A stretch of DNA of 64,000 nt. It comes from Rhizobiaceae bacterium. GTDB lineage: Bacteria > Pseudomonadota > Alphaproteobacteria > Rhizobiales > Rhizobiaceae. The notes beneath the pieces were generated by a model. That model made no database searches. It was not told where the DNA came from and saw only the letters and a list, made by a program, of their open reading frames with translations. The stretch spans positions 126,386-190,385 of the forward strand of contig CBDFIN010000007.1 in the NCBI GenBank assembly GCA_965248135.1, read 5' to 3'. Made by a program: the position numbers and the translations under genes. Of this stretch, positions 1 to 64,000 are shown in pieces; positions within the stretch are counted from its first letter, which is position 1; each line of letters starts with the position of its first letter.

Positions 1-63
1 TTGAAGTTCCAACGCGCAACTTATGCCCACGACACCCGCACCGATGACAATTATGTTTGCCAT
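1..63 (-). CDS. FAD-dependent oxidoreductase, first 21 codons only (gene runs off the left edge)
   Basis: Reverse-strand ATG at 63-61 translates to MANIIVIGAGVVGISCALELQ, a Rossmann GxGxxG dinucleotide-binding start. It lies 60 nt downstream of the lyase gene and in the same orientation. Confidence 0.5.
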   Translation of the reverse strand, partial: MANIIVIGAGVVGISCALELQ

Positions 64-123
64 ATTTATTTTCAATTCATAAAAAGCTGACAATAAGTGT
101 TGAAACTACCGCCCTGTTGGTAG

Positions 124-1002
124 TTACCAATTCAGGATTGGTTCCATTGCGGCTCGAAAATCGGCTTTTTCCGTATCCGAAAGTGGGCCAAGTGGCGCAC
201 GACCTTCACCGACAGGTACGCCTTGCAATTCGCAGCCATATTTGACTTTTTGAACAAACTTGCCACTTTCCAGCATGCTCATTGCTTGATAAAGCGTTGC
301 CATCTGATCGCGGGCTTTGTCCAAATCACCAGAGCGGAATGTCCGGTCTAAGTCACAACAGGCTTTTGCCATGCAGTTCGCCGGGCCACAGATCCAGCTA
401 TCCGCACCCCAGACCATGAAATCAAGTGCGATGTCATCCGACCCGCTAACCAGTGCAATGCGGTCTTTATAACGGATATGAATATCCATGGCACGCTGCA
501 GTTCACCACTGGAATCCTTGATACCTATGATCCGCGGATGATCAGCCAACCCATCCAAAACATCAAAAGAAATATCAAAACCATCTTTGGCCGGATAACT
601 GTAAAGTACAACATTGATGTCGACAGCGTCCAAAACAGTGTTGAAATGGTTCACCAGTTCTTCATCTGATGGGCGTGTATAAAAAGGAGCGGCCAGCAAT
701 ACGCAATCATAGCCGATTTCTTTGGCAGCAACGGTATTTTCGATAACTTCTCGAGTAGCAGGCGCGTTGGTGCCAGCAATCAAGATTTCGCCGTCAGTTG
801 CAAAATCTTTAACGAATTTCAGAACCTCCAGTCGCTCTTCAAAGCTTTGCGAATAGTATTCGCCTGTTGAACCGTTGGGTACCCAGCCAGACACACCTGC
901 TTCGCGCAGGCTCGTCAGAAGTTTCTCGAAAGCGTTAAAATTCACTTTGTTGTTCTCGTCAAAAGGCGTGACGAGTGCGGGCATTACACCTGTAAGTTTC
1001 AT
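124..1002 (-). CDS. DHDPS/N-acetylneuraminate-lyase family (DapA-like) class I aldolase/deaminase
   Basis: The ORF-track protein has MKLTGVMPALVTPF, the NGSTGEYY motif and the Schiff-base lysine context IIGIKDSSG. I chose the internal ATG at 1002 (MKLTGV) rather than 1086 because the longer form overlaps the sulfatase gene by more than 120 nt. Confidence 0.85.
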   Translation of the reverse strand: MKLTGVMPALVTPFDENNKVNFNAFEKLLTSLREAGVSGWVPNGSTGEYYSQSFEERLEVLKFVKDFATDGEILIAGTNAPATREVIENTVAAKEIGYDCVLLAAPFYTRPSDEELVNHFNTVLDAVDINVVLYSYPAKDGFDISFDVLDGLADHPRIIGIKDSSGELQRAMDIHIRYKDRIALVSGSDDIALDFMVWGADSWICGPANCMAKACCDLDRTFRSGDLDKARDQMATLYQAMSMLESGKFVQKVKYGCELQGVPVGEGRAPLGPLSDTEKADFRAAMEPILNW

Positions 1003-2554
1003 AATATTCTCTTTCGTATAGTTTAGTTTTGTATGCAAGATAGCCGCGACGCTCAACCGCCGGAAAAGCATCCCCACGACGGACATAGTTTGTATTTTGA
1101 GTTAAAGGGCGGGGTGTGAAATCCCAGATTTCCTGCCGCCCGATCGAAAGAGCGCTGTCGATCAATTTACGAGCGGTTTGATTGGCCAGGACTTTGTCAG
1201 CAAGCGTATCCAGTTGCCAATTTGCTTCTGCCATTTCAGTCAGTCGCGCTTCGTCACTGTCATCTCCACCTGCCAGATTGTGCAACTCTCGGGGGTCAGA
1301 TTTGAGATCAAACAACTGCGGTGGGTATCCGCGCGAGAGTGTCAGTTTTTTATCACCGTCACGCACCATTACACGTGGGGCCGCAGTTCCACCATCAATG
1401 TGTTCAACAAACACCGGCCCGTCGATCTTTTCTCCTTTCAATGCAGGAAAAAGGTTCTTGCCTTCAATAGGTGTTTGTATGTCATCTGCGTCAATGCCTG
1501 CAATATCGAGAATGGTTGGAAACAGATCTAACAGCGACACTGGTGTTGCTACTCTGTTTTGCTCGAGATCAGGATGCGCAATGATGAGAGGAACTTGAAT
1601 GGCCGGATCAAATAAGGTTTTTTTGAACCACATACCCCGTTCCCCCATCATGTCACCATGATCAGACGCAAAGATGATCGTGGTGTTGTTGCTGTATCCG
1701 CTATCTTTCAACGCATCCAACAAGCGGCCAAACAGATCATCGACATAGGATATCATCCCGTAATACCCACGACGCGCATTGCGGTAATCCCCGTCAGTAA
1801 TATCAATTTTATCTTGCCCATAGTGATAGAAAAGTGATTGCGAGTGCTCGTCGCGTTCTTCAACCGGAATGTACGGCGTCCCGGGTTCATCAATGGAAGC
1901 GTCGGGGTACATATCCCAGTATTTTTGAAGCGTAACATACGGGTCGTGGGGGTGCGTAAGGGATACCGTCATCATAAACGGTCGATCATCGTCTGATCGA
2001 GCTCGCGTATATAGCTCGCGTACAGCGTGGTGTAGCACATCTTCATCGTAATCAATCTGCATCGACCTTGCGACTGGTGCAGCATCGCGTACCGTATCAA
2101 TAGTCGATACGCCAAAGGTGTACGCCCGTTCCTGATCCTTGTTAATGTCATTGAATTGCGCAACAGGTGTCCACGACATATCAGCCGGGTATATTTCCGT
2201 GGTCAGGCGTTCTTCGAAGCCGTGATATTGATCCGGTCCGACAAAATGCATTTTACCGGATATGCATGTGTAATATCCGCCAAGACGTAGATAATGCGCA
2301 AAAGTCGGGATGGATGCAGCAAACTCCGCACCATTGTCATAAGCACCAATTCGTGATGGCAAACGCCCGGACATCATGGAAAATCTTGATGGTGCGCACA
2401 GTGGATAGTTGCAATAGGCGTTTTCGAACACGGTGCCACGTGCTGCCAATCCATCAATGTTAGGTGTGTTACAGACTGTTCCACCATAGGTATTCAGCAC
2501 GAAAGAGGTCAATTGATCGACCATAAATAGGATGATGTTTGGTTTGGTCGTCAC
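959..2554 (-). CDS. betC: Choline-sulfatase-like type I sulfatase
   Basis: It has the N-terminal IILFMVDQL and the formylglycine motif CAPSR. SGKMHFVGPDQYHGFEERLTTEIYPAD, ISYVDD and SDHGDMMGERGMWFK closely follow my memory of rhizobial BetC. Confidence 0.8.
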   Translation of the reverse strand: MTTKPNIILFMVDQLTSFVLNTYGGTVCNTPNIDGLAARGTVFENAYCNYPLCAPSRFSMMSGRLPSRIGAYDNGAEFAASIPTFAHYLRLGGYYTCISGKMHFVGPDQYHGFEERLTTEIYPADMSWTPVAQFNDINKDQERAYTFGVSTIDTVRDAAPVARSMQIDYDEDVLHHAVRELYTRARSDDDRPFMMTVSLTHPHDPYVTLQKYWDMYPDASIDEPGTPYIPVEERDEHSQSLFYHYGQDKIDITDGDYRNARRGYYGMISYVDDLFGRLLDALKDSGYSNNTTIIFASDHGDMMGERGMWFKKTLFDPAIQVPLIIAHPDLEQNRVATPVSLLDLFPTILDIAGIDADDIQTPIEGKNLFPALKGEKIDGPVFVEHIDGGTAAPRVMVRDGDKKLTLSRGYPPQLFDLKSDPRELHNLAGGDDSDEARLTEMAEANWQLDTLADKVLANQTARKLIDSALSIGRQEIWDFTPRPLTQNTNYVRRGDAFPAVERRGYLAYKTKLYEREYYETYRCNARTRHAF

Positions 2555-2557
2555 AAT

Positions 2558-3304
2558 TCAATGGCCTATGATTTGGGAAAGAAAGTCTTGGGTACGTTCG
2601 TTTTGTGGATTGGTGAAGAATTGTTCCGGCTCGTTTTCCTCAACAATTTCACCATCAGCCATAAATATAACACGGTCCGCAACTTGCCGCGCAAATCCCA
2701 TTTCGTGAGTGACGCAAATCATGGTCATCCCCTCATTTGCCAGGCTGATCATCACGTCTAACACTTCAGAAATCATCTCCGGGTCGAGCGCTGAAGTTGG
2801 CTCGTCAAACAGCATGATCTCAGGCTCCATACACAATGCGCGTGCAATTGCCACCCGTTGCTGCTGTCCGCCAGAAAGTTGGCCGGGAAATTTGTCGGCT
2901 TGCTCGGGAATTTTCACCTTTTCCAGAAATTTCATTGCAATATTGTCGGCTTCAGATTGTGGCTTTTTGCGCACTAGCAAAGGCGCAAGGGTGCAGTTTT
3001 CCAAAATAGTCAGATGTGGAAACAGGTTAAAGTGTTGAAACACCATGCCGGTTTCGCGCCGGATTGCATCAATATTATCCACGTTATCGTTCAGATCAGT
3101 ATCCAGTACCGTTATCATTCCAGTCTGGAAATCTTCCAGCTTGTTAACGCACCGGATTAATGTGGATTTTCCCGACCCAGACGGGCCGCAGATTACAATT
3201 CGTTCACCTTTTTTTATTTTTAGATTGATATTCTTAAGCGCATGAAAGTTGCCATAATACTTATCTACATTGGCTATATCTATAGCTAGATCTTGGTTGC
3301 TCAT
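2558..3304 (-). CDS. Polar amino-acid ABC transporter ATP-binding protein (AapP/GlnQ-like)
   Basis: Walker [13 protein letters not shown] signature LSGGQQQR, Walker [12 protein letters not shown], and an H-loop VTHEM. Confidence 0.92.
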
Positions 3305-3313
3305 GTGTTTCCC

Positions 3314-4399
3314 CTAGCGCTCGGCCATACTCAAACGGCGCTCCAGATAGGCGCCATAACGCGATAACGCAAATACAAATACAAAGAATACTGCGGCGAC
3401 AAAGGCATAAACTTCGTTGTGAGCAAAGCTCCATTCAGCGGTACCAAACGCGGCATTGCCCGAGGCCATCACATCAAAAAACCCTATGATCACCACAAGT
3501 GTGGTTTCTTTGAATGTGATCACGAACTGGTTGATAGTGGGAGGTAATGCGCGGTGGAAGGCTTGCGGCAGAATGATTCTGCTTATGCGATGCCAGTAGC
3601 CAAGGCCCAGCGCTTTTGCCGCCTCTTCCTGCCCGGAAGGCAATGACTGCATACCACCACGAATGATCTCAGCCTGATAACAGGCAAAGAACAGCGAATA
3701 TCCGAAAATGACTCGGTACAGTTTATCTCCAATCAACCAGCCTGGCAAAACAAATGGCAACACAATCGCAAAAGTGAACATGATAGAAAGCAAGGGAAGG
3801 GAACGGATTGTATCTATGACCAGTCCCATGGCGTACGAAATCCACGGCAATTCCGACCGGCGTAATAGCGCAAATATTACGGCCATCGGCATCCCCATGA
3901 TTGCTACCATTGAAAAGATAAATATGGTCAGCGACAAACCACCCCAGTTTCGCTCCGATACCAGTGTCATGCCGAATATACCGCCGTGCATCAGCACATA
4001 AAATATTGTAAATCCGCCAAGCCACAGGATCGACAACCGTTTGGCCGACCAAAAATACGGCACACAAGACAGGATAGCGACGACGATTATCGCACCACAG
4101 GCAATCGCTGATCTCCACTGCTCGTCAAACGGGAACAGTCCGAACAATATCAAACGCCAGCGCGCCGCCACTACAGACCAACATGCACCAGTATGTTTGG
4201 CGTGGTCCAGGCACATATCCCGGTTATCCGCACCGAATACAGCGTCCAGTAGTGCCCAGTTTAGTACCCCCCACATTACCCAGGCACTAAAGATCGCGAA
4301 TATCAATGTCACGGCAGTGTTGAATTTGGTCGAAAAATAACGCTTTCGAACTGTCACAAAAAGACCCGGTGTTTGATTGGCATTTGTTATATTCATCAC
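3314..4399 (-). CDS. Amino-acid ABC transporter permease (AapM-like)
   Basis: Polytopic membrane protein with the EAA-type loop QEEAAKALGLGYWHRISRIILPQA. It overlaps the upstream permease gene by 4 nt. Confidence 0.88.
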   Translation of the reverse strand: MMNITNANQTPGLFVTVRKRYFSTKFNTAVTLIFAIFSAWVMWGVLNWALLDAVFGADNRDMCLDHAKHTGACWSVVAARWRLILFGLFPFDEQWRSAIACGAIIVVAILSCVPYFWSAKRLSILWLGGFTIFYVLMHGGIFGMTLVSERNWGGLSLTIFIFSMVAIMGMPMAVIFALLRRSELPWISYAMGLVIDTIRSLPLLSIMFTFAIVLPFVLPGWLIGDKLYRVIFGYSLFFACYQAEIIRGGMQSLPSGQEEAAKALGLGYWHRISRIILPQAFHRALPPTINQFVITFKETTLVVIIGFFDVMASGNAAFGTAEWSFAHNEVYAFVAAVFFVFVFALSRYGAYLERRLSMAER

Positions 4400-5562
4400 C
4401 TCGCCTGCGAACCTTTCAGCTTGATCGCGTCATTTACACGATTAAGCAGCCAGGCCATTGCATAGTTTACTGCCAGAAATCCGCCCATCAAAATGCCGAT
4501 CAATTCCAGTGTTTGACCCGATTGATTGATCGACGTTGAAATGACCATGAAGAAATCGACGAAACCGATCGCAATGCCTATGGTTGTAGCTTTTAACAAC
4601 CAGACATATTGGTTGATCATCGTAGGCATAACAGCGCGGATCGCCAGCGGCAGCATGATCCGGCTAAAGGTGTGCCAGCGACTTAGCCCCAGTGCATGGG
4701 CAGCCTCTCCCTGCCCTTTGGCAACCGAATTGAATCCGGCACGTACAATCTCGGCGATATACGCTCCGCCGTAGATTGAAATAGCGATAATACACGCCAG
4801 CAGTTCAGGGGAAACACGAATCCCACCGCGAATACTCAACCCCTTTGGATAAGGCATATTCGTCAGTTCGGTATTGGGAATGCGGCCCACAACCATCAAA
4901 ATTACAATGGCAACCAGACCGGTGCTCCAGATCAAGCGTTTGTATTTGGTTTTTTGGACTGCTGGCATACCCGCAACATATCGCGCGGAGTTTAGCCACA
5001 AAACAATAGTAGCGGCGACTATCAGAGCGACAATCGCCAAAAAAACCATCGCAGAACTAATATTTAGCCCAGGGAAATAGGTCCCACGCCCGGTCAGATA
5101 AATAGAATTAAAAATCACTGTCGCTTGTTTGGGATTGGGCAAAGCAGTCAAGATTGCATACCAAGCAAACAATTGCAGCAAGAGCGGTACATTACGGAAC
5201 AGCTCAACATACATTGTGCCAACCATCTCTGCCATCGCATTGCCGGATGTACGCATCACTCCAACGGTAACTCCGATCACCGTAGCCAGCGTCAGCGATA
5301 TTGCGCCAACAAACATCGAGTTTAAAAAACCGACCAGAATTGCGCGTGAATAGGTCGAACCAGTGCTGTATTCCACCAGTGAGAAATTGATGCTCCAGCC
5401 TGTGGCCCGATTCAGAAAATCAAACCCGGATGTGAGGCCTTGTGCTTCCAAATTGTTGCGTGCGGTAAGAATAAACGTAACGACAATCAACGCCAGAAAG
5501 CCAACGAAGGCAAATTGAAGGCCAGTGTTCCGGAATTTCCTGTTTTTTAACAGAGATAACAT
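4396..5562 (-). CDS. Amino-acid ABC transporter permease (AapQ-like)
   Basis: Polytopic membrane protein with the loop GQGEAAHALGLSRWHTFSRIMLPLA. The gene order SBP-permease-permease-ATPase matches aapJQMP. Confidence 0.88.
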   Translation of the reverse strand: MLSLLKNRKFRNTGLQFAFVGFLALIVVTFILTARNNLEAQGLTSGFDFLNRATGWSINFSLVEYSTGSTYSRAILVGFLNSMFVGAISLTLATVIGVTVGVMRTSGNAMAEMVGTMYVELFRNVPLLLQLFAWYAILTALPNPKQATVIFNSIYLTGRGTYFPGLNISSAMVFLAIVALIVAATIVLWLNSARYVAGMPAVQKTKYKRLIWSTGLVAIVILMVVGRIPNTELTNMPYPKGLSIRGGIRVSPELLACIIAISIYGGAYIAEIVRAGFNSVAKGQGEAAHALGLSRWHTFSRIMLPLAIRAVMPTMINQYVWLLKATTIGIAIGFVDFFMVISTSINQSGQTLELIGILMGGFLAVNYAMAWLLNRVNDAIKLKGSQAR

Positions 5563-5661
5563 GCAATCTCCCTGGGAAATTTGCGGGCTGATTGATCCGG
5601 TGAGGTAGAGAGATGAGGCCGCTGTTTGAAATCGGCCTCATCTGGTTATCTAAAAATAATA

Positions 5662-6693
5662 TTAGTCGATGATCATCGGGTAGAAAACGCCACCGGCATT
5701 GTAGAGTGCGTTAATGCCGCGCGGCAATTTGTAAGCAGACCCAGAGCCAATGTTGCGCTCATAAATCTCGCCAAAATTACCAACTGCTTTGATCATATTG
5801 AAAGCCCAATCGTCCTTCAGGCCGAGCCGGGTACCGTAACCGGGTGTCACGCCCAGGAATTTACCGATAGTGGTAGAGGGAGGATTGGCGCGGATTTTCT
5901 CGACATTTTCCTGGGTGATGCCATGCAGTTCTGCAAACCAAAGTGATGACAGCATCCAGTTTTGCACGTCCAGCCAGTCAGGGTCGCCCTCGCGCACAAT
6001 GATACCTTCTGCTTCAAGGTCCAAAACGTCAGGCAAAATTATGTGCTCAGCCGGACTGTCAACAGTTACCCGCATTGCGGCAAGTGATGGCGCCCATTCA
6101 ATTATTCCATCACAACGACCGCTCAGATAAGATGAACGTACCTCATCGCCTTTTTCAAACACCACGGTTTCAGCATTGATCTTGTTGGTTTCAAGAAATG
6201 CAGCTAAAACCCTTTGGGTCGACGTGCCAGCACTCACACAAATGGCACCACCGTCCAGATCTGCCACAGATTTCGCTTCGGTCTTGGCGTGCGCCATTAT
6301 CTGAAATGCACCAATAAAATAGGGTCGTGAGTACGCCAGATTCAACTCCGTATCACGGCTTTGGGTCCAGCCTGAAACTTTGATTACCACATCAATATCG
6401 CCTGATTGCAGCGCCGGCCAGCGTTGCGCCCAGCTGATTGGAACGATTTCAAGTTTGTCTTTGTAGGTGCCGAAAAGACCTGCGGTCAATGCACGACATA
6501 TATCTATGTCGATGCCTTTCCATCCACCTTTGTCATCTACTTCGGCAAAGCCAAGAAAGCTGCCGTTGTGACCGCTACACAATAGTGAGCCGCGGTCCAG
6601 AACGGTCTTTAGGCGGCTGTCCTGCGCCTGTGCAGCGCTGGCAGCGACAACTAAGCCAACTGCTGCGGTCAAATTAAGAATTGATTTTATCAT
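5662..6693 (-). CDS. Amino-acid ABC transporter periplasmic substrate-binding protein (AapJ-like)
   Basis: The ATG at 6693 is preceded by GGAGG and gives the signal peptide MIKSILNLTAAVGLVVAASAAQA. The longer track ORF (to 6807) lacks an RBS and adds a non-signal extension. Confidence 0.85.
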   Translation of the reverse strand: MIKSILNLTAAVGLVVAASAAQAQDSRLKTVLDRGSLLCSGHNGSFLGFAEVDDKGGWKGIDIDICRALTAGLFGTYKDKLEIVPISWAQRWPALQSGDIDVVIKVSGWTQSRDTELNLAYSRPYFIGAFQIMAHAKTEAKSVADLDGGAICVSAGTSTQRVLAAFLETNKINAETVVFEKGDEVRSSYLSGRCDGIIEWAPSLAAMRVTVDSPAEHIILPDVLDLEAEGIIVREGDPDWLDVQNWMLSSLWFAELHGITQENVEKIRANPPSTTIGKFLGVTPGYGTRLGLKDDWAFNMIKAVGNFGEIYERNIGSGSAYKLPRGINALYNAGGVFYPMIID

Positions 6694-6943
6694 AGATTCC
6701 TCCCAGAAATGGTGTCGACAATGTGTATCCAAAATATTTATGTCGACATAATGCCGACAAGTCAATACAGTTTTTATGAGAATTCGATTTTGGTGGATCG
6801 AATCCAACGCTTCGAACCCCTAGGCTTTTTTCATGGATCAACTTATCGAAACATTTGAGTACGTTAGGCTACATCGCAAAAACGCCACGCGGGTTTAAAT
6901 GTCTCGGTCGTTCCACTAGATTGAAAAACACAAGTTTATCGCG

Positions 6944-7720
6944 ATGAGTTTTGCTATGGCGTCAAAAAGTAAAGAAAAAATGGAAATTCGCAAACAAGCA
7001 AAAGGTGGCGGCGCAATGTTTGTCTATCAAGAACTTCGCAAAGAAATTCTGTCTTTGGAACTGGAACCAGGACAGCCTTTGGACGAAACGTCTCTTGCAA
7101 ATCGATTCGCAATGTCCCGTTCACCTATAAGAGAAGCGCTTGTCCGGCTTTCGGCAGATGGGCTGGTTGAAATGCTGTCCAACAGGTCGACGTTGGTCGC
7201 CCCCATCGATCTCGCAAATTTTCCGCGCTACGTCGAGGCCCTGGATTTTTTGCAACGCATCAATACTAGGCTTGCCGCGAAATTTCGAACTGACCACGAT
7301 ATAGAAGGTATGACTAATGAGGCAGTTGCCTTCGATGAAGCTTGCAAGGACGGAGACTATCTAAAAATGTCTGCAAAAAATCGCGACTTTCACATGACCG
7401 TTGCAAAGGCAGGGAGAAACACGTATCTCGGCCGGGCTTATGGTCAATTACTTGATGAAGGCCGCCGCATTTTGCATATGCATTTTGAATTCATTCAATC
7501 ATCGGAGAGTGATCATTTGTTGACATCAGAACATTTTGAAATCACGAAGGCCATTCAAAATCAAGACGTTGAGTTGGCCGACAGACTCGCCCATGCTCAT
7601 ACAAGACAGTTTCACGACCGCTTTTTGAATTTCATGCGAGCCGGCTATTTTGATGATTTTAACTTTGAGAATTTCGAATCGATTGGCGTAAGGTCTAAGC
7701 CCAACACGAACAAAAAATAA
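6944..7720 (+). CDS. GntR-family transcriptional regulator (FCD-type C-terminal domain), divergent from the transporter operon
   Basis: The winged-helix region is LANRFAMSRSPIREALVRLSADGLVE, followed by a helical C-terminus containing His residues. The start is uncertain; in-frame ATGs occur at 6944, 6956, 6980 and 7016. Confidence 0.8.
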   Translation: MSFAMASKSKEKMEIRKQAKGGGAMFVYQELRKEILSLELEPGQPLDETSLANRFAMSRSPIREALVRLSADGLVEMLSNRSTLVAPIDLANFPRYVEALDFLQRINTRLAAKFRTDHDIEGMTNEAVAFDEACKDGDYLKMSAKNRDFHMTVAKAGRNTYLGRAYGQLLDEGRRILHMHFEFIQSSESDHLLTSEHFEITKAIQNQDVELADRLAHAHTRQFHDRFLNFMRAGYFDDFNFENFESIGVRSKPNTNKK

Positions 7721-7912
7721 TAACCTTCTCGATTGTGCGTCGTCTGACAAATATCGAGCTTATCGCCAACTAAGTACGGAAGGTGCCAGGCGCCTCACCC
7801 CAATAGTTGATGATGTCGAATGACCCCATAACTGTGAATAGGCATTTAAAATTGACCCGCCTGTTTTGGTAACATCCGCGTTTTAAGCGCGGAGAATGAA
7901 CAGGTGTTATTT

Positions 7913-8056
7913 ATGGAAAGTGCAGTAAAGATTGGTCGCTTGGTTTTGCGAGATGGCCATTCGATCCAGTCGGTCAGTCGAGATACGGGCCTGTCCCGCA
8001 ATACGATCAGGAAGTATCCGAGCGATGCTTCGGGGTATATTTTTTCTGTGTCATAG
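7913..8056 (+). pseudogene. IS21-family IstA transposase N-terminal HTH fragment (47 codons, then stop)
   Basis: My own translation is MESAVKIGRLVLRDGHSIQSVSRDTGLSRNTIRKYPSDASGYIFSVS*. This resembles the IstA HTH (..GxSxRxIAxxxGxSRNTVRKY..), and no catalytic domain follows. Confidence 0.55.
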
Positions 8057-8080
8057 GTTCACCTTTATGAGAGTTTTACT

Positions 8081-8170
8081 CTCCGGCAAACCCGGGGCGG
8101 TTCACTTATTCTTTTCCATAGCTCCAAATTATCCTATCTTTGGAGCCTCCGGCAAACCCGGGGCGGTTCA
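8081..8170. repeat. Two perfect 24-bp direct repeats, CTCCGGCAAACCCGGGGCGGTTCA (8081-8104 and 8147-8170)
   Basis: Read directly from the sequence. The repeats start 66 bp apart, immediately downstream of the IS21 fragment. They may be multi-copy terminal transposase-binding repeats of a deleted IS. Confidence 0.6.
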
Positions 8171-8245
8171 GTTTTGCCAAAGGAATTTCAGGAGGTCAAA
8201 GCCATGACAATTTTCTGTGACATGATATGTCCATTATGAAACTTT

Positions 8246-8274
8246 GAAACAAAATGGCCTGTTCATTTTGTTTC
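8246..8274 (-). terminator. Hairpin downstream of the STAND-TPR gene (weak terminator candidate)
   Basis: GAAACAAAATG (8246-8256) pairs perfectly with CATTTTGTTTC (8264-8274) around a 7-nt loop. The stem is A/T-rich and has no clean U-tract. Confidence 0.3.
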
Positions 8275-8306
8275 AATGCAGAAAGTGCCAATCACGCTTT
8301 AATCTC

Positions 8307-11300
8307 TTACTTTAGCGTCTGCAAATTTGATCGAATTCGCTCTGTCGTTGGATGTTCTTCACCGAGCATCCTCTCGCAGATTTCCAGAGCCTTGCGATAC
8401 AATGGCTCGGCTTCCTGCAGGCGACCTTGAGCATTGAGGTTGGAAGCCACATTGTTGTAGCTTGAGGCGGTATCAGGATGCTCTTCACCGAGCACCTTCT
8501 CCCTGATTTCCAGTGCCTTGCGATACAATGGCTCGGCTTCCTGCAGGCGACCTTGAGCCTTGAGGTTGGAAGCCACATTGTTGTAGCTTGAGGCGGTATC
8601 AGGATGCTCTTCACCGAGCACCTTCTCCCTGATTTCCAGTGCCTTGCGATACAATGGCTCGGCTTCCTGCAGGCGACCTTGAGCATTGAGGTTGGAAGCC
8701 ACATTGTTGTAGCTTGTAGCGGTAGATGGATGCTCTTCACCGAGCACCTTCTCCCTGATTTCCAGAGCCTTGCGAAACAATGGCTCGGCTTCCTGCAGGC
8801 GACCTTGAGCATTGAGGTTGTAAGCCACATTGTTGTAGCTTGTAGCGGTAGATGGATGCTCTTTGCCGAGCACCCTCTCGCAGATTTCCAGAGCCTTGCG
8901 ATACAATGGCTCGGCTTCCTGCAGGCGACCTTGAGCATTGAGGTTGTAAGCCACATTGTTGTAGCTTGAGGCGGTATCAGGATGCTCTTCACCGAGCACC
9001 CTCTCCCTGATTTCCAGAGCCTTGCGAAACAATGGCTCGGTTTCCTGCAGGCGACCTTGAGCATTGAGGTTGGAAGCCACATTGTTGTAGCTTGTAGCGG
9101 TAGATGGATGCTCTTTGCCGAGCACCCTCTCCCTGATTTCCAGTGCCTTGCGAAACAATGGCTCGGCTTCCTGCAGGCGACCTTGAGCATTGAGGTTGTA
9201 AGCCACATTGTTGTAGCTTGAGGCGGTATCAGGATGCTCTTCACCGAGCACCCTCTCCCAGATTTCCAGAGCCTTGCGTAACAATGGCTCGGCTTCCTGC
9301 AGGCGACCTTGAGCATCAAGGTTGGAAGCCACATTGTTGTAGCTTAAGGCGGTATCAGGATGCTCTTCACCGAGCACCCTCTCGCAGATTTCCAGTGCCT
9401 TGCGATACAATGGCTCGGCTTCCTGCAGGCGACCTTGAGCCTTGAGGTTGGAAGCCACATTGTTGTAGCTTGTAGCGGTAGTTGGATGCTCTTCACCGAG
9501 CATCCTCTCGCAGATTTCCAGTGCCTTGCGTAACAATGGCTCGGCTTCCTGCAGGCGACCTTGAGCATTGAGGTTGGAAGCCACATTGTTGTAGCTTGTA
9601 GCGGTATCAGGATGCTCTTCACCGAGCACCTTCTCCCTGATTTCCAGAGCCTTGCGTAACAATGGCTCGGCTTCCTGCAGGCGACCTTGATTATCAAGGT
9701 TGTAAGCCACATTGTTGTAGCTTGAGGCGGTATCAGGATGCTCTTCACCGAGGGTATTTTGCGCCAACTTCAAGGTGCGAGACAAGACCTGTTCGACCAC
9801 GTGATAACGGGCAGCTTGTTGGAAAATAGATGATCTTTCTAACGACCATCCAATGGAGTTTTCAATATCGTATTGTGATCGATGATGATGGGCTTGTATA
9901 AATGAAATCCCGTGGTGTTCAGTAACCGCTTTGACGTTTTCCGGTGTGCATAATGGGTCATAAAAAGAGAAGAGTGCGCTATGAGTTGCCATTGTTCGGC
10001 GAGGGTCGTTTTTTTCAACACGTGCCTGCAGGATATCCCTCATGTGTTGGTGTAGCCGAATATTGTTTGCGTCTATATCTTCTGTAAACGAGTAATTTCT
10101 CAATACCTCAAATGTTAGATCACGTGCCAAAGCAGGGTACTGCTCCCGTAAAAACCAGTCGAGGTCTGCGTTGATACTGTTGGCATGCGCCAATGTCTCA
10201 AGACTGGTTCGATATTGTTCACTCAAGTGATCCATGAAGCGATTAACGACCTCATCAAGCCGTCCTCCATAATCACCAACCTCGGGGATGGCACCATCCG
10301 CCAAGGTGTCGCGATATATATCAAGTTGAAGACCTAGATAGAAGGGAATGCCCTCCGCCCCTTCAATCATCTGCGTGCGAATTTCAGGTTCCTTGACATG
10401 ACAGGCAACAAGAATTTTTTCCATCTCCGCATCTTCCAATGCTTCCAAAGAATATTGATTTATATATTCTCCCCAGGTTCGACGCGGGTTACCTTCATGT
10501 GCCGCCCAATTAATCTTGTCACGCCCGAGCAGAACAAACAGTACCCCTTTGGTATTGAAGATGAGTTCGCGCAACCAATTGTCGGCAGATGCGCCAGTTA
10601 GAGCTTCAAGCGTATCTCCAATGATAATCAGGGGGCGGTCATGTATTCCTTTTTCAGATTTATTAGCCAGATAATGGGAAATATCAGCAGCAAGACACAA
10701 CGGCAGTCGATCAGCAATCAGATTAAACCCAGCTTGATTTAGATCTTCAAGAAGTGCCTCTGCACGCGTCGCCCATTCTTCCTGCCCCCATGCAAAAAAC
10801 TTATTAGCCAAGCGATAGCCCAGACCAATTAGAGGAGTATCTTTGGCGAGGTTATCAATCCCGTCAACGATGTCATTTAACAATTCACTATCAGACTGTG
10901 GTGCTGTAACAACGCGTGAAATGGAAGTGACAATTGAACCACCTGTATCCATCAACCCATATTGCTCTCGAACGTTGCTGGAAGGAGCAATAGCATTGTG
11001 ATATCGGGCAAATGCCATATCAAATATTGGAAAGCCAATATCCTTGGTTGTTGCTCCAAGTTGCAATCTAATTTGTAATAGTGTTTGGACAGGGCTGTCC
11101 TTGGCGTTGGTTAGGTCAACATGTGCACAGCCGTATTTTTGCCCTGCTTCCTGTTTTCTTTCCTTCAAGTGTCTAACAAACCGCCGCGCCAAAGCGGATT
11201 TGCCAATACCGCCAATACCATCAAAAGCCAGCACATGGTGGTGAGTGCTCAACATTGCATTCTCGGTTGCATCTGAAAATATTTTAAGCTGTTTTTGCCG

Positions 11301-11354
11301 CCCTCGGAAAAGTTTAATCTCTGAAGCGGATAAAGGGGTGGATGGATAGCGCAT
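8307..11354 (-). CDS. STAND (NB-ARC-like) P-loop NTPase fused to 11 tandem TPR (TPR_12/KLC-like) units
   Basis: Walker A is FDGIGGIGKSALARRF, about 45 residues from the N-terminus, and Walker B-like is PLIIIGDTLE. The C-terminal half is 11 copies of the 42-aa unit LGEEHPDTASSYNNVAxNLNAQGRLQEAEPLxRKALEIxExV. No separate N-terminal effector domain is visible. Confidence 0.88.
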   Translation of the reverse strand: MRYPSTPLSASEIKLFRGRQKQLKIFSDATENAMLSTHHHVLAFDGIGGIGKSALARRFVRHLKERKQEAGQKYGCAHVDLTNAKDSPVQTLLQIRLQLGATTKDIGFPIFDMAFARYHNAIAPSSNVREQYGLMDTGGSIVTSISRVVTAPQSDSELLNDIVDGIDNLAKDTPLIGLGYRLANKFFAWGQEEWATRAEALLEDLNQAGFNLIADRLPLCLAADISHYLANKSEKGIHDRPLIIIGDTLEALTGASADNWLRELIFNTKGVLFVLLGRDKINWAAHEGNPRRTWGEYINQYSLEALEDAEMEKILVACHVKEPEIRTQMIEGAEGIPFYLGLQLDIYRDTLADGAIPEVGDYGGRLDEVVNRFMDHLSEQYRTSLETLAHANSINADLDWFLREQYPALARDLTFEVLRNYSFTEDIDANNIRLHQHMRDILQARVEKNDPRRTMATHSALFSFYDPLCTPENVKAVTEHHGISFIQAHHHRSQYDIENSIGWSLERSSIFQQAARYHVVEQVLSRTLKLAQNTLGEEHPDTASSYNNVAYNLDNQGRLQEAEPLLRKALEIREKVLGEEHPDTATSYNNVASNLNAQGRLQEAEPLLRKALEICERMLGEEHPTTATSYNNVASNLKAQGRLQEAEPLYRKALEICERVLGEEHPDTALSYNNVASNLDAQGRLQEAEPLLRKALEIWERVLGEEHPDTASSYNNVAYNLNAQGRLQEAEPLFRKALEIRERVLGKEHPSTATSYNNVASNLNAQGRLQETEPLFRKALEIRERVLGEEHPDTASSYNNVAYNLNAQGRLQEAEPLYRKALEICERVLGKEHPSTATSYNNVAYNLNAQGRLQEAEPLFRKALEIREKVLGEEHPSTATSYNNVASNLNAQGRLQEAEPLYRKALEIREKVLGEEHPDTASSYNNVASNLKAQGRLQEAEPLYRKALEIREKVLGEEHPDTASSYNNVASNLNAQGRLQEAEPLYRKALEICERMLGEEHPTTERIRSNLQTLK
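8340..9760. repeat. About 11 tandem copies of a 126-bp coding repeat (the TPR units of the STAND gene)
   Basis: The string CTTGAGGCGG recurs at 8461 and 8587 (126-bp period) and so on. The copies are nearly identical at the nucleotide level, and the repeat boundaries given are approximate. Confidence 0.9.
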
Positions 11355-11790
11355 TTAATTTGACAAATCTTGGGTTGATAAAAAATTGACTTCTATCAAA
11401 CATTGTTATCGATATGTCTTTTTATGTAAATACCAAACCCCAATTATGGATAAGTCGCCAGGCTTTGATATTGTGCAAAATTTATTTTTGGATTGTTTTT
11501 CTTGAAGCAACAGGCCACCAGGCATGACAGGATAACCATGAAGTCCGGTTCATCAAACACCTTCCTTTTGAGAGCATCTTAAACCGGACAAATCATCTGC
11601 TACATAAAACGGACAACTGATGTGCTAATGACATTGGCGGAAATCAGGCTGGACATGGCCGGAGGGAATGCCTATAACCCGCTGGCTTTCGGTCGCATAT
11701 TTTCTGTTGGCGTGCCTGCGGAAGAGCGAATAAGAATTTTCGACAGGTACTGGCTGGCTTGGCTGATTATTAACAAAGGCGCTGTCGAAT

Positions 11791-11865
<75 letters not shown>

Positions 11866-11978
11866 CAAAAACCAATAAAAACAAATAGATACGACTTGCC
11901 ACATTTTCGCCACTACCTGAAAATAGCATGCGCACTCCTTACGCACTTTTGGCTATTTTTCGGTTTTGGGGGTGATCC

Positions 11979-13139
11979 TTGGGCAAACACACGATTCTGG
12001 GCGGGAAAGTCCATTTATTCCAGCGCGACCGAAGTTCCTATTGGCAGTGCATGGCTTATATTAATGGTAAAAATCACCGCATAAGTTCCAAAGAACGAGG
12101 CCTTTCCAATGCAAAGGATTTTGCCGAAGACTGGTATCTTGAAATGCGAGGGAAACTTCGGCGGGGCGAACTGAGCAACGAAAAACCTTTCAAACAGGCC
12201 GCTCTACAGTTCTTGCGTGAGTATGAAGTAATCACAGAGGGGCAACGAAACGAAAAATACGTCAAGGATCATGAAGCGCGACTGCGAAACCACCTTATTC
12301 CGTATTTTGGTGACATGGGGCTATCTGGAGTAACAGCCGGAGCGGTTCAGGAATATCGAATTGCCCGACTAAAGCCTGACGATGAATTCAAACCACCTTC
12401 TCGCAGCACCATGCATCACGAGATTGTAACTTTGCGGCAAGTTCTGAAAACAGCCATCCGCCACGGTTGGCTTGAGCACTTGCCAGACCTTTCGATGCCC
12501 TACAAAACATCAGCCAAGGTGAGCCATCGCGCATGGTTCTCACCTGATGAATACAAACAGCTGTACGAAGCCACCCGCCGCAGGGCCAAAGAGGCGCAGA
12601 ACAAGCCCTGGAAATGGGCAGCAGAGCAGTTACACGACTATGTGCTGTTCATGGCCAATACAGGAATCAGGCCTGACGAGGCCAATAACCTGGAATACCG
12701 TGATGTCGAGATTATCCATGACGAGGCCACAGATGAAACCATTCTGGAGATTGAAGTTCGGGGTAAGCGTGGCGTTGGTTACTGCAAAAGCACAAGGGGG
12801 GCTGTACGCCCTTTTGAGCGGCTCGCGAAACGTAACAACCCCAACCCTACCGACCGGGTCTTTCCAGCCAACCACAAGAAGCAGTTTAACCGTATCCTAA
12901 ATACGGAAGGGTTGAAATTTGATCGTGACGAAAATAGGCGCACCGCCTACAGCTTGCGTCACACCTATATATGCCTGCGATTACTGGAAGGGGCTGACAT
13001 TTATCAGATCGCCAAGAATTGCCGAACAAGTGTCGAGATGATTGAAAAATATTATGCATCTCACATTAAGTCGAACCTTGATGCCGCTGCAATCAATGTT
13101 CGCAAACCGCGTAATAGAATTAACAAAAACACAGTTTGA
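11979..13139 (+). CDS. Tyrosine recombinase / phage-type integrase adjacent to tRNA-Phe
   Basis: The C-terminal catalytic region is LRHTYICLRLLEGADIYQIAKNCRTSVEMIEKYY (HxxR ... Y). It lies 113 nt downstream of the tRNA. The start is a TTG in the ORF track, so the exact start is uncertain. Confidence 0.88.
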   Translation: MGKHTILGGKVHLFQRDRSSYWQCMAYINGKNHRISSKERGLSNAKDFAEDWYLEMRGKLRRGELSNEKPFKQAALQFLREYEVITEGQRNEKYVKDHEARLRNHLIPYFGDMGLSGVTAGAVQEYRIARLKPDDEFKPPSRSTMHHEIVTLRQVLKTAIRHGWLEHLPDLSMPYKTSAKVSHRAWFSPDEYKQLYEATRRRAKEAQNKPWKWAAEQLHDYVLFMANTGIRPDEANNLEYRDVEIIHDEATDETILEIEVRGKRGVGYCKSTRGAVRPFERLAKRNNPNPTDRVFPANHKKQFNRILNTEGLKFDRDENRRTAYSLRHTYICLRLLEGADIYQIAKNCRTSVEMIEKYYASHIKSNLDAAAINVRKPRNRINKNTV

Positions 13140-13204
13140 ATTTGGTATTGAGCAATATCGGCCACTATTGATTATTTTGGAGCCTTTAAATACAATAGGG
13201 TACC

Positions 13205-13468
13205 ATGAGCGAAGGTATAAGACTCGACAAATTAAAATCACCGGAATTTGACCCAATCCTCGAAATGGCGGGCAATGAGGTTAAAAGACTTCCAATAGGC
13301 AAGTGGTTGCTTTGGGTGGCAGTAATTTTTGGCGGAATTCCCGCTGTGATACAATGGTGGTACCCACCGCTTGTAGAACCATATTACAAGGCGGTAGCCT
13401 ACATATTTCTCTCGATTGCATTCGCGGTTGCAGCGGTCTTCAATTTCGTGCTTTACCTGTTCAGTTAG
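13205..13468 (+). CDS. Hypothetical small membrane protein (two hydrophobic segments)
   Basis: An 87-aa ORF with WLLWVAVIFGGIPAVIQWW and AYIFLSIAFAVAAVFNFVLYLF. I recognised no homology. Confidence 0.4.
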   Translation: MSEGIRLDKLKSPEFDPILEMAGNEVKRLPIGKWLLWVAVIFGGIPAVIQWWYPPLVEPYYKAVAYIFLSIAFAVAAVFNFVLYLFS

Positions 13469-13539
13469 CAGCGCGAGAATACTTGACTGATTAGCTAAAT
13501 TTGGTTTCAGCACACCGCTAAACTATATTGGCAGACTAT

Positions 13540-13598
13540 CGGAAATTCTGATATTCGAAATACTCGAATTCCCGACATTATGAAAATCAGAATTTCCG
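13540..13598. promoter_or_regulatory. Perfect 12-bp inverted repeat CGGAAATTCTGA / TCAGAATTTCCG upstream of parA (candidate operator or centromere-like site)
   Basis: The arms are at 13540-13551 and 13587-13598. A related CCGAATTTCCGG lies at 14309-14320, just after parA. Confidence 0.4.
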
Positions 13599-13706
13599 AA
13601 AACCAGAAAATAGGGCAATGAGTTGCCCACAATGCATCAATTGCTGCTGGCCATTTCCTACTGATTGCGTACCATTATGATAGTGTAATGTAATCAGAAA
13701 ACTGGA

Positions 13707-14300
13707 ATGTCAGAATTTAGGATTATCACAATTTGCAATCAGAAGGGCGGAGCAGGGAAGACAACATTGATAATTCTGTTGGCACTGGCGTTGGAAATTG
13801 TGGGTAAGAAAATTGCCATTTTGGACAAAGACCCGCAACAGACAGCAAGTCGTGCCATCAACAATCTTCGTAAAATTGGCCGTACAGATATAGCAATCGT
13901 CGGTAACATCGCCGATGAATTTGACTATATTTTTATTGATACACCACCCGCTCTCAACGATACGGTAGGGGAGGCAATCAGTATCAGCGATCGCGTCATG
14001 CTCGTGTCATCGCCTTCACCTGCTGATTTGTGGAGTTCGCAGGAAAGCGTCGAATTCATCAAAGATCACCGGCGCAAAGGCGTGCCGACGCGGGTTTTGT
14101 TCAACAGCGTGGTGCAGGTCGCAAGAACCTCACGTGATTTGCCTTCCTTGGCAAAGAGCATCGGTTTTCTGCCGCTTCACAATGTCTTAGGCAGAAGGCA
14201 GGCCTATCAATATGCCATCCTGCAAGGATGGTCCGCCCTTAAACCAATTGAACGAAACGAAATTTTGAAACTCGCTATCGAAATTACCACACTGAGTTAA
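13707..14300 (+). CDS. parA: ParA-family partition ATPase (small, type Ib-like)
   Basis: Deviant Walker A ICNQKGGAGKTT, ILDKDPQ, and Walker B-like YIFIDTPP. Length is 197 aa. Confidence 0.88.
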   Translation: MSEFRIITICNQKGGAGKTTLIILLALALEIVGKKIAILDKDPQQTASRAINNLRKIGRTDIAIVGNIADEFDYIFIDTPPALNDTVGEAISISDRVMLVSSPSPADLWSSQESVEFIKDHRRKGVPTRVLFNSVVQVARTSRDLPSLAKSIGFLPLHNVLGRRQAYQYAILQGWSALKPIERNEILKLAIEITTLS

Positions 14301-14379
14301 ATAATGATCCGAATTTCCGGCAATATGAACTTCTTACTTTCCGAAAATAGGAAAAGCGGAATATATTTTATCTAAACAA

Positions 14380-15595
14380 CCCCGGTTCAACTCCGAAACG
14401 CAACATTTGTTTGCTGATGGAATATGATTTTTGTTTGCGGATTTGGTGGGCGGGGTCAAGGGCATTGTCGCGTAGCGATGCGCAGCACCCTTGAGGCCGA
14501 CCGGAAAATCCGCAAAACTCGTCAAACCATTCCATTATGCCTTTGATTATTTAGCCAGATGGCTGCAATCCTCGTATGGGACACCACATCTCACGGAGGA
14601 TATTATGCCCAAAGGACATCACCATCTGGCCTATGATCAAAGATGCCAGATTTACACACTTTTGCAAACCGGTCTCTGCCGCGCCCAAATTGCCCGCCAG
14701 ATTGGCGTTGAGCGTTCGACTATCACCCGAGAGTTGCAGCGCAACAAGGGCAAATGTGGTTATCGCTTTAAACAAGCGCATGACAAGGCGTGTGAGCGGC
14801 GCAAAAAGGCCTCTTGTGTGCCGCGTAAAATGACCGTTGAGCGCGTCGAACTCATTGAAAGCCTGCTGACGAAATGGCAGTGGAGCCCCGATCAGATCAG
14901 CGGCTGGCTGGCTCGAAACGGGCTCTTCGTCTCACACGAGTGGATTTACCGCCACATCTGGGCGGACAAAAAAAAGGGTGGCAAATTATGGACTTGCCTG
15001 CGCCATCGCGGCAAAAAATACAATCGACGCGGCACGAAAACAGCCGGTCGCGGCCTCATTCCAGGGCGGGTTGACATTGAGGAACGTCCCGAAATCGTCG
15101 AAACCAAAAGCCGTGTTGGCGACTGGGAGGGCGATACTATCATCGGCAAAAACCACAAGGGTGCCATTCTTTCTCATGTCGATCGAAAATCAAAATACAC
15201 CAAGCTGGTTCTGTTGCGCGACAAATCAAAGGACAGCGTGCAAAAGGCCTGCGGCAAGACGCTTTCAAAGCTCAAAGCGTTCATCAAAACCATCACGTAT
15301 GACAATGGCAAAGAATTCGCCGGGCACAAAAAGATCGCCAAAATATTGCAATGCGACATCTATTTCGCCAAGCCCTATCACTCATGGCAGCGCGGCCTCA
15401 ACGAACATACCAACGGTCTTGTTCGCCAATACTTCCCAAAGGGTACCGATTTCACTAAGCTGACAAAAGCCGAAGTTCAGATCGTCGAAGACAAGCTGAA
15501 CCAACGTCCAAGAAAATGTCTCGAATACAAAACCCCATATGAGGCCTTTTCAAAGGAATGTGAGCAAAATGTTGCATTTCAATGTTGAAGGGGCG
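14380..15595 (+). mobile_element. IS30-family insertion sequence, copy A (1216 bp)
   Basis: The boundaries come from where identity with copy B starts and stops. The imperfect terminal IRs are CCCCGGTTCAACTCCGAAACGCAACATTT and, at the right end (reverse complement), CGCCCCTTCAACATTGAAATGCAACATTT. It is flanked by a 3-bp direct repeat CAA (14377-14379 and 15596-15598). Confidence 0.88.
14605..15588 (+). CDS. IS30-family DDE transposase
   Basis: The ATG at 14605 follows GGAGGA. MPKGHHHLAYDQRCQIYTLLQTGLCRAQIARQIGVERSTITRELQRNKG is the typical IS30 HTH. DWEGD, YDNGKEF and the C-terminal LNQRPRKCLEYKTPYEAF are also present. Confidence 0.9.
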   Translation: MPKGHHHLAYDQRCQIYTLLQTGLCRAQIARQIGVERSTITRELQRNKGKCGYRFKQAHDKACERRKKASCVPRKMTVERVELIESLLTKWQWSPDQISGWLARNGLFVSHEWIYRHIWADKKKGGKLWTCLRHRGKKYNRRGTKTAGRGLIPGRVDIEERPEIVETKSRVGDWEGDTIIGKNHKGAILSHVDRKSKYTKLVLLRDKSKDSVQKACGKTLSKLKAFIKTITYDNGKEFAGHKKIAKILQCDIYFAKPYHSWQRGLNEHTNGLVRQYFPKGTDFTKLTKAEVQIVEDKLNQRPRKCLEYKTPYEAFSKECEQNVAFQC

Positions 15596-15612
15596 CAACA
15601 AAAGAGGGCGCT

Positions 15613-15981
15613 ATGACCGATGATCTGCAAGAGCTACTAAAAAAAAGCCTTGATGCCAAACCAAAGCCAAAATCAGTTAAAGAAAAACGACCTCAACGCG
15701 GGTCTGATGCCACGCGGTCCATTCCGGAGCCACCAATCAGCGACAATCGCCATGCAAAGAACGACCGTCAAAAGGTCTCCATCAGTCTTTACCCAGGTGA
15801 ATTCCAGATTGTTGAGCGCATCATGGACAGTGTGAGACAAACAAGGGGGAAACGTATTGGAATGAGTGAAGCGGTTCGCATTGCCGTACAATTATGTCCC
15901 GACGATAATCAACGTATAGGTCATACATTTGATCGAGTTCGAACAGATGATCGTCGCCGATCTTTGGAACATAGCAAGTAA
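15613..15981 (+). CDS. Ribbon-helix-helix (CopG/ParG-like) protein, probable partner of ParA
   Basis: A basic N-terminal tail is followed by KVSISLYPGEFQIVERIMDSV....MSEAVRIAV (beta-alpha-alpha pattern). The RBS AGAGGG precedes the ATG. It is separated from parA only by the IS30 insertion. Confidence 0.55.
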   Translation: MTDDLQELLKKSLDAKPKPKSVKEKRPQRGSDATRSIPEPPISDNRHAKNDRQKVSISLYPGEFQIVERIMDSVRQTRGKRIGMSEAVRIAVQLCPDDNQRIGHTFDRVRTDDRRRSLEHSK

Positions 15982-16558
15982 AAAATAGTCTTAATTCAAT
16001 GGTTATTGACCTATGGCTGTGCTTTAATGATATTTTAACCAATAAATTGTTATGGTAATATTATAATAAATATAGGGAGACGCTATGACAACATCAACTC
16101 AATCACATCATGACCACATGCTTGCAGTAATGCACAAAGATGCAGTCTATGCCGCAAAATCCGCATTGCCGCATGCACCTGCCAGACAATTGAAAATTAC
16201 CAGTGACAAAATCTTTATAGATGCAATCAGCCATGCCATCGGTATTGGGCGATTTACGACTGCCCAAAAACCTTGTGCTGGCGGCAATTCACCGGCTCGA
16301 CCAGCCAGTTATGCGCAACGGGTGAAGTCTAGCCGATAACTTAATACAGACATTCGAATTGGACAGGACCAACGGTTCTGCGGTCTGACAACTGAGCTTT
16401 GATGCTCCGGCATACTGATCGCTATTTCCTGAGAATGTGCTGTAACGGTATTTAAATCTGTCAGGCTAACATGAGGGGTGGTGAAAGGCGTGATGATTGA
16501 AAAAGGCAGTGCTGCACAATGCACAATACCCGCAACAAAAGCTGACAAATCGGATGGT

Positions 16559-16948
16559 TTAACGATGTCTTGGCTCGGTTTTTTCTGCTGTCAGGCATCG
16601 TACATTCAATGGGCTCGGCAGATTACCCAAATTCACATCAGCCACATTCTCCTGAACAGTTTTCCCCTTCGTTACAACAGCACCTTTGATCTCGCCTCCC
16701 AAGACAATTTGTTCGAAATCGTGTGAGCGCTGGACTGCGGTTAAGGTAATCACCTTACCATCAGAGCAATAGAGAGATTCTTTCACTTGGAGATTACCAT
16801 GACTATCTGAGAGTTTGGCCGGAGCAAAAAAAGAGGGAGGGGGAAGGATCGATACATATTTTGACAATTTCTCCACTATATACCCGGTGATACCAACAGC
16901 TTCTATACCTTCCATCTTTATTCTATTTTCCATTTTCATAACTCCCAT
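16559..16948 (-). CDS. Hypothetical protein
   Basis: A 129-aa ORF with no recognisable motif and an uncertain start. Confidence 0.3.
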   Translation of the reverse strand: MGVMKMENRIKMEGIEAVGITGYIVEKLSKYVSILPPPSFFAPAKLSDSHGNLQVKESLYCSDGKVITLTAVQRSHDFEQIVLGGEIKGAVVTKGKTVQENVADVNLGNLPSPLNVRCLTAEKTEPRHR

Positions 16949-17017
16949 AAGTATAATTAATCAACTTGTGAATATTAACACATATCTACTCGTAAGATTG
17001 TTACAAATTTATGAAGA

Positions 17018-17614
17018 TCACACACCAAAGGCTTTGCTGAGGCGTAACTCAATTTGTTTATCATCAATATTTGCGGATTTATACATATGAATTATAGCGT
17101 TAATTTCGTCATTGTTGTCTTTTTCATCAATCATTTCTCTGTCAATATATTGATTCTGTGTTATTTTGAGCAATTCTGAGCTTACGATATTCAACATGAC
17201 GAGATTGGAGCTATCTTTGCGCAGCAACCTAAGCGCATCGGTGATATTCTCAATATGAGTGCTGAGTTCTTTTTGAGATTTTTCACGAATAGCTGCATTC
17301 CTGACTTCCTCAACAGCGGCGAGCTCTCTTTCTATTTCCGTCGCTTCTTGTTTTTCTTTTTCCCTTTTTTGCCGCAATCTCTCGTTTTTTTGGTCTAGCG
17401 CTTTCTGTTTTTTCTTTGTCAGCTCTATTTTCTTTTGCTCCTGCTCTTCGTTAGATATCTGTCTCCGTTGGTGTGCTAGATACTTCCCAGCGCCAAGACA
17501 GGTGACTACAACGCCAATCGCGATCAGAATTCCCCCAGCCAGATAACAAATGAATCCAAGAATGGCAAAATACAAAATTTCTTCAATTATCGCATATTCA
17601 TCTTCGTCTTCCAA
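17018..17614 (-). CDS. Hypothetical membrane-anchored coiled-coil protein
   Basis: It has an N-terminal hydrophobic segment ILYFAILGFICYLAGGILIAIGVVVTCLGA, then a highly charged K/E-rich helix (EEQEQKKIELTKKKQKALDQKNERLRQKREKEKQEATEIERE). Confidence 0.5.
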   Translation of the reverse strand: MEDEDEYAIIEEILYFAILGFICYLAGGILIAIGVVVTCLGAGKYLAHQRRQISNEEQEQKKIELTKKKQKALDQKNERLRQKREKEKQEATEIERELAAVEEVRNAAIREKSQKELSTHIENITDALRLLRKDSSNLVMLNIVSSELLKITQNQYIDREMIDEKDNNDEINAIIHMYKSANIDDKQIELRLSKAFGV

Positions 17615-17647
17615 GTATGAGCCATATAGATACAGGGCAATCGCATT

Positions 17648-18748
17648 TCAAAAGTTGTTTAGGAGTGAAAGCAGGAAATCATCATTCCAGCCAGCGCGTT
17701 TGAATTTTACGCGGTTTGATCCCTTGTCCTGATTTGCCTTTATGATGTTTAGTGCGATACGTCTGAGGGCTGCAAAATTGATCGGTGCGTTGTCTTTGCG
17801 AGCGCGATGGAGATCATCATTCATAATGACATCAAGCGACCAGTGAAGGCTGTTTTCAATTTGCCAATGCCCCCGAATAATGGTTGCAGCTTCCTGCGCT
17901 TGTGGGGGTTTTGACATGAGATAAACGCGTTCGCAGCGGCTTGATTTTCCGTTCATTTCACGTGTTGAAGTGACATGGACGAAGGTCTTGAGGCTTGGCC
18001 ATTTGTGTGTGTCGTCAAGATATTGCGTAGTGCTGTAGACATGGTAACATCGCTCTTCAATGCGGCCATGGTTGGCGTCAGTTGAGATATATTCGTCAAT
18101 ATAATCAGTCTCTTGATCATCAATGAAGGCCCGCACATCCGCCTGCATATCGCCCTGATTGCCCTTCAGTTGCACACAGTAATCGCCGCCTTCACGCACG
18201 ATCAACTCACAGGTCTCGCGTTGGCAATGCAGCGCGTCAGCAGTGATCGTCATGCCCTTGATGTCGAGCATTTTGATCAACTCACGTAGGGCCAAAATCT
18301 CGCCACCACCCTTGGCACTTTCGATAATACCGAGGCTCAAACGAGCCCCATGCGCAAAGGCGGTCACCACGTTCAGGCCGGATTGATTGGCGGCCCTGTC
18401 AAAGGTGCGACGCATCTCTTTGCCGTCAATGGCGATGGCGGGTTGGGCATCGCGTGCCTGGGCAAAATCAGCACGGAACTTCTCAAACAGGCGTTGAAAG
18501 CTTGCGGGCTTAAGCAACCGAAACAGCCGTGAAAACGTGTCGTGACACGGCGTGCCATTCGGCAATTCGAGAAAATCGCGCAGAAATTCTTCCTTCGCAT
18601 GGCCAAAATCGGCCATATCCACCGCAGTTTCGCCGCCACACAAGGCACATAAAAGGCTGATTGTCATGATGTCACAAAACTTGTGACGGCAGGCATTGCC
18701 CGTGCGTGGATCGTCTATATCATTGAAATAGCTTATGATTGTTGACAT
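17648..18748 (-). CDS. ISAs1-family (H-repeat-associated type) DDE transposase
   Basis: The N-terminus YFNDIDDPRTGNACRHKFCDIMTISLLCALCGGE and the C-terminus IRGHWQIENSLHWSLDVIMNDD are the hallmark motifs of this family. I could not define the IS ends. Confidence 0.82.
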   Translation of the reverse strand: MSTIISYFNDIDDPRTGNACRHKFCDIMTISLLCALCGGETAVDMADFGHAKEEFLRDFLELPNGTPCHDTFSRLFRLLKPASFQRLFEKFRADFAQARDAQPAIAIDGKEMRRTFDRAANQSGLNVVTAFAHGARLSLGIIESAKGGGEILALRELIKMLDIKGMTITADALHCQRETCELIVREGGDYCVQLKGNQGDMQADVRAFIDDQETDYIDEYISTDANHGRIEERCYHVYSTTQYLDDTHKWPSLKTFVHVTSTREMNGKSSRCERVYLMSKPPQAQEAATIIRGHWQIENSLHWSLDVIMNDDLHRARKDNAPINFAALRRIALNIIKANQDKGSNRVKFKRAGWNDDFLLSLLNNF

Positions 18749-18787
18749 CTTGAGGCTCCATATCGTGATGGAACCTCAAGAATCTAT

Positions 18788-19018
18788 TCAGGCATATTTG
18801 TCAAACCCCAAATGCGATTCCCCTGCATATAGATAACCAACTATCAGGAAAAAGGCAGCGATTATACCTACACCAGTCCATAAATTTTCCCACCAAATGG
18901 CATTGGCGGCATCCTTTGCCGCGATAGCTACATCCCTTTCTGCACAAGTATTGTATTCCGTCGACCATCGGCACCACCATTCCCAAGAGGTTGCCGTAAT
19001 ATTGTAGGCGTATTCCAT
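18788..19018 (-). CDS. Hypothetical small Trp-rich membrane protein
   Basis: I chose the internal ATG at 19018 so that the gene follows the upstream gene's stop (19026). A hydrophobic segment GVGIIAAFFLIVGYLY is present. Confidence 0.35.
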   Translation of the reverse strand: MEYAYNITATSWEWWCRWSTEYNTCAERDVAIAAKDAANAIWWENLWTGVGIIAAFFLIVGYLYAGESHLGFDKYA

Positions 19019-19025
19019 AATAATA

Positions 19026-19529
19026 TCAGCCAGTGAGTTGCTTGACTTTTTTTGCGATCGATGCATTAGATAAAGAAGGTTCAATAGCTGCAACAACGGC
19101 TGTTGCCCTGTTTCTCATTTCTTCGACGGCGACGTTGATTTCAGTAAGTTCTGAATCGATCTCCCTGTGACGTTTATTAATCAAAATAAATCGTTGCTCA
19201 CTTACCTCCCCGGTGGTGGTCTGTTCATTCAGCCTTTGTTTTTCTTCGCTCAAAATTCTTTGATGATTGAGTAGAATTTCACGAGCCTGACTGAACATCT
19301 CGACAACTGCATCAATCTTCTGGCTATACATGTTTTCTGCTGCGTCAATCATACGCAATAGAATATCTTTTTCATGTGTCTTTTGCGTATCGAAAGAATG
19401 AGCCTCCAATCGTAACCGTTCAATCTCAATGGCGGATTTAGATGACTGACCTTGTGTGAGCGCCTGTGACCGAGCAACAGTCGCCATTAAACTAACGCCA
19501 GCTATAATCAATTGGGGATTAACTGCCAT
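19026..19529 (-). CDS. Hypothetical coiled-coil protein
   Basis: A 167-aa ORF that is helical and charged throughout, with no recognisable motif. Confidence 0.45.
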   Translation of the reverse strand: MAVNPQLIIAGVSLMATVARSQALTQGQSSKSAIEIERLRLEAHSFDTQKTHEKDILLRMIDAAENMYSQKIDAVVEMFSQAREILLNHQRILSEEKQRLNEQTTTGEVSEQRFILINKRHREIDSELTEINVAVEEMRNRATAVVAAIEPSLSNASIAKKVKQLTG

Positions 19530-19810
19530 AACAACCTCGAGTATTTTAAAAACGTTGGATGAAGTATAAAGAAACTGTGTCTTTGAACAAGTGCAGTGGT
19601 GATTTTAAAAAATACCTACCCATATCAAAAAGCCGACCTTCTATCTATTCTGTTGTTGTAAGCATTGAGAATGAGTAATGGGTTTCTCTGAATTTGAAGA
19701 CTATTGGTTGCCACTTTTTTTGAACCTTGGCCGGTCGTTGGAAGTAGAGTTCTCTGGCGTTGATTAACCTATTGCAAATTAACCTTATCGTCGGTGGCTT
19801 GGGCATCCCA

Positions 19811-21139
19811 ATGAAGGACCCTACCAAGGTTTCTCGCGCGCTTGCTTCAGGTCCGCTGTTGGTAGCTGCAGTGCTCAATCAAGTTGGTATTGACACGGAA
19901 TATGTCGATATCTCGTGTGAGATTGCTGACCTTTCGGAAATCGACTTGGAGTTGATCGTTTCGCGAGTTGGGAAAGAGCATCAAGTCGTTTGCCTGAGTT
20001 GTATGAACAACCTGTTGCACTTAGCCATACTAGCTGCGAGAGAAATAAAGCACCGCTTTCCCGATTGTCGAATTGTATTGGCAGGTCCTGGCCCAACAGG
20101 TGTCAGTGGGGATATATGTAAGTATTTTAAGTTTATTGACTTTGTTGTGGAGGGTGAAGGCGAGGGCAAGATATTGGGTGTCTTAGCTCCCTTGATTTCG
20201 ACAGATTCAGGGCGTTCAACCGAGTTTAAGCGCCAATGTCAGGAGTTTCTTGAAAGAGTGAAGTATACAAACGGATTAGTCCGGGAGTTAGACCAGTTAC
20301 CTTTTCCCGCATATGATCTTGTCTCACTCTCGCGTTACACTGCGGTGGGGTTAACAACCGCGCGGGGCTGTCCCTATTCTTGTTCTTTTTGTGATTCTCC
20401 CTCGTTTTGGGGGAATACTTTCCGCAAACGCTCTATCGATTCTGTTTTGTCGGAGATGGCGCTGCTGGAGGGACGATATGGCATTGATCATCTGTTTCTG
20501 TGGGACGATACTTTCACCGTTGGACGTCGTCGCGCATTGCAATTTTGTGCTGAAAAACAAAGAGCCTCTGTTTCGGCTACTTTTAGCATTTATGGGCGGG
20601 TCGATGAAGTTGATGAAGACTTTCTTTGTGATCTTCGTCAAGCGGGCTGCACGAATATCTTCTTGGGGGTTGAGTCCGGTAGTAATCGTGTTCTGAAGCA
20701 GATTTCAAAGGGAATCACAATTGAGCAGGCGGAAGAGAGCATCGATTTGATTTCACGGCTTGGGTTTCGGGTCGCGCTTGGCTTTATTTGGGGATTTCCT
20801 TTCGAATCCATGTTTGATTTTGAAGAAACTGTGAGTTTTATCGAGCGAAAAAAAAGTGAATCTGTTTCCGTTCGATTTGTTCCTCTCAACCCTTGTGCTA
20901 ACGCGCCGATCTACCAGATGCATCGCGATCAGCTCGAATTGATCGAAGAGTTTCAGCCTTACTTGATTCCATTTAAGGACGACATGGTTGCCCGAGAAGT
21001 CTGGAACCTCGTTCGAAAGTACCCAACCATCTTTCCGAATTTCTATGGCATCAAAAGCGAAAACTGGTTGAGGAAACTACAAGCAGTTCAAAGATATGCA
21101 TCTGTGGACCCCTATACCTACCGATTACAGGCTTACTAA
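19811..21139 (+). CDS. B12-binding-domain radical SAM enzyme
   Basis: The CxxxCxxC cluster motif is in TTARGCPYSCSFCDS. An N-terminal Rossmann-like region (LLVAAVLNQVGIDTEYVD ... IVLAGPGPT) is typical of the cobalamin-binding domain. GVESGS is also present. The ATG at 19811 is preferred to the TTG at 19760. Confidence 0.8.
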   Translation: MKDPTKVSRALASGPLLVAAVLNQVGIDTEYVDISCEIADLSEIDLELIVSRVGKEHQVVCLSCMNNLLHLAILAAREIKHRFPDCRIVLAGPGPTGVSGDICKYFKFIDFVVEGEGEGKILGVLAPLISTDSGRSTEFKRQCQEFLERVKYTNGLVRELDQLPFPAYDLVSLSRYTAVGLTTARGCPYSCSFCDSPSFWGNTFRKRSIDSVLSEMALLEGRYGIDHLFLWDDTFTVGRRRALQFCAEKQRASVSATFSIYGRVDEVDEDFLCDLRQAGCTNIFLGVESGSNRVLKQISKGITIEQAEESIDLISRLGFRVALGFIWGFPFESMFDFEETVSFIERKKSESVSVRFVPLNPCANAPIYQMHRDQLELIEEFQPYLIPFKDDMVAREVWNLVRKYPTIFPNFYGIKSENWLRKLQAVQRYASVDPYTYRLQAY

Positions 21140-21149
21140 TCGAATGCGA

Positions 21150-21480
21150 GCATCATTTGCGTTCGGCTATGGGGCTGCGCCTGACAGGGTATCCGGATTG
21201 CGTGACCGAGCACTGATCGGGCTGATGACCTATACCTTTGCCCGTATTGGTGCTGCCCTTAAAATGGAAGTGCGGGATGTTTATATTCAAAACCGCCGCC
21301 TGTGGGTACGATTGCAGGAAAAAGGCGGCAAACGCCATGAAATGCCGTGCCATCACGCCCTTGAAAACTACCTTGATGCCTATCTGGAGGCTTCCGGACT
21401 GCGAGAGAACCCAAAATCACCGCTATTTCGCACCATTGGCCGGGAAACAGGTCAGTTGACCGAACCCCCCCTGTTTAGAG
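21150..21480 (+). pseudogene. Internal fragment of a tyrosine recombinase gene (coordinates approximate)
   Basis: GLRDRALIGLMTYTFARIGAALKMEVRDVYIQNRRLWVRLQEKGGKRHEMPCHHALENYLDAYLEASGL...SPLFRTIGRETGQLTE matches the middle of a plasmid-type integrase family. The N-terminal domain and the C-terminal HxxR/Y catalytic box are both missing. Confidence 0.65.
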
Positions 21481-21634
21481 CGATATTTCAGTTACTCCGA
21501 AAAACGGTCGTTTTTAGGAGCGCTATATTCAGCAAATCTGTATTGATCAACTACGATGAAAAACGATTTTTGGACGGGGATGTACGCAAGCTGGAAATCA
21601 GGCAAGGTTAGCCCAGGGTGCTCAAATGAGATAA

Positions 21635-22198
21635 TTATCCCACACAATTGGACCAATCAACAAACCCATGATCTTTCACGGCTTCCATGGAAGATGGCGG
21701 TACCATATCGCAAAACAGAACAATATTGAGGCAATTCGCACGTGCACTTGGAACTATCAACCCATCGAAATCCAGAAAATGTGCCACTTCAGCAATATCC
21801 TGAGAACGCGGATATTCCATCTCGCGTTCCTGATATGATAATTGCCCAAAGCGCGATGTATCCATTCCCAATGCTGCAAGCGCATCCAGGTCAATCAATT
21901 TCAATGCGCGGTCAAGCGCTACATTGAGTTCGTGCAGCCGGTATTTGACTTGGGAAGGAAACACTGGATGACCGCGAGCCAGATGAAAATACATTTCGCC
22001 TATCGCTCCATCGCGCTCCTGCGCAGTATATAGCACATCAAATGTGCCATCATCCCACCGGCCACCGGATCTCGCGCATTGGGTAGGGTCACGCCCTTCA
22101 CGTACAACACGCCAGACTGTGTCGGTAAAAATCACCGGATCAGTTGCTTCTATTGCGTCAATGAGTAAGTTATCGCGGCTGCGGTGTATATGAGCCAT
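21635..22198 (-). CDS. RES-domain toxin
   Basis: WRVVREGRDP...SGGRWDDGTFDVLYTAQERDGAIGEMYFHL fits the R..E..S toxin family. It lies 3 nt downstream of the Xre/DUF2384-type gene. Confidence 0.8.
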   Translation of the reverse strand: MAHIHRSRDNLLIDAIEATDPVIFTDTVWRVVREGRDPTQCARSGGRWDDGTFDVLYTAQERDGAIGEMYFHLARGHPVFPSQVKYRLHELNVALDRALKLIDLDALAALGMDTSRFGQLSYQEREMEYPRSQDIAEVAHFLDFDGLIVPSARANCLNIVLFCDMVPPSSMEAVKDHGFVDWSNCVG

Positions 22199-22201
22199 AG
22201 G

Positions 22202-22543
22202 CTAGATAAACACCTCGTTATCCAGTCGGTCGATGACTTTCAATATGTCCAGAGTTCGTTCCTGATGAATGAGGTCAATTGCCCGTTCCCCACCAAGTTG
22301 CGGATGACGTGCATAGAGCCAGCTGCGAATTTCTTCGGCGGTATAATAATCCTGCAAACGCCCAACCACATAATAAAGGTCTGATAGGACGAGCTCATTA
22401 CGCGGCTGCGGTTTGATATCGCCTGATTTCCAACGTGACACGGTCGCTTTGGAAACTTCGGTAATATTGGCAATATCCGTGCCTCTGAGGCCTCCAAGCT
22501 TGCCTAATTCATCCAGATATCTTGGTACTGTACTCAACATCAT
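22202..22543 (-). CDS. Xre-family HTH antitoxin with a DUF2384-like C-terminal domain (MbcA/ParS type)
   Basis: The HTH is LRGTDIANITEVSKATVSRWKSG. The C-terminus IRSWLYARHPQLGGERAIDLI is typical of RES-partner antitoxins. Confidence 0.78.
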   Translation of the reverse strand: MMLSTVPRYLDELGKLGGLRGTDIANITEVSKATVSRWKSGDIKPQPRNELVLSDLYYVVGRLQDYYTAEEIRSWLYARHPQLGGERAIDLIHQERTLDILKVIDRLDNEVFI

Positions 22544-22545
22544 AA

Positions 22546-23886
22546 TTATTGTTCTTCCCGTTTGTCACTCGATTGGTGTCTACTACGAATTGCACATGCT
22601 GGCGCTCTTGGAGCACCTGCGCCACGTTCATCATGCATCAATCCGAGAGCATCACTGAGTTTGCCAATCTTACGATGATGATCATCTGTTCGTTTTTTCA
22701 AACTCACCATATCCACATCCAGTCGTTCAGCATCTTTTTGCGATGGTTTCAAGTCCTTGATTATACGTGCAAGCCTTTCAGCGTCACGCAAAGGTTTATC
22801 AAGGAAAAAGCTTTCACGATTATGATCAGGAACAGCTCCAAGCGCATCAATTGGCGCAAATGCCTGCCGTGTTGCGTGTTGGCGCGGATCATTTTTCGTA
22901 TCCTGAATGCCATGAGCGCAACAAGAATCCTGACAAGCCACAGCACGCTTGCCACCTTTTGCGCTGGCTAGCAAATCCAGTTCTTTGCTTTTGAATGATC
23001 GACCGAGTCCAGGAACCGGTATATAGGTAGTGCGGCCAAAGCCATCATTTTCATCGCGTTTTTTTGGTTCCTTATGCCAGGAACGGGCGTTAAATTGCTC
23101 GCGTTCTGCAATGCCATGAGCCAAGCCCGAAGCGCCGCCAAATGCAAGTGCCGCCTGTCCCATTAGGCCACCCAGATGGTCAATAACAATAGGTTTACCT
23201 AGATTATGCAGGCCATGTAATGCCGTGATAAACTGTTTGGTAGTTTGAGGCTTGGGGTCATTGCCAAGACCTGAGGCTCGTATCCATACATTGTCGATTG
23301 GCAAACCGGCAATTCTGCTAACAAGATCACTTCGTACATTGCTGTCATTTAAAGGGACATGTGAGTGGATAATTGGGTAATCAATTGCAATTGCTTGCCC
23401 GCCTTCCTGATCGAGAGCCCGCCGCAATGCTATACAGGCAGCAACATCAACACCAAACCAGTCTGCAAAACTCGGGTCCGCCAGAAAATGAGTGGGGGTA
23501 AGAACTGTATCAACTGCAAACTGCACGGCAAATCTTGCAATTTGTCCGATTACGTCAGATTTTTCATTAGGGTGGAAAAAGGAAGGCCCAAGAGGCTTTC
23601 CGTCACCGGATGCCGCCCATGGCGCATTTCTTACCTGCCCCAGAAATTTTTCTTTCGCTGCGAGCTCCGCAATTTCAGGGTCAAGAACAATCTCAACACT
23701 ATCCCGTCGAAACGCATTTACCAGATCGATTTGTCGTCTCAAGCGAGATGCATCGAATACGGCGCGCCTAACCGGCAAACGGCCTGCCGCGTGCAACTCT
23801 CCCAATTTCCGATGGGCATCTCCAATCCGGATAAACTGGGAGATTGGCTTAATAGGGCTCTTAAATTCGATTACATTGGCCGACAT
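22546..23886 (-). CDS. Hypothetical 446-aa protein, apparently co-transcribed with the Xre-RES pair
   Basis: It is a long clean ORF whose stop lies 2 nt before the Xre start codon. The alternating hydrophobic/loop pattern suggests an alpha/beta fold, and the C-terminal tail is charged. I recognised no motif. Confidence 0.6.
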   Translation of the reverse strand: MSANVIEFKSPIKPISQFIRIGDAHRKLGELHAAGRLPVRRAVFDASRLRRQIDLVNAFRRDSVEIVLDPEIAELAAKEKFLGQVRNAPWAASGDGKPLGPSFFHPNEKSDVIGQIARFAVQFAVDTVLTPTHFLADPSFADWFGVDVAACIALRRALDQEGGQAIAIDYPIIHSHVPLNDSNVRSDLVSRIAGLPIDNVWIRASGLGNDPKPQTTKQFITALHGLHNLGKPIVIDHLGGLMGQAALAFGGASGLAHGIAEREQFNARSWHKEPKKRDENDGFGRTTYIPVPGLGRSFKSKELDLLASAKGGKRAVACQDSCCAHGIQDTKNDPRQHATRQAFAPIDALGAVPDHNRESFFLDKPLRDAERLARIIKDLKPSQKDAERLDVDMVSLKKRTDDHHRKIGKLSDALGLMHDERGAGAPRAPACAIRSRHQSSDKREEQ

Positions 23887-24015
23887 ATCGGCAATCCTTT
23901 AAATTTATGTTTCACAAAACCATTATATGAAACAAATATGCAATTTGCAAGCAAAATCCCCCAATTTGATGACTCCCGTTGTTCGGAGGGTCAATTGCGA
24001 GTAAAAATACCCAAT

Positions 24016-26325
24016 CTACCCTTTGAGACTGTCGAACATGTTCGTTATTTCTTCATTACTCGCACGTTCCATGCCTCGCCGATCCTTCCACTCACTAACA
24101 TCGTGGTCGGCTCGTTGCTCCTCACGCTCGTCCAACTCGGCGAGGGCATCGTTAATTTCGTCATATTGCATTGAAACTGCGTAACCATACTCGTCCACCA
24201 TTTTGAACATGAATCCGGCGAATGATTCGAGCTCATCACGATTATCACAAATATCTCTCAAATCACCTCTGAAATGGGAGCGAGCGTATTTCTTAATTCC
24301 AGTTGCAAACAGATCAACTTCATCGTCGCTGATAGGCGTTTTACTGCTTGAAACATACTCATCAACTTGCCAAAATTCGTCGTAGGTTATGGCATTGCTC
24401 AATTCAGCAAACATTCTTTTTCTAACCTGATCGTAGATGTCAATGTCACGGATCGGTTCCCAATCCGACTTCTCAATGCAATCCAAAATGTCAACGGTAT
24501 CCTTGAAATCCGGCGTTGTCTCATCCCATCGTTCGAAAACGGCTTTTACAAGTAACGAAGTCAACTGGAGAAGGTGCTCGGATTCAAAATGATCTGCCAT
24601 TAACAATATGGCGCGTAAACGTGCTTCTGGATAGAGATCAAGCGCTCTTTCCGCTGTGAACTGACTATTTTGAATCATTAGCCTATAGGGCAGAGCAAGC
24701 GTACGCTTGATTGCTTCAAGAAAGTATTTGTTCGATGTATTTATAATGCTTTGAGCGGGACCCGTTTCCTGCTGATTGGACCATTGATACAACCTGGAAA
24801 CTTGATCAAAATTCGATGCCCCTCGAATCAAATCTTCGATAATATCCGACGATGGGGAAACGACACCGCTTACAAAATCTTTCACCGACGGGTTTATGTA
24901 TTCGACCGAATTCCTTTCAATGGAAACAAAACTGCCTTCAACTTCACGAAGCGCCGCAGAGAAACCGTCAGTAGAAATCGGGTAATTGTATTTCTTGGCT
25001 TGCAGCATATGAAGCGATTGCCATGCCGGTTCGCAAATATGAATATGCTCCTTACCGCCCATGGCAAACAGCGATAGCAGTAGGCTGCGTGCCGAGTCTG
25101 AAATCTGCCGTTGGAAAGCCTCATTCCATATTTCCCGAGGATTCTCCAATATGCCTGCAACAAAGGTGCGGTATTTTTCAACTGATACTTTCTTTATGCG
25201 CCGATATGTAGACAACCATTCGATCAGACGCGGATTAAAGTTTCGGTGCAATAGGATAGATTCATAGAAATTATCCTCGATAAGCTTGCTACGATACTCA
25301 ACTGGAAGCTCACTAAAGTAGATATGATTATACAAAATTTTGGCACGTTCTGCTTTTGAATAATCGGCGATTTGAAGTATGCATCTGTAGTCCACAATGG
25401 GACTGCGTTTCAGCCGGTCTGAACCAATCAGTGCGTTCGATAGAATATGTTCACGCGTTGTCATCACCAATTTCGAATTTGGCGATGATTGAACCATTTC
25501 CATAAATTCGACTAAGGATTGATCTTCGTTGCGAAGCAGGAAACCATGTCGCTCTCTAAGAAAAGTCTGCCCCAGGAAGTCGTCATAATAAAACACCTGA
25601 CTTTCTCTTCTGTTGAACAATGATAGCCCTTCGCGCAAATCCCCCTTTATGACGACTGGAACGTGACCTTCCTCCACATAGGAAAAAAGCAGTAATTCGG
25701 CCAAAGTCGTCTTGCCGACACCCGGCTCACCGGAGATAACTACGATATTTGTATCAGCTAGAATTTGTCGTGCACGCGGAAAGCACGAATTTTGAACATA
25801 GAGTGGCAGCTTTCGCGTAATCTTCTCGATAATAAATTCGGTTCTGCTGAGTTCCGCATTGTGCAGCACTCGATCAAGAACCGCCTTGCTGGTGAGCCAA
25901 AGCTTGAAGTTTTTTTGTTCAATTTCTGGATGTTTTTCCAGAAGAAGATTTAATTCAGTCTGTCCAATAATATCATCGGTCGTTTGAATATACGACGAGA
26001 GTACTGCCATGATGTCGGCCTTGTTAGCAGGTGTTAGTCCAACCGAAGTGACAAGCACATACCTATCCGGCGTAAGCGCCTCAATCTTTGGTTTTTCTTC
26101 CAGCTTCAGGTTGGAGAGAAGTTTGCTAAATCCGGAATTTGCATAATGTTTACACTGGACGATTATTGTTTGGTCCGAAAATGGGTGTGCGTATCTGAGA
26201 TCAATCCCCTGATCCCTTCCTGATTTGAACGCCTCAAGTCGGCATTCCCACTCCTTCTGAAGCAGACCTGCAACCATCATCTCGAAATCAAATGGTGAAA
26301 GCTGAGAGAAATCATATTGTGACAT
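24016..26325 (-). CDS. Mrr-like restriction endonuclease domain fused to a STAND/AAA-type P-loop NTPase with a helical C-terminal region
   Basis: The N-terminus FEMMVAGLLQKEWECRLEAFKSGRDQGIDLRY...IIVQCKHY is a PD-(D/E)xK Mrr_cat pattern (D..D-x-QCK). Walker A is VVISGEPGVGKTTLAELLL and Walker B is QVFYYDDFLGQ. About 450 aa of helical region follows. Confidence 0.78.
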   Translation of the reverse strand: MSQYDFSQLSPFDFEMMVAGLLQKEWECRLEAFKSGRDQGIDLRYAHPFSDQTIIVQCKHYANSGFSKLLSNLKLEEKPKIEALTPDRYVLVTSVGLTPANKADIMAVLSSYIQTTDDIIGQTELNLLLEKHPEIEQKNFKLWLTSKAVLDRVLHNAELSRTEFIIEKITRKLPLYVQNSCFPRARQILADTNIVVISGEPGVGKTTLAELLLFSYVEEGHVPVVIKGDLREGLSLFNRRESQVFYYDDFLGQTFLRERHGFLLRNEDQSLVEFMEMVQSSPNSKLVMTTREHILSNALIGSDRLKRSPIVDYRCILQIADYSKAERAKILYNHIYFSELPVEYRSKLIEDNFYESILLHRNFNPRLIEWLSTYRRIKKVSVEKYRTFVAGILENPREIWNEAFQRQISDSARSLLLSLFAMGGKEHIHICEPAWQSLHMLQAKKYNYPISTDGFSAALREVEGSFVSIERNSVEYINPSVKDFVSGVVSPSSDIIEDLIRGASNFDQVSRLYQWSNQQETGPAQSIINTSNKYFLEAIKRTLALPYRLMIQNSQFTAERALDLYPEARLRAILLMADHFESEHLLQLTSLLVKAVFERWDETTPDFKDTVDILDCIEKSDWEPIRDIDIYDQVRKRMFAELSNAITYDEFWQVDEYVSSSKTPISDDEVDLFATGIKKYARSHFRGDLRDICDNRDELESFAGFMFKMVDEYGYAVSMQYDEINDALAELDEREEQRADHDVSEWKDRRGMERASNEEITNMFDSLKG

Positions 26326-26499
26326 TTATTTGATACTCATATTTAGGGGCACTGGCTAAGAATAGAGTGATTTATATACTCATGGTGTTCTATTACAATT
26401 TCGAATTTCCGTTCTTGGCAAAACAGTGCGGATTTTGACCTGCGCCCCTAAAACTCCTCCAAAATGATGTAGAGTCCGGCCATCAAAAAGGACGGACGC

Positions 26500-26763
26500 A
26501 TGAAGGCACGATTTACGGATGAGCAGATTATCAAGCTGCTGAAGGAACATGAGGCTGGTGAGGGAGCGGCGGATATTTGTCGGCGCTATGGGATCAGCCA
26601 GGGCACGTTTTACAAATACAAATCGAAGTATGGCGGCATGGAAGCATCTGATGCCAAGAAGCTGAAGGCCTTGGAAGCTGAGAATGCCAAGCTTAAGAAG
26701 CTGTTGGCCGAGACCATGCTGGATGTTGCCATGCTTCGGGATGTCAATTCAAAAAAGTGGTGA
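26500..26763 (+). CDS. IS3-family transposase OrfA (HTH + leucine zipper)
   Basis: [47 protein letters not shown]. The slippery heptamer A AAA AAG at 26751-26757 lies just before the stop. Confidence 0.9.
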
Positions 26764-27596
26764 CGCCCGTGGCAAAGCGAGAGGCTGTGGCTCATTTGAT
26801 GGATAAGCATCAGGTGAGCCAGCGGCGGGCGTGTGAAGTTTTGGAGGTAGATCGTTCGACCATCCGGTATCGATCGAAACGAATTGATGACCTTGAGCAA
26901 CGCGAGGCCATCAAACGGGTTGCGAAAGAACGCAGACGGTTTGGCTATCGCCGGATCAATGTCATGCTGCAACGTGAAGGCATCCATATGAACCACAAGA
27001 AACTGCGACGCATCTATGCCGAGGAAAAGCTGCAAGTGCGGCGCAGAGGCGGCAGAAAGCGCGCCTTGGGCACCAGAAGGCCTATGGAGGTAGCAAACGG
27101 CGCAAACCAGCGTTGGAGCCTGGATTTTGTTAGTGATGCATTCACCGATGGCCGTCGGTTTCGCATTTTAACGGTTGTCGATGACTTTACCAAGGAGTGT
27201 GTTGCTCTGGTTCCTGATACATCCATTTCCGGCTTGCGGGTGACGCGTGAATTGAACAAGGCAATTGCTGAGCGAGGCATGCCAAAGACCATTGTTTCGG
27301 ACAATGGTACCGAGTTCACCAGCATGGCAATCCTGGAATGGGTACAGGGAAACGGTATTGACTGGCATTACATCCAACCTGGAAAGCCCACACAAAACGC
27401 CTTCATCGAGAGCTTCAACGGAAAGCTGCGCGATGAAGGCTTGAACGAAACGCTGTTCAGTTCACTGGCGGAAGCCAAACATGAGCTGGAATATTGGAAG
27501 GAGGATTACAACCATCACAGACCGCACTCATCACTCGGATATATGACGCCGAATGAATTTGTGAGTAAAATATCAATGGACAAACTGGCCGCGTAA
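26757..27596 (+). CDS. IS3-family transposase OrfB (DDE integrase core), expressed by -1 frameshift from OrfA
   Basis: It is in the -1 frame relative to OrfA. Motifs include [18 protein letters not shown] and [10 protein letters not shown], and the C-terminus is [15 protein letters not shown]. Confidence 0.9.
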
Positions 27597-28085
27597 GGTC
27601 ATCAAATCAAAACCAAGGACTCTACAAAAATATGGAGGGAATTTGGGGCGCAGGTCAATTTGAATGTATTGAGAACTCGCGAGTGTTCAGTACCTACTAG
27701 AAATTTGACGTTTAGTTTAACATCCGGAATATGTAACAATGGGCATCTTCAAGTAGACATTCCCCGTGGCAAGCAACAGGGCCGCGCTGTCGTGAACCAG
27801 GCCAGCCTGACACAGGTCAACTTGTCCTGGCCATCCGGCTTTCATCGCTAATGCACAGAAGAAACTGGCATACTCTCTGTTTTCAGAGAGTATGAATTGT
27901 CCAATTGATGTGTCCGAGGGCTTTGCCCTTCTCTACCCAAAAGCAAAATAGTGCCAACCGTGGCTCACTACGCCTTCGGTTTCGTTGCGCCCGCACCATT
28001 GTCACGATTTGGCTTTTCCCTTCCAACCCATCCTCGCCGGAATGCAGGGTTTCATGCGAAACCCAGTTCTAAGGAAGGAAAAGAA

Positions 28086-28568
28086 ATGAATATATTTGAT
28101 GCGGCTAAAATACTTGGATTGTCGGGAGACATCACACAGGATCATGTCAAACGCGCCTATGTCAGCGCTTGTAAGAAATACCATCCTGATATTAATCCGG
28201 CGGGTGAAGAAATGATGAAAGTCGTTAATGCCGCCCATGAAGTGTTGCAGGATTTTTCTGGCACAATTCAAGAGAAGCAATCGGAGTATGGCGAGCTGCT
28301 TAATGATGCGCTTAATACGATAATATCACTGCATGGCCTCATCATTGAAATTTGCGGGGTCTGGATATGGGTAACAGGTGACACACGATCCCATAAAGAC
28401 ACACTGAAACAATCCGGTTTTATATGGGCTTCCAAAAAGAAAGCTTGGCACTTTCGCCCCGAACAATTTCGCAGCCGTTCCAGAGGAAAAACTACCCTCG
28501 ATGACATTCGCACCAAATATGGAAGCAAGCGCCCAACGGGTCAGGGCTTTGCACGGATTGGGGGGTGA
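28086..28568 (+). CDS. J-domain (DnaJ-like) protein
   Basis: The ATG at 28086 follows AAGGAAGGAA. AAKILGLSGDITQDHVKRAYVSACKKYHPDINP contains the HPD motif. Confidence 0.7.
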   Translation: MNIFDAAKILGLSGDITQDHVKRAYVSACKKYHPDINPAGEEMMKVVNAAHEVLQDFSGTIQEKQSEYGELLNDALNTIISLHGLIIEICGVWIWVTGDTRSHKDTLKQSGFIWASKKKAWHFRPEQFRSRSRGKTTLDDIRTKYGSKRPTGQGFARIGG

Positions 28569-28572
28569 TGTG

Positions 28573-29136
28573 ATGCAGGAGCATTCAGCCATCATAGAAC
28601 AAATTGCACTTTATTTGGGCGCGCCGTGGAAGGTGAACCATCTGCAACAGCAATCATACTGGCAGCGGGAGATTATAGACGGCACAGGGCGTGGTCTGCT
28701 TATCAGCCAACAGTATAACAGCCGGAAATTCAGCATTTGTGGCATGTTTGATCACCGACAAACCGAGACTGTCCATGGCGACCATAAGTCAATCGGGGTG
28801 AGTATTACCCGACCACCAAAAGACATCGCAGCCGACATTATTCGTCGTCTGCTTCCCAGTTATCTGTACACATTTGAGACTGCAAAAGTGCGGTTTGACC
28901 AACAACGGTTAGAGCAAGAGCAGCTTGACCACAAGGCGCAGGCGCTGGTCACGGTCACAGGTGGCCGCGTTTCCCATCATTCCTGCGACAGCCGAATACG
29001 GACGATCTATTTCACTGGTGGTCAAGCGGAGATTTACCACCATTCCGACGAGGTCAAATTAACGCTTACCTCATTGAGCATGGAATTAGCCGTACAGATC
29101 GCAGCAATGGTTCGCGCTGATAAAGCGCCACCCTAA
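28573..29136 (+). CDS. Hypothetical protein
   Basis: A 187-aa ORF from the ATG at 28573, just after the stop of the J-domain gene. No motif was recognised. Confidence 0.5.
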   Translation: MQEHSAIIEQIALYLGAPWKVNHLQQQSYWQREIIDGTGRGLLISQQYNSRKFSICGMFDHRQTETVHGDHKSIGVSITRPPKDIAADIIRRLLPSYLYTFETAKVRFDQQRLEQEQLDHKAQALVTVTGGRVSHHSCDSRIRTIYFTGGQAEIYHHSDEVKLTLTSLSMELAVQIAAMVRADKAPP

Positions 29137-29204
29137 CAAATAGCACTCCTCCCCCACACAAAGACACAACTTTTAACAACAACAATTTTACGGAGACAAT
29201 TATC

Positions 29205-30926
29205 ATGAATTTAGATCATATCGAACTAACCAACCTTAGACTCTCACCTCTGAATGTACGCAAAAACGGAATCAAACATTCTGACAATCTGGTGGTAAGC
29301 ATCGCCAATATGGGCTTGCTGCAACCGCTTTTGGTACGCGCCAATGATTCAGGAAGTAGCGGAGAGGATTTTGAAATCATTGCCGGACAAAGGCGTTTTA
29401 ATGCCTGTCAAACCTTAGAGGCAGAAGGTAACGGCATCGGTGCTGTACCCTGTATCATAATGCAGGATGGTGATGACGCAGCAGCTATTGAAGCCTCGCT
29501 TGCAGAGAATATTGCAAGATTGCCAATGGATGAAATTGACCAGTATCAGGCATTTTCAGCACTCCTAGAACAAGGCCGCAGCATTGATGATATTGCATCT
29601 CATTTTGGGGTAACGCAGAGACTGGTGCAACAACGTCTGGCAATCTCCAATTTGTTCAATCCAATTCTCAAAGCTTATCGCAACGAAGATATTAAACCGT
29701 CAACATTGCGTATTTTGACTATGGCAACTACGCGCCAGCAAAAGGCTTGGTGGAAATTACACAAGGATGAGCAATCTTATGCGCCGCTTGGAAATTCACT
29801 TAAAAGCTGGTTGTTTGGAGGTCAGCATATTCCAACAGAAAATGCCCTGTTTAATCTCGATGATTACACCGGAGGCATCGTGTCTGATCTTTTCGGAGAG
29901 GAAAAATATTTCACTGACAGCGAAAAGTTCTGGACGTTGCAAGGCAAGTCGATTGCTCTGGCAAAGGAAAAATACATGGCCGAAGGCTGGACTGAAATTG
30001 TCTTGGAGGAAACAGGCGAACATTGGTGCAGTTGGGAATATGTTGAAACCGCAAAGGAAGACGGAGGCCGCATTTATGTCTCTTGTAGCTCTGATGGTGA
30101 GGTTTGTTTTCATGAAGGGTTCTTAACCCGTAAAGAGGCCGAGCGCCTAGAGCGACAAAATAGCGGTAATAAGAAATCAGTTGTGCGACCTGAAATAACC
30201 AAAGCCATGCAGAATTACCTTGATTTGCATCGCCATTGTGCAGTCAAAATAGAATTGTTGAAGCATCCAGACATCGCGCTACGCCTTAGCGTGGCGCATA
30301 TGATTTGCGGTTCTGGTCTATGGAAAGTGGAAGCAGAGCCACAACGGGGCAATACCGAGGCCATCCGTGAAAGCATATCAATTAGCCCATGTGATCATCG
30401 GTTCCACGATGAAACCAGAGATATCCGTGATATATTAAGTTTAGAAGCGGATCAGGATATTATTGATCATAGTTGGCATGGTCATGATCTTGCTGAAACC
30501 TTTGCTCGCCTGACGCGGCTGGACAACGATGAGGTAATGCGTATTCTAACCTTTGTCATGGCAGAAAGTCTGCAATCAGCAACCAGCATGGTTGAAGGTT
30601 TAGGGCAATTACTCAATGTCAACATGGCCGATCATTGGCAAGTAAGTTCTGCCAGTGGTGATGTGTTTTTTGATCTATTGCGAGACAAGCAGGCCATTAA
30701 TGCAATAGTCGCCGAGCTTGCGGGAAAATCAGCAGCAGATGCGAATCTGAAGGCTACAGCCAAGGTGCAAAAGGGCATTATAAAAGACTGCCTGAATGGT
30801 ACCCGCAAAGCCGAAGTTGAAAACTGGCAACCGCGCTATATGCAATTCCCGATGAAAGCCTACACCAACAAAGGCGGCATTGCTGCCATGGATGGATGGC
30901 AGGAAGTCAAAGGGTATTCCCATTAG
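29205..30926 (+). CDS. ParB/Spo0J-like N-terminal-domain protein (573 aa)
   Basis: LSPLNVRKN, LLQPLLVR and EIIAGQRRFNAC are ParB-type N-terminal boxes. A long C-terminal extension is common in ICE/plasmid ParB-like proteins. Confidence 0.78.
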   Translation: MNLDHIELTNLRLSPLNVRKNGIKHSDNLVVSIANMGLLQPLLVRANDSGSSGEDFEIIAGQRRFNACQTLEAEGNGIGAVPCIIMQDGDDAAAIEASLAENIARLPMDEIDQYQAFSALLEQGRSIDDIASHFGVTQRLVQQRLAISNLFNPILKAYRNEDIKPSTLRILTMATTRQQKAWWKLHKDEQSYAPLGNSLKSWLFGGQHIPTENALFNLDDYTGGIVSDLFGEEKYFTDSEKFWTLQGKSIALAKEKYMAEGWTEIVLEETGEHWCSWEYVETAKEDGGRIYVSCSSDGEVCFHEGFLTRKEAERLERQNSGNKKSVVRPEITKAMQNYLDLHRHCAVKIELLKHPDIALRLSVAHMICGSGLWKVEAEPQRGNTEAIRESISISPCDHRFHDETRDIRDILSLEADQDIIDHSWHGHDLAETFARLTRLDNDEVMRILTFVMAESLQSATSMVEGLGQLLNVNMADHWQVSSASGDVFFDLLRDKQAINAIVAELAGKSAADANLKATAKVQKGIIKDCLNGTRKAEVENWQPRYMQFPMKAYTNKGGIAAMDGWQEVKGYSH

Positions 30927-31143
30927 TGGGTTTCCAAGAGGTGAAATAGTAGCCTCGCAAATTCCGAGCGGCAGTATTCGCCGTTCGGAATTTGTCTTTT
31001 TCTCATAATTAAATTCTGGCAATTGTCGTTTCTCTCCTCTTGATGAAACGCCCTTTATGACCATCCGCGCCGTTCAGAAACCGCTAGTGGGAACCCTCCA
31101 GCGGATCAAGGGTCTGCCCGCACCACCTTTCCCCATTAGTGGG
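30919..31143. promoter_or_regulatory. Cluster of three imperfect palindromes CC(C/G)(A/C)(T/-)TAGTGGG at and after the parB-like stop codon (candidate parS-like sites)
   Basis: CCCATTAGTGGG lies at 30919-30930 and 31132-31143, and CCGCTAGTGGG at 31081-31091. A perfect core CCACTAGTGG also occurs at about 34460, inside a CDS. Confidence 0.35.
30958..31001 (+). terminator. Rho-independent terminator after the parB-like gene
   Basis: A 15-bp stem CAAATTCCGAGCGGC / GCCGTTCGGAATTTG with one mismatch, a 7-nt loop, then TCTTTTT. Confidence 0.7.
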
Positions 31144-31263
31144 TTCAGGCCATGATGACCCTGTGACCGAGCGGCTGAAACCGATGGTCAGCCTCCTTTG
31201 CGTCCATGAGGACGAACAACCACAATGAAATAGAATTTACTATTGAATTTTCCAAAGAACATT

Positions 31264-32145
31264 TCACATCAATCCGACAGCACATGGCCGGTCAGCATCT
31301 ATACGCCGGTTGTGGATTCCAAAGTCTGATACATCTTCGCGCAGATACCAACGACCTTTGCGCATTTCAATGCAGCCATACTGCTCCAATTGCCCCAGTA
31401 TCATTTTAATCCTGTCTTCGGTGAGTTTGTCGCGCGCATAGCACACTAAATATCGTTGCGCCTCTCGCAACGCCTTGTCACCATCTATGTTGCGGCGTCC
31501 ATCATGATGCATCCACATGCTATATAAGGTGACAGCTTCCCAATGAGTAAGAGGGCGTCTTGCTGCAAGGCAGAGCGCAACTCCCAAACCTGCCAGGCCA
31601 AAGGCTAAGTCTGTCCAGCCAGCCATTGAGAAAATTGGCGGCACCGCAATCAAGGCATTGATAGCTTCAAGATCATCATAGCGAATTTTGCCAAAATTCT
31701 GGCAGATAGTACCTTGCTGCGTCCAAAGATTGCCAAATCTGACGCGTTGTTCCCAACGTGCGCCACCTGACCCGCCCACATTGAATGGGGTAACTGCACA
31801 AGGCTGCGTGTTTCCAGAATCCATTAGGGGCTGACCAGAGACGAGATGCTCATGCCCATACCATACTGGATATCTGTAGTTAGTATGCTGGACGGAGACT
31901 ATTGGTCGACCTGCAGGGATATAAGCCATGGTTGGATTGGTCAGATCGACGCAGTAGCCAACCTCACCAATGTTATCTACTGTATCGTCGGTCGCCAACG
32001 TCATGTTCTGCGGAGCGACTGCAAGATGTTGATTGCCATGCCATACCGGATAAGCATAGTTTACAAACTGACTATTGTTGACCATTCGACCGACTGGAAT
32101 ATGGGTCATGGTTGGAATGGCGGAAAAAGGATCGGTAAAAGTCAT
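31264..32145 (-). CDS. Hypothetical protein with an internal duplicated motif
   Basis: The ATG at 32145 follows AAGAAAGG. There are two copies of PTM(T/A)(H/Y)IP(V/A)GR.......NY.YPVW.G..HL. Hydrophobic segments lie mid-protein and the C-terminal tail is helical. Confidence 0.55.
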   Translation of the reverse strand: MTFTDPFSAIPTMTHIPVGRMVNNSQFVNYAYPVWHGNQHLAVAPQNMTLATDDTVDNIGEVGYCVDLTNPTMAYIPAGRPIVSVQHTNYRYPVWYGHEHLVSGQPLMDSGNTQPCAVTPFNVGGSGGARWEQRVRFGNLWTQQGTICQNFGKIRYDDLEAINALIAVPPIFSMAGWTDLAFGLAGLGVALCLAARRPLTHWEAVTLYSMWMHHDGRRNIDGDKALREAQRYLVCYARDKLTEDRIKMILGQLEQYGCIEMRKGRWYLREDVSDFGIHNRRIDADRPCAVGLM

Positions 32146-32288
32146 TGTCAGCCTTTCTTTTGAACACACAACATCATCTGCCAAAAACCAGGTGTTTGGC
32201 GTAAGTCTCAGCAATGGAGGGTACTCCCCCTCTACTAATTAGTTAGGTTTTGGGAATGGCAATGTTAAGGTGCAATGTACAATTCGTA

Positions 32289-32816
32289 TCAATTTTCCCT
32301 GGACAAAGCGTTATGTGCAGCTCTGGTAATTTCATGGGCGGTGAATTTTCCGATGATATTTTCTAGGCGCTCCAACTCCAAGTCACAGGCTTTCTGGCGT
32401 GTAGGAAGCGGACAATCTCCGGGCAACGAATTGCCCGCAATCGTCCAATGACTAATCGCCTGATACAAGGTGAAGTCGAGCTTTCGTATATCAGATAAAA
32501 TCAATCCACTGCCATCGACCTTCAAAAAATTGCTATAATGCCGCTTGATGAAATCAGGCGGCTTATCGCCTTTGAGTTTGTCCTTCTTCCAAATGGCAGG
32601 GGCTTTGTCAGGAATCGTTCGCCTAAATGGGCTGTTGACCGTGTCATTTGCAACGCGATCAGCCCATCGACCGCCTTTTTCTTTTTCGATTGTTTCAAGC
32701 TGGCTGGCAATTTCATCCACTAAATCTGCGCGTTTGGCATTGTCCAATTGCGCGGAATCAAATACAGCACCAAGCGAAATGTTCAAAACGCTTTTGAACA
32801 TTTCTGTGCGTGTCAA
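32289..32816 (-). CDS. Hypothetical protein
   Basis: A 175-aa ORF with no motif recognised. Confidence 0.5.
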   Translation of the reverse strand: MTRTEMFKSVLNISLGAVFDSAQLDNAKRADLVDEIASQLETIEKEKGGRWADRVANDTVNSPFRRTIPDKAPAIWKKDKLKGDKPPDFIKRHYSNFLKVDGSGLILSDIRKLDFTLYQAISHWTIAGNSLPGDCPLPTRQKACDLELERLENIIGKFTAHEITRAAHNALSREN

Positions 32817-32961
32817 TCTAGTTGATGATGAAATAAATCCCCCGTTAGTAAGCTAAGTTAGTATACAAAACTCACCCAGTAATTGCCAGAAAATTAGCCA
32901 GCAAGTAAAAGTGGTTTTTGAATTATTGATCTTGCTCGAATGTAAAAGCCTGCCCGCCCCG

Positions 32962-33186
32962 CTAACGGGAGCGGGACATACCTTGCTTAACTAATGGATG
33001 CGTGAGATGCGCGCGGGATTGGACGCGGTATAATTGGGTTCTTACCGTATCCAGCGAAGCTTCAATGACGCGGAAGCCGGGTGAATTCGGATTGATTTGC
33101 GCTAACTCGGCAGCAATATGTGAAAATAAATTCATCAATTCTGGTTCGTCTTTGCCGGTTAGTTCGATATCTGTGATCTGGTTCAT
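32962..33186 (-). CDS. Hypothetical small protein (74 aa)
   Basis: The ATG at 33186 is preceded by GGAGAAG. The longer track ORF has no RBS. Confidence 0.4.
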   Translation of the reverse strand: MNQITDIELTGKDEPELMNLFSHIAAELAQINPNSPGFRVIEASLDTVRTQLYRVQSRAHLTHPLVKQGMSRSR

Positions 33187-33586
33187 AGTTCTTCTCCATA
33201 GTGAGTAGCCCTTGGGCTGTTTTCGCTCCGACCCATCGAAGCCTTGTAATACGCCAAAAAAGACCGGGCACATCCGGGTGCACCAGCTGGCTGGGCATCA
33301 GCTAGCTGGCGGGAACGCAGAGGACGAACTTTTCCAAAGTTTGCGCCAATACAAGGATGTGGTTGGTCTAAAAAAAGCGTCAAAAGGCAGCGTGGGCAGT
33401 GCTTAAAGAGATATTCCAATGCGCTACTCACTATGGAGAAGATTTTGAATCTGGCAGCTCAGATGTCCAAATACCGGCTTTGATGTGACTGGGTTGGTGA
33501 TGAGATTTCGCGTCTTGCCACAATGGTTAACGAAATCTTAATTCTCCCTTGTTATGCTATACCGACAAAACAATATTCGGAGGTTT

Positions 33587-34810
33587 ATGACAGGGTCAGA
33601 ACAGAATGACTCATCTACTGGTAGTATGTTTCCAATCAACCGCTCTGTTGGCGGCAAAGGTCTGGATACGGATTCGCAGATCGAAGCCGTCAGGAAATCC
33701 ATCCTCGATGAAATTGAGATAGCCAAAAGCATCATAAACCAGCAGATCGATTTACTGCGTTCCACTCAACAGGATTTTGAGATGGAAGACGTGATTTCCC
33801 AACTGGAAAATCAACTCAGACATTTGAGCAGTCAGGCGCTTGCTGCCTCAACCGGTTCCATTGCCGCATTGATGGCACTCAGCCGCACCATGCCCAACAT
33901 GGTTGCCAATAACGCCCGTGTCAGCGCTCTGGCACACACTGAAGCGGCGTACCAAAGCGCGATAATCGTCTTTGAAATGACAGAGGATCAGGTCAGTTAC
34001 TATCATGCGCAGCATGACAGGCAGGCAATTGCCTTCGCATCTTACGAACAACGCAGTTCTGGACATATCGAGCAGCTGGCCGCAGCCAATGGCGTTGATA
34101 TTGCTGCTTATCGCGATAATCGCCAACAATTGCTAAAAGAAAAGGAAGAAGCCAAAGCCAAAGGTGATCGCCTTGGTACTTTCAGGGCTGATGTCCTGCT
34201 CTCCGTCAATAACACACATGGTCTGGTGAAATCCGGTGCTGCAGATCAGGAGATTGAGCGCTCGCAACAAGAATCTGCCAAAGCCCGCGAGCGATATTTG
34301 CGCGAAGTTGAATTTCAGGCGCGCAAAAGCGCAATATCTGCCGGAATGTCAGAACAGCAAACCATTGAACATATTGCCAATGCCCGTATCTCCGCTTCAA
34401 ATGATCTGGCCGAAGAGGAACGTAAACTTGCGCAATCCAACGGCGTTGATCCACAGCGATCCACTAGTGGGCTTCCTTCCAGTGAACTGGTTGAGCGGGC
34501 AAAGGAAACCAATGCCGCCTCCAGTGTAGAGGAATTCAAAAATATGAATAACCGCACGTCTGAGACCGTCATCGAGGGCGAGCAGAGCATCAAATCTGCC
34601 CGTGATCGAGGCAATAATCAGAAATTATCAGACCGGAAATCTGCCGATAGCACTTTTGCGGGTCTTGGAGTTGATATTGTGAATGAGAAACCGGCATCCG
34701 GCGCTGTGACGGTCAAGAAACTGGCCGTTGCAGATGTTGATCATAATCAGGTCGAGCGACCAAACACACCAGCCATATCCGATAAAACCGATGGCAAGTC
34801 TATAGTATAG
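33587..34810 (+). CDS. Hypothetical coiled-coil protein
   Basis: The ATG at 33587 is preceded by GGAGG. The sequence is long, helical and charged. Confidence 0.55.
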   Translation: MTGSEQNDSSTGSMFPINRSVGGKGLDTDSQIEAVRKSILDEIEIAKSIINQQIDLLRSTQQDFEMEDVISQLENQLRHLSSQALAASTGSIAALMALSRTMPNMVANNARVSALAHTEAAYQSAIIVFEMTEDQVSYYHAQHDRQAIAFASYEQRSSGHIEQLAAANGVDIAAYRDNRQQLLKEKEEAKAKGDRLGTFRADVLLSVNNTHGLVKSGAADQEIERSQQESAKARERYLREVEFQARKSAISAGMSEQQTIEHIANARISASNDLAEEERKLAQSNGVDPQRSTSGLPSSELVERAKETNAASSVEEFKNMNNRTSETVIEGEQSIKSARDRGNNQKLSDRKSADSTFAGLGVDIVNEKPASGAVTVKKLAVADVDHNQVERPNTPAISDKTDGKSIV

Positions 34811-34863
34811 AAAATGCAATAATACTTGCCGAAAAAGGAATATTATCCTATACTTGTCAATAT

Positions 34864-35178
34864 ATGGACATTTTTGAACATGAACAACGATTTGAAGAAG
34901 CAGGCATTCAACATGGACATGCCAGAGTCATTCTGCAAGCTATCAATAGTGGTGATGCTCGGGCAATGACCAAAGCAGATGGTGACCGGCTGGAAATAAA
35001 TCTGCGGCGGGAATTCACTACCAAATTTGAAGCCCTGGAAATCAAGTTTGACAGCAGATTTGAAGTACTGGATGCCAAGCTGGATACCATGACCCAAAAA
35101 CTCATTGCCACCGTCTGGACAGTTGGTGGTGTCGCTGTTGCGGTGCTGGTGGGTATCGACAAAATACTCGGCGTTTAA
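34864..35178 (+). CDS. Small coiled-coil protein with a C-terminal membrane anchor (DUF1640-like appearance)
   Basis: FEEAGIQHGHARVILQAIN...DRLEINLRREFTTKFEALEIKFDSRFEVLDAKLD is followed by the hydrophobic tail TVWTVGGVAVAVLVGI. Confidence 0.5.
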   Translation: MDIFEHEQRFEEAGIQHGHARVILQAINSGDARAMTKADGDRLEINLRREFTTKFEALEIKFDSRFEVLDAKLDTMTQKLIATVWTVGGVAVAVLVGIDKILGV

Positions 35179-35217
35179 ACAACATTATTCTATCGTCATT
35201 TACTCACAATATTTGAG

Positions 35218-35826
35218 TCACTGCGATATATCAGAATGCAATATCCGTTTTCCGTTTGCATGAGCCTGTGCAACCCGCGCTCCGGCGATCAGTCCGTCGC
35301 GTGTCGAAGTCTGAGTTGTTTTGTCGAAGCAGTCGCGGGTAATCTCATCAATCTTGTGATTGGAAATATTGGGAGCTATGGCCTGGTTGGGGCTATTATT
35401 TCCCCAACCATAACCGACATCGAAAGCTAGCTCACAATTTAAGTCCTTGGTGACATTTTCGACATTCACATAGCTGATCTGATTGTTTCGCGCCGCCGTA
35501 AACAGTTTTTTAATTTCCTGGTTAAATGCATCTGGCTGCATACGAGTGTAAAGATCACCCAAATTTCCCCGCTTTGCTGCTTCCTGCATTACCGCCACGC
35601 AATAATCTGTTACATCGGGTGTGGGATAACCATCAGCAGCCAGATTACCGAGAATTTTCGGCATATCACCAAATGCGCATCCAATGCGTTTGGCGTTCAG
35701 ATTGTTATCAGATTTGATATGCAGTGTTTTGATCGCAAAATCATCAGGCAGCTCGGCGCTAGCTGCATTGGCCGACATTAAAAAACCGATGCACAAACAG
35801 CCCGCAATCTGTCTCATTGCGGGCAT
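35218..35826 (-). CDS. Hypothetical secreted protein
   Basis: It has the signal-peptide-like N-terminus MRQIAGCLCIGFLMSANAASA. Confidence 0.5.
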   Translation of the reverse strand: MPAMRQIAGCLCIGFLMSANAASAELPDDFAIKTLHIKSDNNLNAKRIGCAFGDMPKILGNLAADGYPTPDVTDYCVAVMQEAAKRGNLGDLYTRMQPDAFNQEIKKLFTAARNNQISYVNVENVTKDLNCELAFDVGYGWGNNSPNQAIAPNISNHKIDEITRDCFDKTTQTSTRDGLIAGARVAQAHANGKRILHSDISQ

Positions 35827-36221
35827 CCATATGTGCTTCTCTGCCGTTTGATTTCAATCTGGCGCAACGCCAGTGCCAACCATTTGCTACCCACTTGCTG
35901 GCAATTGTCCAAACCGGCAAATCCGCAGGCGATTATGGCGCAACCCGCAAAGGTTATACCAGCCGCCACCGCATCCTGCTTTTCCTCATACACCGAGCCA
36001 CTTGCCGCAACGCATAATCCAAGCGCGATATTGGTACCGGGATTATCCTTGAGTATCCTCAGAATTTCATTGCTGATCAGCCGGTCTTCAGCATCCAGTT
36101 CGCCGCAACGGACGGATTGCGCCTGTGCGCTGTTACCAAGGCTCAACAATATTGGTGTAGCCAATACTGTGCGATAGAAAGACGATCGAATAGAGTAGGA
36201 AAAATGTGACATCGGCGGCAC
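35814..36221 (-). CDS. Hypothetical secreted/membrane protein
   Basis: It has a signal-like segment VLATPILLSLGNSAQAQ and overlaps the downstream gene by 13 nt. Confidence 0.45.
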   Translation of the reverse strand: MPPMSHFSYSIRSSFYRTVLATPILLSLGNSAQAQSVRCGELDAEDRLISNEILRILKDNPGTNIALGLCVAASGSVYEEKQDAVAAGITFAGCAIIACGFAGLDNCQQVGSKWLALALRQIEIKRQRSTYGCPQ

Positions 36222-36413
36222 ACCCAGAGATTAATCGTGCCGGAAGATGCTACAATATGTGCTATTCGGGTGCAGATACCTATAACTAACTGATAGAATT
36301 GATGAATGAGCTCTGTAACATCGTGGATAATGGTTGCCGTACATTCTGTAAGTGTTTGGATAATAAAGGGTTGCACCCGAATAGCACAATCGGGTGCAGA
36401 TCGGAGGGGAATC

Positions 36414-36989
36414 ATGGAAAACCCGCTTTCACCCGATATCTGGACAGCACTGCATGCAGATCGCAAAACCCTTACCACAGCGCAGGAACAGCGTTTTCTT
36501 GAGGTTGCTCGCCAGTTTCCCGCAGATACTCGTGTCCTGTGCGAACTGCTGTACTGGACGGGATGTCGTATTTCCGAGGCGTTGGCATTACGACGTGATT
36601 ATGTTGATAGTCAGTTGGCATTCGTTGTACTGCGCACCCTCAAACAGCGCCGCAATGACAGCTTGCGTGCAGTTCCGGTTCCCAGATCATTCATTTCACT
36701 GTTACTGGCTTTACCCGCCGCTGAGAATGGACGTTTCTGGCCCTATAGCCGCTGGACAGCGCAACGACGCATCAAACCGGTCATGCTTGCTGCCGGCATT
36801 ACCGGTGTTGCTGCAAACAGCAAGGCGCTCAGACACAGCTACAACGCCCGCGGCATTCGTTCTGGAACACCTGACCGGATACGTCGGTGCCTGCTTGGTC
36901 ATCGCACCCAGCGCGCCAATGATCACTATGGTGAACTTGTCGGCTACGAATTACGCGATCATGCCCGCGCCATATGGGAAACAGAATGA
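36414..36989 (+). CDS. Small tyrosine recombinase (catalytic domain only, about 191 aa)
   Basis: The ATG at 36414 follows GGAGGGG. Catalytic-domain motifs are LLYWTGCRISEALAL (Arg I), LRHSYNA (HxxR-like) and LLGHRTQRANDHYGEL (His/Tyr box). Confidence 0.75.
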   Translation: MENPLSPDIWTALHADRKTLTTAQEQRFLEVARQFPADTRVLCELLYWTGCRISEALALRRDYVDSQLAFVVLRTLKQRRNDSLRAVPVPRSFISLLLALPAAENGRFWPYSRWTAQRRIKPVMLAAGITGVAANSKALRHSYNARGIRSGTPDRIRRCLLGHRTQRANDHYGELVGYELRDHARAIWETE

Positions 36990-38050
36990 GCAAGCATAAT
37001 AATCAAACTGCCTTGTATAGCCAAGCGACTCTGCTTTGATTCAAATATTGTAGTCCTTGAACAGTGTTTCGATATCGCATTTGTGTTTTCGTCTGATGGC
37101 CTTTGCCTGTGCCCATTTATGCTCGATCGGATTGAGGTCCGGGGAATAAGGCGGAAGGTATTGGAGTATATGACCGGCATCCTTGATGGCCTTTTTCATG
37201 TCCTGGCGTTTGTGAAAACTTGCATTATCCATCACAACAACGGCGCCGGGAGGCAGCTTTGGAATGAGATCGCCTGTCAGCCAGCCATGGAAGACGTCAC
37301 TGTCGATATTGCATGGAAACAGGCAGGTTGTCAGCAAGGAGCCTCCCAGCAACGCCCCGATGACATTTGTTCTTCCCCGCGCGTGCCAGTTATGGGCGCC
37401 ACAACAGCGCTGGCCTTTGGGCGCATAGCCATGGGTGCGGGGCATATCATGGGCAAAACCTGATTCGTCAACATAGACAATAGGTTGGCCGGCCTTCTCA
37501 TGCCCGCTGATCGTCTCGCGGAAGACTGTACGCCTGGCCGCGTCCGCCTTCGGATGGGACAGGGCTTTTTTTATATGTCACCCCAAGCTTGCGCAATGCC
37601 TGCCAGATCGCCTTTGGCGTAACGCCAAAACGTGCTGCCCGTTCGTACTGATAGGCGTCAGGATATTTCTCCACATCGCGGGCCAGTGCAGCCATGTCAA
37701 TCTTGCGCGGACGGTTATCGCGCGTCGCCTTGGGCTCAATTTGCTTGCTCCAGCGCGTCAGGCTGGCAATGCCAACGCTGAAACGTTGCGAAGCCCGAGC
37801 AAAGGTCAGCCCTTCCTTCTTGCGAACCGAAAGAACATGGCGGCGAAAGTCAACTGAATAGGTCATGAATAAATATAATCAATTTAACGTCGTTTGGCTA
37901 TATGCTGCAATATTCGCCTGTGAAGGGGCTATTGGCTCTTTGTACAGGTTGGCAGAAACCGGCCTACTCAGCGAAACCGACAACGCGACTGCTATTGATG
38001 TTATGACAGATTTGCTCAGACTGACCAGCCGGTTACATGACTATGAGTGA
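36986..38050 (+). pseudogene. 59-codon ORF translationally coupled to the recombinase (ATGA overlap) and split by the IS630 insertion
   Basis: Removing 37018-37900 plus one TA joins atg agc aag cat aat aat caa act gcc ttg ta|t gct gca ... in frame. The product is MSKHNNQTALYAAIFACEGAIGSLYRLAETGLLSETDNATAIDVMTDLLRLTSRLHDYE*. Confidence 0.55.
37018..37900 (-). mobile_element. IS630-family insertion sequence (about 883 bp) with its transposase in two frames
   Basis: The terminal IRs are TAGCCAAGCGAC and GTCGTTTGGCTA, flanked by a duplicated TA (37016-37017 and 37901-37902). The N-terminal HTH ORF is 37498-37866 and the DDE part (FVDESGF...DNASFHK...YSPDLNPIE) is 37041-37445+. The two frames meet at an A7 run (about 37566-37572). 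Confidence 0.8.
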
Positions 38051-38097
38051 TCCCCGGCGCTCTCAAGATTGAAGTGCGCATGTTTCGGGCCTGACTA

Positions 38098-38169
38098 GCC
38101 ATCCTTTCGGAGCCGCTGTCGCTCGCCTCACCCGATCAGGGTGAGCGGCAGCGGTGGAGGAAGGATGGC
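38098..38169. repeat. Long imperfect GC-rich hairpin (about 72 bp)
   Basis: GCCATCCTTTCGGAGCCGCTGTCGCTCGCCTCACCC-GAT-CAGGGTGAGCGGCAGCGGTGGAGGAAGGATGGC. The outer 9 bp and the inner CCGCTG.CGCTC..CACCC segments are complementary. Confidence 0.5.
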
Positions 38170-38204
38170 GGGCCATCTTTTTGGTGGGCTTGAGCGGCCT
38201 GTTG

Positions 38205-38720
38205 AAAGGGAAGTGCAACACCTCACGGGCTATCATGATAGTCCGTCGATTTTGCGATCAAAAAGAGGTGTTGCACATGTCACAATACAAGCATTTCAGC
38301 TACCAGGAAAGGGTTGAGCTGGCCCGAATGATACACGAGAAGGTCCCAAAGGTTGCCATTGGGCAATGCCTTGGCCGCCCGCGTTCCAGCATTGATCGCG
38401 AGATTGCGCGCAATGGCAACAAGGACGGCACGTACAATGCCGATACAGCGCAGCGGCGTTACGAGGCGCGTCGAAGGCGGGGCTCTATGCCTCATGGCAA
38501 AAGGGTGGTGTGGAAAACATCAATGGCAGGCTGCGCCGCGATCTGCCGAGGCATCTTGATATTGACGCAATGAATGATGTGGACTTCGCCGACATAAACC
38601 TCATGCACAATCTGACACCGCGAAAATGCCTGGGATACAAGACGCCACTGCAAGCCCTCTTGTCCAATCTCGGTATCAATGCCAAACTCTCATTTCACAG
38701 AGGTGTTGCACTTCAAATTT
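38205..38720 (+). mobile_element. Internally deleted IS30-family element (MITE-like remnant), a different lineage from copies A and B
   Basis: A perfect 15-bp IR GAAGTGCAACACCTC (38210-38224) pairs with GAGGTGTTGCACTTC (38700-38714). The N-terminal HTH starts at the ATG at 38277 (MSQYKHFSYQERVELARMI...SSIDREIARNG). The C-terminal tail is in another frame (ENINGRLRRDLPR...LTPRKCLGYKTPLQAL). The DDE core is absent. Confidence 0.72.
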
Positions 38721-38773
38721 GAATCCGCCCCCCATTTGCTTCAGCAAAAAACAAGAGAAATTTCCGCCAAAAA

Positions 38774-39070
38774 TCAGTGCTGCATTTCCAGCGCTTTGTG
38801 AACAATATCGGGTTCCTGCGCGATAACTTTAAGATATGCACGTGCCGCCTCATCAGGGACGCAGCGGTTTTGTTCCCAGTCCCGCAATGTGCCAATAGGA
38901 ATATGAAACCGTTTTGCAAATTCTTCCTGACTAAAACCAAGCGCCCGCCGGATAATCTTTGCCTGTGGCGTGCGCTTCATACGTTTCATGTCCGCGACGG
39001 AAAGCGGTAAATTATCAGGGTCAGGTTTTTCCATTTCAGCCATTGCTTTCGTGGTAATATCGTCGTTCAT
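38774..39070 (-). CDS. brnA: BrnA-type antitoxin (HTH)
   Basis: From the ATG at 39070: KRMKRTPQAKIIRRALGFSQEEFAKRFHIPIGTLRDWEQNRCVPDEAARAYLKVI. It overlaps the end of the toxin gene by 35 nt. Confidence 0.72.
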   Translation of the reverse strand: MNDDITTKAMAEMEKPDPDNLPLSVADMKRMKRTPQAKIIRRALGFSQEEFAKRFHIPIGTLRDWEQNRCVPDEAARAYLKVIAQEPDIVHKALEMQH

Positions 39071-39320
39071 GCGCTTCTGCCTTTCGTGCAGAAATAATCC
39101 ACACCTTGTCATGTCGTTCTGTATGCACAACAACAAGAATATTATCGGCGGCCATCCCGATAAGGATATAGCGCTCTTCCCCGTAATCGAACCGATCGTC
39201 TTCAAATTCGATAGCAAAGGGATCACGGAACGCTTGCCGCGCCTGCTCAAAACTCACCCCGTGTTTATAGAGGTTTAAAACAGCTTTCCTGTCGTGCCAG
39301 TCAAAATTACTATCATTCAT
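39036..39320 (-). CDS. brnT: BrnT-family (DUF497) toxin
   Basis: From the ATG at 39320: FDWHDRKAVLNLYKHGVSFEQARQAFRDPFAIEFEDDRFDYGEERYILIGMAADNILVVVHTER...IISARKA, the canonical DUF497 pattern. Confidence 0.78.
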   Translation of the reverse strand: MNDSNFDWHDRKAVLNLYKHGVSFEQARQAFRDPFAIEFEDDRFDYGEERYILIGMAADNILVVVHTERHDKVWIISARKAEAHERRYYHESNG

Positions 39321-39816
39321 AATACTACGGGATACCCGTACTTTGTCAAGAAATCTATCAAAATCGTTTTGCCTGTTCAAAAACCAAGAACTGCCTGTGT
39401 GATCTATTGCGTCAGCAGTTAGTGCTAACATTAATCTAATAACGAGAATGTTGCTGCTGGCCAATTTAGGTGAGGGCACCCATCTCCACTAATTCCTGTA
39501 GAAATCTGGTTACAGTAGCTTGGTCAAAAGGACGTCTCACTGCTGGATCAGCGATCATAAGGACAGATCATCACGGTTTTTCAGTTATCTTGATTCTGGT
39601 GGAATTGTTTCGTCTGGTTCCCGGCCTTTCTTCTACCGGCACTGATCACAACCAACCATCACCTCAAATTGCATGAAAACCCAAATCCTTCTCAATTACT
39701 TTTTCGGTTCCCCCTATAGGTCTCCCCCAAAAAAGATCATTGAAAACGCTATAGAACTTCCTGCTGCAGCCGGTCATGGCCGGAATGATCCGAGCCAATA
39801 ACTGAAAGGAAATACC

Positions 39817-40101
39817 ATGACTACCAAAAAAACCAACACCAACAAGCCAATTGAAACCCTGCGTGACGCAGCTGTGAAAGTTACTATCTGGCGAAACCAA
39901 AGCGAAAAAGGCGTATTCTTTACGGCCAAATTCTCGCGAACCTGGCAAGATGCCGATGGCAAATATCACGACAGCCAAAATTTCTCTGGTACACAGCTAC
40001 TGCAAATTCAGAATTTGGCAGAAATTGCCTACAATCGTATGATCGAGCTGCGACAGGCTGAGAAAGTTCCAGCTAACGACGATAATAAGAACGCCGTCTG
40101 A
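39817..40101 (+). CDS. Hypothetical small protein (94 aa)
   Basis: A clean ORF from an ATG: TLRDAAVKVTIWRNQSEKGVFFTAKFSRTWQDADGKYHDS. I cannot assign a family. Confidence 0.55.
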   Translation: MTTKKTNTNKPIETLRDAAVKVTIWRNQSEKGVFFTAKFSRTWQDADGKYHDSQNFSGTQLLQIQNLAEIAYNRMIELRQAEKVPANDDNKNAV

Positions 40102-40549
40102 TTGAGCCGGATATGATAATATTGGAAGCGCTCCAATGTGGTCGCTTTCGGTATTATTCCAATTTCAAAATACCGTAATCAGTCAGCTATGCACTGGAGA
40201 GTGTGTATGCTGGCCAAATGGTGATTCAGCACAGGCCACCCGTTGTGCTCGCGATCGCCGCTATTGTTGGTTGGCCTGGCGCCAGATTAGTATGGAAGAA
40301 TGCGTTTTTCGCTGGCTAACAACCGCGCCTTTTCGCACCAACAACTTTGAGGCCAAATGAAGTCAAATTACAACTCATCAAGAGGCTCATGGCACTTCCT
40401 GCATTAATATATGGTACCGCGGAAACCTGCAGCCAAGGCCCCAAACTACTTGGATTGAAGCTGTTGGGAGGCTGGAGATTAATACTATGGCAGTATAGCA
40501 AAGTGTGTGTTAAGAAATGGGGTGGTCTGCTAACCAAAAGGGTGGTATT

Positions 40550-40849
40550 ATGAGATTTATCGGTCAGGCAGCAAAAACAGCACTTAGAATTTTGGGTAAG
40601 GATACTTCTCGAAAAGCTGCTCGAGCTTCCATCGTGAAATTTAGTGAGGAGGCCACTCATTTTGCCAAAGTAGTTACACTAACTGTTGCCGGTAAACCAG
40701 TTTATCTGAAATTTGTATCCTATCTTCATAAAGATCATCTTGGTAACCTAAATTCCGTTGGTGATGGTGAGTTCTACGGTGCGTTGTATGAAAACGACAC
40801 CGGCCCGGAATATGTTACGCCCGATGGCGAAATTTTTTATAAGATTTAG
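40550..40849 (+). CDS. Hypothetical protein
   Basis: The ATG at 40550 follows AAGGGTGG. An alternative ATG at 40517 has no RBS. Confidence 0.4.
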   Translation: MRFIGQAAKTALRILGKDTSRKAARASIVKFSEEATHFAKVVTLTVAGKPVYLKFVSYLHKDHLGNLNSVGDGEFYGALYENDTGPEYVTPDGEIFYKI

Positions 40850-40851
40850 CT

Positions 40852-41007
40852 ATGAATAAAGCCAAAAATACAGACAAGCAAGACGAAGAAATATCGGATG
40901 ATGAAGCCGCTGAAGCTATTCTCGAAGGCATTAGGAATTCGCTGTATTCAAAAAGTTCGTGGTTAAAAGCTACTGTCAAAGCACTCTGGAAAATTACAGG
41001 AAGTTAG
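40852..41007 (+). CDS. Hypothetical 51-aa acidic protein (not in the ORF track)
   Basis: My own translation is MNKAKNTDKQDEEISDDEAAEAILEGIRNSLYSKSSWLKATVKALWKITGS*. The ATG lies 2 nt after the upstream stop. Confidence 0.3.
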   Translation: MNKAKNTDKQDEEISDDEAAEAILEGIRNSLYSKSSWLKATVKALWKITGS

Positions 41008-41011
41008 GTTG

Positions 41012-41242
41012 CTAGCGCTCCAATTGGGAGTCTAAGGCTTTTCCTTCGTATGAGGCAGCAGAGACTATGTGACGTTTTTTAAAGATTGCGTGCGCAGCGA
41101 CACCGCCACCAACAAAACCTGCTGCGACCGCGGCTATCGATTTACCTGCAAATGAAGGCAACAAATGTTGAACTGCTGCATACGCAACCACTGATCCCGT
41201 TGTTATCGCTGGTGAATCTCGCATAATACTATTTTCCTGCAT
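41012..41242 (-). CDS. Hypothetical small Gly/Ala-rich membrane protein
   Basis: It has the glycine-zipper-like segment AAVAAGFVGGGVAAHAIF. Confidence 0.35.
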   Translation of the reverse strand: MQENSIMRDSPAITTGSVVAYAAVQHLLPSFAGKSIAAVAAGFVGGGVAAHAIFKKRHIVSAASYEGKALDSQLER

Positions 41243-41634
41243 GAAATGATTATATGCGAATCGCCCTGTGAGTAGTATTAAGTTTTTGTTACAATTGCTG
41301 ACTCGGCCACAATCGAAACCCAGATTGAATCAATCCTGTATCACTTTCCCAGTCAGTCCGATCGCTGTGATGCTGGATCATTCGCGGTCTTCCTTTGTGG
41401 AGGCTGGCTACATACGCACCCAGCGGTGCCTTTGACGCAGTTTTAACCCAATCCAATGCTGTAAGCTGCAAACCAAATGGAACATTGAGGTTGAGTAGAT
41501 TGCTCCTGCAGTGACCTCTATCCTGCGTCAATTCACTAATATTACTGTGATACGGCTATTCAATACCATATAAGCATGACATTCAATTATGATATTCTAG
41601 CGTAGTACAATTTATGATCGGTCATTCAACCCAA

Positions 41635-42003
41635 TCACCTCGGTTCCCATGTTACCTTGCTGATATATGGCTCTGATTCATCAATCGCCATATCGTTTGT
41701 GTGTTGCTCCCACACCAGCCCAACATCATTTTCAGCGATGAGAAATACCAGCTCCGAGAGGTTTCGTCCTGTAACCGTAACGCGCCCGTCGACAAAGTCC
41801 AGAATAATTCCACCCAAATCAGGATGATCATGCGCGTTGACAAAATTACTCCAACTGGAAATTCGCTGCTCGCCATTTTTCAGACGCCAGATGATAGAAA
41901 ATGCTCTTGTACGTTCCGCAAAACGGTAAAATGCCTCCTTGCGCGGAAACCCACTTTCCTCGTCGAGTTCGGTCTTCAGATTGTGCGGAAGCCGCATCGC
42001 CAT
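41635..42003 (-). CDS. Hypothetical protein downstream of the relaxase gene
   Basis: It is in the same orientation as the relaxase. The ATG at 42003 lies 11 nt after the relaxase stop. The track start at 42033 would overlap the relaxase gene. Confidence 0.5.
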   Translation of the reverse strand: MAMRLPHNLKTELDEESGFPRKEAFYRFAERTRAFSIIWRLKNGEQRISSWSNFVNAHDHPDLGGIILDFVDGRVTVTGRNLSELVFLIAENDVGLVWEQHTNDMAIDESEPYISKVTWEPR

Positions 42004-42013
42004 GACCCGCTTA

Positions 42014-44833
42014 TCAACGCCCGATATCTGCACCTTGATCTCCTAACCTGCCTTGATATTCAGCCATTACTACTTGACGCGCCTGGTTCATCAGATCAGC
42101 ATCAACTACAAAATCTCTACCCCGTTCCACTGCAAGTCTGCGAGCAGTTTTCTCGATACGCATGCGGTAATTGGCAATTCGTTCTGGTCGAGATGTAGAG
42201 CGGCCAAATACATCAGTTTTGCCCTGAAATAATTCCCGTGTGCTAGCCCGATCAGCAACTTGTTGTGTCGCAACCCGCACTGCATCAATCTTGTCACTGT
42301 AAACCGCCACTTGCTTAGCCCCACGAGTAGCCGACACCAGAAATTGGTTCATGTTAACTGCTGGAAGTGCTTCTGCTCCCATAGCTACGATCACCTTATC
42401 GATCGTCTTGCTTTGAGCGGCATGAGACGTCCAGCAATATGCATGGTCAATATGTCCAAATTGATTGTCAATTACTTCGCCATTGTCCACCACAATATCT
42501 CCGGTTTTAGTAATTGCATTGACGCTGTAGGTATTGCCAGCGGTCAACCGCTTTCCACTAATAGTTGTTCCGCCGCGAGTGATACGAATATCATCACCGG
42601 CACTTAACGCGATATTCTGTTGCATGTACACGGAGAAGCGTTTGCTCAACTCAAGCGGCAGAGCAAATACTTTTCCTTCGCTGGATTCGAGCAAAACCTG
42701 ATTTCTATTTACCCCAGTTACTTCCCACAATGAGCCACGAGCAGCACCGGGAGTGTGTTGATCAAAACGTATGAGAAATCCAACCTCATATCGCAGCGCA
42801 ATACCTTTCTGCGATTCTGTCCAATGCAATGGGCGAAGTCCGAATACTGACTTATCTCGTTTGGACAGGATACCTTGTTCCTTCAATCCCGCGCGTATCC
42901 GGGTGGATATCAGGTCTTTCTCTGAATGCACCGGGTCAGCTACCAAAACAGACTGATTGGTCTTGCGCGCCTCAAGATAAGCATCGGCTGCCTTGGCTAT
43001 GAAATCGTCGCTTTGATTAACCGCACCCATTGCATCAAGCCGTTTCCAGGCTTCTGCCATATCACCAATTCTAATCCATTCCACGGCCTCTTTGTAGGTT
43101 CCCGTCTGGCGCATGATATTTGTAATTTCTGCCGGTCGCAGTGCACCACGAGATTCGATCAGGCGCATCGCATCACCCCATTCAACTGATTGATGCTGCG
43201 AGCTGTCACCAACCAACACCAGACGCCAGTCATTCTTAAGCACAAGATCGAACAGTTGATTCATCTCAGGAATGCTTAACATGCCTGCCTCATCCACAAG
43301 CACAATAGCGCCGGGTCCAAGTTCTTGCTGCATCCGATCATTCATCAACAACATTTGCGTAGTGGAAGCACCTTTGAAACCTTCATTTGCGAGAGTGTCG
43401 CGACTGGATGTACGCGTGGCAAATGCAAATACCTTGCGCCTGCTGTCCACTAATGCATCCCTCAATTCCCGCAGTGCCGTCGTTTTACCAACACCACCAC
43501 CACCGCGTATCATCATCACACGATCTGGCGAAGTCAGCACATGCATTACAGCTGCGCGTTGTCCGACATTAAGTATGTCATTTTTAATCAGATAATCGCC
43601 ATGCCCCAGTTGCCGACAACTCACGCGGCCTGAAAGCACAAAATCGATCATGCATTCTTCCGCAGCCAGCGATGATTGCCGTGATGCCATCATGCGTGTG
43701 GACAATTGGCCATTGACCTTGGTTGATATTTCTTTGCGAACCAAATCGGATTTCGTGGCTTGCTCTTGAAGCTGTTCGAGTGTGACATCACCAAATCCAC
43801 GCCATAAAGCGTGGCTAAACAGCTTGGTCTCATCAATCACCGATTGCTTGTCAAAACAGTGATCCAATGCATATTGCCAAGCCTTCTCCGGTGTTACCTG
43901 CTCGCGCTTGCCGGAAACTCGGTGGCGGGCATTGTTGATGACTTTATTCAAAGAATGCCCATGGCTGGGCAGCAGCCTTGCCATTGCCATTTCGAACATT
44001 TCCGCATCACTGGCATCGACATCTTTTTCCGCTCGGGTGCGAACCCCTTCTTGTGCTTTGTTGCGGGCGTCGGTGATACCCTTTGCTTTGGCCGATGCCT
44101 CTATCTCTTTGGTGCGTCGCGAATAGTGATCACGCAGTTCCTTATCAATCCCGTCAACTTCCCAGTATTTACCCTGACCTTCAATTTCATATCCAAGCTC
44201 TCTTGCAGCTAATGCCAATTCACTGTGGTAAATCGCTTCATAATATTCTCGGTGTGCGGTGATATCTCCAATTTGAACCGCCTTCACTTTCCCCTCAATT
44301 TCGTCCCATGAAAGTGACAAACAATAATTATGGGTATGCAAGTGTGGATCTGCCACATTATCTACCGGGCGGGCGAAATGATGAGTAAATTGCGCGGCTA
44401 CGAGATTTCCCGTGGTTCGGTTGTCATGGCGATTAGCAACACCAACACGTACCCGTGTTTTCATGTCCTTTTCAACTTCCTGCAACATTTGGTCGTTGGC
44501 ACGATGATGAATTTCCAGCAATCGCGGGTCGTGTGTTTTTGCATACAGAATTGATATTGACTTTGGTGCACTGGCTGTCAGATCGAACCCCGGAATTCGA
44601 TCAGCCCGTTGTCGACCGGTCAATGTTGCACCGGTGACCGGATGACGATTGTCCACTACTGCATGAAAATCGGAGCGCTTTACACCGCCGAAAAGCCCCA
44701 AATGTCCGGCAAATATGCCAAACCATTGCCCGATGATTTTATCACCAGATTGATAATAGTCAGCTATCTGTAGGGCATCGTCAAAATATTGCTTTGCTCC
44801 AGTTGCTGAACGGCTCTTTGTAAGTCGTAACAT
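42014..44833 (-). CDS. MobF-family conjugative relaxase-helicase (TrwC/TraI-like)
   Basis: The N-terminal relaxase domain has YY (DYYQSG), DLTASAPKSISIL, TGNLVAAQFTHHFAR and DPHLHTHNY (the His triad). The C-terminal helicase has IRGGGGVGKTT and VLVDEAGM. Length is 939 aa. Confidence 0.88.
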   Translation of the reverse strand: MLRLTKSRSATGAKQYFDDALQIADYYQSGDKIIGQWFGIFAGHLGLFGGVKRSDFHAVVDNRHPVTGATLTGRQRADRIPGFDLTASAPKSISILYAKTHDPRLLEIHHRANDQMLQEVEKDMKTRVRVGVANRHDNRTTGNLVAAQFTHHFARPVDNVADPHLHTHNYCLSLSWDEIEGKVKAVQIGDITAHREYYEAIYHSELALAARELGYEIEGQGKYWEVDGIDKELRDHYSRRTKEIEASAKAKGITDARNKAQEGVRTRAEKDVDASDAEMFEMAMARLLPSHGHSLNKVINNARHRVSGKREQVTPEKAWQYALDHCFDKQSVIDETKLFSHALWRGFGDVTLEQLQEQATKSDLVRKEISTKVNGQLSTRMMASRQSSLAAEECMIDFVLSGRVSCRQLGHGDYLIKNDILNVGQRAAVMHVLTSPDRVMMIRGGGGVGKTTALRELRDALVDSRRKVFAFATRTSSRDTLANEGFKGASTTQMLLMNDRMQQELGPGAIVLVDEAGMLSIPEMNQLFDLVLKNDWRLVLVGDSSQHQSVEWGDAMRLIESRGALRPAEITNIMRQTGTYKEAVEWIRIGDMAEAWKRLDAMGAVNQSDDFIAKAADAYLEARKTNQSVLVADPVHSEKDLISTRIRAGLKEQGILSKRDKSVFGLRPLHWTESQKGIALRYEVGFLIRFDQHTPGAARGSLWEVTGVNRNQVLLESSEGKVFALPLELSKRFSVYMQQNIALSAGDDIRITRGGTTISGKRLTAGNTYSVNAITKTGDIVVDNGEVIDNQFGHIDHAYCWTSHAAQSKTIDKVIVAMGAEALPAVNMNQFLVSATRGAKQVAVYSDKIDAVRVATQQVADRASTRELFQGKTDVFGRSTSRPERIANYRMRIEKTARRLAVERGRDFVVDADLMNQARQVVMAEYQGRLGDQGADIGR

Positions 44834-44995
44834 TGCTGATATAGTGCCTGCAAAAGCTGAAAAAACAGTTAAGAAGCCATTAAAAATGGTTAGTCCCAGG
44901 CGTGTCCCCTAAGCAGTGCTTAGGAAGCTGAAACATTTTCAACATACTGAATTTTATCGATTTATGCAAAGAGGCTGTAAACAGGGGTTTTGATC

Positions 44996-45550
44996 ATGGC
45001 ATTTGAGAACCTTGCTCCATATCAGGACATAATTTTATCACTTCGTGAACCAGGTAGCAATCGGCGATCATTGGCTCAGATTGTCGATACAATGCGCGAA
45101 GAACATCAGGTAAATACCTCAATCGGAACATTGTCACGCTACCTTAAACAAATAGCACCGGACAAAGCCGTTCGTGATCCGACGCAGAGTGAACATGAAG
45201 CCATTGACACTCTTGCCATGCAAATCGAAATCATGACAGAGATTGTCAGTACCAAACAAGAATTGCGTGCCGTAATTGAGCAGCAAGATGGCCAGCTGCG
45301 CAACCTTACCTATGCTATTGACGAACTTAAAATAGAGGTTGCGAAAAAGCCAACATCAGATCCAGCACAGGGCAATGGCAATGCCGCAGGCCACTCCGTT
45401 GCGAATAATTCAACTCCACCATTGGTTGATAATACTCAACGAATGGTTCCACCATTACGTCGAATTTGGAAGCGGGCGTTTGTAATAACATTCTTGCTCA
45501 ACCTGCTCTTGATCGGAGGAGCAGCATTGTGGCTTTCAAACCGATATTAA
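44996..45550 (+). CDS. Hypothetical HTH protein with a C-terminal membrane anchor, divergent from the relaxase
   Basis: The HTH-like region is RRSLAQIVDTMREEHQVNTSIGTLSRYLKQI and the C-terminal hydrophobic segment is AFVITFLLNLLLIGGAALWL. Confidence 0.5.
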   Translation: MAFENLAPYQDIILSLREPGSNRRSLAQIVDTMREEHQVNTSIGTLSRYLKQIAPDKAVRDPTQSEHEAIDTLAMQIEIMTEIVSTKQELRAVIEQQDGQLRNLTYAIDELKIEVAKKPTSDPAQGNGNAAGHSVANNSTPPLVDNTQRMVPPLRRIWKRAFVITFLLNLLLIGGAALWLSNRY

Positions 45551-45892
45551 AGCTCCGCCGCATCATCCCGATCATGATCAAATTCTTGCTCCTGATTACC
45601 ATATAAGTCGCCCATTTGTACAGAATGGAGCTGCTCGCTTGCCGCTTCCAACTCCTGTCGCTGCCCATAAAGTTCATGGTATTTCACGCGATCTGTTAAC
45701 GCGCAGCCGACTTCCTGCAATGGTTTGCCGAACCATCCCTCTTCCACCACTCGTGCGCGAACATCGTCCACCGCTGCAGCCAGAGCATTGGGCCTTATTT
45801 CTCCCCAGTGCTTTTGTAATCGATTTTTTTGATTCTAATTCTGCGCGCAGTTTGCGTTGCTCACTCGATATACGATATTGTTCGTTCGCCAT
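45547..45892 (-). pseudogene. Small gene split between two frames at an A7/T7 homopolymer
   Basis: MANEQYRISSEQRKLRAELESKK (from the ATG at 45892) runs into the T7 run at 45824-45830. The next frame continues ..RLQKHWGEIRPNALAAAVDDVRARVVEEGWFGKPLQ... to the stop at 45547. Confidence 0.45.
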
Positions 45893-46423
45893 GTTATAGT
45901 CCTCGAAATTCCGGTGGCGCTATCGCTAGAAAAGGTCAAATAGCTGCAATGACACTCATTGATTCCATACTTAGCCGATTGTCCGGCATTGATACAGCCT
46001 CCAAGTCGTCTCAACCACCTTCACCAACCACTGATGACGACATATTGCCACCAGCACCCGTTGTTTCATCACCGGCACTTCTTTCCATACCACAGCCGGT
46101 TGCCATAAGATCCCGTGCCAAAAAGGTAAGGCAATCGACTTATTTGTCCGATAGAAAAGCACCTTTGTTGAGACTGTCAAAACACGATTATTGGACAGTT
46201 GAAGATGCCGTGTGCGGCACCCATATTTTTGGTGGGAATGGATCTGGAAAAACCACGGGATCCGGACAAACCATTGCCAAGGCGTTTCTGAGAGCAGGTT
46301 TTGGAGGACTGGTTCTTTGCGCCAAGCCCGATGAATTGGTGAACTGGCAAAATTATGCAAAGGCGTGCGGGCGCTCCCAACATTTGATAGTCTTGGCTGA
46401 GGATGAACCGTGGCGTTTTAATT

Positions 46424-47639
46424 CCCCGGTTCAACTCCGAAACGCAACATTTGTTTGCTGATGGAATATGATTTTTGTTTGCGGATTTGGTGGGCGGGGT
46501 CAAGGGCATTGTCGCGTAGCGATGCGCAGCACCCTTGAGGCCGACCGGAAAATCCGCAAAACTCGTCAAACCATTCCATTATGCCTTTGATTATTTAGCC
46601 AGATGGCTGCAATCCTTGTATGGGACACCACATCTCACGGAGGATATTATGCCCAAAGGACATCACCATCTGGCCTATGATCAAAGATGCCAGATTTACA
46701 CACTTTTGCAAACCGGTCTCTGCCGCGCCCAAATTGCCCGCCAGATTGGCGTTGAGCGTTCGACTATCACCCGAGAGTTGCAGCGCAACAAGGGCAAATG
46801 TGGTTATCGCTTTAAACAAGCGCATGACAAGGCGTGTGAGCGGCGCAAAAAGGCCTCTTGTGTGCCGCGTAAAATGACCGTTGAGCGCGTCGAACTCATT
46901 GAAAGCCTGCTGACGAAATGGCAGTGGAGCCCCGATCAGATCAGCGGCTGGCTGGCTCGAAACGGGCTCTTCGTCTCACACGAGTGGATTTACCGCCACA
47001 TCTGGGCGGACAAAAAAAAGGGTGGCAAATTATGGACTTGCCTGCGCCATCGCGGCAAAAAATACAATCGACGCGGCACGAAAACAGCCGGTCGCGGCCT
47101 CATTCCAGGGCGGGTTGACATTGAGGAACGTCCCGAAATCGTCGAAACCAAAAGCCGTGTTGGCGACTGGGAGGGCGATACTATCATCGGCAAAAACCAC
47201 AAGGGTGCCATTCTTTCTCATGTCGATCGAAAATCAAAATACACCAAGCTGGTTCTGTTGCGCGACAAATCAAAGGACAGCGTGCAAAAGGCCTGCGGCA
47301 AGACGCTTTCAAAGCTCAAAGCGTTCATCAAAACCATCACGTATGACAATGGCAAAGAATTCGCCGGGCACAAAAAGATCGCCAAAATATTGCAATGCGA
47401 CATCTATTTCGCCAAGCCCTATCACTCATGGCAGCGCGGCCTCAACGAACATACCAACGGTCTTGTTCGCCAATACTTCCCAAAGGGTACCGATTTCACT
47501 AAGCTGACAAAAGCCGAAGTTCAGATCGTCGAAGACAAGCTGAACCAACGTCCAAGAAAATGTCTCGAATACAAAACCCCATATGAGGCCTTTTCAAAGG
47601 AATGTGAGCAAAATGTTGCATTTCAATGTTGAAGGGGCG
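46424..47639 (+). mobile_element. IS30-family insertion sequence, copy B (1216 bp)
   Basis: It is the same length and has the same ends as copy A. I saw one difference (C at 14573 versus T at 46617). It is flanked by a 3-bp direct repeat ATT (46421-46423 and 47640-47642). Confidence 0.9.
46649..47632 (+). CDS. IS30-family DDE transposase (copy B)
   Basis: The protein is identical to the copy A transposase from MPKGHHHL onward, according to the ORF track. Confidence 0.9.
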   Translation: MPKGHHHLAYDQRCQIYTLLQTGLCRAQIARQIGVERSTITRELQRNKGKCGYRFKQAHDKACERRKKASCVPRKMTVERVELIESLLTKWQWSPDQISGWLARNGLFVSHEWIYRHIWADKKKGGKLWTCLRHRGKKYNRRGTKTAGRGLIPGRVDIEERPEIVETKSRVGDWEGDTIIGKNHKGAILSHVDRKSKYTKLVLLRDKSKDSVQKACGKTLSKLKAFIKTITYDNGKEFAGHKKIAKILQCDIYFAKPYHSWQRGLNEHTNGLVRQYFPKGTDFTKLTKAEVQIVEDKLNQRPRKCLEYKTPYEAFSKECEQNVAFQC

Positions 47640-48897
47640 ATTTTATTCAGTATGAGTTGAACCGACCAGGTGATCCAGCCAGCCGGGTTGATAATCTGGT
47701 CACCGTTTTGATGAACCTGCTTGAGCAGACCGGCAGACAAAGCGGTGGTGACGATCGCATCTGGCAACAGGCAGCTGAGCAGTTATTGCGCAATGTGTTG
47801 ATGATATTGGTAACAGCGCGCAAAGAATTCAGTCTTCTCGATATTCAAAAATTCATCGATGCCATTCCACAAACCGTACAGGAAACCAAAACATCAAGCT
47901 GGAAAAATACCGACACGGCTAAATATCTGATTGACGCGAAGGCTGCATATGAGAATGCGAATCGCATCGCAGATTATGAAGCAATCCACCATTACCTCAC
48001 AGTGCAATTTCCGTCACTTGCAGCCCGAACACGGTCTTCCGTGACATTTACTTTGTCGGCTACTTTGCAGGATTTATTGGTTGGTGCCACCCGAGAATTA
48101 TTGACCACGGGGTGTAATTTTTTTCCGGAGGACACCCATGAAGGAGCCATCATTATATTGGCGATGCCAGCAGCAATCAAACGCTCTTATGCAACCGCGC
48201 AAACACTGTTCAAGGTCGTCTGGCAAATGGCCGCACTCAGGCGCATGGAGCATGTCAATGAACAAACACGACCAATCTTCTTATGGATAGACGAAAGTCA
48301 CCTCTTTGCATCCGATTTTGACACAACATTTCAAAGTTTGGCTCGCACTTCAAGAACGTGTTCTTGCTGGCTAACACAATCCCTGAGCAGTTACGTCCAC
48401 CGTCTTGGAGGCAAAAACCCTGAACACACGACACGCGCTTTAATGTCATTCTTCCAGACCCATCTGTTTCATGCTCAGGCGGATCCGGCAACAGTCGATC
48501 ACGCGCAAAAATTATTTGGTAAAGGAGAAATCACACGGTTCAATCAGCAACGATCATCGGTGCAAGGCACCAACTGGTCGCATTCCAGTGGTGGCCAAAC
48601 GACCTACAGCGGACACAGTAATTCAGATGGTAGCTGGGGTTCAGCGAGTGGTGGGGGTTCGAATTGGTCTGACGGCGAAGGAGGAAATCAATCAGATACA
48701 GTCGGTCATTCCACTACTACCACAATGGAAGAAATATTGCAGGCGTCTGATTTTGCCGGATTAGCAACCGGAACCGATCAGGTTGATCAATCACGCAAAC
48801 ATTTACGCGGCATCTCGCAAGCCTGGGTGTTTCGCACCGGAAGGCCATGGGCGGATGGCAATATGCATTTACTTGCACAATTTGACCGTCGGTTGCC

Positions 48898-49635
48898 ATG
48901 AAATCACGTAGGCCACGGATTCTCCCACGTATCGTGTACTTCGTGCTGTTGTCTTTTTCCGCACCATTATGGTTGTTGTTGCGATCTTGGTATGGCCCAC
49001 GGCTTTATTTCATACTTTTGATTGCCTCCTTGACGCATCCATTCGCCTTGCTTTGGTTTTCGATGCTGTTAGATACATTGGATTTTGAGGATACTGCGAA
49101 ACAGCTTGAGCATTGGTTAGATTGGTCTACTTCTATAATAATCCTGGGGTTTGGAATTCAACTCGTAATTATTGTCTTGCAAATTACGGCGATTACAATT
49201 TCTCGCATGTGGCGATCTCATCCCGCGTTTGCGGGATCGTTTTTGCTTTGGCCGGCATCACGCCGAACCTTTCCATTCGATTTCATCGGTTTGGTGGCGC
49301 TTGCCTACATATTGCCATTAGGTGTTCCACTGCCACCAATGACTATTCTGGACATCGCGGTAGCTCTGCCACCGCATCAGATTGATGATGCAGCCATCTT
49401 CATTGCCACCATCTATGGTTTGCTTGTCATTGATATCACTTTTAACAACGGCAGACTGCGGTTTTTCGATTCAGGTGAAGAGCCAAAATCACATCCGAGA
49501 ATCAAACCCAAGCCTGCAAATAAATTCCAAACGCGTATCAGCAAAACGGCAAAGCCTTCAGCCGAAACACTTGGCGAAATATTTTCCCGCCGTGACAAGG
49601 CATTGAAAGACATCAACCAATCGGTTGACCGATAG
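48898..49635 (+). CDS. Hypothetical polytopic membrane protein, translationally coupled (ATGA) to the coupling-protein gene
   Basis: It has several hydrophobic segments, for example IVYFVLLSFSAPLWLLL, YFILLIASLTHPFALLWFSMLL and IIILGFGIQLVIIVLQITAITI. Confidence 0.6.
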   Translation: MKSRRPRILPRIVYFVLLSFSAPLWLLLRSWYGPRLYFILLIASLTHPFALLWFSMLLDTLDFEDTAKQLEHWLDWSTSIIILGFGIQLVIIVLQITAITISRMWRSHPAFAGSFLLWPASRRTFPFDFIGLVALAYILPLGVPLPPMTILDIAVALPPHQIDDAAIFIATIYGLLVIDITFNNGRLRFFDSGEEPKSHPRIKPKPANKFQTRISKTAKPSAETLGEIFSRRDKALKDINQSVDR

Positions 49636-49829
49636 TAAATGAAATAGTGTGAATTTTGCTGTAAGTGCGCACGAAGCTGATTGCTTGGGATAGAAATCCA
49701 CTTTTGTTTGACGCTATTCACCAATCCAATCAGTATGCGCGACTATATGGGTTATATTTTACATAGCAATTCTGATTTCCGTCAAATTCACGCAGCATTC
49801 TCTCCAAACAATATGCAGAGTTTTGATTC

Positions 49830-51026
49830 GTGACAATTTCCCAAGAGCAATTGTCTATTCTTCGCGACCGAATGGAAGAAAAATTGGGATGCGCCACATT
49901 TCGATCCTATCTTTCGGATGCTAATTTTGTAGCGGATGTCGCCTGCACCAATGTACAATTGATAGTTTCATCAAAATTCAGGGCCGATCGACTTAACGAA
50001 CACCACAAGTTCGATATCCAGAATGTCATTTCACAGGTGTTCGGGAAATCGATCAGTCTGGAGATTGAGGCAAATTCACACTGCGGGCAGCCAGAAACCC
50101 AACAGCTATTCGAGGCCGATGAGCAATATAATATGTTTGTCCCAACCATCTCGGAAGTATCGATAAAAGATGACGTGCATCTTATGGGAATTGCACCATT
50201 CACTCTCCAACCGCGCGGCGACACCCGTACCAGGCTTTGTTACAGAAATATTGACGGCATGGACATCGATATTAAAGCGCACCCGGATTATGGGCTTCCC
50301 ACCCCGATGGACTTTAACATCGTTCTAATGATGGAGAGCCATTTGGCGGCGAGTGCCAATCACTACCGAAGAGCGCTGAACTACTATCAAACCATGAAAA
50401 AAACTGGTCGAACTATCGAGAAACCTAACCCGCCACCAAGGGTGTTTCGCCCCACAGTTAAAGAGATCATGGAATTCACACGCGATCACGACACCAAACT
50501 TGGTAAACGATATGGAGGTAAACAGGCATCTGTCCTTGAGCTAAGGCTGGATAGACTTAAGAACACCAATGCTAAAATTCGCCAAACCGGAAATCGCCGA
50601 AAACGCGTTGGAACATTTAGTTATATTGGCGATTGGCGCGTGGTTTCGGAAACAGAAACAGGCAATATAGAGCAGGTAGAAATTGAGTATCCTGACTGGA
50701 TTTATGCCGGGATTGTTGAGGCTGTCAGGCCTACTATTCTTACATATGACGATGATTATGAACTGCTAAAACAGCCAATTATGATGTTTCTTTACCGGGT
50801 CTTGCGTTCCAAAGTGACCGATAATCATAAAGAATTTTATTTGGAGGATCTGCATCGTCGTAGCGGATCACGTCAACCCCTGAAAGAATTTAACCGAACA
50901 CTTATAGAACGCGTTGATGAGACGGAGAAACAAGGATTCTTTGATTGGAGTTTATCAATCCAAGGCAATGCGAGGCAACGCAAATTGGTGGTCACAACAA
51001 GGGTACCAGCCTCTGAAGAGCCATAA
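49830..51026 (+). CDS. Replication initiator protein A-like (RepA/RPA family)
   Basis: DYGLPTPMDFNIVLMMESHLA resembles the conserved G(L/I)xTxxDxDILIxLxS box of the RPA family as I remember it. The gene is immediately followed by an iteron array. The start is GTG. Confidence 0.55.
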   Translation: MTISQEQLSILRDRMEEKLGCATFRSYLSDANFVADVACTNVQLIVSSKFRADRLNEHHKFDIQNVISQVFGKSISLEIEANSHCGQPETQQLFEADEQYNMFVPTISEVSIKDDVHLMGIAPFTLQPRGDTRTRLCYRNIDGMDIDIKAHPDYGLPTPMDFNIVLMMESHLAASANHYRRALNYYQTMKKTGRTIEKPNPPPRVFRPTVKEIMEFTRDHDTKLGKRYGGKQASVLELRLDRLKNTNAKIRQTGNRRKRVGTFSYIGDWRVVSETETGNIEQVEIEYPDWIYAGIVEAVRPTILTYDDDYELLKQPIMMFLYRVLRSKVTDNHKEFYLEDLHRRSGSRQPLKEFNRTLIERVDETEKQGFFDWSLSIQGNARQRKLVVTTRVPASEEP

Positions 51027-51062
51027 CAAGGGCAGGTCGTATCAGTTGTCAGCATTTTCTGT

Positions 51063-51418
51063 TCGTACTATGCCCCACTATGGGACAATCTCCTCAACTC
51101 GAAACAAATAAAATCTCGTACCATGCCCCACCATCAAACAGAATTTAGCCAGATGCTGACTATTATTGCAGTTTTGGTGGTCTCAACTTGACTTTCATAA
51201 GTGTCGGCAAACCTGTTGATTTCTCGTACCTTACCCCACCATTTACCGGACTATGCTACACCAAACACGTACCATGCCCCACCATCACTCGTACCGTGCC
51301 CCACTATCGTTCGTACCATGCACACCGCACTTTTGTTCTTATTCAATATGTTAGATCACCCCCTTTTTCTTATTCCTATATCTTCTTTCACCAACCGTCA
51401 CGTACTGCGTCCCACCAT
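51063..51418 (+). promoter_or_regulatory. Seven direct 19-bp iterons (consensus TCGTACCATGCCCCACCAT), a candidate replication origin
   Basis: The copies are at 51063, 51116, 51224, 51267, 51289, 51311 (degenerate) and 51400. The three central copies are spaced exactly 22 bp apart. An A/T-rich stretch of about 60 bp (51330-51390) separates copies 6 and 7. Confidence 0.7.
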
Positions 51419-51523
51419 AGAACGCAATTGCAACTGCAATGGTGATAATGTCGATGTAGCGACAGAAACCAAAATACAGAAAGTATCGGCCTCAGTCGGC
51501 CAATAAATATTACATTAAATAGC

Positions 51524-51548
51524 GTCTGCATACGCAGACAATTTTTTT
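51524..51548 (+). terminator. Rho-independent terminator-like hairpin
   Basis: GTCTGC-ATAC-GCAGAC followed by AATTTTTTT. Confidence 0.5.
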
Positions 51549-51869
51549 GCACCTACCCTACGTTCGCTATGCTCACTTCGCCCCATCTCTTCGAGATGGC
51601 CTACAAGAATAGCTTGGCATGGAAATGAGAGTTTGGCAGCTGCCAGCCTAACAGACAACCAAATGATTGCTGGGAAGTCCTGACGTGTGCCACAGATGCC
51701 CGTGTTAGGCTTTAGTGTCACTTCACCGCCCCAGCCAAGAACTAGCGTTCTAAGGCGAATTTTGGTAGACGAAATCTATAATCTTCTTTAGGAATTAGTT
51801 AGGGCGATAGTCATCAAATAACATTAGTTATTTCAGTATGTTAGCGGCTTGCCTTATTTGACCGTCCAT

Positions 51870-52420
51870 CTAACATGCTGCAATTATTGATGTATGTCGT
51901 GTTTTACGCACTTTATTACTGTCGATGGCGGTATATTGGAACCGGCGGATATTCTGACCTCTTTTGCCTTTGAATGTCAGAAACTTAACATCCATTTGAA
52001 TCTGGTGACCAGGAACTTGTTTGTTGTAGCGCTTGGTGTGTATTTTCCGCATTCGGGTGCCGCGAGAGAGACGGTTCAGACCATTGCGCCTGAGGATTCG
52101 ATAGACTGTGGCATCTGATAAATTGAGGCCATGATATCTCGCCATATACCACACGATCCTCATTGGGCCGAGATGGTATTTGCGGCGAAGAGGTTGAACC
52201 CTTCCTCAATTACAGGGTCCGTTCTATTTGCGTGCCGCTTTGTAATTGGTTTGGCATTAATCAACCCGGCTTCACCATGCTTTTGATAAGCTTCTCGCCA
52301 TCTGTAGAAGCTGGATCTGCCGACCCCAAAATACCGACAGGTTTTGGCGACATGACCAATCTTTTCAGCATATAGAAGAATGCTTAGTTTGCGATGAATT
52401 TCGCGTTGATCCTTGTTCAT
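51870..52420 (-). pseudogene. IS481-like (rve DDE) transposase remnant, frameshifted and 3'-truncated
   Basis: The HTH part is CRYFGVGRSSFYRWREAYQKHGEAGL (52160-52420). The next frame has IVWYMARYHGLNLSDATVYRILRRNGLNRL...VPGHQIQMDVKFL...FQYTAID. Similarity is then lost, and the remaining DDE residues are missing. Confidence 0.65.
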
Positions 52421-52641
52421 TAAAATCTCCTTCTTCCCAAATCTGGGAGTTTAAAGAAAATGTCCCGCGAATACCGGCATATCTACAAAATAGTCGAGTA
52501 TGTTTATATTGGTCACGGCTCACCTCTTTGATTTTGAGCTGTCCTGTGAATCACAGTTCAGCAAAAAAGGGAACCGTCAGATTTTCAAGCGATTGCCATG
52601 CAATTCAGTGAAAACTTGCATATAACTCAAAAAATAGATAA

Positions 52642-54582
52642 TTGGGTTTTAAAGGGTTCATTGTGAATACAGCAATACGCGGCGATTTACCGGGATGGCT
52701 CCTGGATCGAATTGATTCCACATCTGACGAAGAGGTGCGCGAAGAAATTGAGATTAAATTCATTCTTCCGAAAAATAACTGCCTCACCGCAGTGAAAAAA
52801 AACAACCCCAGAATACAGAATATTGAACAGATCTATATTGATATAAATGTATTAAAAGAGACCGCAGTAAATATATTGCCGGACAACTGCGATACTTATA
52901 CCGAATGGCGTGTCAGGCGAAATAATGACGAGTATTTTGTGACCGGAAAATCTGAAACCGCTACAAGTATCACTCGCAATGAATTTCAAAGGCCAATCAG
53001 CACAGAAATGTATAATTCCATAATAAAAACAACAGGTAAGAACAAGAATACAAAATCGGTCAAGAAAATCAGGCAATCTTTCGAATTGACCGTTGGAAAA
53101 GAAACGATTTTGGTTGAGGTCGATAATTTCAAAGAGGTGGCAGGGAATCCCGTGAATCTGGATTTCGTTTATTGCGAGTTGGAACTGAAAAGCAAACCAC
53201 TGGCAAGATCAATTCAAAGTGGGCTGGTCAGCATTGGGGCATTGGAAACATTTGTTGTCGGCTTGGAGGTCACCAGATTTAGAGAATTTAAAAATGCTTG
53301 GCTTGCTGAATACGGATTTCCGGCAGAGACATTTCATAAAGTAAATGCATGGGTGCAAAACGCTTGTACTCGCGAATTTCAACAAATGATATGTAAAGCA
53401 GACCCCAAGGAAATAGGGCATGTTATGTTGACACTAGAGCAACGTAATCAAATTGGGAAATCAGAACTCAAATCCAGCGCAAGTGCTAAACCGCCGCTCG
53501 CGGAATTGCGTTTTGACGTGGGAGATACTTATGGCCGGTCGGCACGAGTTCCCGAGAAATTCAATATTGCCGACAATCACGGCTATGGCTGGTTGCGTGA
53601 CTTTCAAAAAATTGTTTCTTCAGATCCATTTCTCAGACTATTTTCCAAACCGCAAATATTTAGACCAGGGCTGGGAAACAATACCACCACGACCAGAGGA
53701 CAGCACACGCTGGATGTAATATCAAGCGCACAAAATATTGCCAATCAAACCGGGTTAAACGATCACCTCGCTGCGGCAATAGCCGCATTGCACGATTTGG
53801 GGCATCCCGCCGGAGGGCACAAGGGCGAAGAATTCCTGTCAAAATTGAGCAGGCAGTCTGGCGATGGAACATCCATCTTGTTTAAACACCACATTTATTC
53901 TCTTTCACTGGCAGAAATATTTGATTTTAACCTGCAGAGAGAAGTGCAAATTGGCGCGTTTTATCACAAGTCCGGTGGCAAAAAACTCACTGCTCCCGCC
54001 AATTGTCCCCAAGAGTTTGGTGTTGTCAGAATTGCCGACAAAATTTCCTATGTACCTTGGGATATTCACGATTCGATCAAGAATAATTTCTTGAAAAAGG
54101 GTGATGTTCCCCAATGGATTTATGATGAATTGGGCTCTGAGCCACCCGATTGGATTATTACAATGATCGACGCAATTGTTGATGAAAGTCAGCAGGAGTT
54201 TAGTGTAACATTCTCTGAAAAATCGGGAAAGGTTTTTAAAGCCTACGAGGCTGCAAGGAAAATTGTGTATGATAATGTGCACAGTAAAATATTTTGGCAA
54301 ACTCTTGAGGTTCAATACGAGTTATCTTTTCAGATACTTAAAAATTCATTCCCCGATATCGATCCGATTCCGATTCTGGCTTATATGACTGACTCTGAAA
54401 TTGAACAGATCGCAAAACATGCAGAAGCCAATCCAATTGGCACAAGTATTGACTTGGAATACTTAAAGGATACAGGAATGGGAGTGGTTGAGATATTGGA
54501 GCATTTAGCGAAAATCAAGGAAGCGGGGGAGTGGGACCAGAAGGTATTTTTCCATCATATGGAACGCCACCGCCTAAAGTAA
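52642..54582 (+). CDS. CYTH-like domain fused to a dGTPase-like (Dgt/SAMHD1-type) HD phosphohydrolase domain
   Basis: The N-terminal CYTH signature ExExK is in EEIEIKFILP, with WRVRR and a late strand LDFVYCELELKS. The C-terminal HD domain has RGQHTLDV...IAALHDLGHPAGGHKGEEFL and VVRIADKISYVPWDIHDSIK (compare the dGTPase boxes HDIGHxPFGHxGE and ADDIxYxxHDxxD). The start is either TTG 52642 or GTG 52663. Confidence 0.72.
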   Translation: MGFKGFIVNTAIRGDLPGWLLDRIDSTSDEEVREEIEIKFILPKNNCLTAVKKNNPRIQNIEQIYIDINVLKETAVNILPDNCDTYTEWRVRRNNDEYFVTGKSETATSITRNEFQRPISTEMYNSIIKTTGKNKNTKSVKKIRQSFELTVGKETILVEVDNFKEVAGNPVNLDFVYCELELKSKPLARSIQSGLVSIGALETFVVGLEVTRFREFKNAWLAEYGFPAETFHKVNAWVQNACTREFQQMICKADPKEIGHVMLTLEQRNQIGKSELKSSASAKPPLAELRFDVGDTYGRSARVPEKFNIADNHGYGWLRDFQKIVSSDPFLRLFSKPQIFRPGLGNNTTTTRGQHTLDVISSAQNIANQTGLNDHLAAAIAALHDLGHPAGGHKGEEFLSKLSRQSGDGTSILFKHHIYSLSLAEIFDFNLQREVQIGAFYHKSGGKKLTAPANCPQEFGVVRIADKISYVPWDIHDSIKNNFLKKGDVPQWIYDELGSEPPDWIITMIDAIVDESQQEFSVTFSEKSGKVFKAYEAARKIVYDNVHSKIFWQTLEVQYELSFQILKNSFPDIDPIPILAYMTDSEIEQIAKHAEANPIGTSIDLEYLKDTGMGVVEILEHLAKIKEAGEWDQKVFFHHMERHRLK

Positions 54583-54685
54583 AATCTTCAAGGAATTCTA
54601 CCAAATAGTTAACAGGAGTGCCTTGTTTTTATTGCCCTTTGTTGTAAAGTTGCTGCATAAATTGATTGGTTGATTTGAGGGACTA

Positions 54686-57600
54686 ATGCAAAGACCCTTT
54701 GTTGTAAATCTGGTTTCACACAAAGGCGGTGGCGGGAGAACGACCGTCGCGGTCTCACTTGCGGAAATTTTGGCTGTCCAAGGCAAAAACGTCCTCCTGA
54801 TAGACATGGATTTTGAAGCTCCGGGCATTCCATTGTTTACCAATCGGTGGAACACGGAAAAACTTAAATCCATCATGGATTTTCAGCCAGAAAACCTTGT
54901 CTGTATTGCCGATATTTCGCCTGCTAAACCCGGGCAAAAACCGATATCCGAAAAAAACAATGTTGGATCGACTCGTTGCCGGATTCCAGGCAGTGTGGAC
55001 TGCCTGCAGATGACTTTAGAACATATCAGGGAGGGGTTGCCGGATATTTCAGATGCCAACATCAAATGGAATCAAAGCGTCGTTTCTGATATCTTACAAA
55101 CATTCCGAGAAAACGACAGTATTGGGAAAATTGAAGTCCAGGTACAGAAACAAATGAGGGATTACATCTATGAGTATATTCCCAACTCAAAAAAAGAAAT
55201 TTCTGGAAGTCAACCAACGAAACTGCCTGCCCGAATATTTTTACTCCCGTCGGGTGGATGTTATTTTAGAAAATCGAAAGAAACCATCCGTTGGGAATAT
55301 TCTGGAACCAATTATTACATCCTAGATAGCATGAGTTCTGACGAGACGGCGCGCAGTAAGATCGCGCAGCCATGGTTGCCGCGAGAATTTGTTTTCAATG
55401 GCGTAAATTTGACGGCGACGCTGGTCAACGCCGCAGTTTACCAACTTGACAAGATAAATGCGTCTGTTGATTACGTAATTATTGACCTTCGCCCGGGAGA
55501 TGATGTGGTCACAGGTGCAAATTTCAGTGCTTCTGATGGTGTAACCTATACCAGCGCGGCGTCCCGGGGGGCCATGAACGGGATAATAGAAGATATTAAA
55601 ATTCATAAAGATGCTTATTTACCACAAAAAGAGGGGGAAAGAAATGATCGAGTACCAAAAATATTCGGCTGCTTTATTGATAAACTCTCTTTTGAGGCCC
55701 GGAAAGATTCCAGAAATTATGCGCAAGAAAATGTTGACGATCTTGGCTACCCCGATGTTTTTGATATTGTTAGTGAAAAAGATGATTGCCTGAAAAATAT
55801 CGGAAAAATTGATTCTATTGGTAGAACCATGCAGGTTGCGTGCCATCATGCATATGGAACGCTAAACCAGATCCCGCTATTTCCATGGAACAATGCCGAT
55901 ACAAAAGACAAGGCTTTCGATGTCGTTGGTTCGGTCGATACTATTTGGTCCACTCTCGGGCTAAAAAAATTCCGGCCTGCAAGTTTACTACCGCTGCCTT
56001 TGGATAACTATACGTTGACCGTCCAGGAACGCACCTTTGAATTGACGGACTGGTCGAAGCGTGTTGCGTTCTGGAGTGACAATTCCGTTCTTCAAAATGA
56101 TCCGATTGGAGCGGGTGCCAATTGCATAGCGCTCGTATCAGCCGAATATCGCGATAGTTTCTCAGATCCACAGACCGTACCAATTAGATATTTCCAGGGG
56201 GATTTTAAGGGCGACTGGATCTGGCGAATGGCGAATGCGCTGGGCCTCAAATGTACAGATGGAAATGAATCCGGCGACACCGCGAAAAAAATAATGAGTG
56301 TGTTGGACAAGGCGCCTCAATCTATAAAAGAACTCGATGGGGAGTTGAGCTCCGGTGCAGTTCTTGATTCGTATTATTTCGTACTTGGAAAATTGGTTAA
56401 TTTAATTGCGCAGGATTCAAATGAAAAATCTGAATATGAAACAATATTGCAACTATGTGATGCTGCAATTAGCGCTTTTGAATGCCGCGAAAGCCATTTG
56501 AAATATGACGGCCTGAAAATAAATCTCAAGATACTTCAGGCGAATACCTATTTCAAATTGGCGACCATTGAATTTGACTTGTACGAACTGAACAATGCTC
56601 GCGATCACTTTAAGAGAGGGTTGAAGCTCTTTACCGAAGTCAGGGAGATTTCAAATACCAGCGGGGATTCGCTTCTGAAGCTGGACGCAGACAAGTATGA
56701 GAACCTGCGGAAAGATGCGGACACTGAAAACGTGTTGTTTTTTCTTAATTACTTTATCACTGAGAATGAAGCCAAGGCTACGGAATTGATGGGCAAGACC
56801 GATAATTCTCTCGTAATCTCATTGGTCGATTGGTTTGAGCCACTTCTGAAACTATGGAGTAAACCGGATTCAGTACCCAAAAGGTTGGAAATATGGATCG
56901 AAGATTATAATCTTTCTGATATTGCATTTTTTCTAGCCGCGACCGGTTCTACGCCCTTGAAGAACCTTTCAGACAAACTGTTCAAAGCCTTGACTTCGGC
57001 ACTCGACAATAACTGGGCGACCCTTCAATTTTCAATAAGAGCCCATATGTTACCCTGCTATTTACACAATGCCTGGGCCGGTTTGGCATTCAGCAGGGAT
57101 AAGCCAAACGACGTATTATCCCGCCGTTTGGACGATATTTACCGTCAAACCAATGCGTTTGGTGGATTGAAAAATCGGGCCAAACTGCAAAACTGGGCAG
57201 GAATTGCCAATCTGGAATTGGCAAAGGTAATGTTTTTAGACAATTCCATTGATGCGGCAACTGAGTTTTCGCGGCGGGCGGCATCCCTTCTTTTGCGTTC
57301 AGCTATTAACGACCATGATATTTCCGCCTGGTTTTTACTGGCAATCGCAAGAACAGTGACACGCAGGTGCCTAGAAGAAAGAGTCGGCAATTCAGCGGAC
57401 TCAAAAGACAAAGAAATATTGTTAAAGAGGATATTGATCGTACGACGGGATGCGTTTTATGCCTACGAACAATGGCACGCCCTGGCATCTGCAGATGTAA
57501 CCCGAGACGATAATCAAGATCATTTCAATCCCGAAAAATGCACAATGAAGTTCCTAGATGAAGGGAAGGCAAAATCAAATAAAACTGCATTAGCCTTGTT

Positions 57601-57886
57601 TGGTGAAGATGTAGAGGTTCAAGATGATACAAATTTGGGTATGGACAATGACAAGACCGTCATGATCAGGCCTGGATTAATCTCAACCATTGGTGGCCTA
57701 GATCGGTATTATCAAGGAAGCGAGGCAGGCGAACTTGATGAGAAATTGAGTGAGTATCTAATACAAGTTCTTGATGGCAGTGGTAATGAGCACTGGAATA
57801 GAAATACAGCTCTTGGATATGCCAAAGAAGTGAAAGGGCATTTGAAAGTTTATCTAAAACTGGGGCTGGAAAAAGACGGGGAATGA
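54686..57886 (+). CDS. Large ParA/MinD-clade ATPase with a variant Walker A (KGGGGRT) and a long helical-repeat C-terminal region (1066 aa)
   Basis: VVNLVSHKGGGGRTTVAVSLAEILAVQGKNVLLIDMDFEAPGI. A Walker B-like strand VDYVIIDLRPGDD lies at about residues 261-273. The C-terminal region of about 550 aa is helical and TPR-like by eye. The RBS GAGGGA precedes the ATG. Confidence 0.75.
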   Translation: MQRPFVVNLVSHKGGGGRTTVAVSLAEILAVQGKNVLLIDMDFEAPGIPLFTNRWNTEKLKSIMDFQPENLVCIADISPAKPGQKPISEKNNVGSTRCRIPGSVDCLQMTLEHIREGLPDISDANIKWNQSVVSDILQTFRENDSIGKIEVQVQKQMRDYIYEYIPNSKKEISGSQPTKLPARIFLLPSGGCYFRKSKETIRWEYSGTNYYILDSMSSDETARSKIAQPWLPREFVFNGVNLTATLVNAAVYQLDKINASVDYVIIDLRPGDDVVTGANFSASDGVTYTSAASRGAMNGIIEDIKIHKDAYLPQKEGERNDRVPKIFGCFIDKLSFEARKDSRNYAQENVDDLGYPDVFDIVSEKDDCLKNIGKIDSIGRTMQVACHHAYGTLNQIPLFPWNNADTKDKAFDVVGSVDTIWSTLGLKKFRPASLLPLPLDNYTLTVQERTFELTDWSKRVAFWSDNSVLQNDPIGAGANCIALVSAEYRDSFSDPQTVPIRYFQGDFKGDWIWRMANALGLKCTDGNESGDTAKKIMSVLDKAPQSIKELDGELSSGAVLDSYYFVLGKLVNLIAQDSNEKSEYETILQLCDAAISAFECRESHLKYDGLKINLKILQANTYFKLATIEFDLYELNNARDHFKRGLKLFTEVREISNTSGDSLLKLDADKYENLRKDADTENVLFFLNYFITENEAKATELMGKTDNSLVISLVDWFEPLLKLWSKPDSVPKRLEIWIEDYNLSDIAFFLAATGSTPLKNLSDKLFKALTSALDNNWATLQFSIRAHMLPCYLHNAWAGLAFSRDKPNDVLSRRLDDIYRQTNAFGGLKNRAKLQNWAGIANLELAKVMFLDNSIDAATEFSRRAASLLLRSAINDHDISAWFLLAIARTVTRRCLEERVGNSADSKDKEILLKRILIVRRDAFYAYEQWHALASADVTRDDNQDHFNPEKCTMKFLDEGKAKSNKTALALFGEDVEVQDDTNLGMDNDKTVMIRPGLISTIGGLDRYYQGSEAGELDEKLSEYLIQVLDGSGNEHWNRNTALGYAKEVKGHLKVYLKLGLEKDGE

Positions 57887-57950
57887 ATTGGCACCATGAG
57901 CGCATATTCACTGGCCAAGAAAATGGTCCAATGGAGGTTAAGAACTTAAA

Positions 57951-60092
57951 GTGACGCTTTTTATTTCGTTTTACTCTTTTAAGGGTGGTGTCGGTCGCAC
58001 CAGCGCGATGATGAATGTCGCACGCCATCTGGCGGAACGAAAAAAGAAAGTACTGGTGGTCGATGCGGACGTTGCCGCGCCGGGTATTGATGTATTCGAA
58101 ATTCTGGACCGTTCAATGGTTGATTTTCCTAGTTACAGCCCCTACCGGCGGGAAATTTATCATCAGCTAAATGAGCTTGCTCAAGGTACCGATAATGCAA
58201 ATGACCAACATATCTGGAAGACCGGGGTTTTAGAAAAACTGGACGAAAAAAGCGAGAATGAAGAACTTACTAACAGAGAACTTATTCAAAAAATTCTTGG
58301 AATTGCCGATGAAAATTCCAAGCCTGCCAATCATTCTGAAAGTTCCCAGCCGGTAAACTGGATGGAGGTTGATAAATTTGTCGAAGCCAACAGCAAGCCC
58401 GCTAAATTGTTGGCCTTGAAAGAGGAAAATACCGGATTTGTTGAGTATCTTAATACATTGAGCGGAGGTAATGATCCGGATTTAAGTTGTATAAAAAACA
58501 TCGCTGCAAAAACGGTTATGCACGCCGATATCAAGATGATGCGTGCCGGCGCTTATGAGGACAACAAAGAGTATGAAAAAATCCAAAATGAGTTGATAAC
58601 GCGGCTGAATGAATTGGCAGAAGACCGCGATGATGATAGCGGCATCAGCAAAAACCTAATTAAACTGGCCAGGGAATTTCATCAGGAAGTTAATGACAAG
58701 ATTAAAGCTGACTATGTTCTGATCGATTGCCGACCTGGCCGGGACATTATAACCCAGTTTTGCGTCAATTATCTGGCTGAGATCAATGTATTGATGTTTA
58801 ACCTTAATCCCTGGAATTTCAGTGGCATCCAGACCACTTACAGCGAGTTGGTTAAATTTCACAAGGAAATTAAGAAAGATCCGAAAAAATACTCCGGTGC
58901 CCATCCTGAAATTCGGATTTTGCTCGCTGCGTCACCTGTTCCCCGTTATGCCAAAAATTCAGACCTCTATGCGGGCCAGATACAAAATGTGAACAACACA
59001 ATGAGTTATGCCAAGAATATTCAAGGCAAGGGTGGCAGCGTCGTTGAGGTGCCTTTTTCAGATATTTTGTTGCTGCGTGACATAATTATTTTTGATTACG
59101 ATCAGTCAGATCTGGCAAACACAGCTTACAGTGAGTTGGCTGACCTGATTATCGCAGAAAACACCGGTGATGTGCAAAACATCGTTCAGCGCGTACTTTC
59201 CGGTCATCAAAATAAACAGGAACAAATAGAACAACTAAAGGTACTGGCGTCATTAAACTTGAACAGCCCCATCGTCGCTTTGGAACTGGCCAAATTACAA
59301 ATGGATGGCGCGGACTATAATGATAGCATTGATTCACTTTGCATAGCCGGTGAGCGCGAGAATATTAAAATTGGGGAACTTACGGATAGCCGTTCTGCGG
59401 ATGATGAGTCAGAAATTTGGAATTCAGGATTTACCGCCGAAATTCGAATTAATCTTGCCGAGGTATTCCACAAGAAATCAGAGGAAGGCGATAAACCCGA
59501 ACCAGAGGATTCAGAACTGAAGCCCAAAACACTAGAGCTCAAAACCACGTGTGACATAATTTGCCTCCATAAAAAGATTATTAGTGACAGAAAAGGTTCA
59601 GGAGAATTTGCGAAAACTGACGGAGAGTATCCGGATTTCGATACCGTTTTCACATTCGACCCAAGCTGTGGCGATAAATCGGTTGAAGAGTTTTCTGATC
59701 GCGTGGCAAAAAGATGGAGTGACGATGTTTTTCGTAAAAAACTCGATGATACTGCTACCCAGGAGACTGGCGATGAAGTTTTGGAAACCGACAATTTGAA
59801 AAAGGGAGAAACCGAACTTATGCACGCTCTGGCGCTGATGTTTCACCTCAAGGCTTGCAGGCTGCAACAAACAATAGCGCCGTCTGGCAAGAAAATTTAC
59901 GATTCCGATTCAGGAAGCCAGTCGAACGATAATTTTGAACGACTGGGCTGCTATGCCATAGCTGCCGAAAATATGAGCCAAATGGCATTTGATCTGGACA
60001 AGCAAAATGCAAAATTCGCCAAATCACTGGCAAAAATGTCCCGCACCCGGTCCAGTGCCGAAAGCTTGATCACTTTCAGAAAGAAAGATTGA
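57951..60092 (+). CDS. Paralogous ParA/MinD-clade ATPase with a KGGVGR variant Walker A and a helical C-terminal region (713 aa)
   Basis: FISFYSFKGGVGRTSAMMNVARHLAERKKKVLVVDADVAAPGI. A Walker B-like strand ADYVLIDCRPGRD lies at about residues 253-265. The start is GTG, with GGAGG upstream. Confidence 0.75.
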   Translation: MTLFISFYSFKGGVGRTSAMMNVARHLAERKKKVLVVDADVAAPGIDVFEILDRSMVDFPSYSPYRREIYHQLNELAQGTDNANDQHIWKTGVLEKLDEKSENEELTNRELIQKILGIADENSKPANHSESSQPVNWMEVDKFVEANSKPAKLLALKEENTGFVEYLNTLSGGNDPDLSCIKNIAAKTVMHADIKMMRAGAYEDNKEYEKIQNELITRLNELAEDRDDDSGISKNLIKLAREFHQEVNDKIKADYVLIDCRPGRDIITQFCVNYLAEINVLMFNLNPWNFSGIQTTYSELVKFHKEIKKDPKKYSGAHPEIRILLAASPVPRYAKNSDLYAGQIQNVNNTMSYAKNIQGKGGSVVEVPFSDILLLRDIIIFDYDQSDLANTAYSELADLIIAENTGDVQNIVQRVLSGHQNKQEQIEQLKVLASLNLNSPIVALELAKLQMDGADYNDSIDSLCIAGERENIKIGELTDSRSADDESEIWNSGFTAEIRINLAEVFHKKSEEGDKPEPEDSELKPKTLELKTTCDIICLHKKIISDRKGSGEFAKTDGEYPDFDTVFTFDPSCGDKSVEEFSDRVAKRWSDDVFRKKLDDTATQETGDEVLETDNLKKGETELMHALALMFHLKACRLQQTIAPSGKKIYDSDSGSQSNDNFERLGCYAIAAENMSQMAFDLDKQNAKFAKSLAKMSRTRSSAESLITFRKKD

Positions 60093-61078
60093 GGGAGATG
60101 GCATTTCCTATTTGCGAACATAAAGAATTTATTGCCAAGAACCAACCGCTTCATGATCGATTGAAGGATGCGCTGGAGCAAAATCCACTGGACTATGACC
60201 TGCTCAAGGATCGCGCCTATTCGTTTGTTGCCCGGGGTCTGGCATTTTTATGGCGCGCCGGTAATAGTAGTGACCAATCGGATAACAAATGGTTTCTGGC
60301 TCACTATCCGCTCCGGAATGAAATACCATTCATTGTTTGTTCGCAAAACGAAGCAAGACAAATCAATGCCGAAGGCGAGGTTGAAGCAAGCACTGCTCTC
60401 GGTGAACTGGAAAAAGCCATCGATGTATTTGAAAGAATGCATGAAAGAGATTCCTCACTTTCCGATGGAAAGATGGGACAGGGCCTGTGTACTTTGATTA
60501 TTGCCATCAAACTGAAAGCCGGTGGCGGATCAAGTCGTGATTACATAACAAAGCTTGAAGAGGCAGCCGCTGCCTTTGACGATGCGCGACTGGCGGGTGA
60601 ACGGGCCGGCCCCGCCTATCTATATGGTGCCCTGACCCATTTCTTGCTTCTAGCAACGCAGGAAATTCAATCCCATTTCAAATTCCGTTCCGCCGAAGAC
60701 TGGGAGAAACTATACGCCTATCATGCTCGAAAGCGTCAGGCTTTTTACAGACTGGAACATTTTATCGATCAGTTTCTTGAAGATATTATTGAAGGTTGTG
60801 ATGATGTCCAAATTGCGGGTGACGGGAAAGTCTGTAATTTGAAAGAAGCAAGAAGTGGTGAAAAGCCTTTGGGTTTTTATTTCGATCCCGTGGATGTAGT
60901 CAAAATACTACCAAACCCCATTTATGCAATCGGCTCCCTCGAAAAGAAGCTCGCATTGATGCCGATTTGCAAGTCTTTTCTAGGAGCGAAAGAATTTGTG
61001 GCTGACGGAGAAAAAATTGACGAAATTATTGCAAAGCAGGCTCGGAATTTGTTGGAGGACCATTGTGTTGCCGATTGA
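60089..61078 (+). CDS. Hypothetical all-helical protein (329 aa), overlapping the stop of the preceding ATPase gene
   Basis: The TTG at 60089 overlaps the TGA stop at 60090-60092. An alternative ATG is at 60098. No motif was recognised. Confidence 0.55.
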   Translation: MREMAFPICEHKEFIAKNQPLHDRLKDALEQNPLDYDLLKDRAYSFVARGLAFLWRAGNSSDQSDNKWFLAHYPLRNEIPFIVCSQNEARQINAEGEVEASTALGELEKAIDVFERMHERDSSLSDGKMGQGLCTLIIAIKLKAGGGSSRDYITKLEEAAAAFDDARLAGERAGPAYLYGALTHFLLLATQEIQSHFKFRSAEDWEKLYAYHARKRQAFYRLEHFIDQFLEDIIEGCDDVQIAGDGKVCNLKEARSGEKPLGFYFDPVDVVKILPNPIYAIGSLEKKLALMPICKSFLGAKEFVADGEKIDEIIAKQARNLLEDHCVAD

Positions 61079-61204
61079 CGAGCTCTTGTCCGCTACCCCC
61101 CTCAATGTTAACTATAATTTGAACTTAATCTGCCACGGATTAGACCTGCCCCGCGATAAAGGTCAAGATACTGCAAATGCAAGCGTCATTTACCGGATTA
61201 TGTT

Positions 61205-63955
61205 ATGCCTGATTTAATGAGAATCAGCATATTTAGCAGCATTTTTACTGGAAATCGGTTGTTTAACCTGTTTGCGTTTCTTTCATTTGCCGCCGCATTT
61301 TCCCTACGCATTGGCAGGGATATTGCCCTGTTTACTTCTCTGTTTGCGTACGGAATTTGGGAGCAAGAGTTAGGTCTGAAAGGGGGGGCTGCCATATTGG
61401 GCATCAGTTTTGTCATCAACGCATTTCTGATGACCTGGTTCGCCGGAAAATTCGAAAGTTGGATTGAGACAACAGCACCCGAAACCATATCGACTTTTCT
61501 GCTTGTTCTCGTTGCTGTTGCAGCACTCCTGTTCGGCGTTTCGCTTGATCTTGTTGCCGGATGGGGCCGGTTACCATGGCTTGCGCTTGCTATTTTTGTT
61601 CTGTCGGAAATTGCCATATTTTTGTTCATGAATATGATCTGGATATTTGCAGGACCAAGATTTACAGAGGTTGCCCAGCGCTCGGTTTTTCCAAAAATAT
61701 CCGGCTGGGGATATATCGGCATACTGCTTCCCGTTCTGCTGGGAGGCATGGAACTCGTGTTGTTAGAAATCGCCAATGCTTCCCATCTATTCTATTTTTC
61801 CGCACTGTTAACATTGCTGGCAATCCTGCTGTTGCCGCTCATCAAATCATACCCTTTGATCTCAGAGAATGATGATGAATTTTCAATAGCGCAATCTCCC
61901 GACAACGATGATGAAAGTTTGAGTCTGGGCGATAATTTGGCTTGGGCCTGGCGTAACAGGTACTTGCGATTGTTCATTCTTACCACGATTATGAATTTCA
62001 GTCTGCTGGCGATATTTGATCAGGCGCTTGCAAGTTCTGCATCTGCCATGAAAATAAATTCAAAGGACCTGTTATTTTACCTCATCGGCGCCACCGGGCT
62101 TTTTGCGACAATTGCAGCTATTGTTCAATTTACAGGATTTAGGAGGTGGTTGGACAGATTTGGCGCAGAGAAATTAAATCTGGGCGCACCTTCATCTATG
62201 ATTATCGGGGCGCTAATTTCGGCGGTCGGTTTGACCGGTTGGTTGACTGGAAATTTGCCGCCAATGGAACGAATTTTGTGGTTCGCTGTGACCGCGAGGG
62301 TTTTTGGCTGGATCGCCGAGTTTTTGTTCAACCAGTCCTTGTTGCCCTATATTTACGGCGCCTTGCCATCTGACGTGGAAAATCGCGGTCGGCTGGTTGT
62401 TGAAGGCCCTATAACGGCAATAACCAATGGGGCAATCGGGGCGCTACTCTTGCTTTATGTCTGGATTTTTGATGGCAAAGCAACAAGCTCGGATGGAAGT
62501 GCCGTCATGATGTTTGATTTTATGGCGCTGCTGGCAATCGTGTTTGCAATCATCATGTTTATTTGGTCAATCTATATGATAGGTGAATATAAACAGGTTC
62601 TGCTTGAAAGGTTGACCTCCGGCGAGGTGATTTCTGGGCTGGACAAGCGATCCATGCAGCTTATCAACAGCTTGCGCCGCACAGCCGAGACAATTGGCAG
62701 ACCAACAGTCCCGAATAAATTTCAATCGAAAATTTTGTCGGATTTGTTGAAAGAGAACCTTGATGACCCGGGTCTATCGGCAACATTTGTCACTGAGCTC
62801 CATAGTCTGTCAACACCAACCGAAAACGAACTGGAAGAAATCTGTATCATTGCCACCCGCTTGGGGGTTTTGGAAAGGCTCGGCGAACCCCTGACCCGAT
62901 GGCTGGAGAATACAACAGAAGAGAATTTTGTCAGTATTGCCCAGATACTGGTTCCCTCGGGGTTTGACGGGGGAATTATTATTCATGAATCTTTGTTGAA
63001 CCGTCAGGCAAGTTCCGGATTAAAGCTGAGTCGTGCAAAATTGCTCGAGTGTTCTGCATTATTGGGCAGCGAGAAATGGGGCAAAGCCGCTATTGATGGT
63101 TTTTGGGAAGAAAAAGATTACCCCGATATTATCAGTTCAATTACCAATCCGGCGCGCTTGTCAGCTCTAAAATTCTCGGAGCCCGCCCTGCAGTTTGACC
63201 TGTTTTTGATTGGTCTTGCCCGTCTTTCATCCGAGCGTAGCGCAATGATTGAAGCATGTTCAAAAATGGCAACCGAAAATATCTGGTTGAGAGAATTTCT
63301 GCTTCGCTTGCTGTTTGTCCCTGCTGAACATGTCCCGTCAATGTTCAAAACCGCCCGACTTATGTCTCCATTAGTGTTGGCAAAAATTCACAGTCAAAAG
63401 ACAGCTGGCAAGATTGATTATGCCTCAAAAAATGCGACTATTGTTGAAAATCGAGAGAAAGCACGACCAACAGAAAAAGGTCGCCCGAACGAAATCCAAA
63501 AATTTATCACCACAATAAGCAAATTGGAGGATGTAGATGATTTTCGGGGCGAAGGTGCATACAGTATATTGATATCTAATGATAAATTGGCAGCCGACCC
63601 GGTTTTATTCGCGAACGCACTCAGCATGTTGTGTGACCAGCAGGCAAAACAGCAAATATCAGCAATTGACTTTAACACTGGATTGGACCGTTGGCGTAGC
63701 GAAGCCGCAAAACCTCAATCGAACATCGGGAAAAAATACCTAACCAGAGCCAGAATATATTTGGAAGGGCTGAAAAACCACGAGGCATTTCGCGACCTTC
63801 CGGACGTTCCGGAGCTTGCCGTGCAACTGTATTCGGGCGGAAGCCAGGCTGACCGGATTCAGGCACGTCTTGAGCAATTGATGTCCCGCATTGAAGCAAC
63901 CGTTCTCACCCAGGATATCAGAGAACTAGCGAACAGAATTTCCACAACTGCGTAA
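61205..63955 (+). CDS. Polytopic membrane protein (about 12 hydrophobic segments, 6+6) fused to a soluble helical C-terminal domain of about 450 aa
   Basis: The hydrophobic segments occupy about residues 15-460, with an acidic central loop SENDDEFSIAQSPDNDDESLSLGDN. The general look is MFS/nucleotide-transporter-like (weak). The C-terminal half is helical-repeat-like. Confidence 0.65.
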   Translation: MPDLMRISIFSSIFTGNRLFNLFAFLSFAAAFSLRIGRDIALFTSLFAYGIWEQELGLKGGAAILGISFVINAFLMTWFAGKFESWIETTAPETISTFLLVLVAVAALLFGVSLDLVAGWGRLPWLALAIFVLSEIAIFLFMNMIWIFAGPRFTEVAQRSVFPKISGWGYIGILLPVLLGGMELVLLEIANASHLFYFSALLTLLAILLLPLIKSYPLISENDDEFSIAQSPDNDDESLSLGDNLAWAWRNRYLRLFILTTIMNFSLLAIFDQALASSASAMKINSKDLLFYLIGATGLFATIAAIVQFTGFRRWLDRFGAEKLNLGAPSSMIIGALISAVGLTGWLTGNLPPMERILWFAVTARVFGWIAEFLFNQSLLPYIYGALPSDVENRGRLVVEGPITAITNGAIGALLLLYVWIFDGKATSSDGSAVMMFDFMALLAIVFAIIMFIWSIYMIGEYKQVLLERLTSGEVISGLDKRSMQLINSLRRTAETIGRPTVPNKFQSKILSDLLKENLDDPGLSATFVTELHSLSTPTENELEEICIIATRLGVLERLGEPLTRWLENTTEENFVSIAQILVPSGFDGGIIIHESLLNRQASSGLKLSRAKLLECSALLGSEKWGKAAIDGFWEEKDYPDIISSITNPARLSALKFSEPALQFDLFLIGLARLSSERSAMIEACSKMATENIWLREFLLRLLFVPAEHVPSMFKTARLMSPLVLAKIHSQKTAGKIDYASKNATIVENREKARPTEKGRPNEIQKFITTISKLEDVDDFRGEGAYSILISNDKLAADPVLFANALSMLCDQQAKQQISAIDFNTGLDRWRSEAAKPQSNIGKKYLTRARIYLEGLKNHEAFRDLPDVPELAVQLYSGGSQADRIQARLEQLMSRIEATVLTQDIRELANRISTTA

Positions 63956-64000
63956 TAAAACCGGAGCACGATCAATGGCAACACTTGCTGGAAGCAGAGG

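Follow-up and report, generated by a model that had tools for sequence, protein, structure and literature searches.

Five intact open reading frames on one strand occupy positions 52642–63955 of the window, the 64,000-nucleotide stretch of Rhizobiaceae DNA analysed here (Table 1). Their coordinates and junctions are identical to those listed in the original prediction, which had been made from the sequence alone: g1 to g5 are joined, in order, by 103 nt, 64 nt, a 4-nt overlap and 126 nt, and 97.4% of the cassette is coding. The suggestion that the operon may pass the end of the window is supported by the ATG of a sixth gene, located 19 nt past the g5 stop and preceded by a GGAG ribosome-binding site (63963–63966), as well as by relatives that carry a gene for 344–367 amino acids directly after g5 (L002, L003, L004, L005, L010, L012 and L013). 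The operon runs on into g6, and the unit comprises six genes, not five. An Rfam scan of 51–64 kb returned no riboswitch or other RNA, and promoter and terminator scans gave signals not above shuffled expectation.

Table 1. Features of the cassette and its upstream boundary (positions within the window).
Feature	Position	Strand	Description
RPA-type replication initiator	49830-51026		
Iterons	51059-51326		five to six
Degraded insertion sequence	51870-52420	-	two IS481-like transposase fragments, partial matches to NCBIfam NF033577; upstream boundary
g1	52642-54582	+	predicted CYTH-HD fusion enzyme, 646 aa as ORF
g2	54686-57886	+	ATPase A, 1066 aa
g3	57951-60092	+	ATPase B, paralogue of g2, 713 aa
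g4	60089-61078	+	detached C-terminal module of ATPase B, helical, 329 aa
g5	61205-63955	+	membrane protein, 916 aa
g6 start	63975-64000	+	clipped by the window end, 8 codons visible; inferred cNMP-binding + CYTH orthologue

The surroundings are those of a mobile region. As had been proposed, the cassette adjoins an IS481-like remnant and a RepA/iteron origin, and an IS30 transposase, a T4CP fragment and a MobF relaxase lie farther upstream. The expectation that it is richer in A+T than the core genes at 1–7 kb also held on computation, with a GC content of 44.1% compared to 47.8% at 1–7 kb and 47.2% in the rest of the window; the cassette is the 11.3-kb stretch of lowest GC in the window, the difference being modest. 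The module thus sits, as cargo and next to IS elements, in a region of plasmid/ICE-like character. Megablast of 44–64 kb against the PLSDB plasmids gave no match, and tblastn with the relaxase found matches of only about 34%, to plasmids of Runella and Planctomycetes.

The first gene encodes a fusion of a CYTH domain with a dGTPase-like HD domain, an assignment of the original prediction on which the Pfam CYTH and HD models and the NCBIfam dGTPase models agree. The database copy has 639 amino acids, which places its start at the GTG at 52663. The CYTH domain spans aa 35–183 (about nt 52744–53190) and reaches 33.6 bits in Pfam (cut-off 23.2), while the HD domain covers aa 352–469 in Pfam and aa 317–549 in the NCBIfam dGTPase-model matches (dNTPase-type region at about nt 53554–54291). 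Invariant across the g1 family are the ExExK residues (E35, E37, K39), the tunnel residues R90, R92, K103, R112, E114, K142, R144, E179 and E181, and the HD metal ligands H355, H384-D385 and D466. Among PDB sequences, the CYTH profile matched NeuTTM alone (8e-8) and no structure of a class IV (CyaB) adenylyl cyclase, even at E<=10; the closest PDB sequence to the HD part is the T. thermophilus dNTPase 2dqb (3e-23). By these comparisons, the first domain is a predicted CYTH/triphosphate tunnel metalloenzyme of NeuTTM-like type and the second a predicted member of the dNTP triphosphohydrolase clade (Dgt/TT1383-type) of the HD superfamily, both with intact catalytic residues. HD enzymes of the Dgt/SAMHD1 type release inorganic triphosphate (PPPi). 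For CYTH enzymes of the NeuTTM type, a function as inorganic triphosphatases has been described, with the catalytic metals bound by the ExExK glutamates (PMC8233210). The fusion suggests a two-step reaction, in which a dNTP would be split into deoxynucleoside and PPPi and the latter into PPi and Pi.

The next three genes encode two full-length ParA-like paralogues, ATPase A (g2) and ATPase B (g3 plus g4). ATPase A consists of an N-terminal ParA/MinD-like P-loop domain with the Walker A motif KGGGGRTT (KGGGGRT at nt 54716–54742), a long variable α-helical middle and a conserved C-terminal R-D-A-F-Y..E-Q module; orthologues occupy the same position in L001, L002, L003, L005, L006 and L013. In g3, a KGGVGRT-variant ParA-like domain (about aa 1–410, Walker A KGGVGRTS) precedes a variable TPR-like region, and its profile finds Soj/ParA at the N-terminus and the TPR region of OGT at the C-terminus among PDB entries. 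Only three full-length relatives of g3 were retrieved by a word-indexed search of 5.8 billion proteins. Membership of NF047398, the KGGVGR-motif variant AAA ATPases, is defined by at least 90 bits plus a K-G-G-x-G-R-[ST] Walker A motif, and g3 scores 106.6 bits. With the motif present and 65.9 bits, below the cut-off, g2 is a putative divergent NF047398-type member, which in addition matches AAA_31/CbiA/ParA. The literature searches brought up no paper on KGGVGR or Sll1717. The description of both proteins as ParA/MinD-like paralogues with Arg in place of the Walker A Lys and with long helical tails is thus confirmed. This replacement is found in all family members, which retain the signature Lys. 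P-loop, Walker A' and Walker B are strictly conserved (K13, R18, T19, D40, D42 and D267 are family-invariant in g2), whereas the α-solenoid tails of both ATPases are hypervariable, with a column identity of only 10–20% in that of g2. The invariant Walker A' and Walker B aspartates suggest that the domain binds nucleotides and is not inert. ATPases of the canonical ParA/MinD type, which act in partition or positioning, have a KGGxxGK[ST] motif with the P-loop Lys, about 200–400 amino acids and a cognate ParB, MinE or centromere; this assignment was rejected, as g2 and g3 carry Arg for Lys, have 1066 and 713 residues and lack such a partner gene in the cassette.

The product of g4 had been listed as a helical protein of its own. 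It is helical, but rather than a separate component it represents the C-terminal module of ATPase B: its residues 175–319 align with the C-terminus of the fused ATPase B proteins of 913, 872 and 917 aa in L002, L003 and L004, respectively (g3 and g4 are also fused in L013), and it is matched to the C-terminal module of ATPase A (hhalign probability 84.5%, E 7e-6). The motifs R-Q-A-F-Y-R-L-E-H-F-I and F-Y-F-D-P are recognizable. Separate orthologues occur in L005 (33% identity over the full length) and L001. The TTG start of g4 lies inside gaTTGA, exactly where the L005 orthologue has its ATGA overlap, and g4 is translationally coupled to g3 via this 4-nt overlap. The identification of g4 as a fission product of ATPase B is new here.

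For g5, about 12 membrane segments and a helical domain had been predicted, and about 12 hydrophobic segments were indeed found in residues 19–459, followed by a helical domain. The 12-TM part is an NTT/TLC-like MFS domain (about aa 18–471, nt 61256–62617), the remainder a cytosolic α-solenoid of HEAT/PPR-like type (about aa 509–915, nt 62729–63949). Direct comparison with Pfam gave no match, the protein being too divergent for the TLC or HEAT models. A profile search of 1.84 billion representatives, however, reaches TLC/MFS+HEAT+cNMP-binding proteins with significant whole-library E-values, and hhalign aligns g5 with these at 99.7% probability (E 9e-26). The AF2 model (44-sequence run, pLDDT 83.8) adopts an MFS fold according to Foldseek, with the ATP/ADP translocator AtNTT1 (9j3l) as best target at a target-normalised TM of 0.72. 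This agrees with the suggested MFS/TLC identity, and g5 is newly assigned, from profiles and model, as a putative divergent NTT/TLC-type MFS transporter-like protein with an α-solenoid.

The g6 profile, built from relatives, in which g6 invariably comes after g5, detects CNBDs (5e-5) and NeuTTM (2e-24). In its CYTH domain the basic triphosphate-binding residues are kept and ExExK reads x-Q-x-K, which predicts ligand binding without hydrolysis. In the distant P0043 family, g5 and g6 are fused into one protein of 1294 aa, encoded in an operon together with an HD protein and a separate CYTH protein. With the predicted g6, g5 corresponds to an already described but functionally uncharacterised architecture, the NTT-HEAT-cNBD proteins, which include a conserved protein of Chlamydia. 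They occur widely among bacteria with a free-living lifestyle and were proposed to couple ATP uptake to cAMP (Major, Embley & Williams 2017, PMC5381601). They consist, in this order, of a 12-TM NTT/TLC MFS domain, helical repeats and a cNBD that is fused or encoded by the next gene (PMC5381601). This layout is present in the seven loci listed above for g6, the window copy of which ends after 8 codons. Different from the described proteins, the CNBD partner of g5 additionally carries a CYTH domain, and both genes stand in one operon with those for a CYTH-HD enzyme and two KGGVGR ATPases.

The original prediction had made its claim of a module depend on synteny in other genomes, and synteny is indeed seen at about 12 independent loci, which come from metagenomes and from unrelated bacteria of at least two proteobacterial classes, the Alpha- and Gammaproteobacteria. 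Since all genes have homologues elsewhere in conserved order, the cassette is not a chance assembly. Among the relatives the order is permuted, with the g5-g6(-g1) linkage kept. The whole family amounts to about 20–27 clusters among billions of proteins: at E<1e-30, the g5 family accounts for 27 of 1.84 billion representatives, and the 23 clusters of g1 are set apart from ordinary dGTPases by a sharp gap. Scanning genome contigs with the g5 profile gave one locus, and the g1 profile found no homologue in viral contigs.

Accessory genes differ between the loci. In L002 and L003 the operon itself includes TIR genes, and in L010 it is followed by two of them; the L010 TIR protein shows a weak CAP12-PCTIR match (PADLOC/Pfam). 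A RaSEA-like radical-SAM gene accompanies L002, L003, L006, L007 and L010, and L003 is adjoined by a Ubl/E1/JAB + AAA module with matches to defence models. In place of TIR genes, L005, L009 and L017 contain a TauT/NitT-type SBP-dependent ABC importer within the operon or adjoining g1, composed of a TIGR03427-like SBP, a TauC-like permease and an ABC ATPase. Several loci sit amid ordinary metabolic or flagellar genes, and L005 and L017 have surroundings of this kind. No family emerged for g4, for the ORFs x350, x178 and x589 and the 243-aa ORF of L005, nor for the 585- and 366-aa ORFs of L017, each compared with one or two of Pfam, NCBIfam and PADLOC, none with all three.

In agreement with the original statement that no named system has this gene set, PADLOC-DB v2, Pfam, NCBIfam and literature searches yielded no named or characterised match for the module. 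Literature searches on CYTH and phage defence found nothing relevant, and those on 'HD-CE' only unrelated uses. PADLOC returned partial matches only on the cassette, to dGTPase (74.9 bits) and the PDC-M28B P-loop. The anti-phage dGTPases (NF041026; PADLOC dGTPase) resemble g1 in their HD domain of the dGTPase/dNTP triphosphohydrolase clade with intact H..HD..D, and their defence by dNTP depletion resembles the effect proposed for g1. However, g1 scores 49.4 bits against an NF041026 cut-off of 400, its PADLOC match is confined to aa 306–407, and its HD domain is fused to an N-terminal CYTH and encoded within a six-gene operon instead of standing alone. Membership was rejected on these grounds. 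NeuTTM/YgiF-type CYTH triphosphatases share ExExK and the tunnel residues with g1, and NeuTTM is matched by the CYTH of g6; here, in contrast, the fusion partner of CYTH is HD in g1 and a CNBD in g6, with the ExExK glutamates replaced in the latter.

Predicted-inactive MinD/ParA-like domains are part of the VMAP ternary conflict systems (Kaur et al. 2020, PMC7159879). Like these, NF047398 and PDC-M28B, g2 and g3 have a ParA/MinD-type fold, keep the signature Lys with Arg for the P-loop Lys and combine with helical repeats in conflict-type contexts. They differ as tandem full-length paralogues with their own conserved R-[DQ]-A-F-Y C-terminal module, and the cassette has no vWA, MoxR, STAND or kinase partners. 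The PADLOC candidate PDC-M28 was likewise dismissed, PDC-M28B being its sole component matched (39 bits for the P-loop region of g2, 71.5 bits for two stretches of g3). With nucleotide-signalling defences of the Pycsar and Thoeris type, which use TIR or TM effectors, the module shares an enzyme acting on nucleotides, a part that binds cNMP, a membrane component and, in relatives, TIR. Neither a PycC or CD-NTase cyclase nor a ThsA/SLOG or Macro sensor is present, however, and g5 is a full 12-TM transporter-like protein, not a 2–4-TM pore former. TIR, radical-SAM and other classical effectors are absent from the window copy, and the window as a whole is free of TIR homologues. TIR-based defence (Thoeris, Pycsar-TIR) was therefore discarded for this copy, such genes being restricted to relatives.

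Tentatively, with a probability of roughly 0.45, the module is read as a mobile nucleotide-depletion or nucleotide-flux conflict system, directed against phages or mobile elements in the manner of abortive infection. Of the proposed candidate novel conflict/defence module, the conserved unnamed module stands; defence is its most likely function, inferred rather than proven, with no full match to a defence model. The reading is favoured by synteny, by the Rosetta-stone fusions of g3 with g4 and g5 with g6, by extreme rarity and patchy distribution, by mobile-element carriage and lowered GC, by the invariant catalytic residues of g1, and by the radical-SAM accessory gene and the Ubl/E1/JAB neighbour of L003. 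Located inside the operon or after it in relatives, the TIR genes fit a conflict role. The conserved enzyme, ATPase and transporter cores with very variable tails may also be likened to immune sensors. Against it, no protein passes a defence-system model, the window copy has no classical effector, and some loci lie amid metabolic or flagellar genes; the SBP-dependent ABC importer is unusual for defence systems. The absence from viral contigs neither supports nor refutes a conflict role.

In this reading, the ATPase pair would act as NTP-bound sensor and scaffold, whose variable tails recognise an invader cue and whose activation releases g1. The HD domain of g1 could then cleave dNTPs into deoxynucleosides and PPPi, and removal of PPPi by its CYTH domain would render dNTP depletion irreversible. 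By sensing a cyclic nucleotide and/or a triphosphate ligand, g6 may gate g5, which would alter nucleotide flux across the membrane and arrest the invader's replication, perhaps also that of the cell. Additional effectors in relatives might be NAD-consuming TIR proteins or a radical-SAM nucleotide-modifying enzyme. In an improbable extension of this scheme, PPPi or another triphosphorylated small molecule would itself be a second messenger that is read by g6 and gates g5. Firing of the twin ParA-like sensors would lead the HD dNTPase of g1 to release PPPi, which the catalytically disabled CYTH of g6 would read while its CNBD reads a cyclic nucleotide; g6 would then gate an NTT-type transporter that dumps or exchanges nucleotides, with the active CYTH of g1 as signal terminator.

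The main rival, less likely by our estimate, is a physiological module for cNMP-regulated nucleotide transport, salvage or signalling. Here, the NTT-like g5 would exchange nucleotides or phosphate across the membrane and be tuned by g6, itself responding to a signal in the form of a cyclic nucleotide or triphosphate; g1 would process imported or surplus (d)NTPs and PPPi, and the ParA-like pair would position or assemble the membrane complex, as BcsQ, FlhG and further ParA/MinD ATPases do for other machines. Proteins of the ParA/MinD family commonly localise membrane complexes. A transport or signalling role stays a serious rival because the SBP/TauC-like permease/ABC ATPase importer lies in or beside the module in three relatives and because g5 and g6 reproduce the NTT-HEAT-cNBD architecture, common in free-living bacteria and without known defence role (PMC5381601). 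The metabolic or flagellar neighbourhoods of L005 and L017 and the lack of a full defence-model match point in the same direction. Yet such a role does not account well for the TIR genes in the operon of L002 and L003 and beside that of L010 or for the hypervariable tails of both ATPases; a dNTPase-type HD domain destroys nucleotides rather than salvaging them, and rarity, patchy taxonomy and mobile-element carriage better suit accessory conflict cargo.

In Pycsar, effectors bind cNMP and carry TM or TIR modules. A Pycsar-like arrangement, in which the CYTH of g1 is a CyaB-type (class IV) nucleotidyl cyclase, the cNMP it makes is bound by the g6 CNBD to open or activate g5, and the HD domain is a phosphohydrolase that degrades the signal, finds some backing in the cyclisation of NTPs by certain CYTH enzymes (PMC8233210), in the recognizable CNBD and in the weak CAP12-PCTIR match mentioned above. 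The cyclase reading is downgraded by the lack of similarity to class IV adenylyl cyclases in the PDB comparison, where only NeuTTM was matched. Besides, the HD domain falls within the dGTPase/dNTPase clade and outside those of HD-GYP and PDE, no locus contains a PycC or CD-NTase-type cyclase, and the TIR proteins of the relatives have no CNBDs, which leaves this arrangement decidedly improbable. Far less plausible still is a Par system of the adjacent RepA/iteron replicon with unrelated cargo as neighbours, as might be suspected from the initiator and iterons 1.3–3.6 kb upstream and the ParA/Soj-type N-terminal matches of g2 and g3. It is effectively refuted by conserved synteny: wherever the orthologues occur, they are accompanied by the CYTH-HD and NTT-like genes, also on a 267-kb contig and at loci that have no replication gene close by. 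The size of the two proteins, their TPR-like tails and P-loop Arg also speak against it, and neither a ParB-like gene nor centromere repeats were detected in 52.6–64 kb.

If the module does serve in defence, bacterial immunity would acquire an NTT-type nucleotide transporter, CYTH/triphosphate chemistry and tandem Lys-to-Arg ParA-like switches, and the nucleotide-depletion theme known from dGTPase, dCTP deaminase and SAMHD1 would gain a membrane-coupled, multi-component form. Regardless of defence, it provides a genomic handle on two orphan classes without known function, the NTT-HEAT-cNBD proteins and the KGGVGR variant ATPases. A PPPi messenger, if real, would amount to a new immune signalling logic, with a first function for the NTT-HEAT-cNBD class and the first nucleotide transporter as immune effector. 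The wider system contains three different CYTH-bearing proteins, combined with HD, CNBD and radical SAM, respectively, which point to a shared triphosphate ligand.

The cassette is best read, at a probability of about 0.45, as a conflict system, because TIR and radical-SAM accessories swap between related loci, the genes are carried on mobile DNA and the family is rare and patchy. Every functional statement on the module is inferred from sequence, predicted structure and gene context. All five ORFs of the original prediction are found on the plus strand, separated by 103, 64, −4 and 126 nt, and 97.4% of the 11.3-kb cassette is coding. Likewise, the view that no named system has this gene set holds, as searches of PADLOC v2, Pfam, NCBIfam and the literature turned up no description of it. 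The parts are of known kinds and follow a known grammar, i. e. an NTPase sensor, a nucleotide-depleting enzyme, and membrane and TIR effectors. What is new is how they are assembled, that an NTT-like protein is among them and that CYTH is used three times.

Features of the window and of homologous loci in other genomes and metagenomes (L001–L017). g3g4, ATPase B fused in one gene; g6, CNBD-CYTH gene after g5; NTT, ATP/ADP-type nucleotide transporter; rSAM, radical-SAM gene; x, other ORF.
Locus	Feature	Position	Strand	Details
Window	g1, CYTH-HD fusion	52642-54582	+	646 aa
Window	g2, ATPase A	54686-57886	+	1066 aa
Window	g3, ATPase B	57951-60092	+	713 aa
Window	g4, detached ATPase B C-terminus	60089-61078	+	329 aa
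Window	g5, NTT/TLC-like membrane protein	61205-63955	+	916 aa
Window	two IS481-like transposase fragments	51870-52420	-	upstream of cassette
Window	five to six iterons	51059-51326		18-25 nt, core CGTACCATGCCCCACCAT, spacing 22-108 nt
Window	RPA-type replication initiator	49830-51026		PF10134, 1e-35
Window	TrwB/T4CP-like coupling protein ORF	47657-48901		414 aa, seemingly truncated
Window	IS30-family transposase	46535-47632		apparently intact
Window	MobF relaxase	within 42014-48901	-	939 aa
L001	g1-g2-g3-g4			SRA assembly
L002	rSAM-g1-x-x-g2-g3g4-TIR-g5-g6			protein listed in UniRef under Candidatus Kentrum (Kentron)
L002	rSAM	1894-3534
L003	rSAM-g1-x-g2-g3g4-TIR-g5-g6			JGI, 268-kb contig
L003	rSAM	1055-3481
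L003	JAB-E1(ThiF) fusion, AAA ATPase (PDC-M37B/DolB-like), 98-aa ORF	17755-22524	-	flanks module
L004	g2-g3g4-g5-g6, g1 convergent			Phenylobacterium MAG
L005	g1-g2-g3-g4-g5-g6			ENA, 86-kb contig; g2 and g3 broken by frameshifts
L005	TauT/NitT-type ABC importer	16760-19204		in or beside module
L006	rSAM-g1-g2-g3g4			metagenome
L006	rSAM	3-941
L007	g6-g1-rSAM			metagenome
L007	rSAM	3064-5156
L009	TauT/NitT-type ABC importer	2555-3187		in or beside module
L010	g5-g6-g1-rSAM-TIR-TIR			metagenome
L010	rSAM	6087-9347
L012	g3g4-g5-g6			NCBI MAG
L013	g2-g3g4-g5-g6			SRA assembly
L017	g1-ABC importer-two unknown genes-ATPase A-like protein			ENA
L017	TauT/NitT-type ABC importer	11946-15013		in or beside module

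The enzyme encoded by g1, whose 639-aa database copy places the start at GTG 52663, carries Pfam CYTH (residues 35–183) and HD (352–469) domains with intact catalytic residues. Across five to seven aligned family members, there is no variation in the CYTH ExExK signature (E35, E37, K39), the Arg/Lys/Glu residues of the tunnel or the HD ligands H355, H384-D385 and D466. Nearest to the HD part among PDB sequences is the Thermus thermophilus dNTP triphosphohydrolase 2dqb (3e-23). NCBIfam dGTPase models align over residues 317–549, far under their full-length cut-offs; anti-phage dGTPases are the nearest known system for the HD domain, by partial matches only. HD enzymes of the Dgt/SAMHD1/TT1383 type convert dNTPs into deoxynucleosides and inorganic triphosphate (PPPi). 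The sole PDB match of the CYTH part is the Nitrosomonas NeuTTM protein (8e-8), which belongs to a type described as inorganic triphosphatases (PMC8233210). It is likely that g1 destroys dNTPs in two steps, the HD domain yielding PPPi that the CYTH domain would clear. The g1 family comprises 23 clusters, beyond which the score drops from 459 bits to the 93 bits of ordinary dGTPase-like proteins; a scan of viral contigs with the g1 profile found no homologues.

The N-termini of g2 and g3 are of the ParA/MinD type (AAA_31, CbiA, ParA) and carry the variant Walker A motifs KGGGGRT and KGGVGRT, respectively; in both families the signature Lys and Arg as well as the Walker A' and Walker B aspartates are invariant. 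The nearest known family is NCBIfam NF047398 ('KGGVGR-motif variant AAA ATPase'), whose cut-off of 90 is passed by g3 with 106.6 bits, while g2 scores 65.9 bits. Both also resemble the predicted-inactive MinD/ParA-like domains of conflict systems (Kaur et al. 2020). Their C-terminal 300–700 residues are helical, TPR-like (with profile matches to the OGT TPR region) and very poorly conserved, at a column identity of 10–20%. No family model matched g4; its residues 175–319 align to the extreme C-terminus of the longer ATPase B (872–917 aa) from other loci, and hhalign pairs a g4-like profile with the module at the C-terminus of ATPase A (84.5%, E 7e-6), with the motifs R-[DQ]-A-F-Y..E-[HQ] and [FY]-Y-[FQ]-[DE] in common. 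These alignments indicate that A (g2) and B (g3 plus g4) are full-length paralogues and that g4 is a product of gene fission. The g3/g4 overlap (gaTTGA) matches in position an ATGA overlap in the L005 orthologue, and the alignment of the g4 orthologues begins at the Met there. Only three full-length g3 relatives emerged among 5.8 billion clusters in a word-indexed search. The pair may act as an NTP-bound sensor and scaffold, whose variable solenoids would recognise the trigger.

Pfam and NCBIfam gave no match for g5, and its family profile found 75 matches among 1.84 billion representatives, of which the distant ones combine TLC ATP/ADP-transporter or MFS_1 domains with HEAT repeats and, at the C-terminus, a cNMP-binding domain. 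The g5 family aligns to this distant TLC/MFS group over residues 21–474 (hhalign 99.7% probability, E 9e-26). An AlphaFold2 model from 44 sequences (pLDDT 83.8, pTM 0.75) retrieved MFS transporters throughout in Foldseek searches of the PDB, with the best target-normalised TM-score (0.72, rmsd 4.7 Å) for the Arabidopsis ATP/ADP translocator AtNTT1 (9j3l, 9j3m). NTTs are membrane exchangers of nucleotides and phosphate (PMC5381601). Residues ~509–915 form an alpha-solenoid in the model and weakly match profiles of designed PPR proteins. Word-indexed search returned four g5 relatives, exhaustive search 27 representatives at E<1e-30.

In relatives, the gene after g5 (344–367 aa), termed g6, is always present. 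A continuation of the operon had been suggested from ATG 63975 with its GGAG, and a further ORF (MATLAGSR...), cut by the window end, does open there, with the GGAG 8 nt upstream; from its position we infer that it is g6. In profile searches, the N-terminal part of g6 hits cyclic-nucleotide-binding domains (9bhu 5e-5, MlotiK1, CRP) and the C-terminal part hits NeuTTM (2e-24). Its CYTH domain keeps the basic tunnel residues, with both ExExK glutamates replaced and an invariant Gln at the second position. Since in TTM enzymes these glutamates coordinate the metals needed for catalysis (PMC8233210), this domain probably binds its ligand without hydrolysis. It may be that g6 reads a cyclic nucleotide, a triphosphate ligand or both and controls the NTT-like g5. 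The nearest known proteins for g5 plus g6 are the uncharacterised NTT-HEAT-cNBD proteins, and a more distant 1294-aa family (P0043; L015, L016) that joins NTT-like, HEAT, CNBD and CYTH parts in one polypeptide is a Rosetta-stone fusion for the two; the 1260–1320-aa class has about ten representatives. The operon around it in L015 (8006–15450) and L016 begins with an HD protein of the Pfam HD-CE type; the fusion comes next, then a stand-alone CYTH whose ExExK is intact, and last a further CNBD-CYTH gene. This sister operon has no ParA-like genes, which shows that the HD/CYTH/NTT/CNBD combination recurs without that pair. A 133-aa ORF at L015 6825–7226, made up almost entirely of repeats of a 14-residue unit (VSRSIAKVSRLVPE-like), probably stems from a tandem repeat in the DNA and not from a true gene.

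Related loci came from protein searches, both word-indexed and exhaustive, from a single genome scan and a single metagenome scan, and from contig look-ups. Their proteins are 25–40% identical to those of the window, which marks the loci as old, independent copies. In L005 (3535–8874), the g2 orthologue is split into two ORFs and the g3 orthologue into at least three, through either pseudogenisation or indel errors of long-read assembly. The TIR, radical-SAM and ABC-importer accessories of relatives were sought in the window and found to be absent there. The TIR_2 proteins give PADLOC matches of the ThsB/SAVED-TIR type by their TIR domain only. The radical-SAM accessory, akin to the archaeosine enzyme RaSEA (TIGR01210; 133, 110 and 50 bits) and with the motif C-x11-GC-x2-C, is possibly a nucleotide- or base-modifying effector. 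In L010 (6087–12138), it has an additional CYTH-like region, and its C-terminal domain is homologous to that of both downstream TIR proteins (BLASTP 1e-11, 1e-8), resembling adaptor/effector-associated domains that recruit various effectors to one platform. The module flanking L003 matches defence E1-E2, JAB, PDC-M37B and DolB models and is a ubiquitin-like conjugation module of a type found in defence islands.

The ABC importers, whose binding protein resembles TIGR03427 (urea/guanidine-carboxylase-associated type), argue against a purely defensive reading. They speak for the main rival, a physiological module for nucleotide transport and salvage under cNMP control, as do the wide spread of NTT-HEAT-cNBD proteins outside defence and the ordinary neighbourhoods of some loci; this role is somewhat less likely than a conflict system but a serious alternative to it. 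A Pycsar-like system with the g1 CYTH domain as cyclase is less likely because this domain shows no similarity to class IV adenylyl cyclases, none being found with it in the PDB even at E≤10. Synteny and architecture leave practically no room for a role of the ParA/MinD-type pair in plasmid partition. As a minority possibility within the conflict reading, PPPi could serve as a messenger, a genuinely new signalling logic.

The transposase, replication and conjugation genes upstream bear out that the cassette borders a mobile island of plasmid-like make-up. Its proposed A+T-richness stands: no other stretch of this size in the window has a lower GC content, but the difference is modest (44.1% vs 47.2% in the rest). 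The initiator and iterons (49830–51326) resemble a plasmid-type origin within the contig, and 42014–48901 holds conjugation and IS remnants, including the MobF relaxase, whose best plasmid relatives (Runella, Planctomycetes) are only ~34% identical. A single tRNA-Phe(GAA) at 11791–11865 may mark the integration site of a mobile region reaching towards the cassette.

Follow-up and report, generated by a model that had tools for sequence, protein, structure and literature searches.

A rare gene joining a CYTH domain to a dGTPase-type HD domain in a conserved multi-gene locus on a mobile element of a Rhizobiaceae bacterium

The locus and its genes

The window analyzed here is a stretch of 64,000 nucleotides from contig CBDFIN010000007.1 of a Rhizobiaceae bacterium (GCA_965248135.1), and all positions refer to it. 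It contains a genuine open reading frame on the forward strand (52642-54582), which encodes 646 aa when counted from its first TTG at 52642. The GTG at 52663 is probably the true start, as 'aaaggg' lies just 5' of it and the resulting 639-aa product is identical to a database protein (P0001). The gene, hereafter CYTH-HD, belongs to a five-gene operon (Table 1). The operon sits on an element with a tRNA-Phe, an integrase, a relaxase and an RPA-iteron region, which also carries an Mrr-nSTAND3 gene. Plasmid matches of the RPA protein, mostly from Alphaproteobacteria, do not exceed 39% identity. An Rfam scan found the tRNA alone, and a scan for promoters and terminators gave a signal no higher than shuffled expectation.

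Table 1. Coordinates of the CYTH-HD gene, its domains and motifs, and the operon genes in the window
Feature	Position	Strand	Description
CYTH-HD fusion gene	52663..54582	+	ORF; about 20 full-length homologues with the same layout
CYTH / triphosphate-tunnel domain	52732..53322	+	residues ~24-220; Pfam CYTH, model, Foldseek
EIEIK	52744..52758	+	ExExK motif
E-W-R-V-R	52903..52917	+	in CYTH half
ELE	53176..53184	+	ExE motif, inside YCELELK
Helical linker	53323..53559	+	residues ~221-299; low-confidence stretch 259-274
dGTPase-type HD dNTP triphosphohydrolase domain (predicted)	53560..54579	+	residues ~300-639; Pfam HD, NCBIfam, PDB, Foldseek
TTRGQHTLDV	53689..53718	+	H348 codon at 53704
H377-D378	53791..53796	+	HD motif
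GHPAGGHKGE	53800..53829	+	H386...E389 at 53818-53829
DKISYVPWDIHD	54037..54072	+	D459-K460-x-x-Y463-x-x-x-D467-x-x-D470
ATPase-A, 1066 aa	54686..57886	+	N-terminal ParA/MinD-like, variant P-loop KGGGGRTT, then ~750 aa without domain assignment
ATPase-B, 713 aa, ParA/MinD-like	57951..60092	+	P-loop KGGVGRTS
Helical protein, 329 aa	60089..61078	+	start overlaps ATPase-B stop by 4 nt; weak TPR hints
Membrane protein, 916 aa	61205..63955	+	~12 TM helices (residues 1-460), then ~450-aa helical cytoplasmic domain

In this gene, a triphosphate-tunnel enzyme (CYTH) and an HD enzyme of the dGTPase type are truly joined, as an earlier note made from the sequence had proposed. The motifs quoted in that note (EIEIK, YCELELK, H...HD...GH..GE and the DK box) all lie in the ORF, at coordinates that we verified, and both domains proved genuine in profile searches, well outside what chance would give. 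Pfam CYTH (PF01928) scored 33.6 bits against a curated cut-off of 23.2, Pfam HD 35.4 bits against a cut-off of 22, and the best of the NCBIfam dGTP triphosphohydrolase models 130 bits (NF002327, residues 317-549, E 9e-38). The AlphaFold2 model of the protein (pLDDT 85.3, pTM 0.81) has an N-terminal barrel of eight strands. When this model was searched with Foldseek, matches included the Thermus dNTPase TT1383 (2dqb, E 2e-10), E. coli Dgt, the L. blandensis dGTPase and CloA, as well as YgiF in complex with inorganic triphosphate, or tripolyphosphate (PPPi; 5a60, E 6e-7). Sequence matches in the PDB were divided likewise, with NeuTTM (2fbl/3typ) aligning to the CYTH half and the rest being dGTPases or dNTPases, together with one weak match to a hypothetical protein.

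A very rare and scattered family

Among 1.84 billion representative sequences, we found 22 strong homologues (E 1e-115 to 3e-198), about 20 of which are full length (625-668 aa) with CYTH followed by HD. The 20 relatives aligned here show 35-51% identity, and in both domains their catalytic residues vary little or not at all. Only one CYTH-HD locus was found in a scan of 185,579 species genomes, and six in a metagenome scan. No relative was present in 2.9 million viral contigs. Searching plasmid and phage collections with tblastn recovered matches to the HD half only, from ordinary dGTPases, and megablast with the 13-kb operon region found zero matches among 72,556 plasmids. The G+C content of the loci spans 28 to 65%, and one member was found in Candidatus Kentrum, a symbiont of ciliates. 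The family is extremely rare and horizontally scattered.

Many database matches of 200-320 aa resemble separate CYTH proteins, as would be expected if the two-domain ORF were an assembly chimera or a read-through of neighboring genes. However, several of these short matches (e.g., P0024, P0026, and P0027) continue into the conserved linker before breaking off, which points to genes truncated by the ends of contigs. Moreover, about 20 full-length proteins from various samples and hosts, covering the whole G+C range, keep a continuous architecture with a conserved linker, and the model is a confident two-domain fold. Such an artefact has practically no chance of being the explanation, the conserved architecture ruling it out.

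The CYTH half resembles inorganic triphosphatases

The CYTH half has eight strands at high pLDDT within residues 26-175 of the model, forming an eight-stranded tunnel fold. In addition to the motifs in Table 1, it carries K96, R105/E107, K135/R137, and D154, and the domain ends in a 'FKNAWLAEYGF' tail. Among the 20 homologues, the ligands E28/E30/K32, R83/R85, K96, R105, K135/R137, D154, and E172/E174 are conserved. R83, R85, K96, R105, K135, and R137 are invariant, while ExExK is found in 19 members and ExE in 18. The note had made its claim depend on the catalytic residues being unsubstituted, and so they are in both halves: ExExK, R-x-R, K, R-x-E, K-x-R, D, and ExE in the first, and the series H...HD...GH..GGH.GE...DK..Y...D..D in the second.

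Since CYTH proteins include both triphosphate-tunnel metalloenzyme (TTM) phosphatases and class IV adenylyl cyclases, we assigned the subtype with the three discriminators of Vogt et al. (2021), for whom the cyclases are marked by HFxxxxExExK, by a small residue at the first arginine of x-R-x-R, and by alanine as the second glutamate of ExE. The HFxxxxExExK motif, a base-stacking extension of the class IV cyclases, is missing in all 20 CYTH-HD members. Both arginines (R83, R85) are kept in every one of them, in the register E-x-R-x-R, like ELRLR of NeuTTM. E174, the second glutamate of ExE, is kept in 18 of the 20, and the two exceptions are K and S, with no A. By these published discriminators, the CYTH half appears to be of the phosphatase (TTM) type and not a cyclase. 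A thiamine triphosphatase (ThTPase) was also considered and rejected, as this activity needs W/Y-x-R-x-R and the corresponding position is an invariant E81, W82 being shifted by one residue.

In YgiF, two catalytic metals are bound by ExE and by the glutamates of ExExK, and tripolyphosphatase (PPPase) activity is lost when these residues are mutated. The CYTH half has every residue of metal sites 1 and 2. Because both metal sites are complete and the CYTH profile finds no PDB sequence relative other than NeuTTM (E 9e-7), we infer that this half would be an inorganic triphosphatase similar to NeuTTM and YgiF. It shares with NeuTTM (NE1496) and YgiF the ExExK, E-x-R-x-R, K, K-x-R, and ExE elements as well as a C-terminal 'N..LA' tail. 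The three differ in their setting: NeuTTM is a stand-alone protein of 150 aa and YgiF a CYTH-CHAD protein, whereas the partner in CYTH-HD is a predicted PPPi-producing dNTPase.

The HD half is a divergent dGTPase-type enzyme

The sequence and structure matches of the HD half are all to dGTPases or dNTPases, save the weak hypothetical protein, and indicate a dGTPase-type enzyme specifically. The note's assignment of this half to the dGTPase-like enzymes was borne out by NCBIfam, by the 2dqb profile, and by Foldseek. The PADLOC dGTPase model matched the fusion at E 1.8e-21, and 2dqb matched the HD half at E 3e-14 with a single sequence and 2.9e-23 with a profile, with a Foldseek TM(target) of 0.61. 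The metal ligands H348, H377-D378, and D459 (H...HD...D) are invariant in all 20 members and align with the same residues of TT1383. H386 and E389, the 'HE dyad' in the GGHKGE box, are also invariant in the family, H381 is present as well, and K460, Y463, and D467 are conserved among the 20 homologues. According to the Clover paper, dNTP hydrolysis requires the HE dyad as well as the HD motif.

Both by sequence and by structure, the C-terminal 340 aa are best matched by bacterial dNTPases (Thermus TT1383, E. coli Dgt, the L. blandensis dGTPase, and single-gene anti-phage dGTPases), with which they share the HD fold, the metal ligands, the HE dyad, and the DK..Y...D box. Unlike these enzymes, CYTH-HD has an N-terminal CYTH domain and helical linker, lacks a Pfam HD_assoc match, and is encoded in an operon instead of standing alone. 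HD_assoc (PF13286) was matched neither in the fusion nor in its full-length relatives, and the structural alignment to 2dqb extends over about 390 columns. Because it scores far under the equivalog thresholds of NCBIfam (130 bits vs. 393, and 49 bits vs. 400 for the anti-phage dGTPase model NF041026), the HD half is a divergent branch and not an orthologue of the named dGTPases. With such low scores, it could act on something other than dGTP or dNTPs.

Other fusions and earlier descriptions

Two other proteins combine CYTH and HD in one polypeptide, in the opposite order and in an unrelated gene context. P0164, a singleton, consists of a dGTPase-type HD with HD_assoc followed by a complete NeuTTM-like CYTH, and is an independent reverse-order dGTPase-CYTH fusion. 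In P0128, a different HD, not of the dGTPase type, is joined to CYTH. This recurrent fusion argues for functional coupling. Three long proteins with a C-terminal CYTH (P0043, P0045, and P0062) were considered as transporter fusions and rejected, being eukaryote-like uridine kinase/UPRTase-CYTH proteins.

The architecture had been put forward as one that was not recognized, which holds in part. A generic 'CYTH fused to HD hydrolase', with both domains together as in CYTH-HD, was already listed in 2002 (Iyer and Aravind, as cited by Vogt et al., 2021, the citation through which we compare them). CYTH is never mentioned in a 2026 survey of dGTPase fusions. In a survey of 38,246 CYTH sequences, multi-domain architectures occurred in only three of the ten major clusters, and the partners named were CHAD and phosphoribulokinase. 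The term CYTH appeared in none of the best matches of a literature search on CYTH, dNTPase, and SAMHD1, and a literature search for KGGVGR ATPases and PDC-M28 returned nothing relevant.

A conserved gene neighborhood

CYTH-HD is a constant part of a very rare and undescribed multi-gene nucleotide system. Among 12 informative loci, the ATPase pair is present in nine, the TLC-like gene in nine, an accessory CYTH protein in five, and a TIR gene in three. The earlier note had missed this membership. ATPase-A orthologues come after CYTH-HD in nine loci, the window included. ATPase-A matched NCBIfam AAA_KGGVGR (65.9 bits), Pfam AAA_31/CbiA/ParA, and PADLOC PDC-M28B, and ATPase-B matched AAA_KGGVGR (106.6 bits, cut-off 90) and PDC-M28B (71.5 bits). 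The P-loop of ATPase-B is invariant in 9/9 orthologues. The 329-aa helical protein corresponds to the C-terminal part of ATPase-B at other loci. The two KGGxGR ParA/MinD-like proteins are likely an NTP-dependent switch or sensor pair.

The 916-aa membrane protein is tentatively assigned to the MFS/TLC (nucleotide-transporter-like) type, its TM helices being read from the hydropathy profile. It has no Pfam match itself, and its orthologues L005_1303 and L013_1280 match Pfam TLC with 35.4 and 36.5 bits (cut-off 21). Its model is poor (pLDDT 56), and the best TM matches, AtNTT1 and NupG, are non-significant. A homologue search with this protein gave three matches, located in CYTH-HD loci wherever their context is known. 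Two locus types are without the ATPase pair, and an ABC importer adjoins the gene in three loci, features that would also fit a metabolic role.

The CYTH domain of the accessory proteins is close to that of CYTH-HD (hhalign probability 98.4%, E 6e-15). Other residues stand in place of its ExExK glutamates, while ExE/ExD and the basic residues of the tunnel persist. This second CYTH is probably non-catalytic: without the ExExK glutamates metal site 2 is gone, and catalysis requires that site. In two loci (L005 and L013), the TLC-like transporter carries this module at its C-terminus, and a CYTH-like domain is also found in X-family proteins. The window's own operon has no accessory CYTH within the 64 kb. 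These extra, seemingly non-catalytic domains suggest that a triphosphate ligand may be sensed and not merely cleared.

Proposed mechanism and alternatives

The explanation that we favor, coupled nucleotide destruction by a system effector, has as a whole about an even chance of being correct. The C-terminal HD domain would cleave a (d)NTP into a (deoxy)nucleoside and PPPi, and the N-terminal CYTH domain, as a two-metal triphosphate-tunnel phosphatase, would cleave the released PPPi into PPi and Pi. Removal of PPPi would eliminate a strongly metal-chelating product and make nucleotide destruction irreversible. The fusion would be the enzyme that stays constant, and probably acts as the effector, in a rare multi-gene system whose other parts are the KGGxGR pair with long helical/TPR-like tails, the TLC/MFS-type membrane protein and, in some loci, TIR and degenerate accessory CYTH proteins. 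The most likely role would be nucleotide depletion in a conflict or defense setting on a mobile element. The substrates, the order of the two reactions, and the defense role are what we infer here, the last from gene context. That the gene might encode an effector, one of the note's suggestions, agrees with the conserved neighborhood and the mobile-element setting.

A dGTPase yields PPPi (Kornberg, 1958, as reported in a citing paper), and NeuTTM and YgiF are specific PPPases for which the physiological source of PPPi is unknown in the literature (Kohn et al.). It has even been questioned in the literature whether PPPi exists in cells. Against the favored reading, cells already have abundant PPPase activity from pyrophosphatase, so the need for a PPPase of its own within the fusion is not evident. 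The conserved fusion, together with the independent reverse fusion, could serve as a 'Rosetta stone' for the PPPi source of the specific tripolyphosphatases.

Enzymes that deplete dNTPs are established antiviral effectors in both bacteria and humans. CYTH-HD would represent a new kind of effector, one that also destroys the product of its reaction. The genes around it define an undescribed and very rare nucleotide-centered system with a KGGxGR pair, a TLC-like transporter, degenerate CYTH domains as putative 'readers', and sometimes TIR.

The accessory CYTH domains could also be explained by a triphosphate signal, with PPPi or a p3diT-like nucleotide as the messenger. The non-catalytic CYTH on the partners and the transporter would sense it, and the catalytic CYTH would switch the signal off or gate the HD domain, beyond simple waste clearance. 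This reading is unlikely, although several observations are in its favor: the closeness of the accessory CYTH to that of CYTH-HD, with the ExExK glutamates and hence metal site 2 lost but the basic tunnel residues and ExE/ExD retained, the occurrence of the module on the TLC-like transporter and in X-family proteins, and the precedent of CloA, a dNTPase effector controlled by p3diT. However, no synthase (NTase) was found in any locus scanned, the window operon does without an accessory CYTH, and Kohn et al. hold PPPi to be unlikely as a signaling molecule given the high constitutive PPPase activity. The more specific proposal that PPPi is an intracellular messenger, written by HD, erased by the fused CYTH, and read by non-catalytic CYTH on partners and on the transporter-like protein, is decidedly improbable. 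If true, it would be the first PPPi-based signaling or immune pathway, and specific TTM tripolyphosphatases would gain a physiological rationale for the first time. Another reading starts from the transporter, the most constant partner: the TLC-like or ABC transporter would import nucleotides or phosphorylated compounds, which the fusion would strip to nucleoside and Pi for the acquisition of phosphorus or nucleosides, for instance in symbionts. The TLC family comprises known nucleotide transporters (Pfam description), AtNTT1 was among the non-significant model matches, an NMT1-type SBP, permease, and ABC ATPase trio lies directly 3' of the gene in three loci, and one member is from the symbiont Kentrum. 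Nevertheless, TIR, the paired KGGxGR/TPR sensor-like proteins, the rarity, the scattered G+C content, and the mobile element are unlike a salvage pathway, dNTPs as dGTPase-type substrates are unlikely to be available outside cells, and the transporter call is weak for the window's protein, with its missing Pfam match and poor model. We regard a nutritional role as unlikely, too.

The note had also raised a generator of a nucleotide signal, which is disfavored by the absent HF motif and the retention of both arginines and ExE. In such a scheme, CYTH would be a CyaB-like nucleotide cyclase, its cNMP would be read by cNMP-binding-like partners, and HD would degrade or balance the signal. Class IV adenylyl cyclases do belong to CYTH, no other cyclase is recognizable in the loci, and partners match Pfam cNMP_binding in L005 (41.5 bits, cut-off 27.5) and, just under the cut-off, in L013 (27.1 bits), with modules related by similarity in five loci. 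However, the three published marks fail in 20/20 or 18/20 members, the nearest relatives of known structure, NeuTTM and YgiF, are PPPases, the HD is of the dGTPase and not the cyclic-nucleotide phosphodiesterase type, and the cNMP-like barrels, as read from the alignment, lack the canonical phosphate-binding arginine in five of six sequences. A cyclase is therefore very improbable.

Comparison with known systems

Clover (CloA dNTPase and CloB nucleotidyltransferase) resembles the coupled destruction proposed for CYTH-HD in tying a dGTPase-type effector to a triphosphate-handling activity. In CYTH-HD, a fused TTM hydrolase takes the place of the signal synthase, and the neighborhoods are wholly different. 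Membership in Clover was rejected, as no CloB/NTase domain was found among the neighbors scanned, in the window or in related loci. PADLOC systems gave no match to the operon proteins beyond the PDC-M28B-like ATPases. Membership in the candidate PDC-M28 was likewise rejected because none of the window's five operon proteins, when scanned with PADLOC, matched its A component; its B model matches both window ATPases. The NTP-dependent conflict systems of Kaur et al. (2020), in which neither CYTH nor dGTPase is mentioned, resemble the CYTH-HD loci in having TIR partners, TPR-like regions, and MinD/ParA-like P-loop proteins that are variant and may be inactive.

Domain architecture and catalytic residues of CYTH-HD

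The reading of CYTH-HD as a CYTH domain fused to a dGTPase-type HD domain, put forward in the earlier note, proved right. Profile searches placed both domains above their Pfam cut-offs (CYTH, 33.6 bits against a curated 23.2; HD, 35.4 bits against 22). Within NCBIfam, the C-terminal half fell among the dGTP triphosphohydrolases (best NF002327, 130 bits, E 9e-38, residues 317-549), with all dGTPase scores far under the equivalog cut-offs, including 49 bits vs 400 for the 'anti-phage dGTPase' model; the PADLOC dGTPase model matched with an E of 1.8e-21. When compared with solved structures, the HD half resembled the Thermus dNTP triphosphohydrolase 2dqb (E 3e-14 as a single sequence, 2.9e-23 as a family profile), and its other matches were dGTPases or dNTPases, including CloA and E. 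coli Dgt, except for one weak hypothetical protein. The sole match of the CYTH profile was NE1496 (NeuTTM; 2fbl/3typ; E 9e-7). An AlphaFold2 model computed from 20 family sequences (pLDDT 85.3, pTM 0.81) predicted an eight-stranded barrel at the N-terminus, joined by a helical linker to a C-terminal domain made up of helices only. Foldseek matched this model to 2dqb (E 2e-10, target TM 0.61) as well as to E. coli Dgt, L. blandensis dGTPase and CloA, and its N-terminal half to the complex of YgiF with tripolyphosphate (5a60, E 6e-7).

All the motifs quoted earlier for the protein were found on the translation and their coordinates verified. A GTG at 52663, preceded by a Shine-Dalgarno-like 'aaaggg', gives a product of 639 aa, the length of the database entry, and residues are numbered from it. 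Alignment of 20 full-length relatives (35-51% identity) revealed invariant or nearly invariant residues in the CYTH domain (E28/E30/K32, E81-x-R83-x-R85, K96, R105/E107, K135/R137, D154, E172/E174) and the HD domain (H348, H377-D378, H381, H386...E389, D459-K460, Y463, D467, D470), the catalytic residues of both being kept rather than substituted. That the two-domain ORF is an artefact is a reading to which we attach virtually no weight. In YgiF, metal 2 is held by both glutamates of ExExK together with the second Glu of ExE, the complex of metal and inorganic triphosphate (PPPi) is held by the first Glu of ExE, and mutation of these glutamates abolishes PPPase activity (Martinez et al., 2015). 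For dNTP hydrolysis, the HD motif and an HE dyad are required (Clover paper). Given that these residues are conserved across the relatives, purifying selection acts on both active sites, which look functional.

Coordinates of features in the window and in related loci (L handles)
Feature	Location	Strand	Description
1015-aa protein	8307-11354	-	TPR repeats
tRNA-Phe	11791-11865	+
Integrase-like ORF	11979-13139		Phage_integrase match, 25 bits, just under cut-off
Mrr-nSTAND3 protein	24016-26325	-	769 aa
Coupling protein, N-terminal fragment	45829-46461		Walker A
IS30-like transposase	46535-47632		Apparently splits type IV coupling-protein gene
Coupling protein, C-terminal fragment	47657-48901		TrwB_AAD_bind
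Replication initiator A	49830-51026
Iteron-like direct repeats	51059-51309		Five, 25 nt, core CTCGTACCATGCCCCACCAT
Transposase HTH fragments	51870-52420	-	86 aa and 97 aa
CYTH-HD ORF	52642-54582	+	646 aa from first possible start, TTG
EIEIK	52744-52758	+
ELE within YCELELK	53176-53184	+
TTRGQHTLDV	53689-53718	+
HD motif	53791-53796	+
GHPAGGHKGE	53800-53829	+
DKISYVPWDIHD	54037-54072	+
NMT1-type trio	L003:11946-15013, L011:2286-5367, L012:2555-3187		Directly after CYTH-HD
Barrel and accessory CYTH, free-standing	L005:19240-20271, L013:11328-12338		
Barrel and accessory CYTH, free-standing	L007:3211-4272, L016:7833-8897	-
TLC-like transporters with barrel and accessory CYTH at C-terminus	L005:15314-19225, L013:7470-11312
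NACHT protein	L005:5838-9017		1059 aa
GTPase	L016:3072-5666	-	864 aa
P0164	L014:1025-2728		567 aa

Genomic context of CYTH-HD

In the window operon, CYTH-HD is followed by ATPase-A (1066 aa, KGGGGRTT), ATPase-B (713 aa, KGGVGRTS), a 329-aa helical protein, which other loci encode as one polypeptide with ATPase-B, and a 916-aa membrane protein. ORFs of 13 distinct related loci were compared with this operon; with the window itself counted, 12 loci had enough flank to be informative. The ATPase pair was present in 9 of the 12 (one further locus had an A-like gene only), as was the TLC-like membrane protein family. Six loci had a large 'X-family' protein adjoining CYTH-HD, three a TIR protein between ATPase-B and the membrane protein, and three a trio of NMT1-type binding protein, permease and ABC ATPase. 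The ABC ATPase has a C-terminal extension also found at L005:9023-9934 and at the C-terminus of X-family proteins. The Lys-to-Arg variant of the P-loop was universal (KGGVGRTS in 9/9 ATPase-B and K[GS]G[GSA]GR[TS] in 9/9 ATPase-A orthologues) and corresponds to the NCBIfam 'KGGVGR-motif variant AAA ATPase'. The PADLOC PDC-M28B model matched both ATPases, and PADLOC found no PDC-M28 A component in the five window operon proteins.

In the membrane protein, some 12 TM helices precede a helical domain of about 450 aa. Two of its orthologues passed the Pfam TLC (ATP/ADP transporter) threshold, and the best-TM matches of its weak model were AtNTT1 and NupG, without statistical significance. Its homologues are few and, wherever the context is known, lie in CYTH-HD loci; the system therefore looks dedicated, rather than a generic scaffold with swappable effectors. 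This multi-gene context has not been described previously. The GC content of the loci, from 28 to 65%, indicates wide horizontal scatter. Conflict-type proteins also flank CYTH-HD in two loci, namely an HTH-NACHT-FGE-sulfatase protein and a Roc/Ras-type GTPase with an adjoining CN_hydrolase protein.

Rarity and related fusions

An exhaustive search of 1.84 billion cluster representatives with a CYTH-plus-linker profile returned 481 matches with E<=1e-3, of which 43 reached E<=1e-10 and only 22 reached E<=1e-30. Full-length proteins (625-661 aa) account for ten of these 22, and most of the remainder (180-490 aa) look like fragments. In the next tier were, among others, CYTH proteins that stand alone (about 200-250 aa) and uridine-kinase/UPRTase-CYTH proteins of eukaryote-like type. 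We found one CYTH-HD locus among 185,579 species-representative genomes and six in a metagenome collection. The 2.9 M viral contigs contained no relatives, and neither the 50,697 phage nor the 72,556 plasmid records yielded a full-length match. The architecture had been called unfamiliar; generic CYTH and HD combinations, however, are not unheard of (a 2002 listing, according to Vogt et al., 2021). A 2026 survey of dGTPase fusions, which lists TIR, NLR, CARD, death, SIR2 and SAM domains, never mentions CYTH. In a 2021 network of 38,246 CYTH sequences, only 3 of 10 major clusters had multi-domain architectures, with CHAD and phosphoribulokinase as the named partners.

Among the weaker CYTH matches was P0164, labelled 'adenylate cyclase' by JGI, in which HD and HD_assoc domains matching NCBIfam dGTPase models precede a complete C-terminal NeuTTM-like CYTH (EIERK, ECRVRR, VEVEF, KRYKNQYLA), the reverse of the order in CYTH-HD. 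This protein, a singleton in the database, adjoins an ABC-F ATPase in an unrelated context. P0128 (710 aa), also in reverse order, joins a different, non-dGTPase HD to a complete CYTH. Thus, at least three separate fusions have brought CYTH and HD together, two of them involving an HD of dGTPase type, which argues for functional coupling and not accident.

Accessory CYTH domains

In partner proteins of about 340 aa, initially flagged as cNMP-binding, a cNMP_binding-like barrel is followed by a C-terminal CYTH domain closely related to that of CYTH-HD (hhalign probability 98.4%, E 6e-15, 153 columns); X-family proteins also contain a CYTH-like domain. These accessory domains keep E-x-R-x-R, K, K-x-R, D, ExE/ExD and the tail, with the ExExK glutamates replaced (T.E.R, V.G.R, Q.Q.K, K.Q.R, E.Q.R). 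Because of this replacement, and given the YgiF mutant data (Martinez et al., 2015), they should bind a triphosphate ligand without hydrolysing it, and the module is probably a non-catalytic triphosphate-binding sensor. No accessory CYTH was detectable within the 64-kb window; in three loci with the window's gene order, the accessory gene directly follows the transporter, a spot equivalent to one past the window end.

Predicted function

Class IV cyclases have an HFxxxxExExK motif, a small residue in place of the first Arg of the x-R-x-R strand and Ala in place of the second Glu of ExE (Vogt et al., 2021). A cyclase would be a generator of nucleotide signal, as the earlier note had considered, and cNMP-like barrels do occur in partner proteins. 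However, HF was absent from 20/20 family members, both arginines were kept, in the register of NeuTTM (ELRLR), and ExE was kept in 18/20. By the published criteria, these features class the domain as a putative triphosphate tunnel metalloenzyme (TTM)-type triphosphatase and disfavour a signal generator. Our reading of the alignment further weakens the cyclase scenario, since 5/6 barrels lack the canonical phosphate-binding Arg, and we regard it as very improbable. ThTPases have W/Y-x-R-x-R (Vogt et al., 2021); a ThTPase identity was rejected, the family having an invariant Glu at the aromatic position, two residues upstream of the first Arg.

The proposed function thus shifts towards an effector, and we give about even chances to the best-supported model, a coupled enzyme in which the HD domain would convert (d)NTP to (deoxy)nucleoside and PPPi, the known dGTPase products (Kornberg, 1958, as cited in later work), and the CYTH domain would then split PPPi into PPi and Pi, as expected by analogy with NeuTTM and YgiF, both specific PPPases. 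PPPi chelates divalent cations very strongly (for Ca2+, Kd about 1e-7 M) and might thereby disturb an HD site that depends on metal; when dNTPs are destroyed in a burst, a PPPase on the same polypeptide would be a sensible arrangement. The probable switch would be the pair of KGGxGR/TPR-like proteins, and the transporter, TIR protein and degenerate CYTH proteins would point to a broader nucleotide-centred response. The putative sensor modules also fit a triphosphate ligand acting as the sensed signal, and the transporter fits nutritional salvage; we consider the former unlikely and the latter slightly more so. While dNTP-depleting HD effectors are known, the coupled dNTPase and tripolyphosphatase would add a TTM enzyme module, and CYTH-HD offers a concrete handle on the old question of the role of specific tripolyphosphatases.

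Mobile-element setting

The integrase-like ORF lies directly after tRNA-Phe, and together they probably form the left junction of a mobile element that has integrated here and carries everything rightward, including the CYTH-HD operon. A TrwC relaxase gene lies to the right of the integrase-like gene, and conjugative transfer is probably disabled, as the type IV coupling-protein gene appears to be split by the IS30-like transposase. The iteron-like repeats that closely follow the replication initiator A gene are a probable plasmid-type origin. Directly upstream of CYTH-HD, the transposase fragments occupy the position held by an X-family gene in four related loci (L001, L008, L009, L015); this gene is missing here, and IS activity may have removed it. 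The same element encodes a defence-type STAND protein, in which an Mrr_cat restriction-endonuclease domain is fused to novel STAND NTPase 3 (nSTAND3, 155 bits). Taken with the integration, relaxase, replication and transposase genes, this makes the CYTH-HD operon cargo of a mobile element also bearing defence-like genes. Just left of tRNA-Phe, we also observed a protein in which TPR_12/TPR_10 repeats (661 bits) make up nearly the whole sequence.

Follow-up and report, generated by a model that had tools for sequence, protein, structure and literature searches.

Two variant ParA/MinD-like ATPases form the core of a rare, nucleotide-centred gene cassette

What function could be served by two neighbouring ParA/MinD-like proteins that are several times larger than partition ATPases and carry arginine at the P-loop lysine position? 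The pair is encoded in a 64,000-nucleotide stretch of a Rhizobiaceae assembly (contig CBDFIN010000007.1; hereafter, the window). An earlier note based on the letters alone had reported two ORFs, and both are present at exactly the positions it gave: A (54686–57886, 1066 aa), a divergent ParA/MinD-like paralogue recognized from its ORF, motifs and orthologue alignment, and B (57951–60092, 713 aa), a KGGVGR-motif ParA/MinD-like ATPase identified using NF047398, an AF2 model, Foldseek and a subfamily alignment. All cassette features described below lie on the plus strand.

The surrounding element is conjugative and plasmid-like (TrwC, T4CP, RepA) and also encodes Mrr-nSTAND3 and an NPHP3-like NTPase-TPR gene. 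ParA-superfamily matches to the P-loops, together with this setting, would be consistent with A and B acting as partition or cargo-positioning ATPases of the element, but we regard this as very improbable. A and B exceed partition ATPases (about 200–400 aa) in size by a factor of 3 to 5, a mismatch that the note had also raised, and the cassette genes (HD, A, B, C, D) include neither a ParB nor a centromere partner. The normal ParA that the note had placed elsewhere on the island is indeed there (13707–14300), as is a ParB_N protein (29205–30926) away from the cassette. In a six-frame scan of the whole window, the pattern KGGx[GA][KR][ST] matched three proteins: A, B and this small canonical ParA (KGGAGKT). 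Moreover, other copies of this cassette have a chromosomal setting, and the B family was found in none of the 72,556 plasmids in PLSDB.

Fold and nucleotide site of the two paralogues

An hhalign comparison bears out the proposed paralogy of these ParA/MinD-type proteins, joining A and B over 750 columns, tail included (99.9%, E = 1.3e-32). Pairwise BLAST linked their P-loop regions (E = 2e-8) and Walker B regions (E = 3e-4). ParA-superfamily models from Pfam and NCBIfam matched both P-loops, and STAND models (NB-ARC/NACHT-type P-loop) matched neither protein, leaving ParA-type models alone. The AF2 model of B has a core pLDDT of about 80–95, and a Foldseek search with it retrieved Soj/ParA/MinD/FleN/NifH with a probability of 1.0 and target-normalised TM of 0.6–0.75, the best PDB matches being Soj/ParA/MinD (about 0.7). 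In the Foldseek alignment, B needs residues 1 to ~405 to span the ~250 aa of Soj; within this stretch an ATPase core (~aa 1–50 and 180–405) flanks a low-confidence helical insert (~aa 52–177), and from aa 408 onwards the chain forms helical hairpins. Aligned with Soj, the family profile matches across the P-loop and from Walker B into the C-terminal half, placing the family's Walker B on DLVLLDAPP of Soj. The profile of A matched ParF/Soj from the PDB in the P-loop region alone (residues 4–60). The proposal that the N-terminal regions adopt ParA/MinD folds therefore held directly for B, and the fold predicted for A beyond its P-loop is supported indirectly, through hhalign homology to B alone.

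The NCBI label cited in the note, 'KGGVGR-motif variant AAA ATPase', exists as NF047398, and fits B (106.6 bits, cut-off 90) but not A (65.9 bits). Judged by this profile, the paralogue A has diverged beyond the family's curated boundary; it evolves fastest among the core genes, and its nearest full-length relative is 26% identical. These results are best explained by an ancient pair of paralogues, A and B, within the SIMIBI class (ParA/MinD/ArsA-type) of nucleotide-binding proteins.

Motif scans confirmed the deviant Walker A in both proteins, with the signature lysine kept and arginine replacing the P-loop lysine: SHKGGGGRTT in A (aa 11–20, 54716–54745; P-loop KGGGGRT) and SFKGGVGRTS in B (aa 9–18, 57975–58004; P-loop KGGVGRT). 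The DxDxxAPG box, likewise described before, is common to the two (IDMDFEAPGI, aa 39–48 of A; VDADVAAPGI, aa 37–46 of B). Walker B-like strands were located by motif scan and pairwise BLAST at 55472–55498 in A (YVIIDLRPG, aa 263–271, containing IIDLRPG) and 58713–58739 in B (YVLIDCRPG, aa 255–263). The signature lysine and the Walker B aspartate lie 254 aa apart in A and 248 aa apart in B, in line with the ~250 residues noted from the letters. Both proteins combine NF047398-type motifs (KGGGGR in A and KGGVGR in B, each with DxRPG) with a spacing of 248–254 aa, where about 140–150 aa would be typical of that family and ordinary KGGVGR proteins (n = 20) have 136–171 aa. Of the large insert that had been suggested, an excess of ~100 aa is specific to this subfamily, but ~40 aa beyond ParA is shared by the whole KGGVGR family.

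Conservation of the site bears on whether A and B might be catalytically dead scaffolds, that is, helical platforms for which nucleotide binding is irrelevant, a reading we consider improbable. It would account for the lost P-loop lysine and for certain A orthologues in which the glycines or APG box are relaxed (HKSGSGRT, YKGGSART, EASG). The replacement, however, is not variable: arginine (R18 in A, R16 in B) is invariant in 95/95 aligned family members. The ParA/MinD signature lysine (xKGGxxK[ST]; K13 in A, K11 in B) is invariant across orthologue alignments, as are the switch-I pair and Walker B aspartate (D40/D42/D267 in A, D38/D40/D259 in B), and these positions, with the P-loop Thr/Ser, are equally fixed in both paralogues and the wider family. 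Among eight A orthologues, K13, R18, T19, D40, D42, D267 and G271 are invariant. Such invariance is the pattern of a constrained site rather than a decayed one, and P-loop K-to-R mutants of ParA-type proteins generally retain ATP binding. By alignment, A and B have exchanged the P-loop lysine for arginine and retained every other catalytic-type residue. The scaffold reading would also fit the 'MinD/ParA-like' effector domains, predicted inactive, that Kaur et al. 2020 (PMC7159879) describe in vWA-MoxR conflict systems. These domains correspond only loosely to the ParA-like + TPR proteins that the note had linked to surveys of conflict systems, and they do not belong to this cassette.

Helical tails and a detached terminal module

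The tails had been described as 450–800 aa of TPR-like helical sequence. Pfam TPR models matched neither A nor B, TPR character being confined to homologues and to hairpins of the B model, and the tail of B is only ~300 aa long, because its last module is now a separate gene, C329 (60089–61078). The two tails share a terminal AFYxxE(H/Q)...(F/Y)Y(F)(D/E) module. In A it closes the long helical tail as RRDAFYAYEQ ... YYQG; the copy belonging to B is detached in the window as C329, which contains PAYLYGAL, RQAFYRLEHFIDQ and FYFDP. The start of C329 overlaps the stop of B by 4 nt, and the protein aligns to the C-terminal end of fused B proteins of 850–980 aa. Locus L086 has the same split, and its 377-aa protein is 33% identical to C329 over 328 aa; in L001, an ORF with a 4-nt overlap is cut off after 49 aa. 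Judging from these alignments, C329 is the C-terminal module of B become a separate gene. Neither this split nor the cassette as a whole featured in the earlier note.

A conserved cassette of nucleotide-handling partners

Across 10 loci, the gene order is [radical SAM]–CYTH+dNTPase-like HD–A–B–[TIR]–12-TM MFS/HEAT-like protein–[cNMP-binding+CYTH], with 5 to 9 genes per cassette. The A-B order is constant (10/10) and the pair never stands alone; HD lies upstream in 9/10 loci, the exception having an IS1595-type remnant at the HD site, and D lies downstream in all seven loci that reach that far, directly after B or after B and then TIR. A-B-D is the only invariant triad. The window holds the subset HD, A, B, C and D, and no terminator-like site was found on the plus strand in its intergenic gaps. 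GC content varies between 31 and 62% among the loci, and the B subfamily comprises ~20 clusters among 1.84 billion representatives, with none in IMG/VR. In composition, the A/B pair is the fixed core of a rare, horizontally scattered, nucleotide-centred cassette in unrelated bacteria, of which we found no description in the literature. Nor are A and B the solitary housekeeping genes that would have weakened the note's claim, since TIR, dNTPase-like and CYTH genes always accompany the pair in a conserved cassette of several genes.

The first cassette gene in the window, HD646 (52642–54582), encodes a fusion of CYTH and dNTP-triphosphohydrolase-like HD domains, based on Pfam, NCBIfam and a PDB match. 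Pfam placed CYTH at residues 35–183 (33.6, cut-off 23.2) and HD at 352–469, and the best PDB match was the T. thermophilus dNTPase 2dqb (E = 1.7e-24). Two motifs, RxExExK (nt 52738–52761) and H..HD..H..D (nt 53785–53820), are invariant in six orthologues, and the invariant CYTH residues (R33, E35, E37, K39, R90, R92, K103, R112, E114, K142, R144, E179, E181) include the ExExK motif, basic tunnel residues and C-terminal acidic pair of a triphosphate tunnel. HD646 retains the active-site residues of both domains, and its CYTH domain is apparently active. Among the other partners, four loci have a TIR protein encoded between B and D; it carries the catalytic Glu, its WxxxE motif is invariant, and models of defence TIRs match it. 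A radical SAM enzyme resembling RaSEA is likewise encoded in four loci. Both are missing from the window's subtype. At other loci of the family, E361 combines a cNMP-binding domain with a NeuTTM-like, degenerate CYTH domain.

D916 (61205–63955) was assigned from hydropathy and orthologues as an MFS-like protein with about 12 transmembrane helices (aa 19–462) and a helical C-terminal domain of ~450 aa; MFS_1 was detected in 2/6 orthologues and HEAT_2 in 1/6. Its AF2 model is of low confidence (pLDDT 55.6), and the best folds were MFS transporters with weak E-values. The top target-normalised TM values were 0.53 for NorA (multidrug pump), 0.51 for AtNTT1 (ATP/ADP translocator) and 0.44 for NupG (nucleoside transporter), none of them significant.

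Most probably, the cassette encodes a defence or nucleotide-signalling system not characterised before, and not plasmid-partition machinery. More specifically, we give a probability of about 0.5 to an ATP-gated A/B heterodimer with sensor or scaffold tails that would control nucleotide-depleting effectors at D, as a candidate conflict or defence system. ParA, MinD, NifH and Get3 form ATP sandwich dimers in which the signature lysine is used in trans; A and B may likewise form an ATP-dependent sandwich heterodimer, acting as a slow switch rather than a partition motor. The helical tails would then serve as arms, for sensing or scaffolding, through which the pair docks on the cytoplasmic helical domain of D. 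Since dGTPase-type HD enzymes liberate inorganic triphosphate, the substrate hydrolysed by NeuTTM-type CYTH enzymes, HD646 could convert dNTP to nucleoside and PPPi and then hydrolyse the PPPi. The A/B switch would license nucleotide and NAD+ depletion of the abortive-infection type, perhaps with cyclic-nucleotide input.

The main rival, which we consider possible but unlikely, is ArsAB-like transport. Here, a pseudo-symmetric A/B ATPase pair on the 12-TM D would drive or gate the transport of some nucleotide or small nitrogenous cargo, with CYTH-HD processing that cargo and cNMP regulating the system, so that the cassette would be physiological (uptake, export or salvage) and not defensive. 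ArsA itself consists of tandem SIMIBI ATPase halves that power the secondary carrier ArsB, and ArsA/Get3 models match A and B weakly. Transport would also suit the invariance of the A-B-D triad and the MFS-like character and structural matches of D. Three loci are linked to an ABC importer of urea-carboxylase-associated type (SBP, permease, ATPase), in one case inside the operon; such a partner is atypical of defence and suggests transport or metabolism. Some loci adjoin housekeeping genes (CysRS, FliF, YhdP) in chromosomal contexts outside defence islands. However, in four loci B and D are separated by a TIR gene with its catalytic Glu, radical SAM genes also belong to the cassette, the spread is sporadic (with the wide GC range and fast divergence), the window copy is plasmid-borne among STAND-type genes, and D has no sequence similarity above threshold to characterised transporter families.

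In favour of the preferred reading of a nucleotide-centred conflict system count the conserved nucleotide site, the fixed gene order, the active-site residues retained in HD646, the defence-type TIR, the conjugative setting and the PDC-M28B matches to both ATPases. The points counted against it were the linked ABC importer, the housekeeping neighbours at several loci, the lack of TIR and radical SAM genes in the window subtype, the indirect support for the fold of A beyond its P-loop, the poor D model and the restriction of PDC-M28B matches to the ATPase core.

Comparison with known systems

The uncharacterised, mostly TPR-fused NF047398 family shares with A and B the KGGxGR[TS], DxDxxAPG and hhhDxR(T/P)G motifs, an SPVP strand and subsequent helical repeats. 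The window subfamily differs in its ~100 additional residues between Walker A and B, RPG for RTG, its own NLNPW and AFYxxEH...FYFD motifs and an A+B pair in a 5–9-gene cassette, whereas ordinary members are single genes encoding 550–635 aa that follow an MqsA-like antitoxin-type gene. With ParA/Soj/MinD, the common features are the fold (for B, TM of about 0.7 to Soj/MinD), signature lysine, switch-I Asp pair and Walker B Asp; given the arginine P-loop, ~150-aa insert, 300–600-aa tail and missing ParB/MinE partner, A and B are functionally not members of these partition/division ATPases.

HD646 has the same H..HD..D core as anti-phage dGTPase/SAMHD1-type enzymes and is nearest to dNTPases, but it scores far below the dGTPase equivalog cut-offs (best NF002327, 130 bits versus 393), far below NF041026 anti-phage dGTPase (49 versus 400) and at 74.9 bits with the PADLOC dGTPase model; it also carries a fused, apparently active CYTH domain and lies inside the A-B-D cassette. 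The PADLOC candidate model PDC-M28B matches B (71.5 bits) and A (39.3 bits) across the generic ATPase core alone, and PDC-M28A matched none of the six window proteins scanned, leaving the PDC-M28 component set incomplete.

ArsA/ArsB and Get3 offer an architectural analogy, with two homologous SIMIBI units beside a 12-TM carrier-like protein, although matches are weak and at the P-loop level, metalloid or tail-anchor binding motifs are absent, D shows no relationship to ArsB in sequence and the A/B cassette adds TIR, HD and CYTH genes. Immune sensors of the STAND NTPase-TPR kind (Avs/NLR-like, such as the window's nSTAND3 and NPHP3-like genes) differ in P-loop class (AAA+-like STAND oligomer versus SIMIBI sandwich dimer) and in having one NTPase rather than two paralogues, and the effectors of the A/B cassette are separate genes. 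Nonetheless, they likewise join an NTPase to helical repeat arms and TIR or nucleotide-depleting effectors, and by this analogy they are the likely 'works like' comparison for A and B.

Sequence, fold and nucleotide site of the two ATPases

The paired ATPases are encoded on the plus strand by A (54686–57886, 1,066 aa, ATG start preceded by GAGGGA) and B (57951–60092, 713 aa, GTG start). All motifs quoted in an earlier note on this DNA were found in both ORFs: a Walker A (SHKGGGGRTT at residues 11–20 of A and SFKGGVGRTS at 9–18 of B), an APG box (IDMDFEAPGI at 39–48 and VDADVAAPGI at 37–46) and a Walker B-like strand (YVIIDLRPG at 263–271 and YVLIDCRPG at 255–263). The spacing of about 250 residues between the Walker motifs was also borne out, with 254 aa (A) and 248 aa (B) from Lys to Asp; this distance is 222–260 aa in close relatives of either protein and 136–171 aa in ordinary KGGVGR proteins (n = 20), whose Walker B reads hhhDxRTG. 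Both genes have orthologues in 9 other loci, and an ORF artefact was rejected on this basis.

Pfam models AAA_31, CbiA and ParA matched A and B alike. The NCBI label given in the note, 'KGGVGR-motif variant AAA ATPase', exists as NCBIfam NF047398, with B scoring above the cut-off of 90 bits (106.6) and A below it (65.9). Using a 25-member family profile, T. thermophilus Soj (1wcv) was aligned in two stretches, one covering the P-loop and the other running from Walker B, where family DYVLIDsRtG fell on Soj DLVLLDAPP, to the C-terminus. The AF2 model of B had a mean pLDDT of 66.5, mostly 80–95 in the core (residues 1–50 and 180–470) and low in the insert (52–177) and in the tail past residue 477. 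Its closest PDB structures were Soj, ParA, MinD, FleN/FlhG and NifH (probability 1.0, target-normalised TM 0.6–0.75, ~400 alignment columns). An A profile (8 members) matched ParF/ParA/Soj in residues 4–60 only, so that the ParA/MinD fold claimed for both N-termini holds for B from its model and PDB matches, and for A is supported indirectly, through its homology to B.

BLAST aligned A with B at the P-loop (E = 2e-8) and around Walker B (E = 3e-4), with no further match. Comparison of the two families with hhalign gave 99.9% probability (E = 1.3e-32, 750 columns), and because this match covers the insert (LEGRLFLLPxGG versus EGDIxMMRAG), Walker B and the tail, A and B are, as read from the alignments, old paralogues along their whole length at ~10% identity.

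Six-frame translation of the window revealed three KGGx[GA][KR][ST] sites only, in A, in B and in a canonical small ParA (13707–14300, P-loop KGGAGKT), the normal ParA that the note had placed on this element. A and B could in principle be partition ATPases themselves, since ParA-superfamily models match their P-loops and they lie on a plasmid-like element; this role was rejected because no partner is present and the canonical ParA lies elsewhere in the window, and we give it almost no credence.

Every aligned relative has Arg where the P-loop Lys would stand (sets of 25, 20, 67 and 8 sequences), and the signature Lys, the next Thr/Ser, both switch-I Asp and the Asp of Walker B are likewise invariant. 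Another Arg, two residues past the Walker B Asp where canonical ParA has Pro, shows no variation in the fully displayed B-family sets and is at least 90% conserved in the wider ones; one A orthologue has Lys there instead (DLKPG). Glycines are relaxed in some A orthologues (HKSGSGRT, YKGGSART), as is the APG box (EASG, SASG), and A is the fastest-evolving core gene, with 26% identity to its nearest full-length relative compared with 33% for B and 36–40% for the CYTH–HD gene, and 14–30% between subtypes once past the first 60 residues. Residue conservation indicates a nucleotide site under constraint rather than one in decay, and we regard it as improbable that A and B are dead scaffolds. A P-loop with a family-wide, invariant Lys-to-Arg change, paired with an Arg conserved downstream of the Walker B Asp, offers a natural experiment in P-loop chemistry that extends over thousands of proteins (3,223 representatives at E ≤ 1e-10).

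A typical B-subfamily protein is a single chain of 850–980 aa that ends in ...PAYLYSGLxQFLL...RFRQAFYRLEHFID...PFYFDPEDID. Downstream of B, C329 (60089–61078, plus strand) has a TTG start, overlaps the B stop by 4 nt and contains the motifs RQAFYRLEHFIDQ and FYFDP; it is the C-terminal module of B as a separate ORF, fused to B in most relatives. The same split occurs in L086, and L001 has an overlapping ORF, cut off after 49 aa, at the C329 position. The C-terminus of A has a cognate module (RxRDAFYAFEQ...YFE). C329 had no family match in any library scanned, and a PDB profile search with the B/C329 module returned sub-threshold TPR proteins only.

Ordinary members of the KGGVGR family were also surveyed. 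Among 67 representatives, 51 have TPR arrays and 20 have PF20308 'TPR-S'. In metagenomic loci, the KGGVGR-TPR gene (about 550–635 aa) is preceded on the same strand by a gene of ~185–205 aa, which is homologous in 40/49 loci and MqsA-antitoxin-like (Zn-ribbon plus HTH_3) in 4/4 tested, and a small gene before it (about 115–135 aa) is common to 21/39 loci. We found no description of this three-gene operon of small protein, MqsA-like protein and ATPase (L019–L082; for example, L025:9076–11698 and L043:8987–11815). Because the TPR-ATPase gene recurrently follows the other two, the family as a whole is not one of solitary housekeeping genes, the pattern that the earlier note had set against its own reading: ordinary members belong to this operon and A–B to a cassette.

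Composition of the A–B cassette

Besides the window, 9 related loci were compared, with L001–L003 obtained via B homologues, L006–L009 via a metagenome scan and L086 via a homologue of D, the MFS-like, 12-TM helical protein. Mapping by BLAST and profiles gave a common gene order: a radical SAM gene (U546, optional), CYTH+HD, 0–6 variable genes, A, B, the C module if split, TIR (optional), D and E361 (optional), which encodes a cNMP-binding and CYTH protein. A and B are adjacent and in the same order in 10/10 loci, D lies downstream in all 7 loci reaching that far and HD lies upstream of A in 9/10. In the exception, L008, an ORF of 205 aa (L008:6679–7296, plus strand), which carries the zinc-ribbon of an IS1595 transposase, is found directly upstream of A; because this remnant occupies the HD position, it suggests that the HD gene was lost via an insertion-sequence event.

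HD646 (52642–54582), the window's CYTH–HD protein, has Pfam CYTH and HD domains. Its HD part is nearest to dNTP triphosphohydrolases (T. thermophilus 2dqb, E = 1.7e-24), scoring far under the cut-offs of dGTPase models, and both of its active sites are invariant across 6 orthologues. In L002, L003, L006 and L009, a TIR_2 gene separates B from D; the TIR_2 proteins have an invariant SxWVxxE and match TIR models of the defence type (PDC-S66, SAVED-TIR and ThsB among them). At the level of sequence, the nucleotide-processing partners of the cassette keep intact catalytic residues.

E361 is the last cassette gene in L002 (16765–17850), L003 (16556–17659), L006 (16609–17691) and L086 (12772–13821), and L008 has a stand-alone cNMP-binding gene after D. 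Its cNMP-binding domain matched the MlotiK1 CNBD (E about 4e-5) and its CYTH domain NeuTTM (2fbl/3typ, E about 1e-21). The latter is homologous to the CYTH domain of HD (hhalign 96%) but lacks the ExExK glutamates and has an invariant Gln there; E361 is probably a ligand sensor. U546 (L002:1894–3534, L003:1055–3481, L007:3–941 and L009:1–417) resembles RaSEA, the archaeosine enzyme, with a TIGR01210 match below the cut-off (E = 1e-31), and lies directly upstream of CYTH–HD in L003, L007 and L009 and farther upstream in L002. TIR is present in three of these loci (L002, L003 and L009), and the sequence of L007 ends before the TIR position.

An ABC importer recurs at three cassette loci of widely differing GC (L006:1710–4791, inside the operon; L008:16354–19498; and L086:16760–19204), with a binding protein nearest to the 'urea-carboxylase-associated' type (TIGR03427, ~255 bits, below cut-off). 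Such recurrence, together with housekeeping neighbours, counts against a pure defence reading and in favour of an ArsAB-like transport machine, which we nonetheless consider unlikely. Downstream of the cassette in L003 (18894–22524, minus strand), genes for a 470-aa AAA+ ATPase and a 627-aa ThiF/E1-like protein are found with an ORF of 98 aa; together they may be a conflict module of the ubiquitin-like conjugation type.

The window copy, its setting and its distribution

The window cassette consists of HD646, A, B, C329 and D916 (61205–63955), with intergenic distances of 103, 64, −4 and 126 nt. No plus-strand terminator-like site was found within its gene gaps, and a promoter/terminator scan gave the same result as shuffled sequence. 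D916, the last cassette gene in the window, has ~12 hydrophobic helices (residues 19–462) and no Pfam, NCBIfam or PDB match by sequence; MFS_1 was matched in 2/6 of its orthologues and HEAT_2 in 1/6. An AF2 model of D (4 sequences) resembled MFS carriers, including VGLUT2, AtNTT1, NupG and GLUT, and because the model has low confidence and none of the Foldseek E-values (0.04–0.1) is significant, an NTT/MFS reading of D is tentative. No TIR, radical SAM, cNMP-CYTH or binding-protein (SBP) homologue was found in a window-wide search; since the window stops 45 nt past D, an E361-like cNMP-CYTH gene may lie just beyond base 64000.

The surrounding DNA is a conjugative, plasmid-like element with a TrwC relaxase, coupling protein, RepA, ParB_N and the small ParA. 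RepA (49830–51026, plus strand; PF10134 RPA) has an N-terminal DnaA_N-like segment just under the Pfam cut-off (E = 7.5e-5), and its best plasmid relative is Pseudosulfitobacter RepA (39% identity); relatives of the relaxase and RepA reach 34–39% only and are found on assorted Bacteroidota, Planctomycetota and Proteobacteria plasmids. Two candidate immune NTPase genes are located on the minus strand, encoding an Mrr_cat nuclease fused to nSTAND3 and a 1,015-aa NPHP3-like P-loop protein whose TPR_10/TPR_12 array is very long (24016–26325 and 8307–11354, respectively). A 1,216-bp insertion sequence is present twice (~14380–15595 and ~46424–47639, 99.9% identical), each copy with a 365-aa HTH_38 plus rve (IS30-like) transposase. 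At the position that the radical SAM gene takes in other loci, which here falls between RepA and the cassette, two adjacent ORFs of 86 and 97 aa (51870–52420, minus strand) look, from a reading of the sequence, like a truncated insertion sequence; they resemble an HTH part and an N-terminal integrase part of a transposase of the IS481/IS3 type.

A word-based search of 5.8 billion proteins identified full-length relatives of B (n = 3), A (n = 1) and D (n = 3), and when 1.84 billion representatives were searched exhaustively with an HMM, ~20 clusters gave B-type matches over the full length (E ≤ 1e-50). The broad KGGVGR family numbered 3,223 matches in the same search at E ≤ 1e-10, rising to 7,774 with a limit of E ≤ 1e-3. 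The B subfamily was absent from GTDB species representatives, where the B alignment gave 2 matches, to the N-terminus only. PLSDB contained no match for the cassette (megablast) or B (tblastn) and only ordinary dGTPases for HD646, and scans of IMG/VR with B and with HD revealed no cassette. Locus GC ranges from 31 to 62%, and the cassette is therefore spread over very different hosts, one of them Candidatus Kentrum by its source's label. With about 10 loci, the cassette is rare and its immediate biological reach is narrow.

Possible function and relation to known systems

A and B are co-inherited paralogues with a constrained ParA/MinD-type nucleotide site, a shared tail module and fixed synteny with D. 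By analogy with ParA, MinD, NifH, Get3 and ArsA, they could form an ATP-dependent sandwich heterodimer, in which Arg in place of the P-loop Lys might lower the rate of hydrolysis and turn the two proteins into a switch; their tails would sense or scaffold, and D would be the site of action. HD-type dNTPases release PPPi, which NeuTTM-type CYTH enzymes hydrolyse, and HD646 could for this reason be a self-contained dNTP-destroying line. The fusion suggests that a dNTP triphosphohydrolase is linked to an activity that clears the triphosphate it produces.

We put the probability that the cassette is a switch-controlled, nucleotide-centred conflict system at about 0.5. The TIR protein, radical SAM enzyme and cNMP sensing fit this pattern, and the patchy distribution of the cassette fits mobility. 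A more specific proposal, which we advance as a doubtful one, is that A/B represents a new class of immune switch: a heterodimeric sensor NTPase with the ParA/MinD fold and an Arg P-loop, anchored on the MFS-like protein, that once activated unleashes CYTH–HD degradation of dNTP to nucleoside and PPPi and of PPPi to Pi and, in some versions, also a TIR NADase and a radical-SAM enzyme that modifies nucleotides, with cyclic nucleotides in control.

The known roles of the ParA/MinD fold lie in the positioning of DNA and of division proteins. Should the cassette serve in defence or nucleotide signalling, this fold would have been recruited as the central NTP-dependent switch of a conflict system. 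The ATPase family is already catalogued (NF047398; PADLOC PDC-M28B), with no characterisation in the searchable literature, and the literature searched held no description of an A–B–D cassette with CYTH–HD, cNMP-CYTH, TIR and radical SAM proteins. The earlier note mentioned comparative-genomic surveys that flag ParA-like + TPR proteins in NTP-dependent conflict systems. This is only loosely borne out by Kaur et al. 2020 (PMC7159879), whose vWA-MoxR systems include 'MinD/ParA-like' effector domains that are predicted to be inactive, and not the A–B cassette. We rated the cassette among multi-gene, NTPase-centred, nucleotide-targeting systems, a category it could exceed if the ParA-fold heterodimer proves to be a sensor. 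The proposed A/B sensor would then be the SIMIBI-class counterpart of STAND/NLR proteins and, if real, a second, independent solution beside those NTPases.
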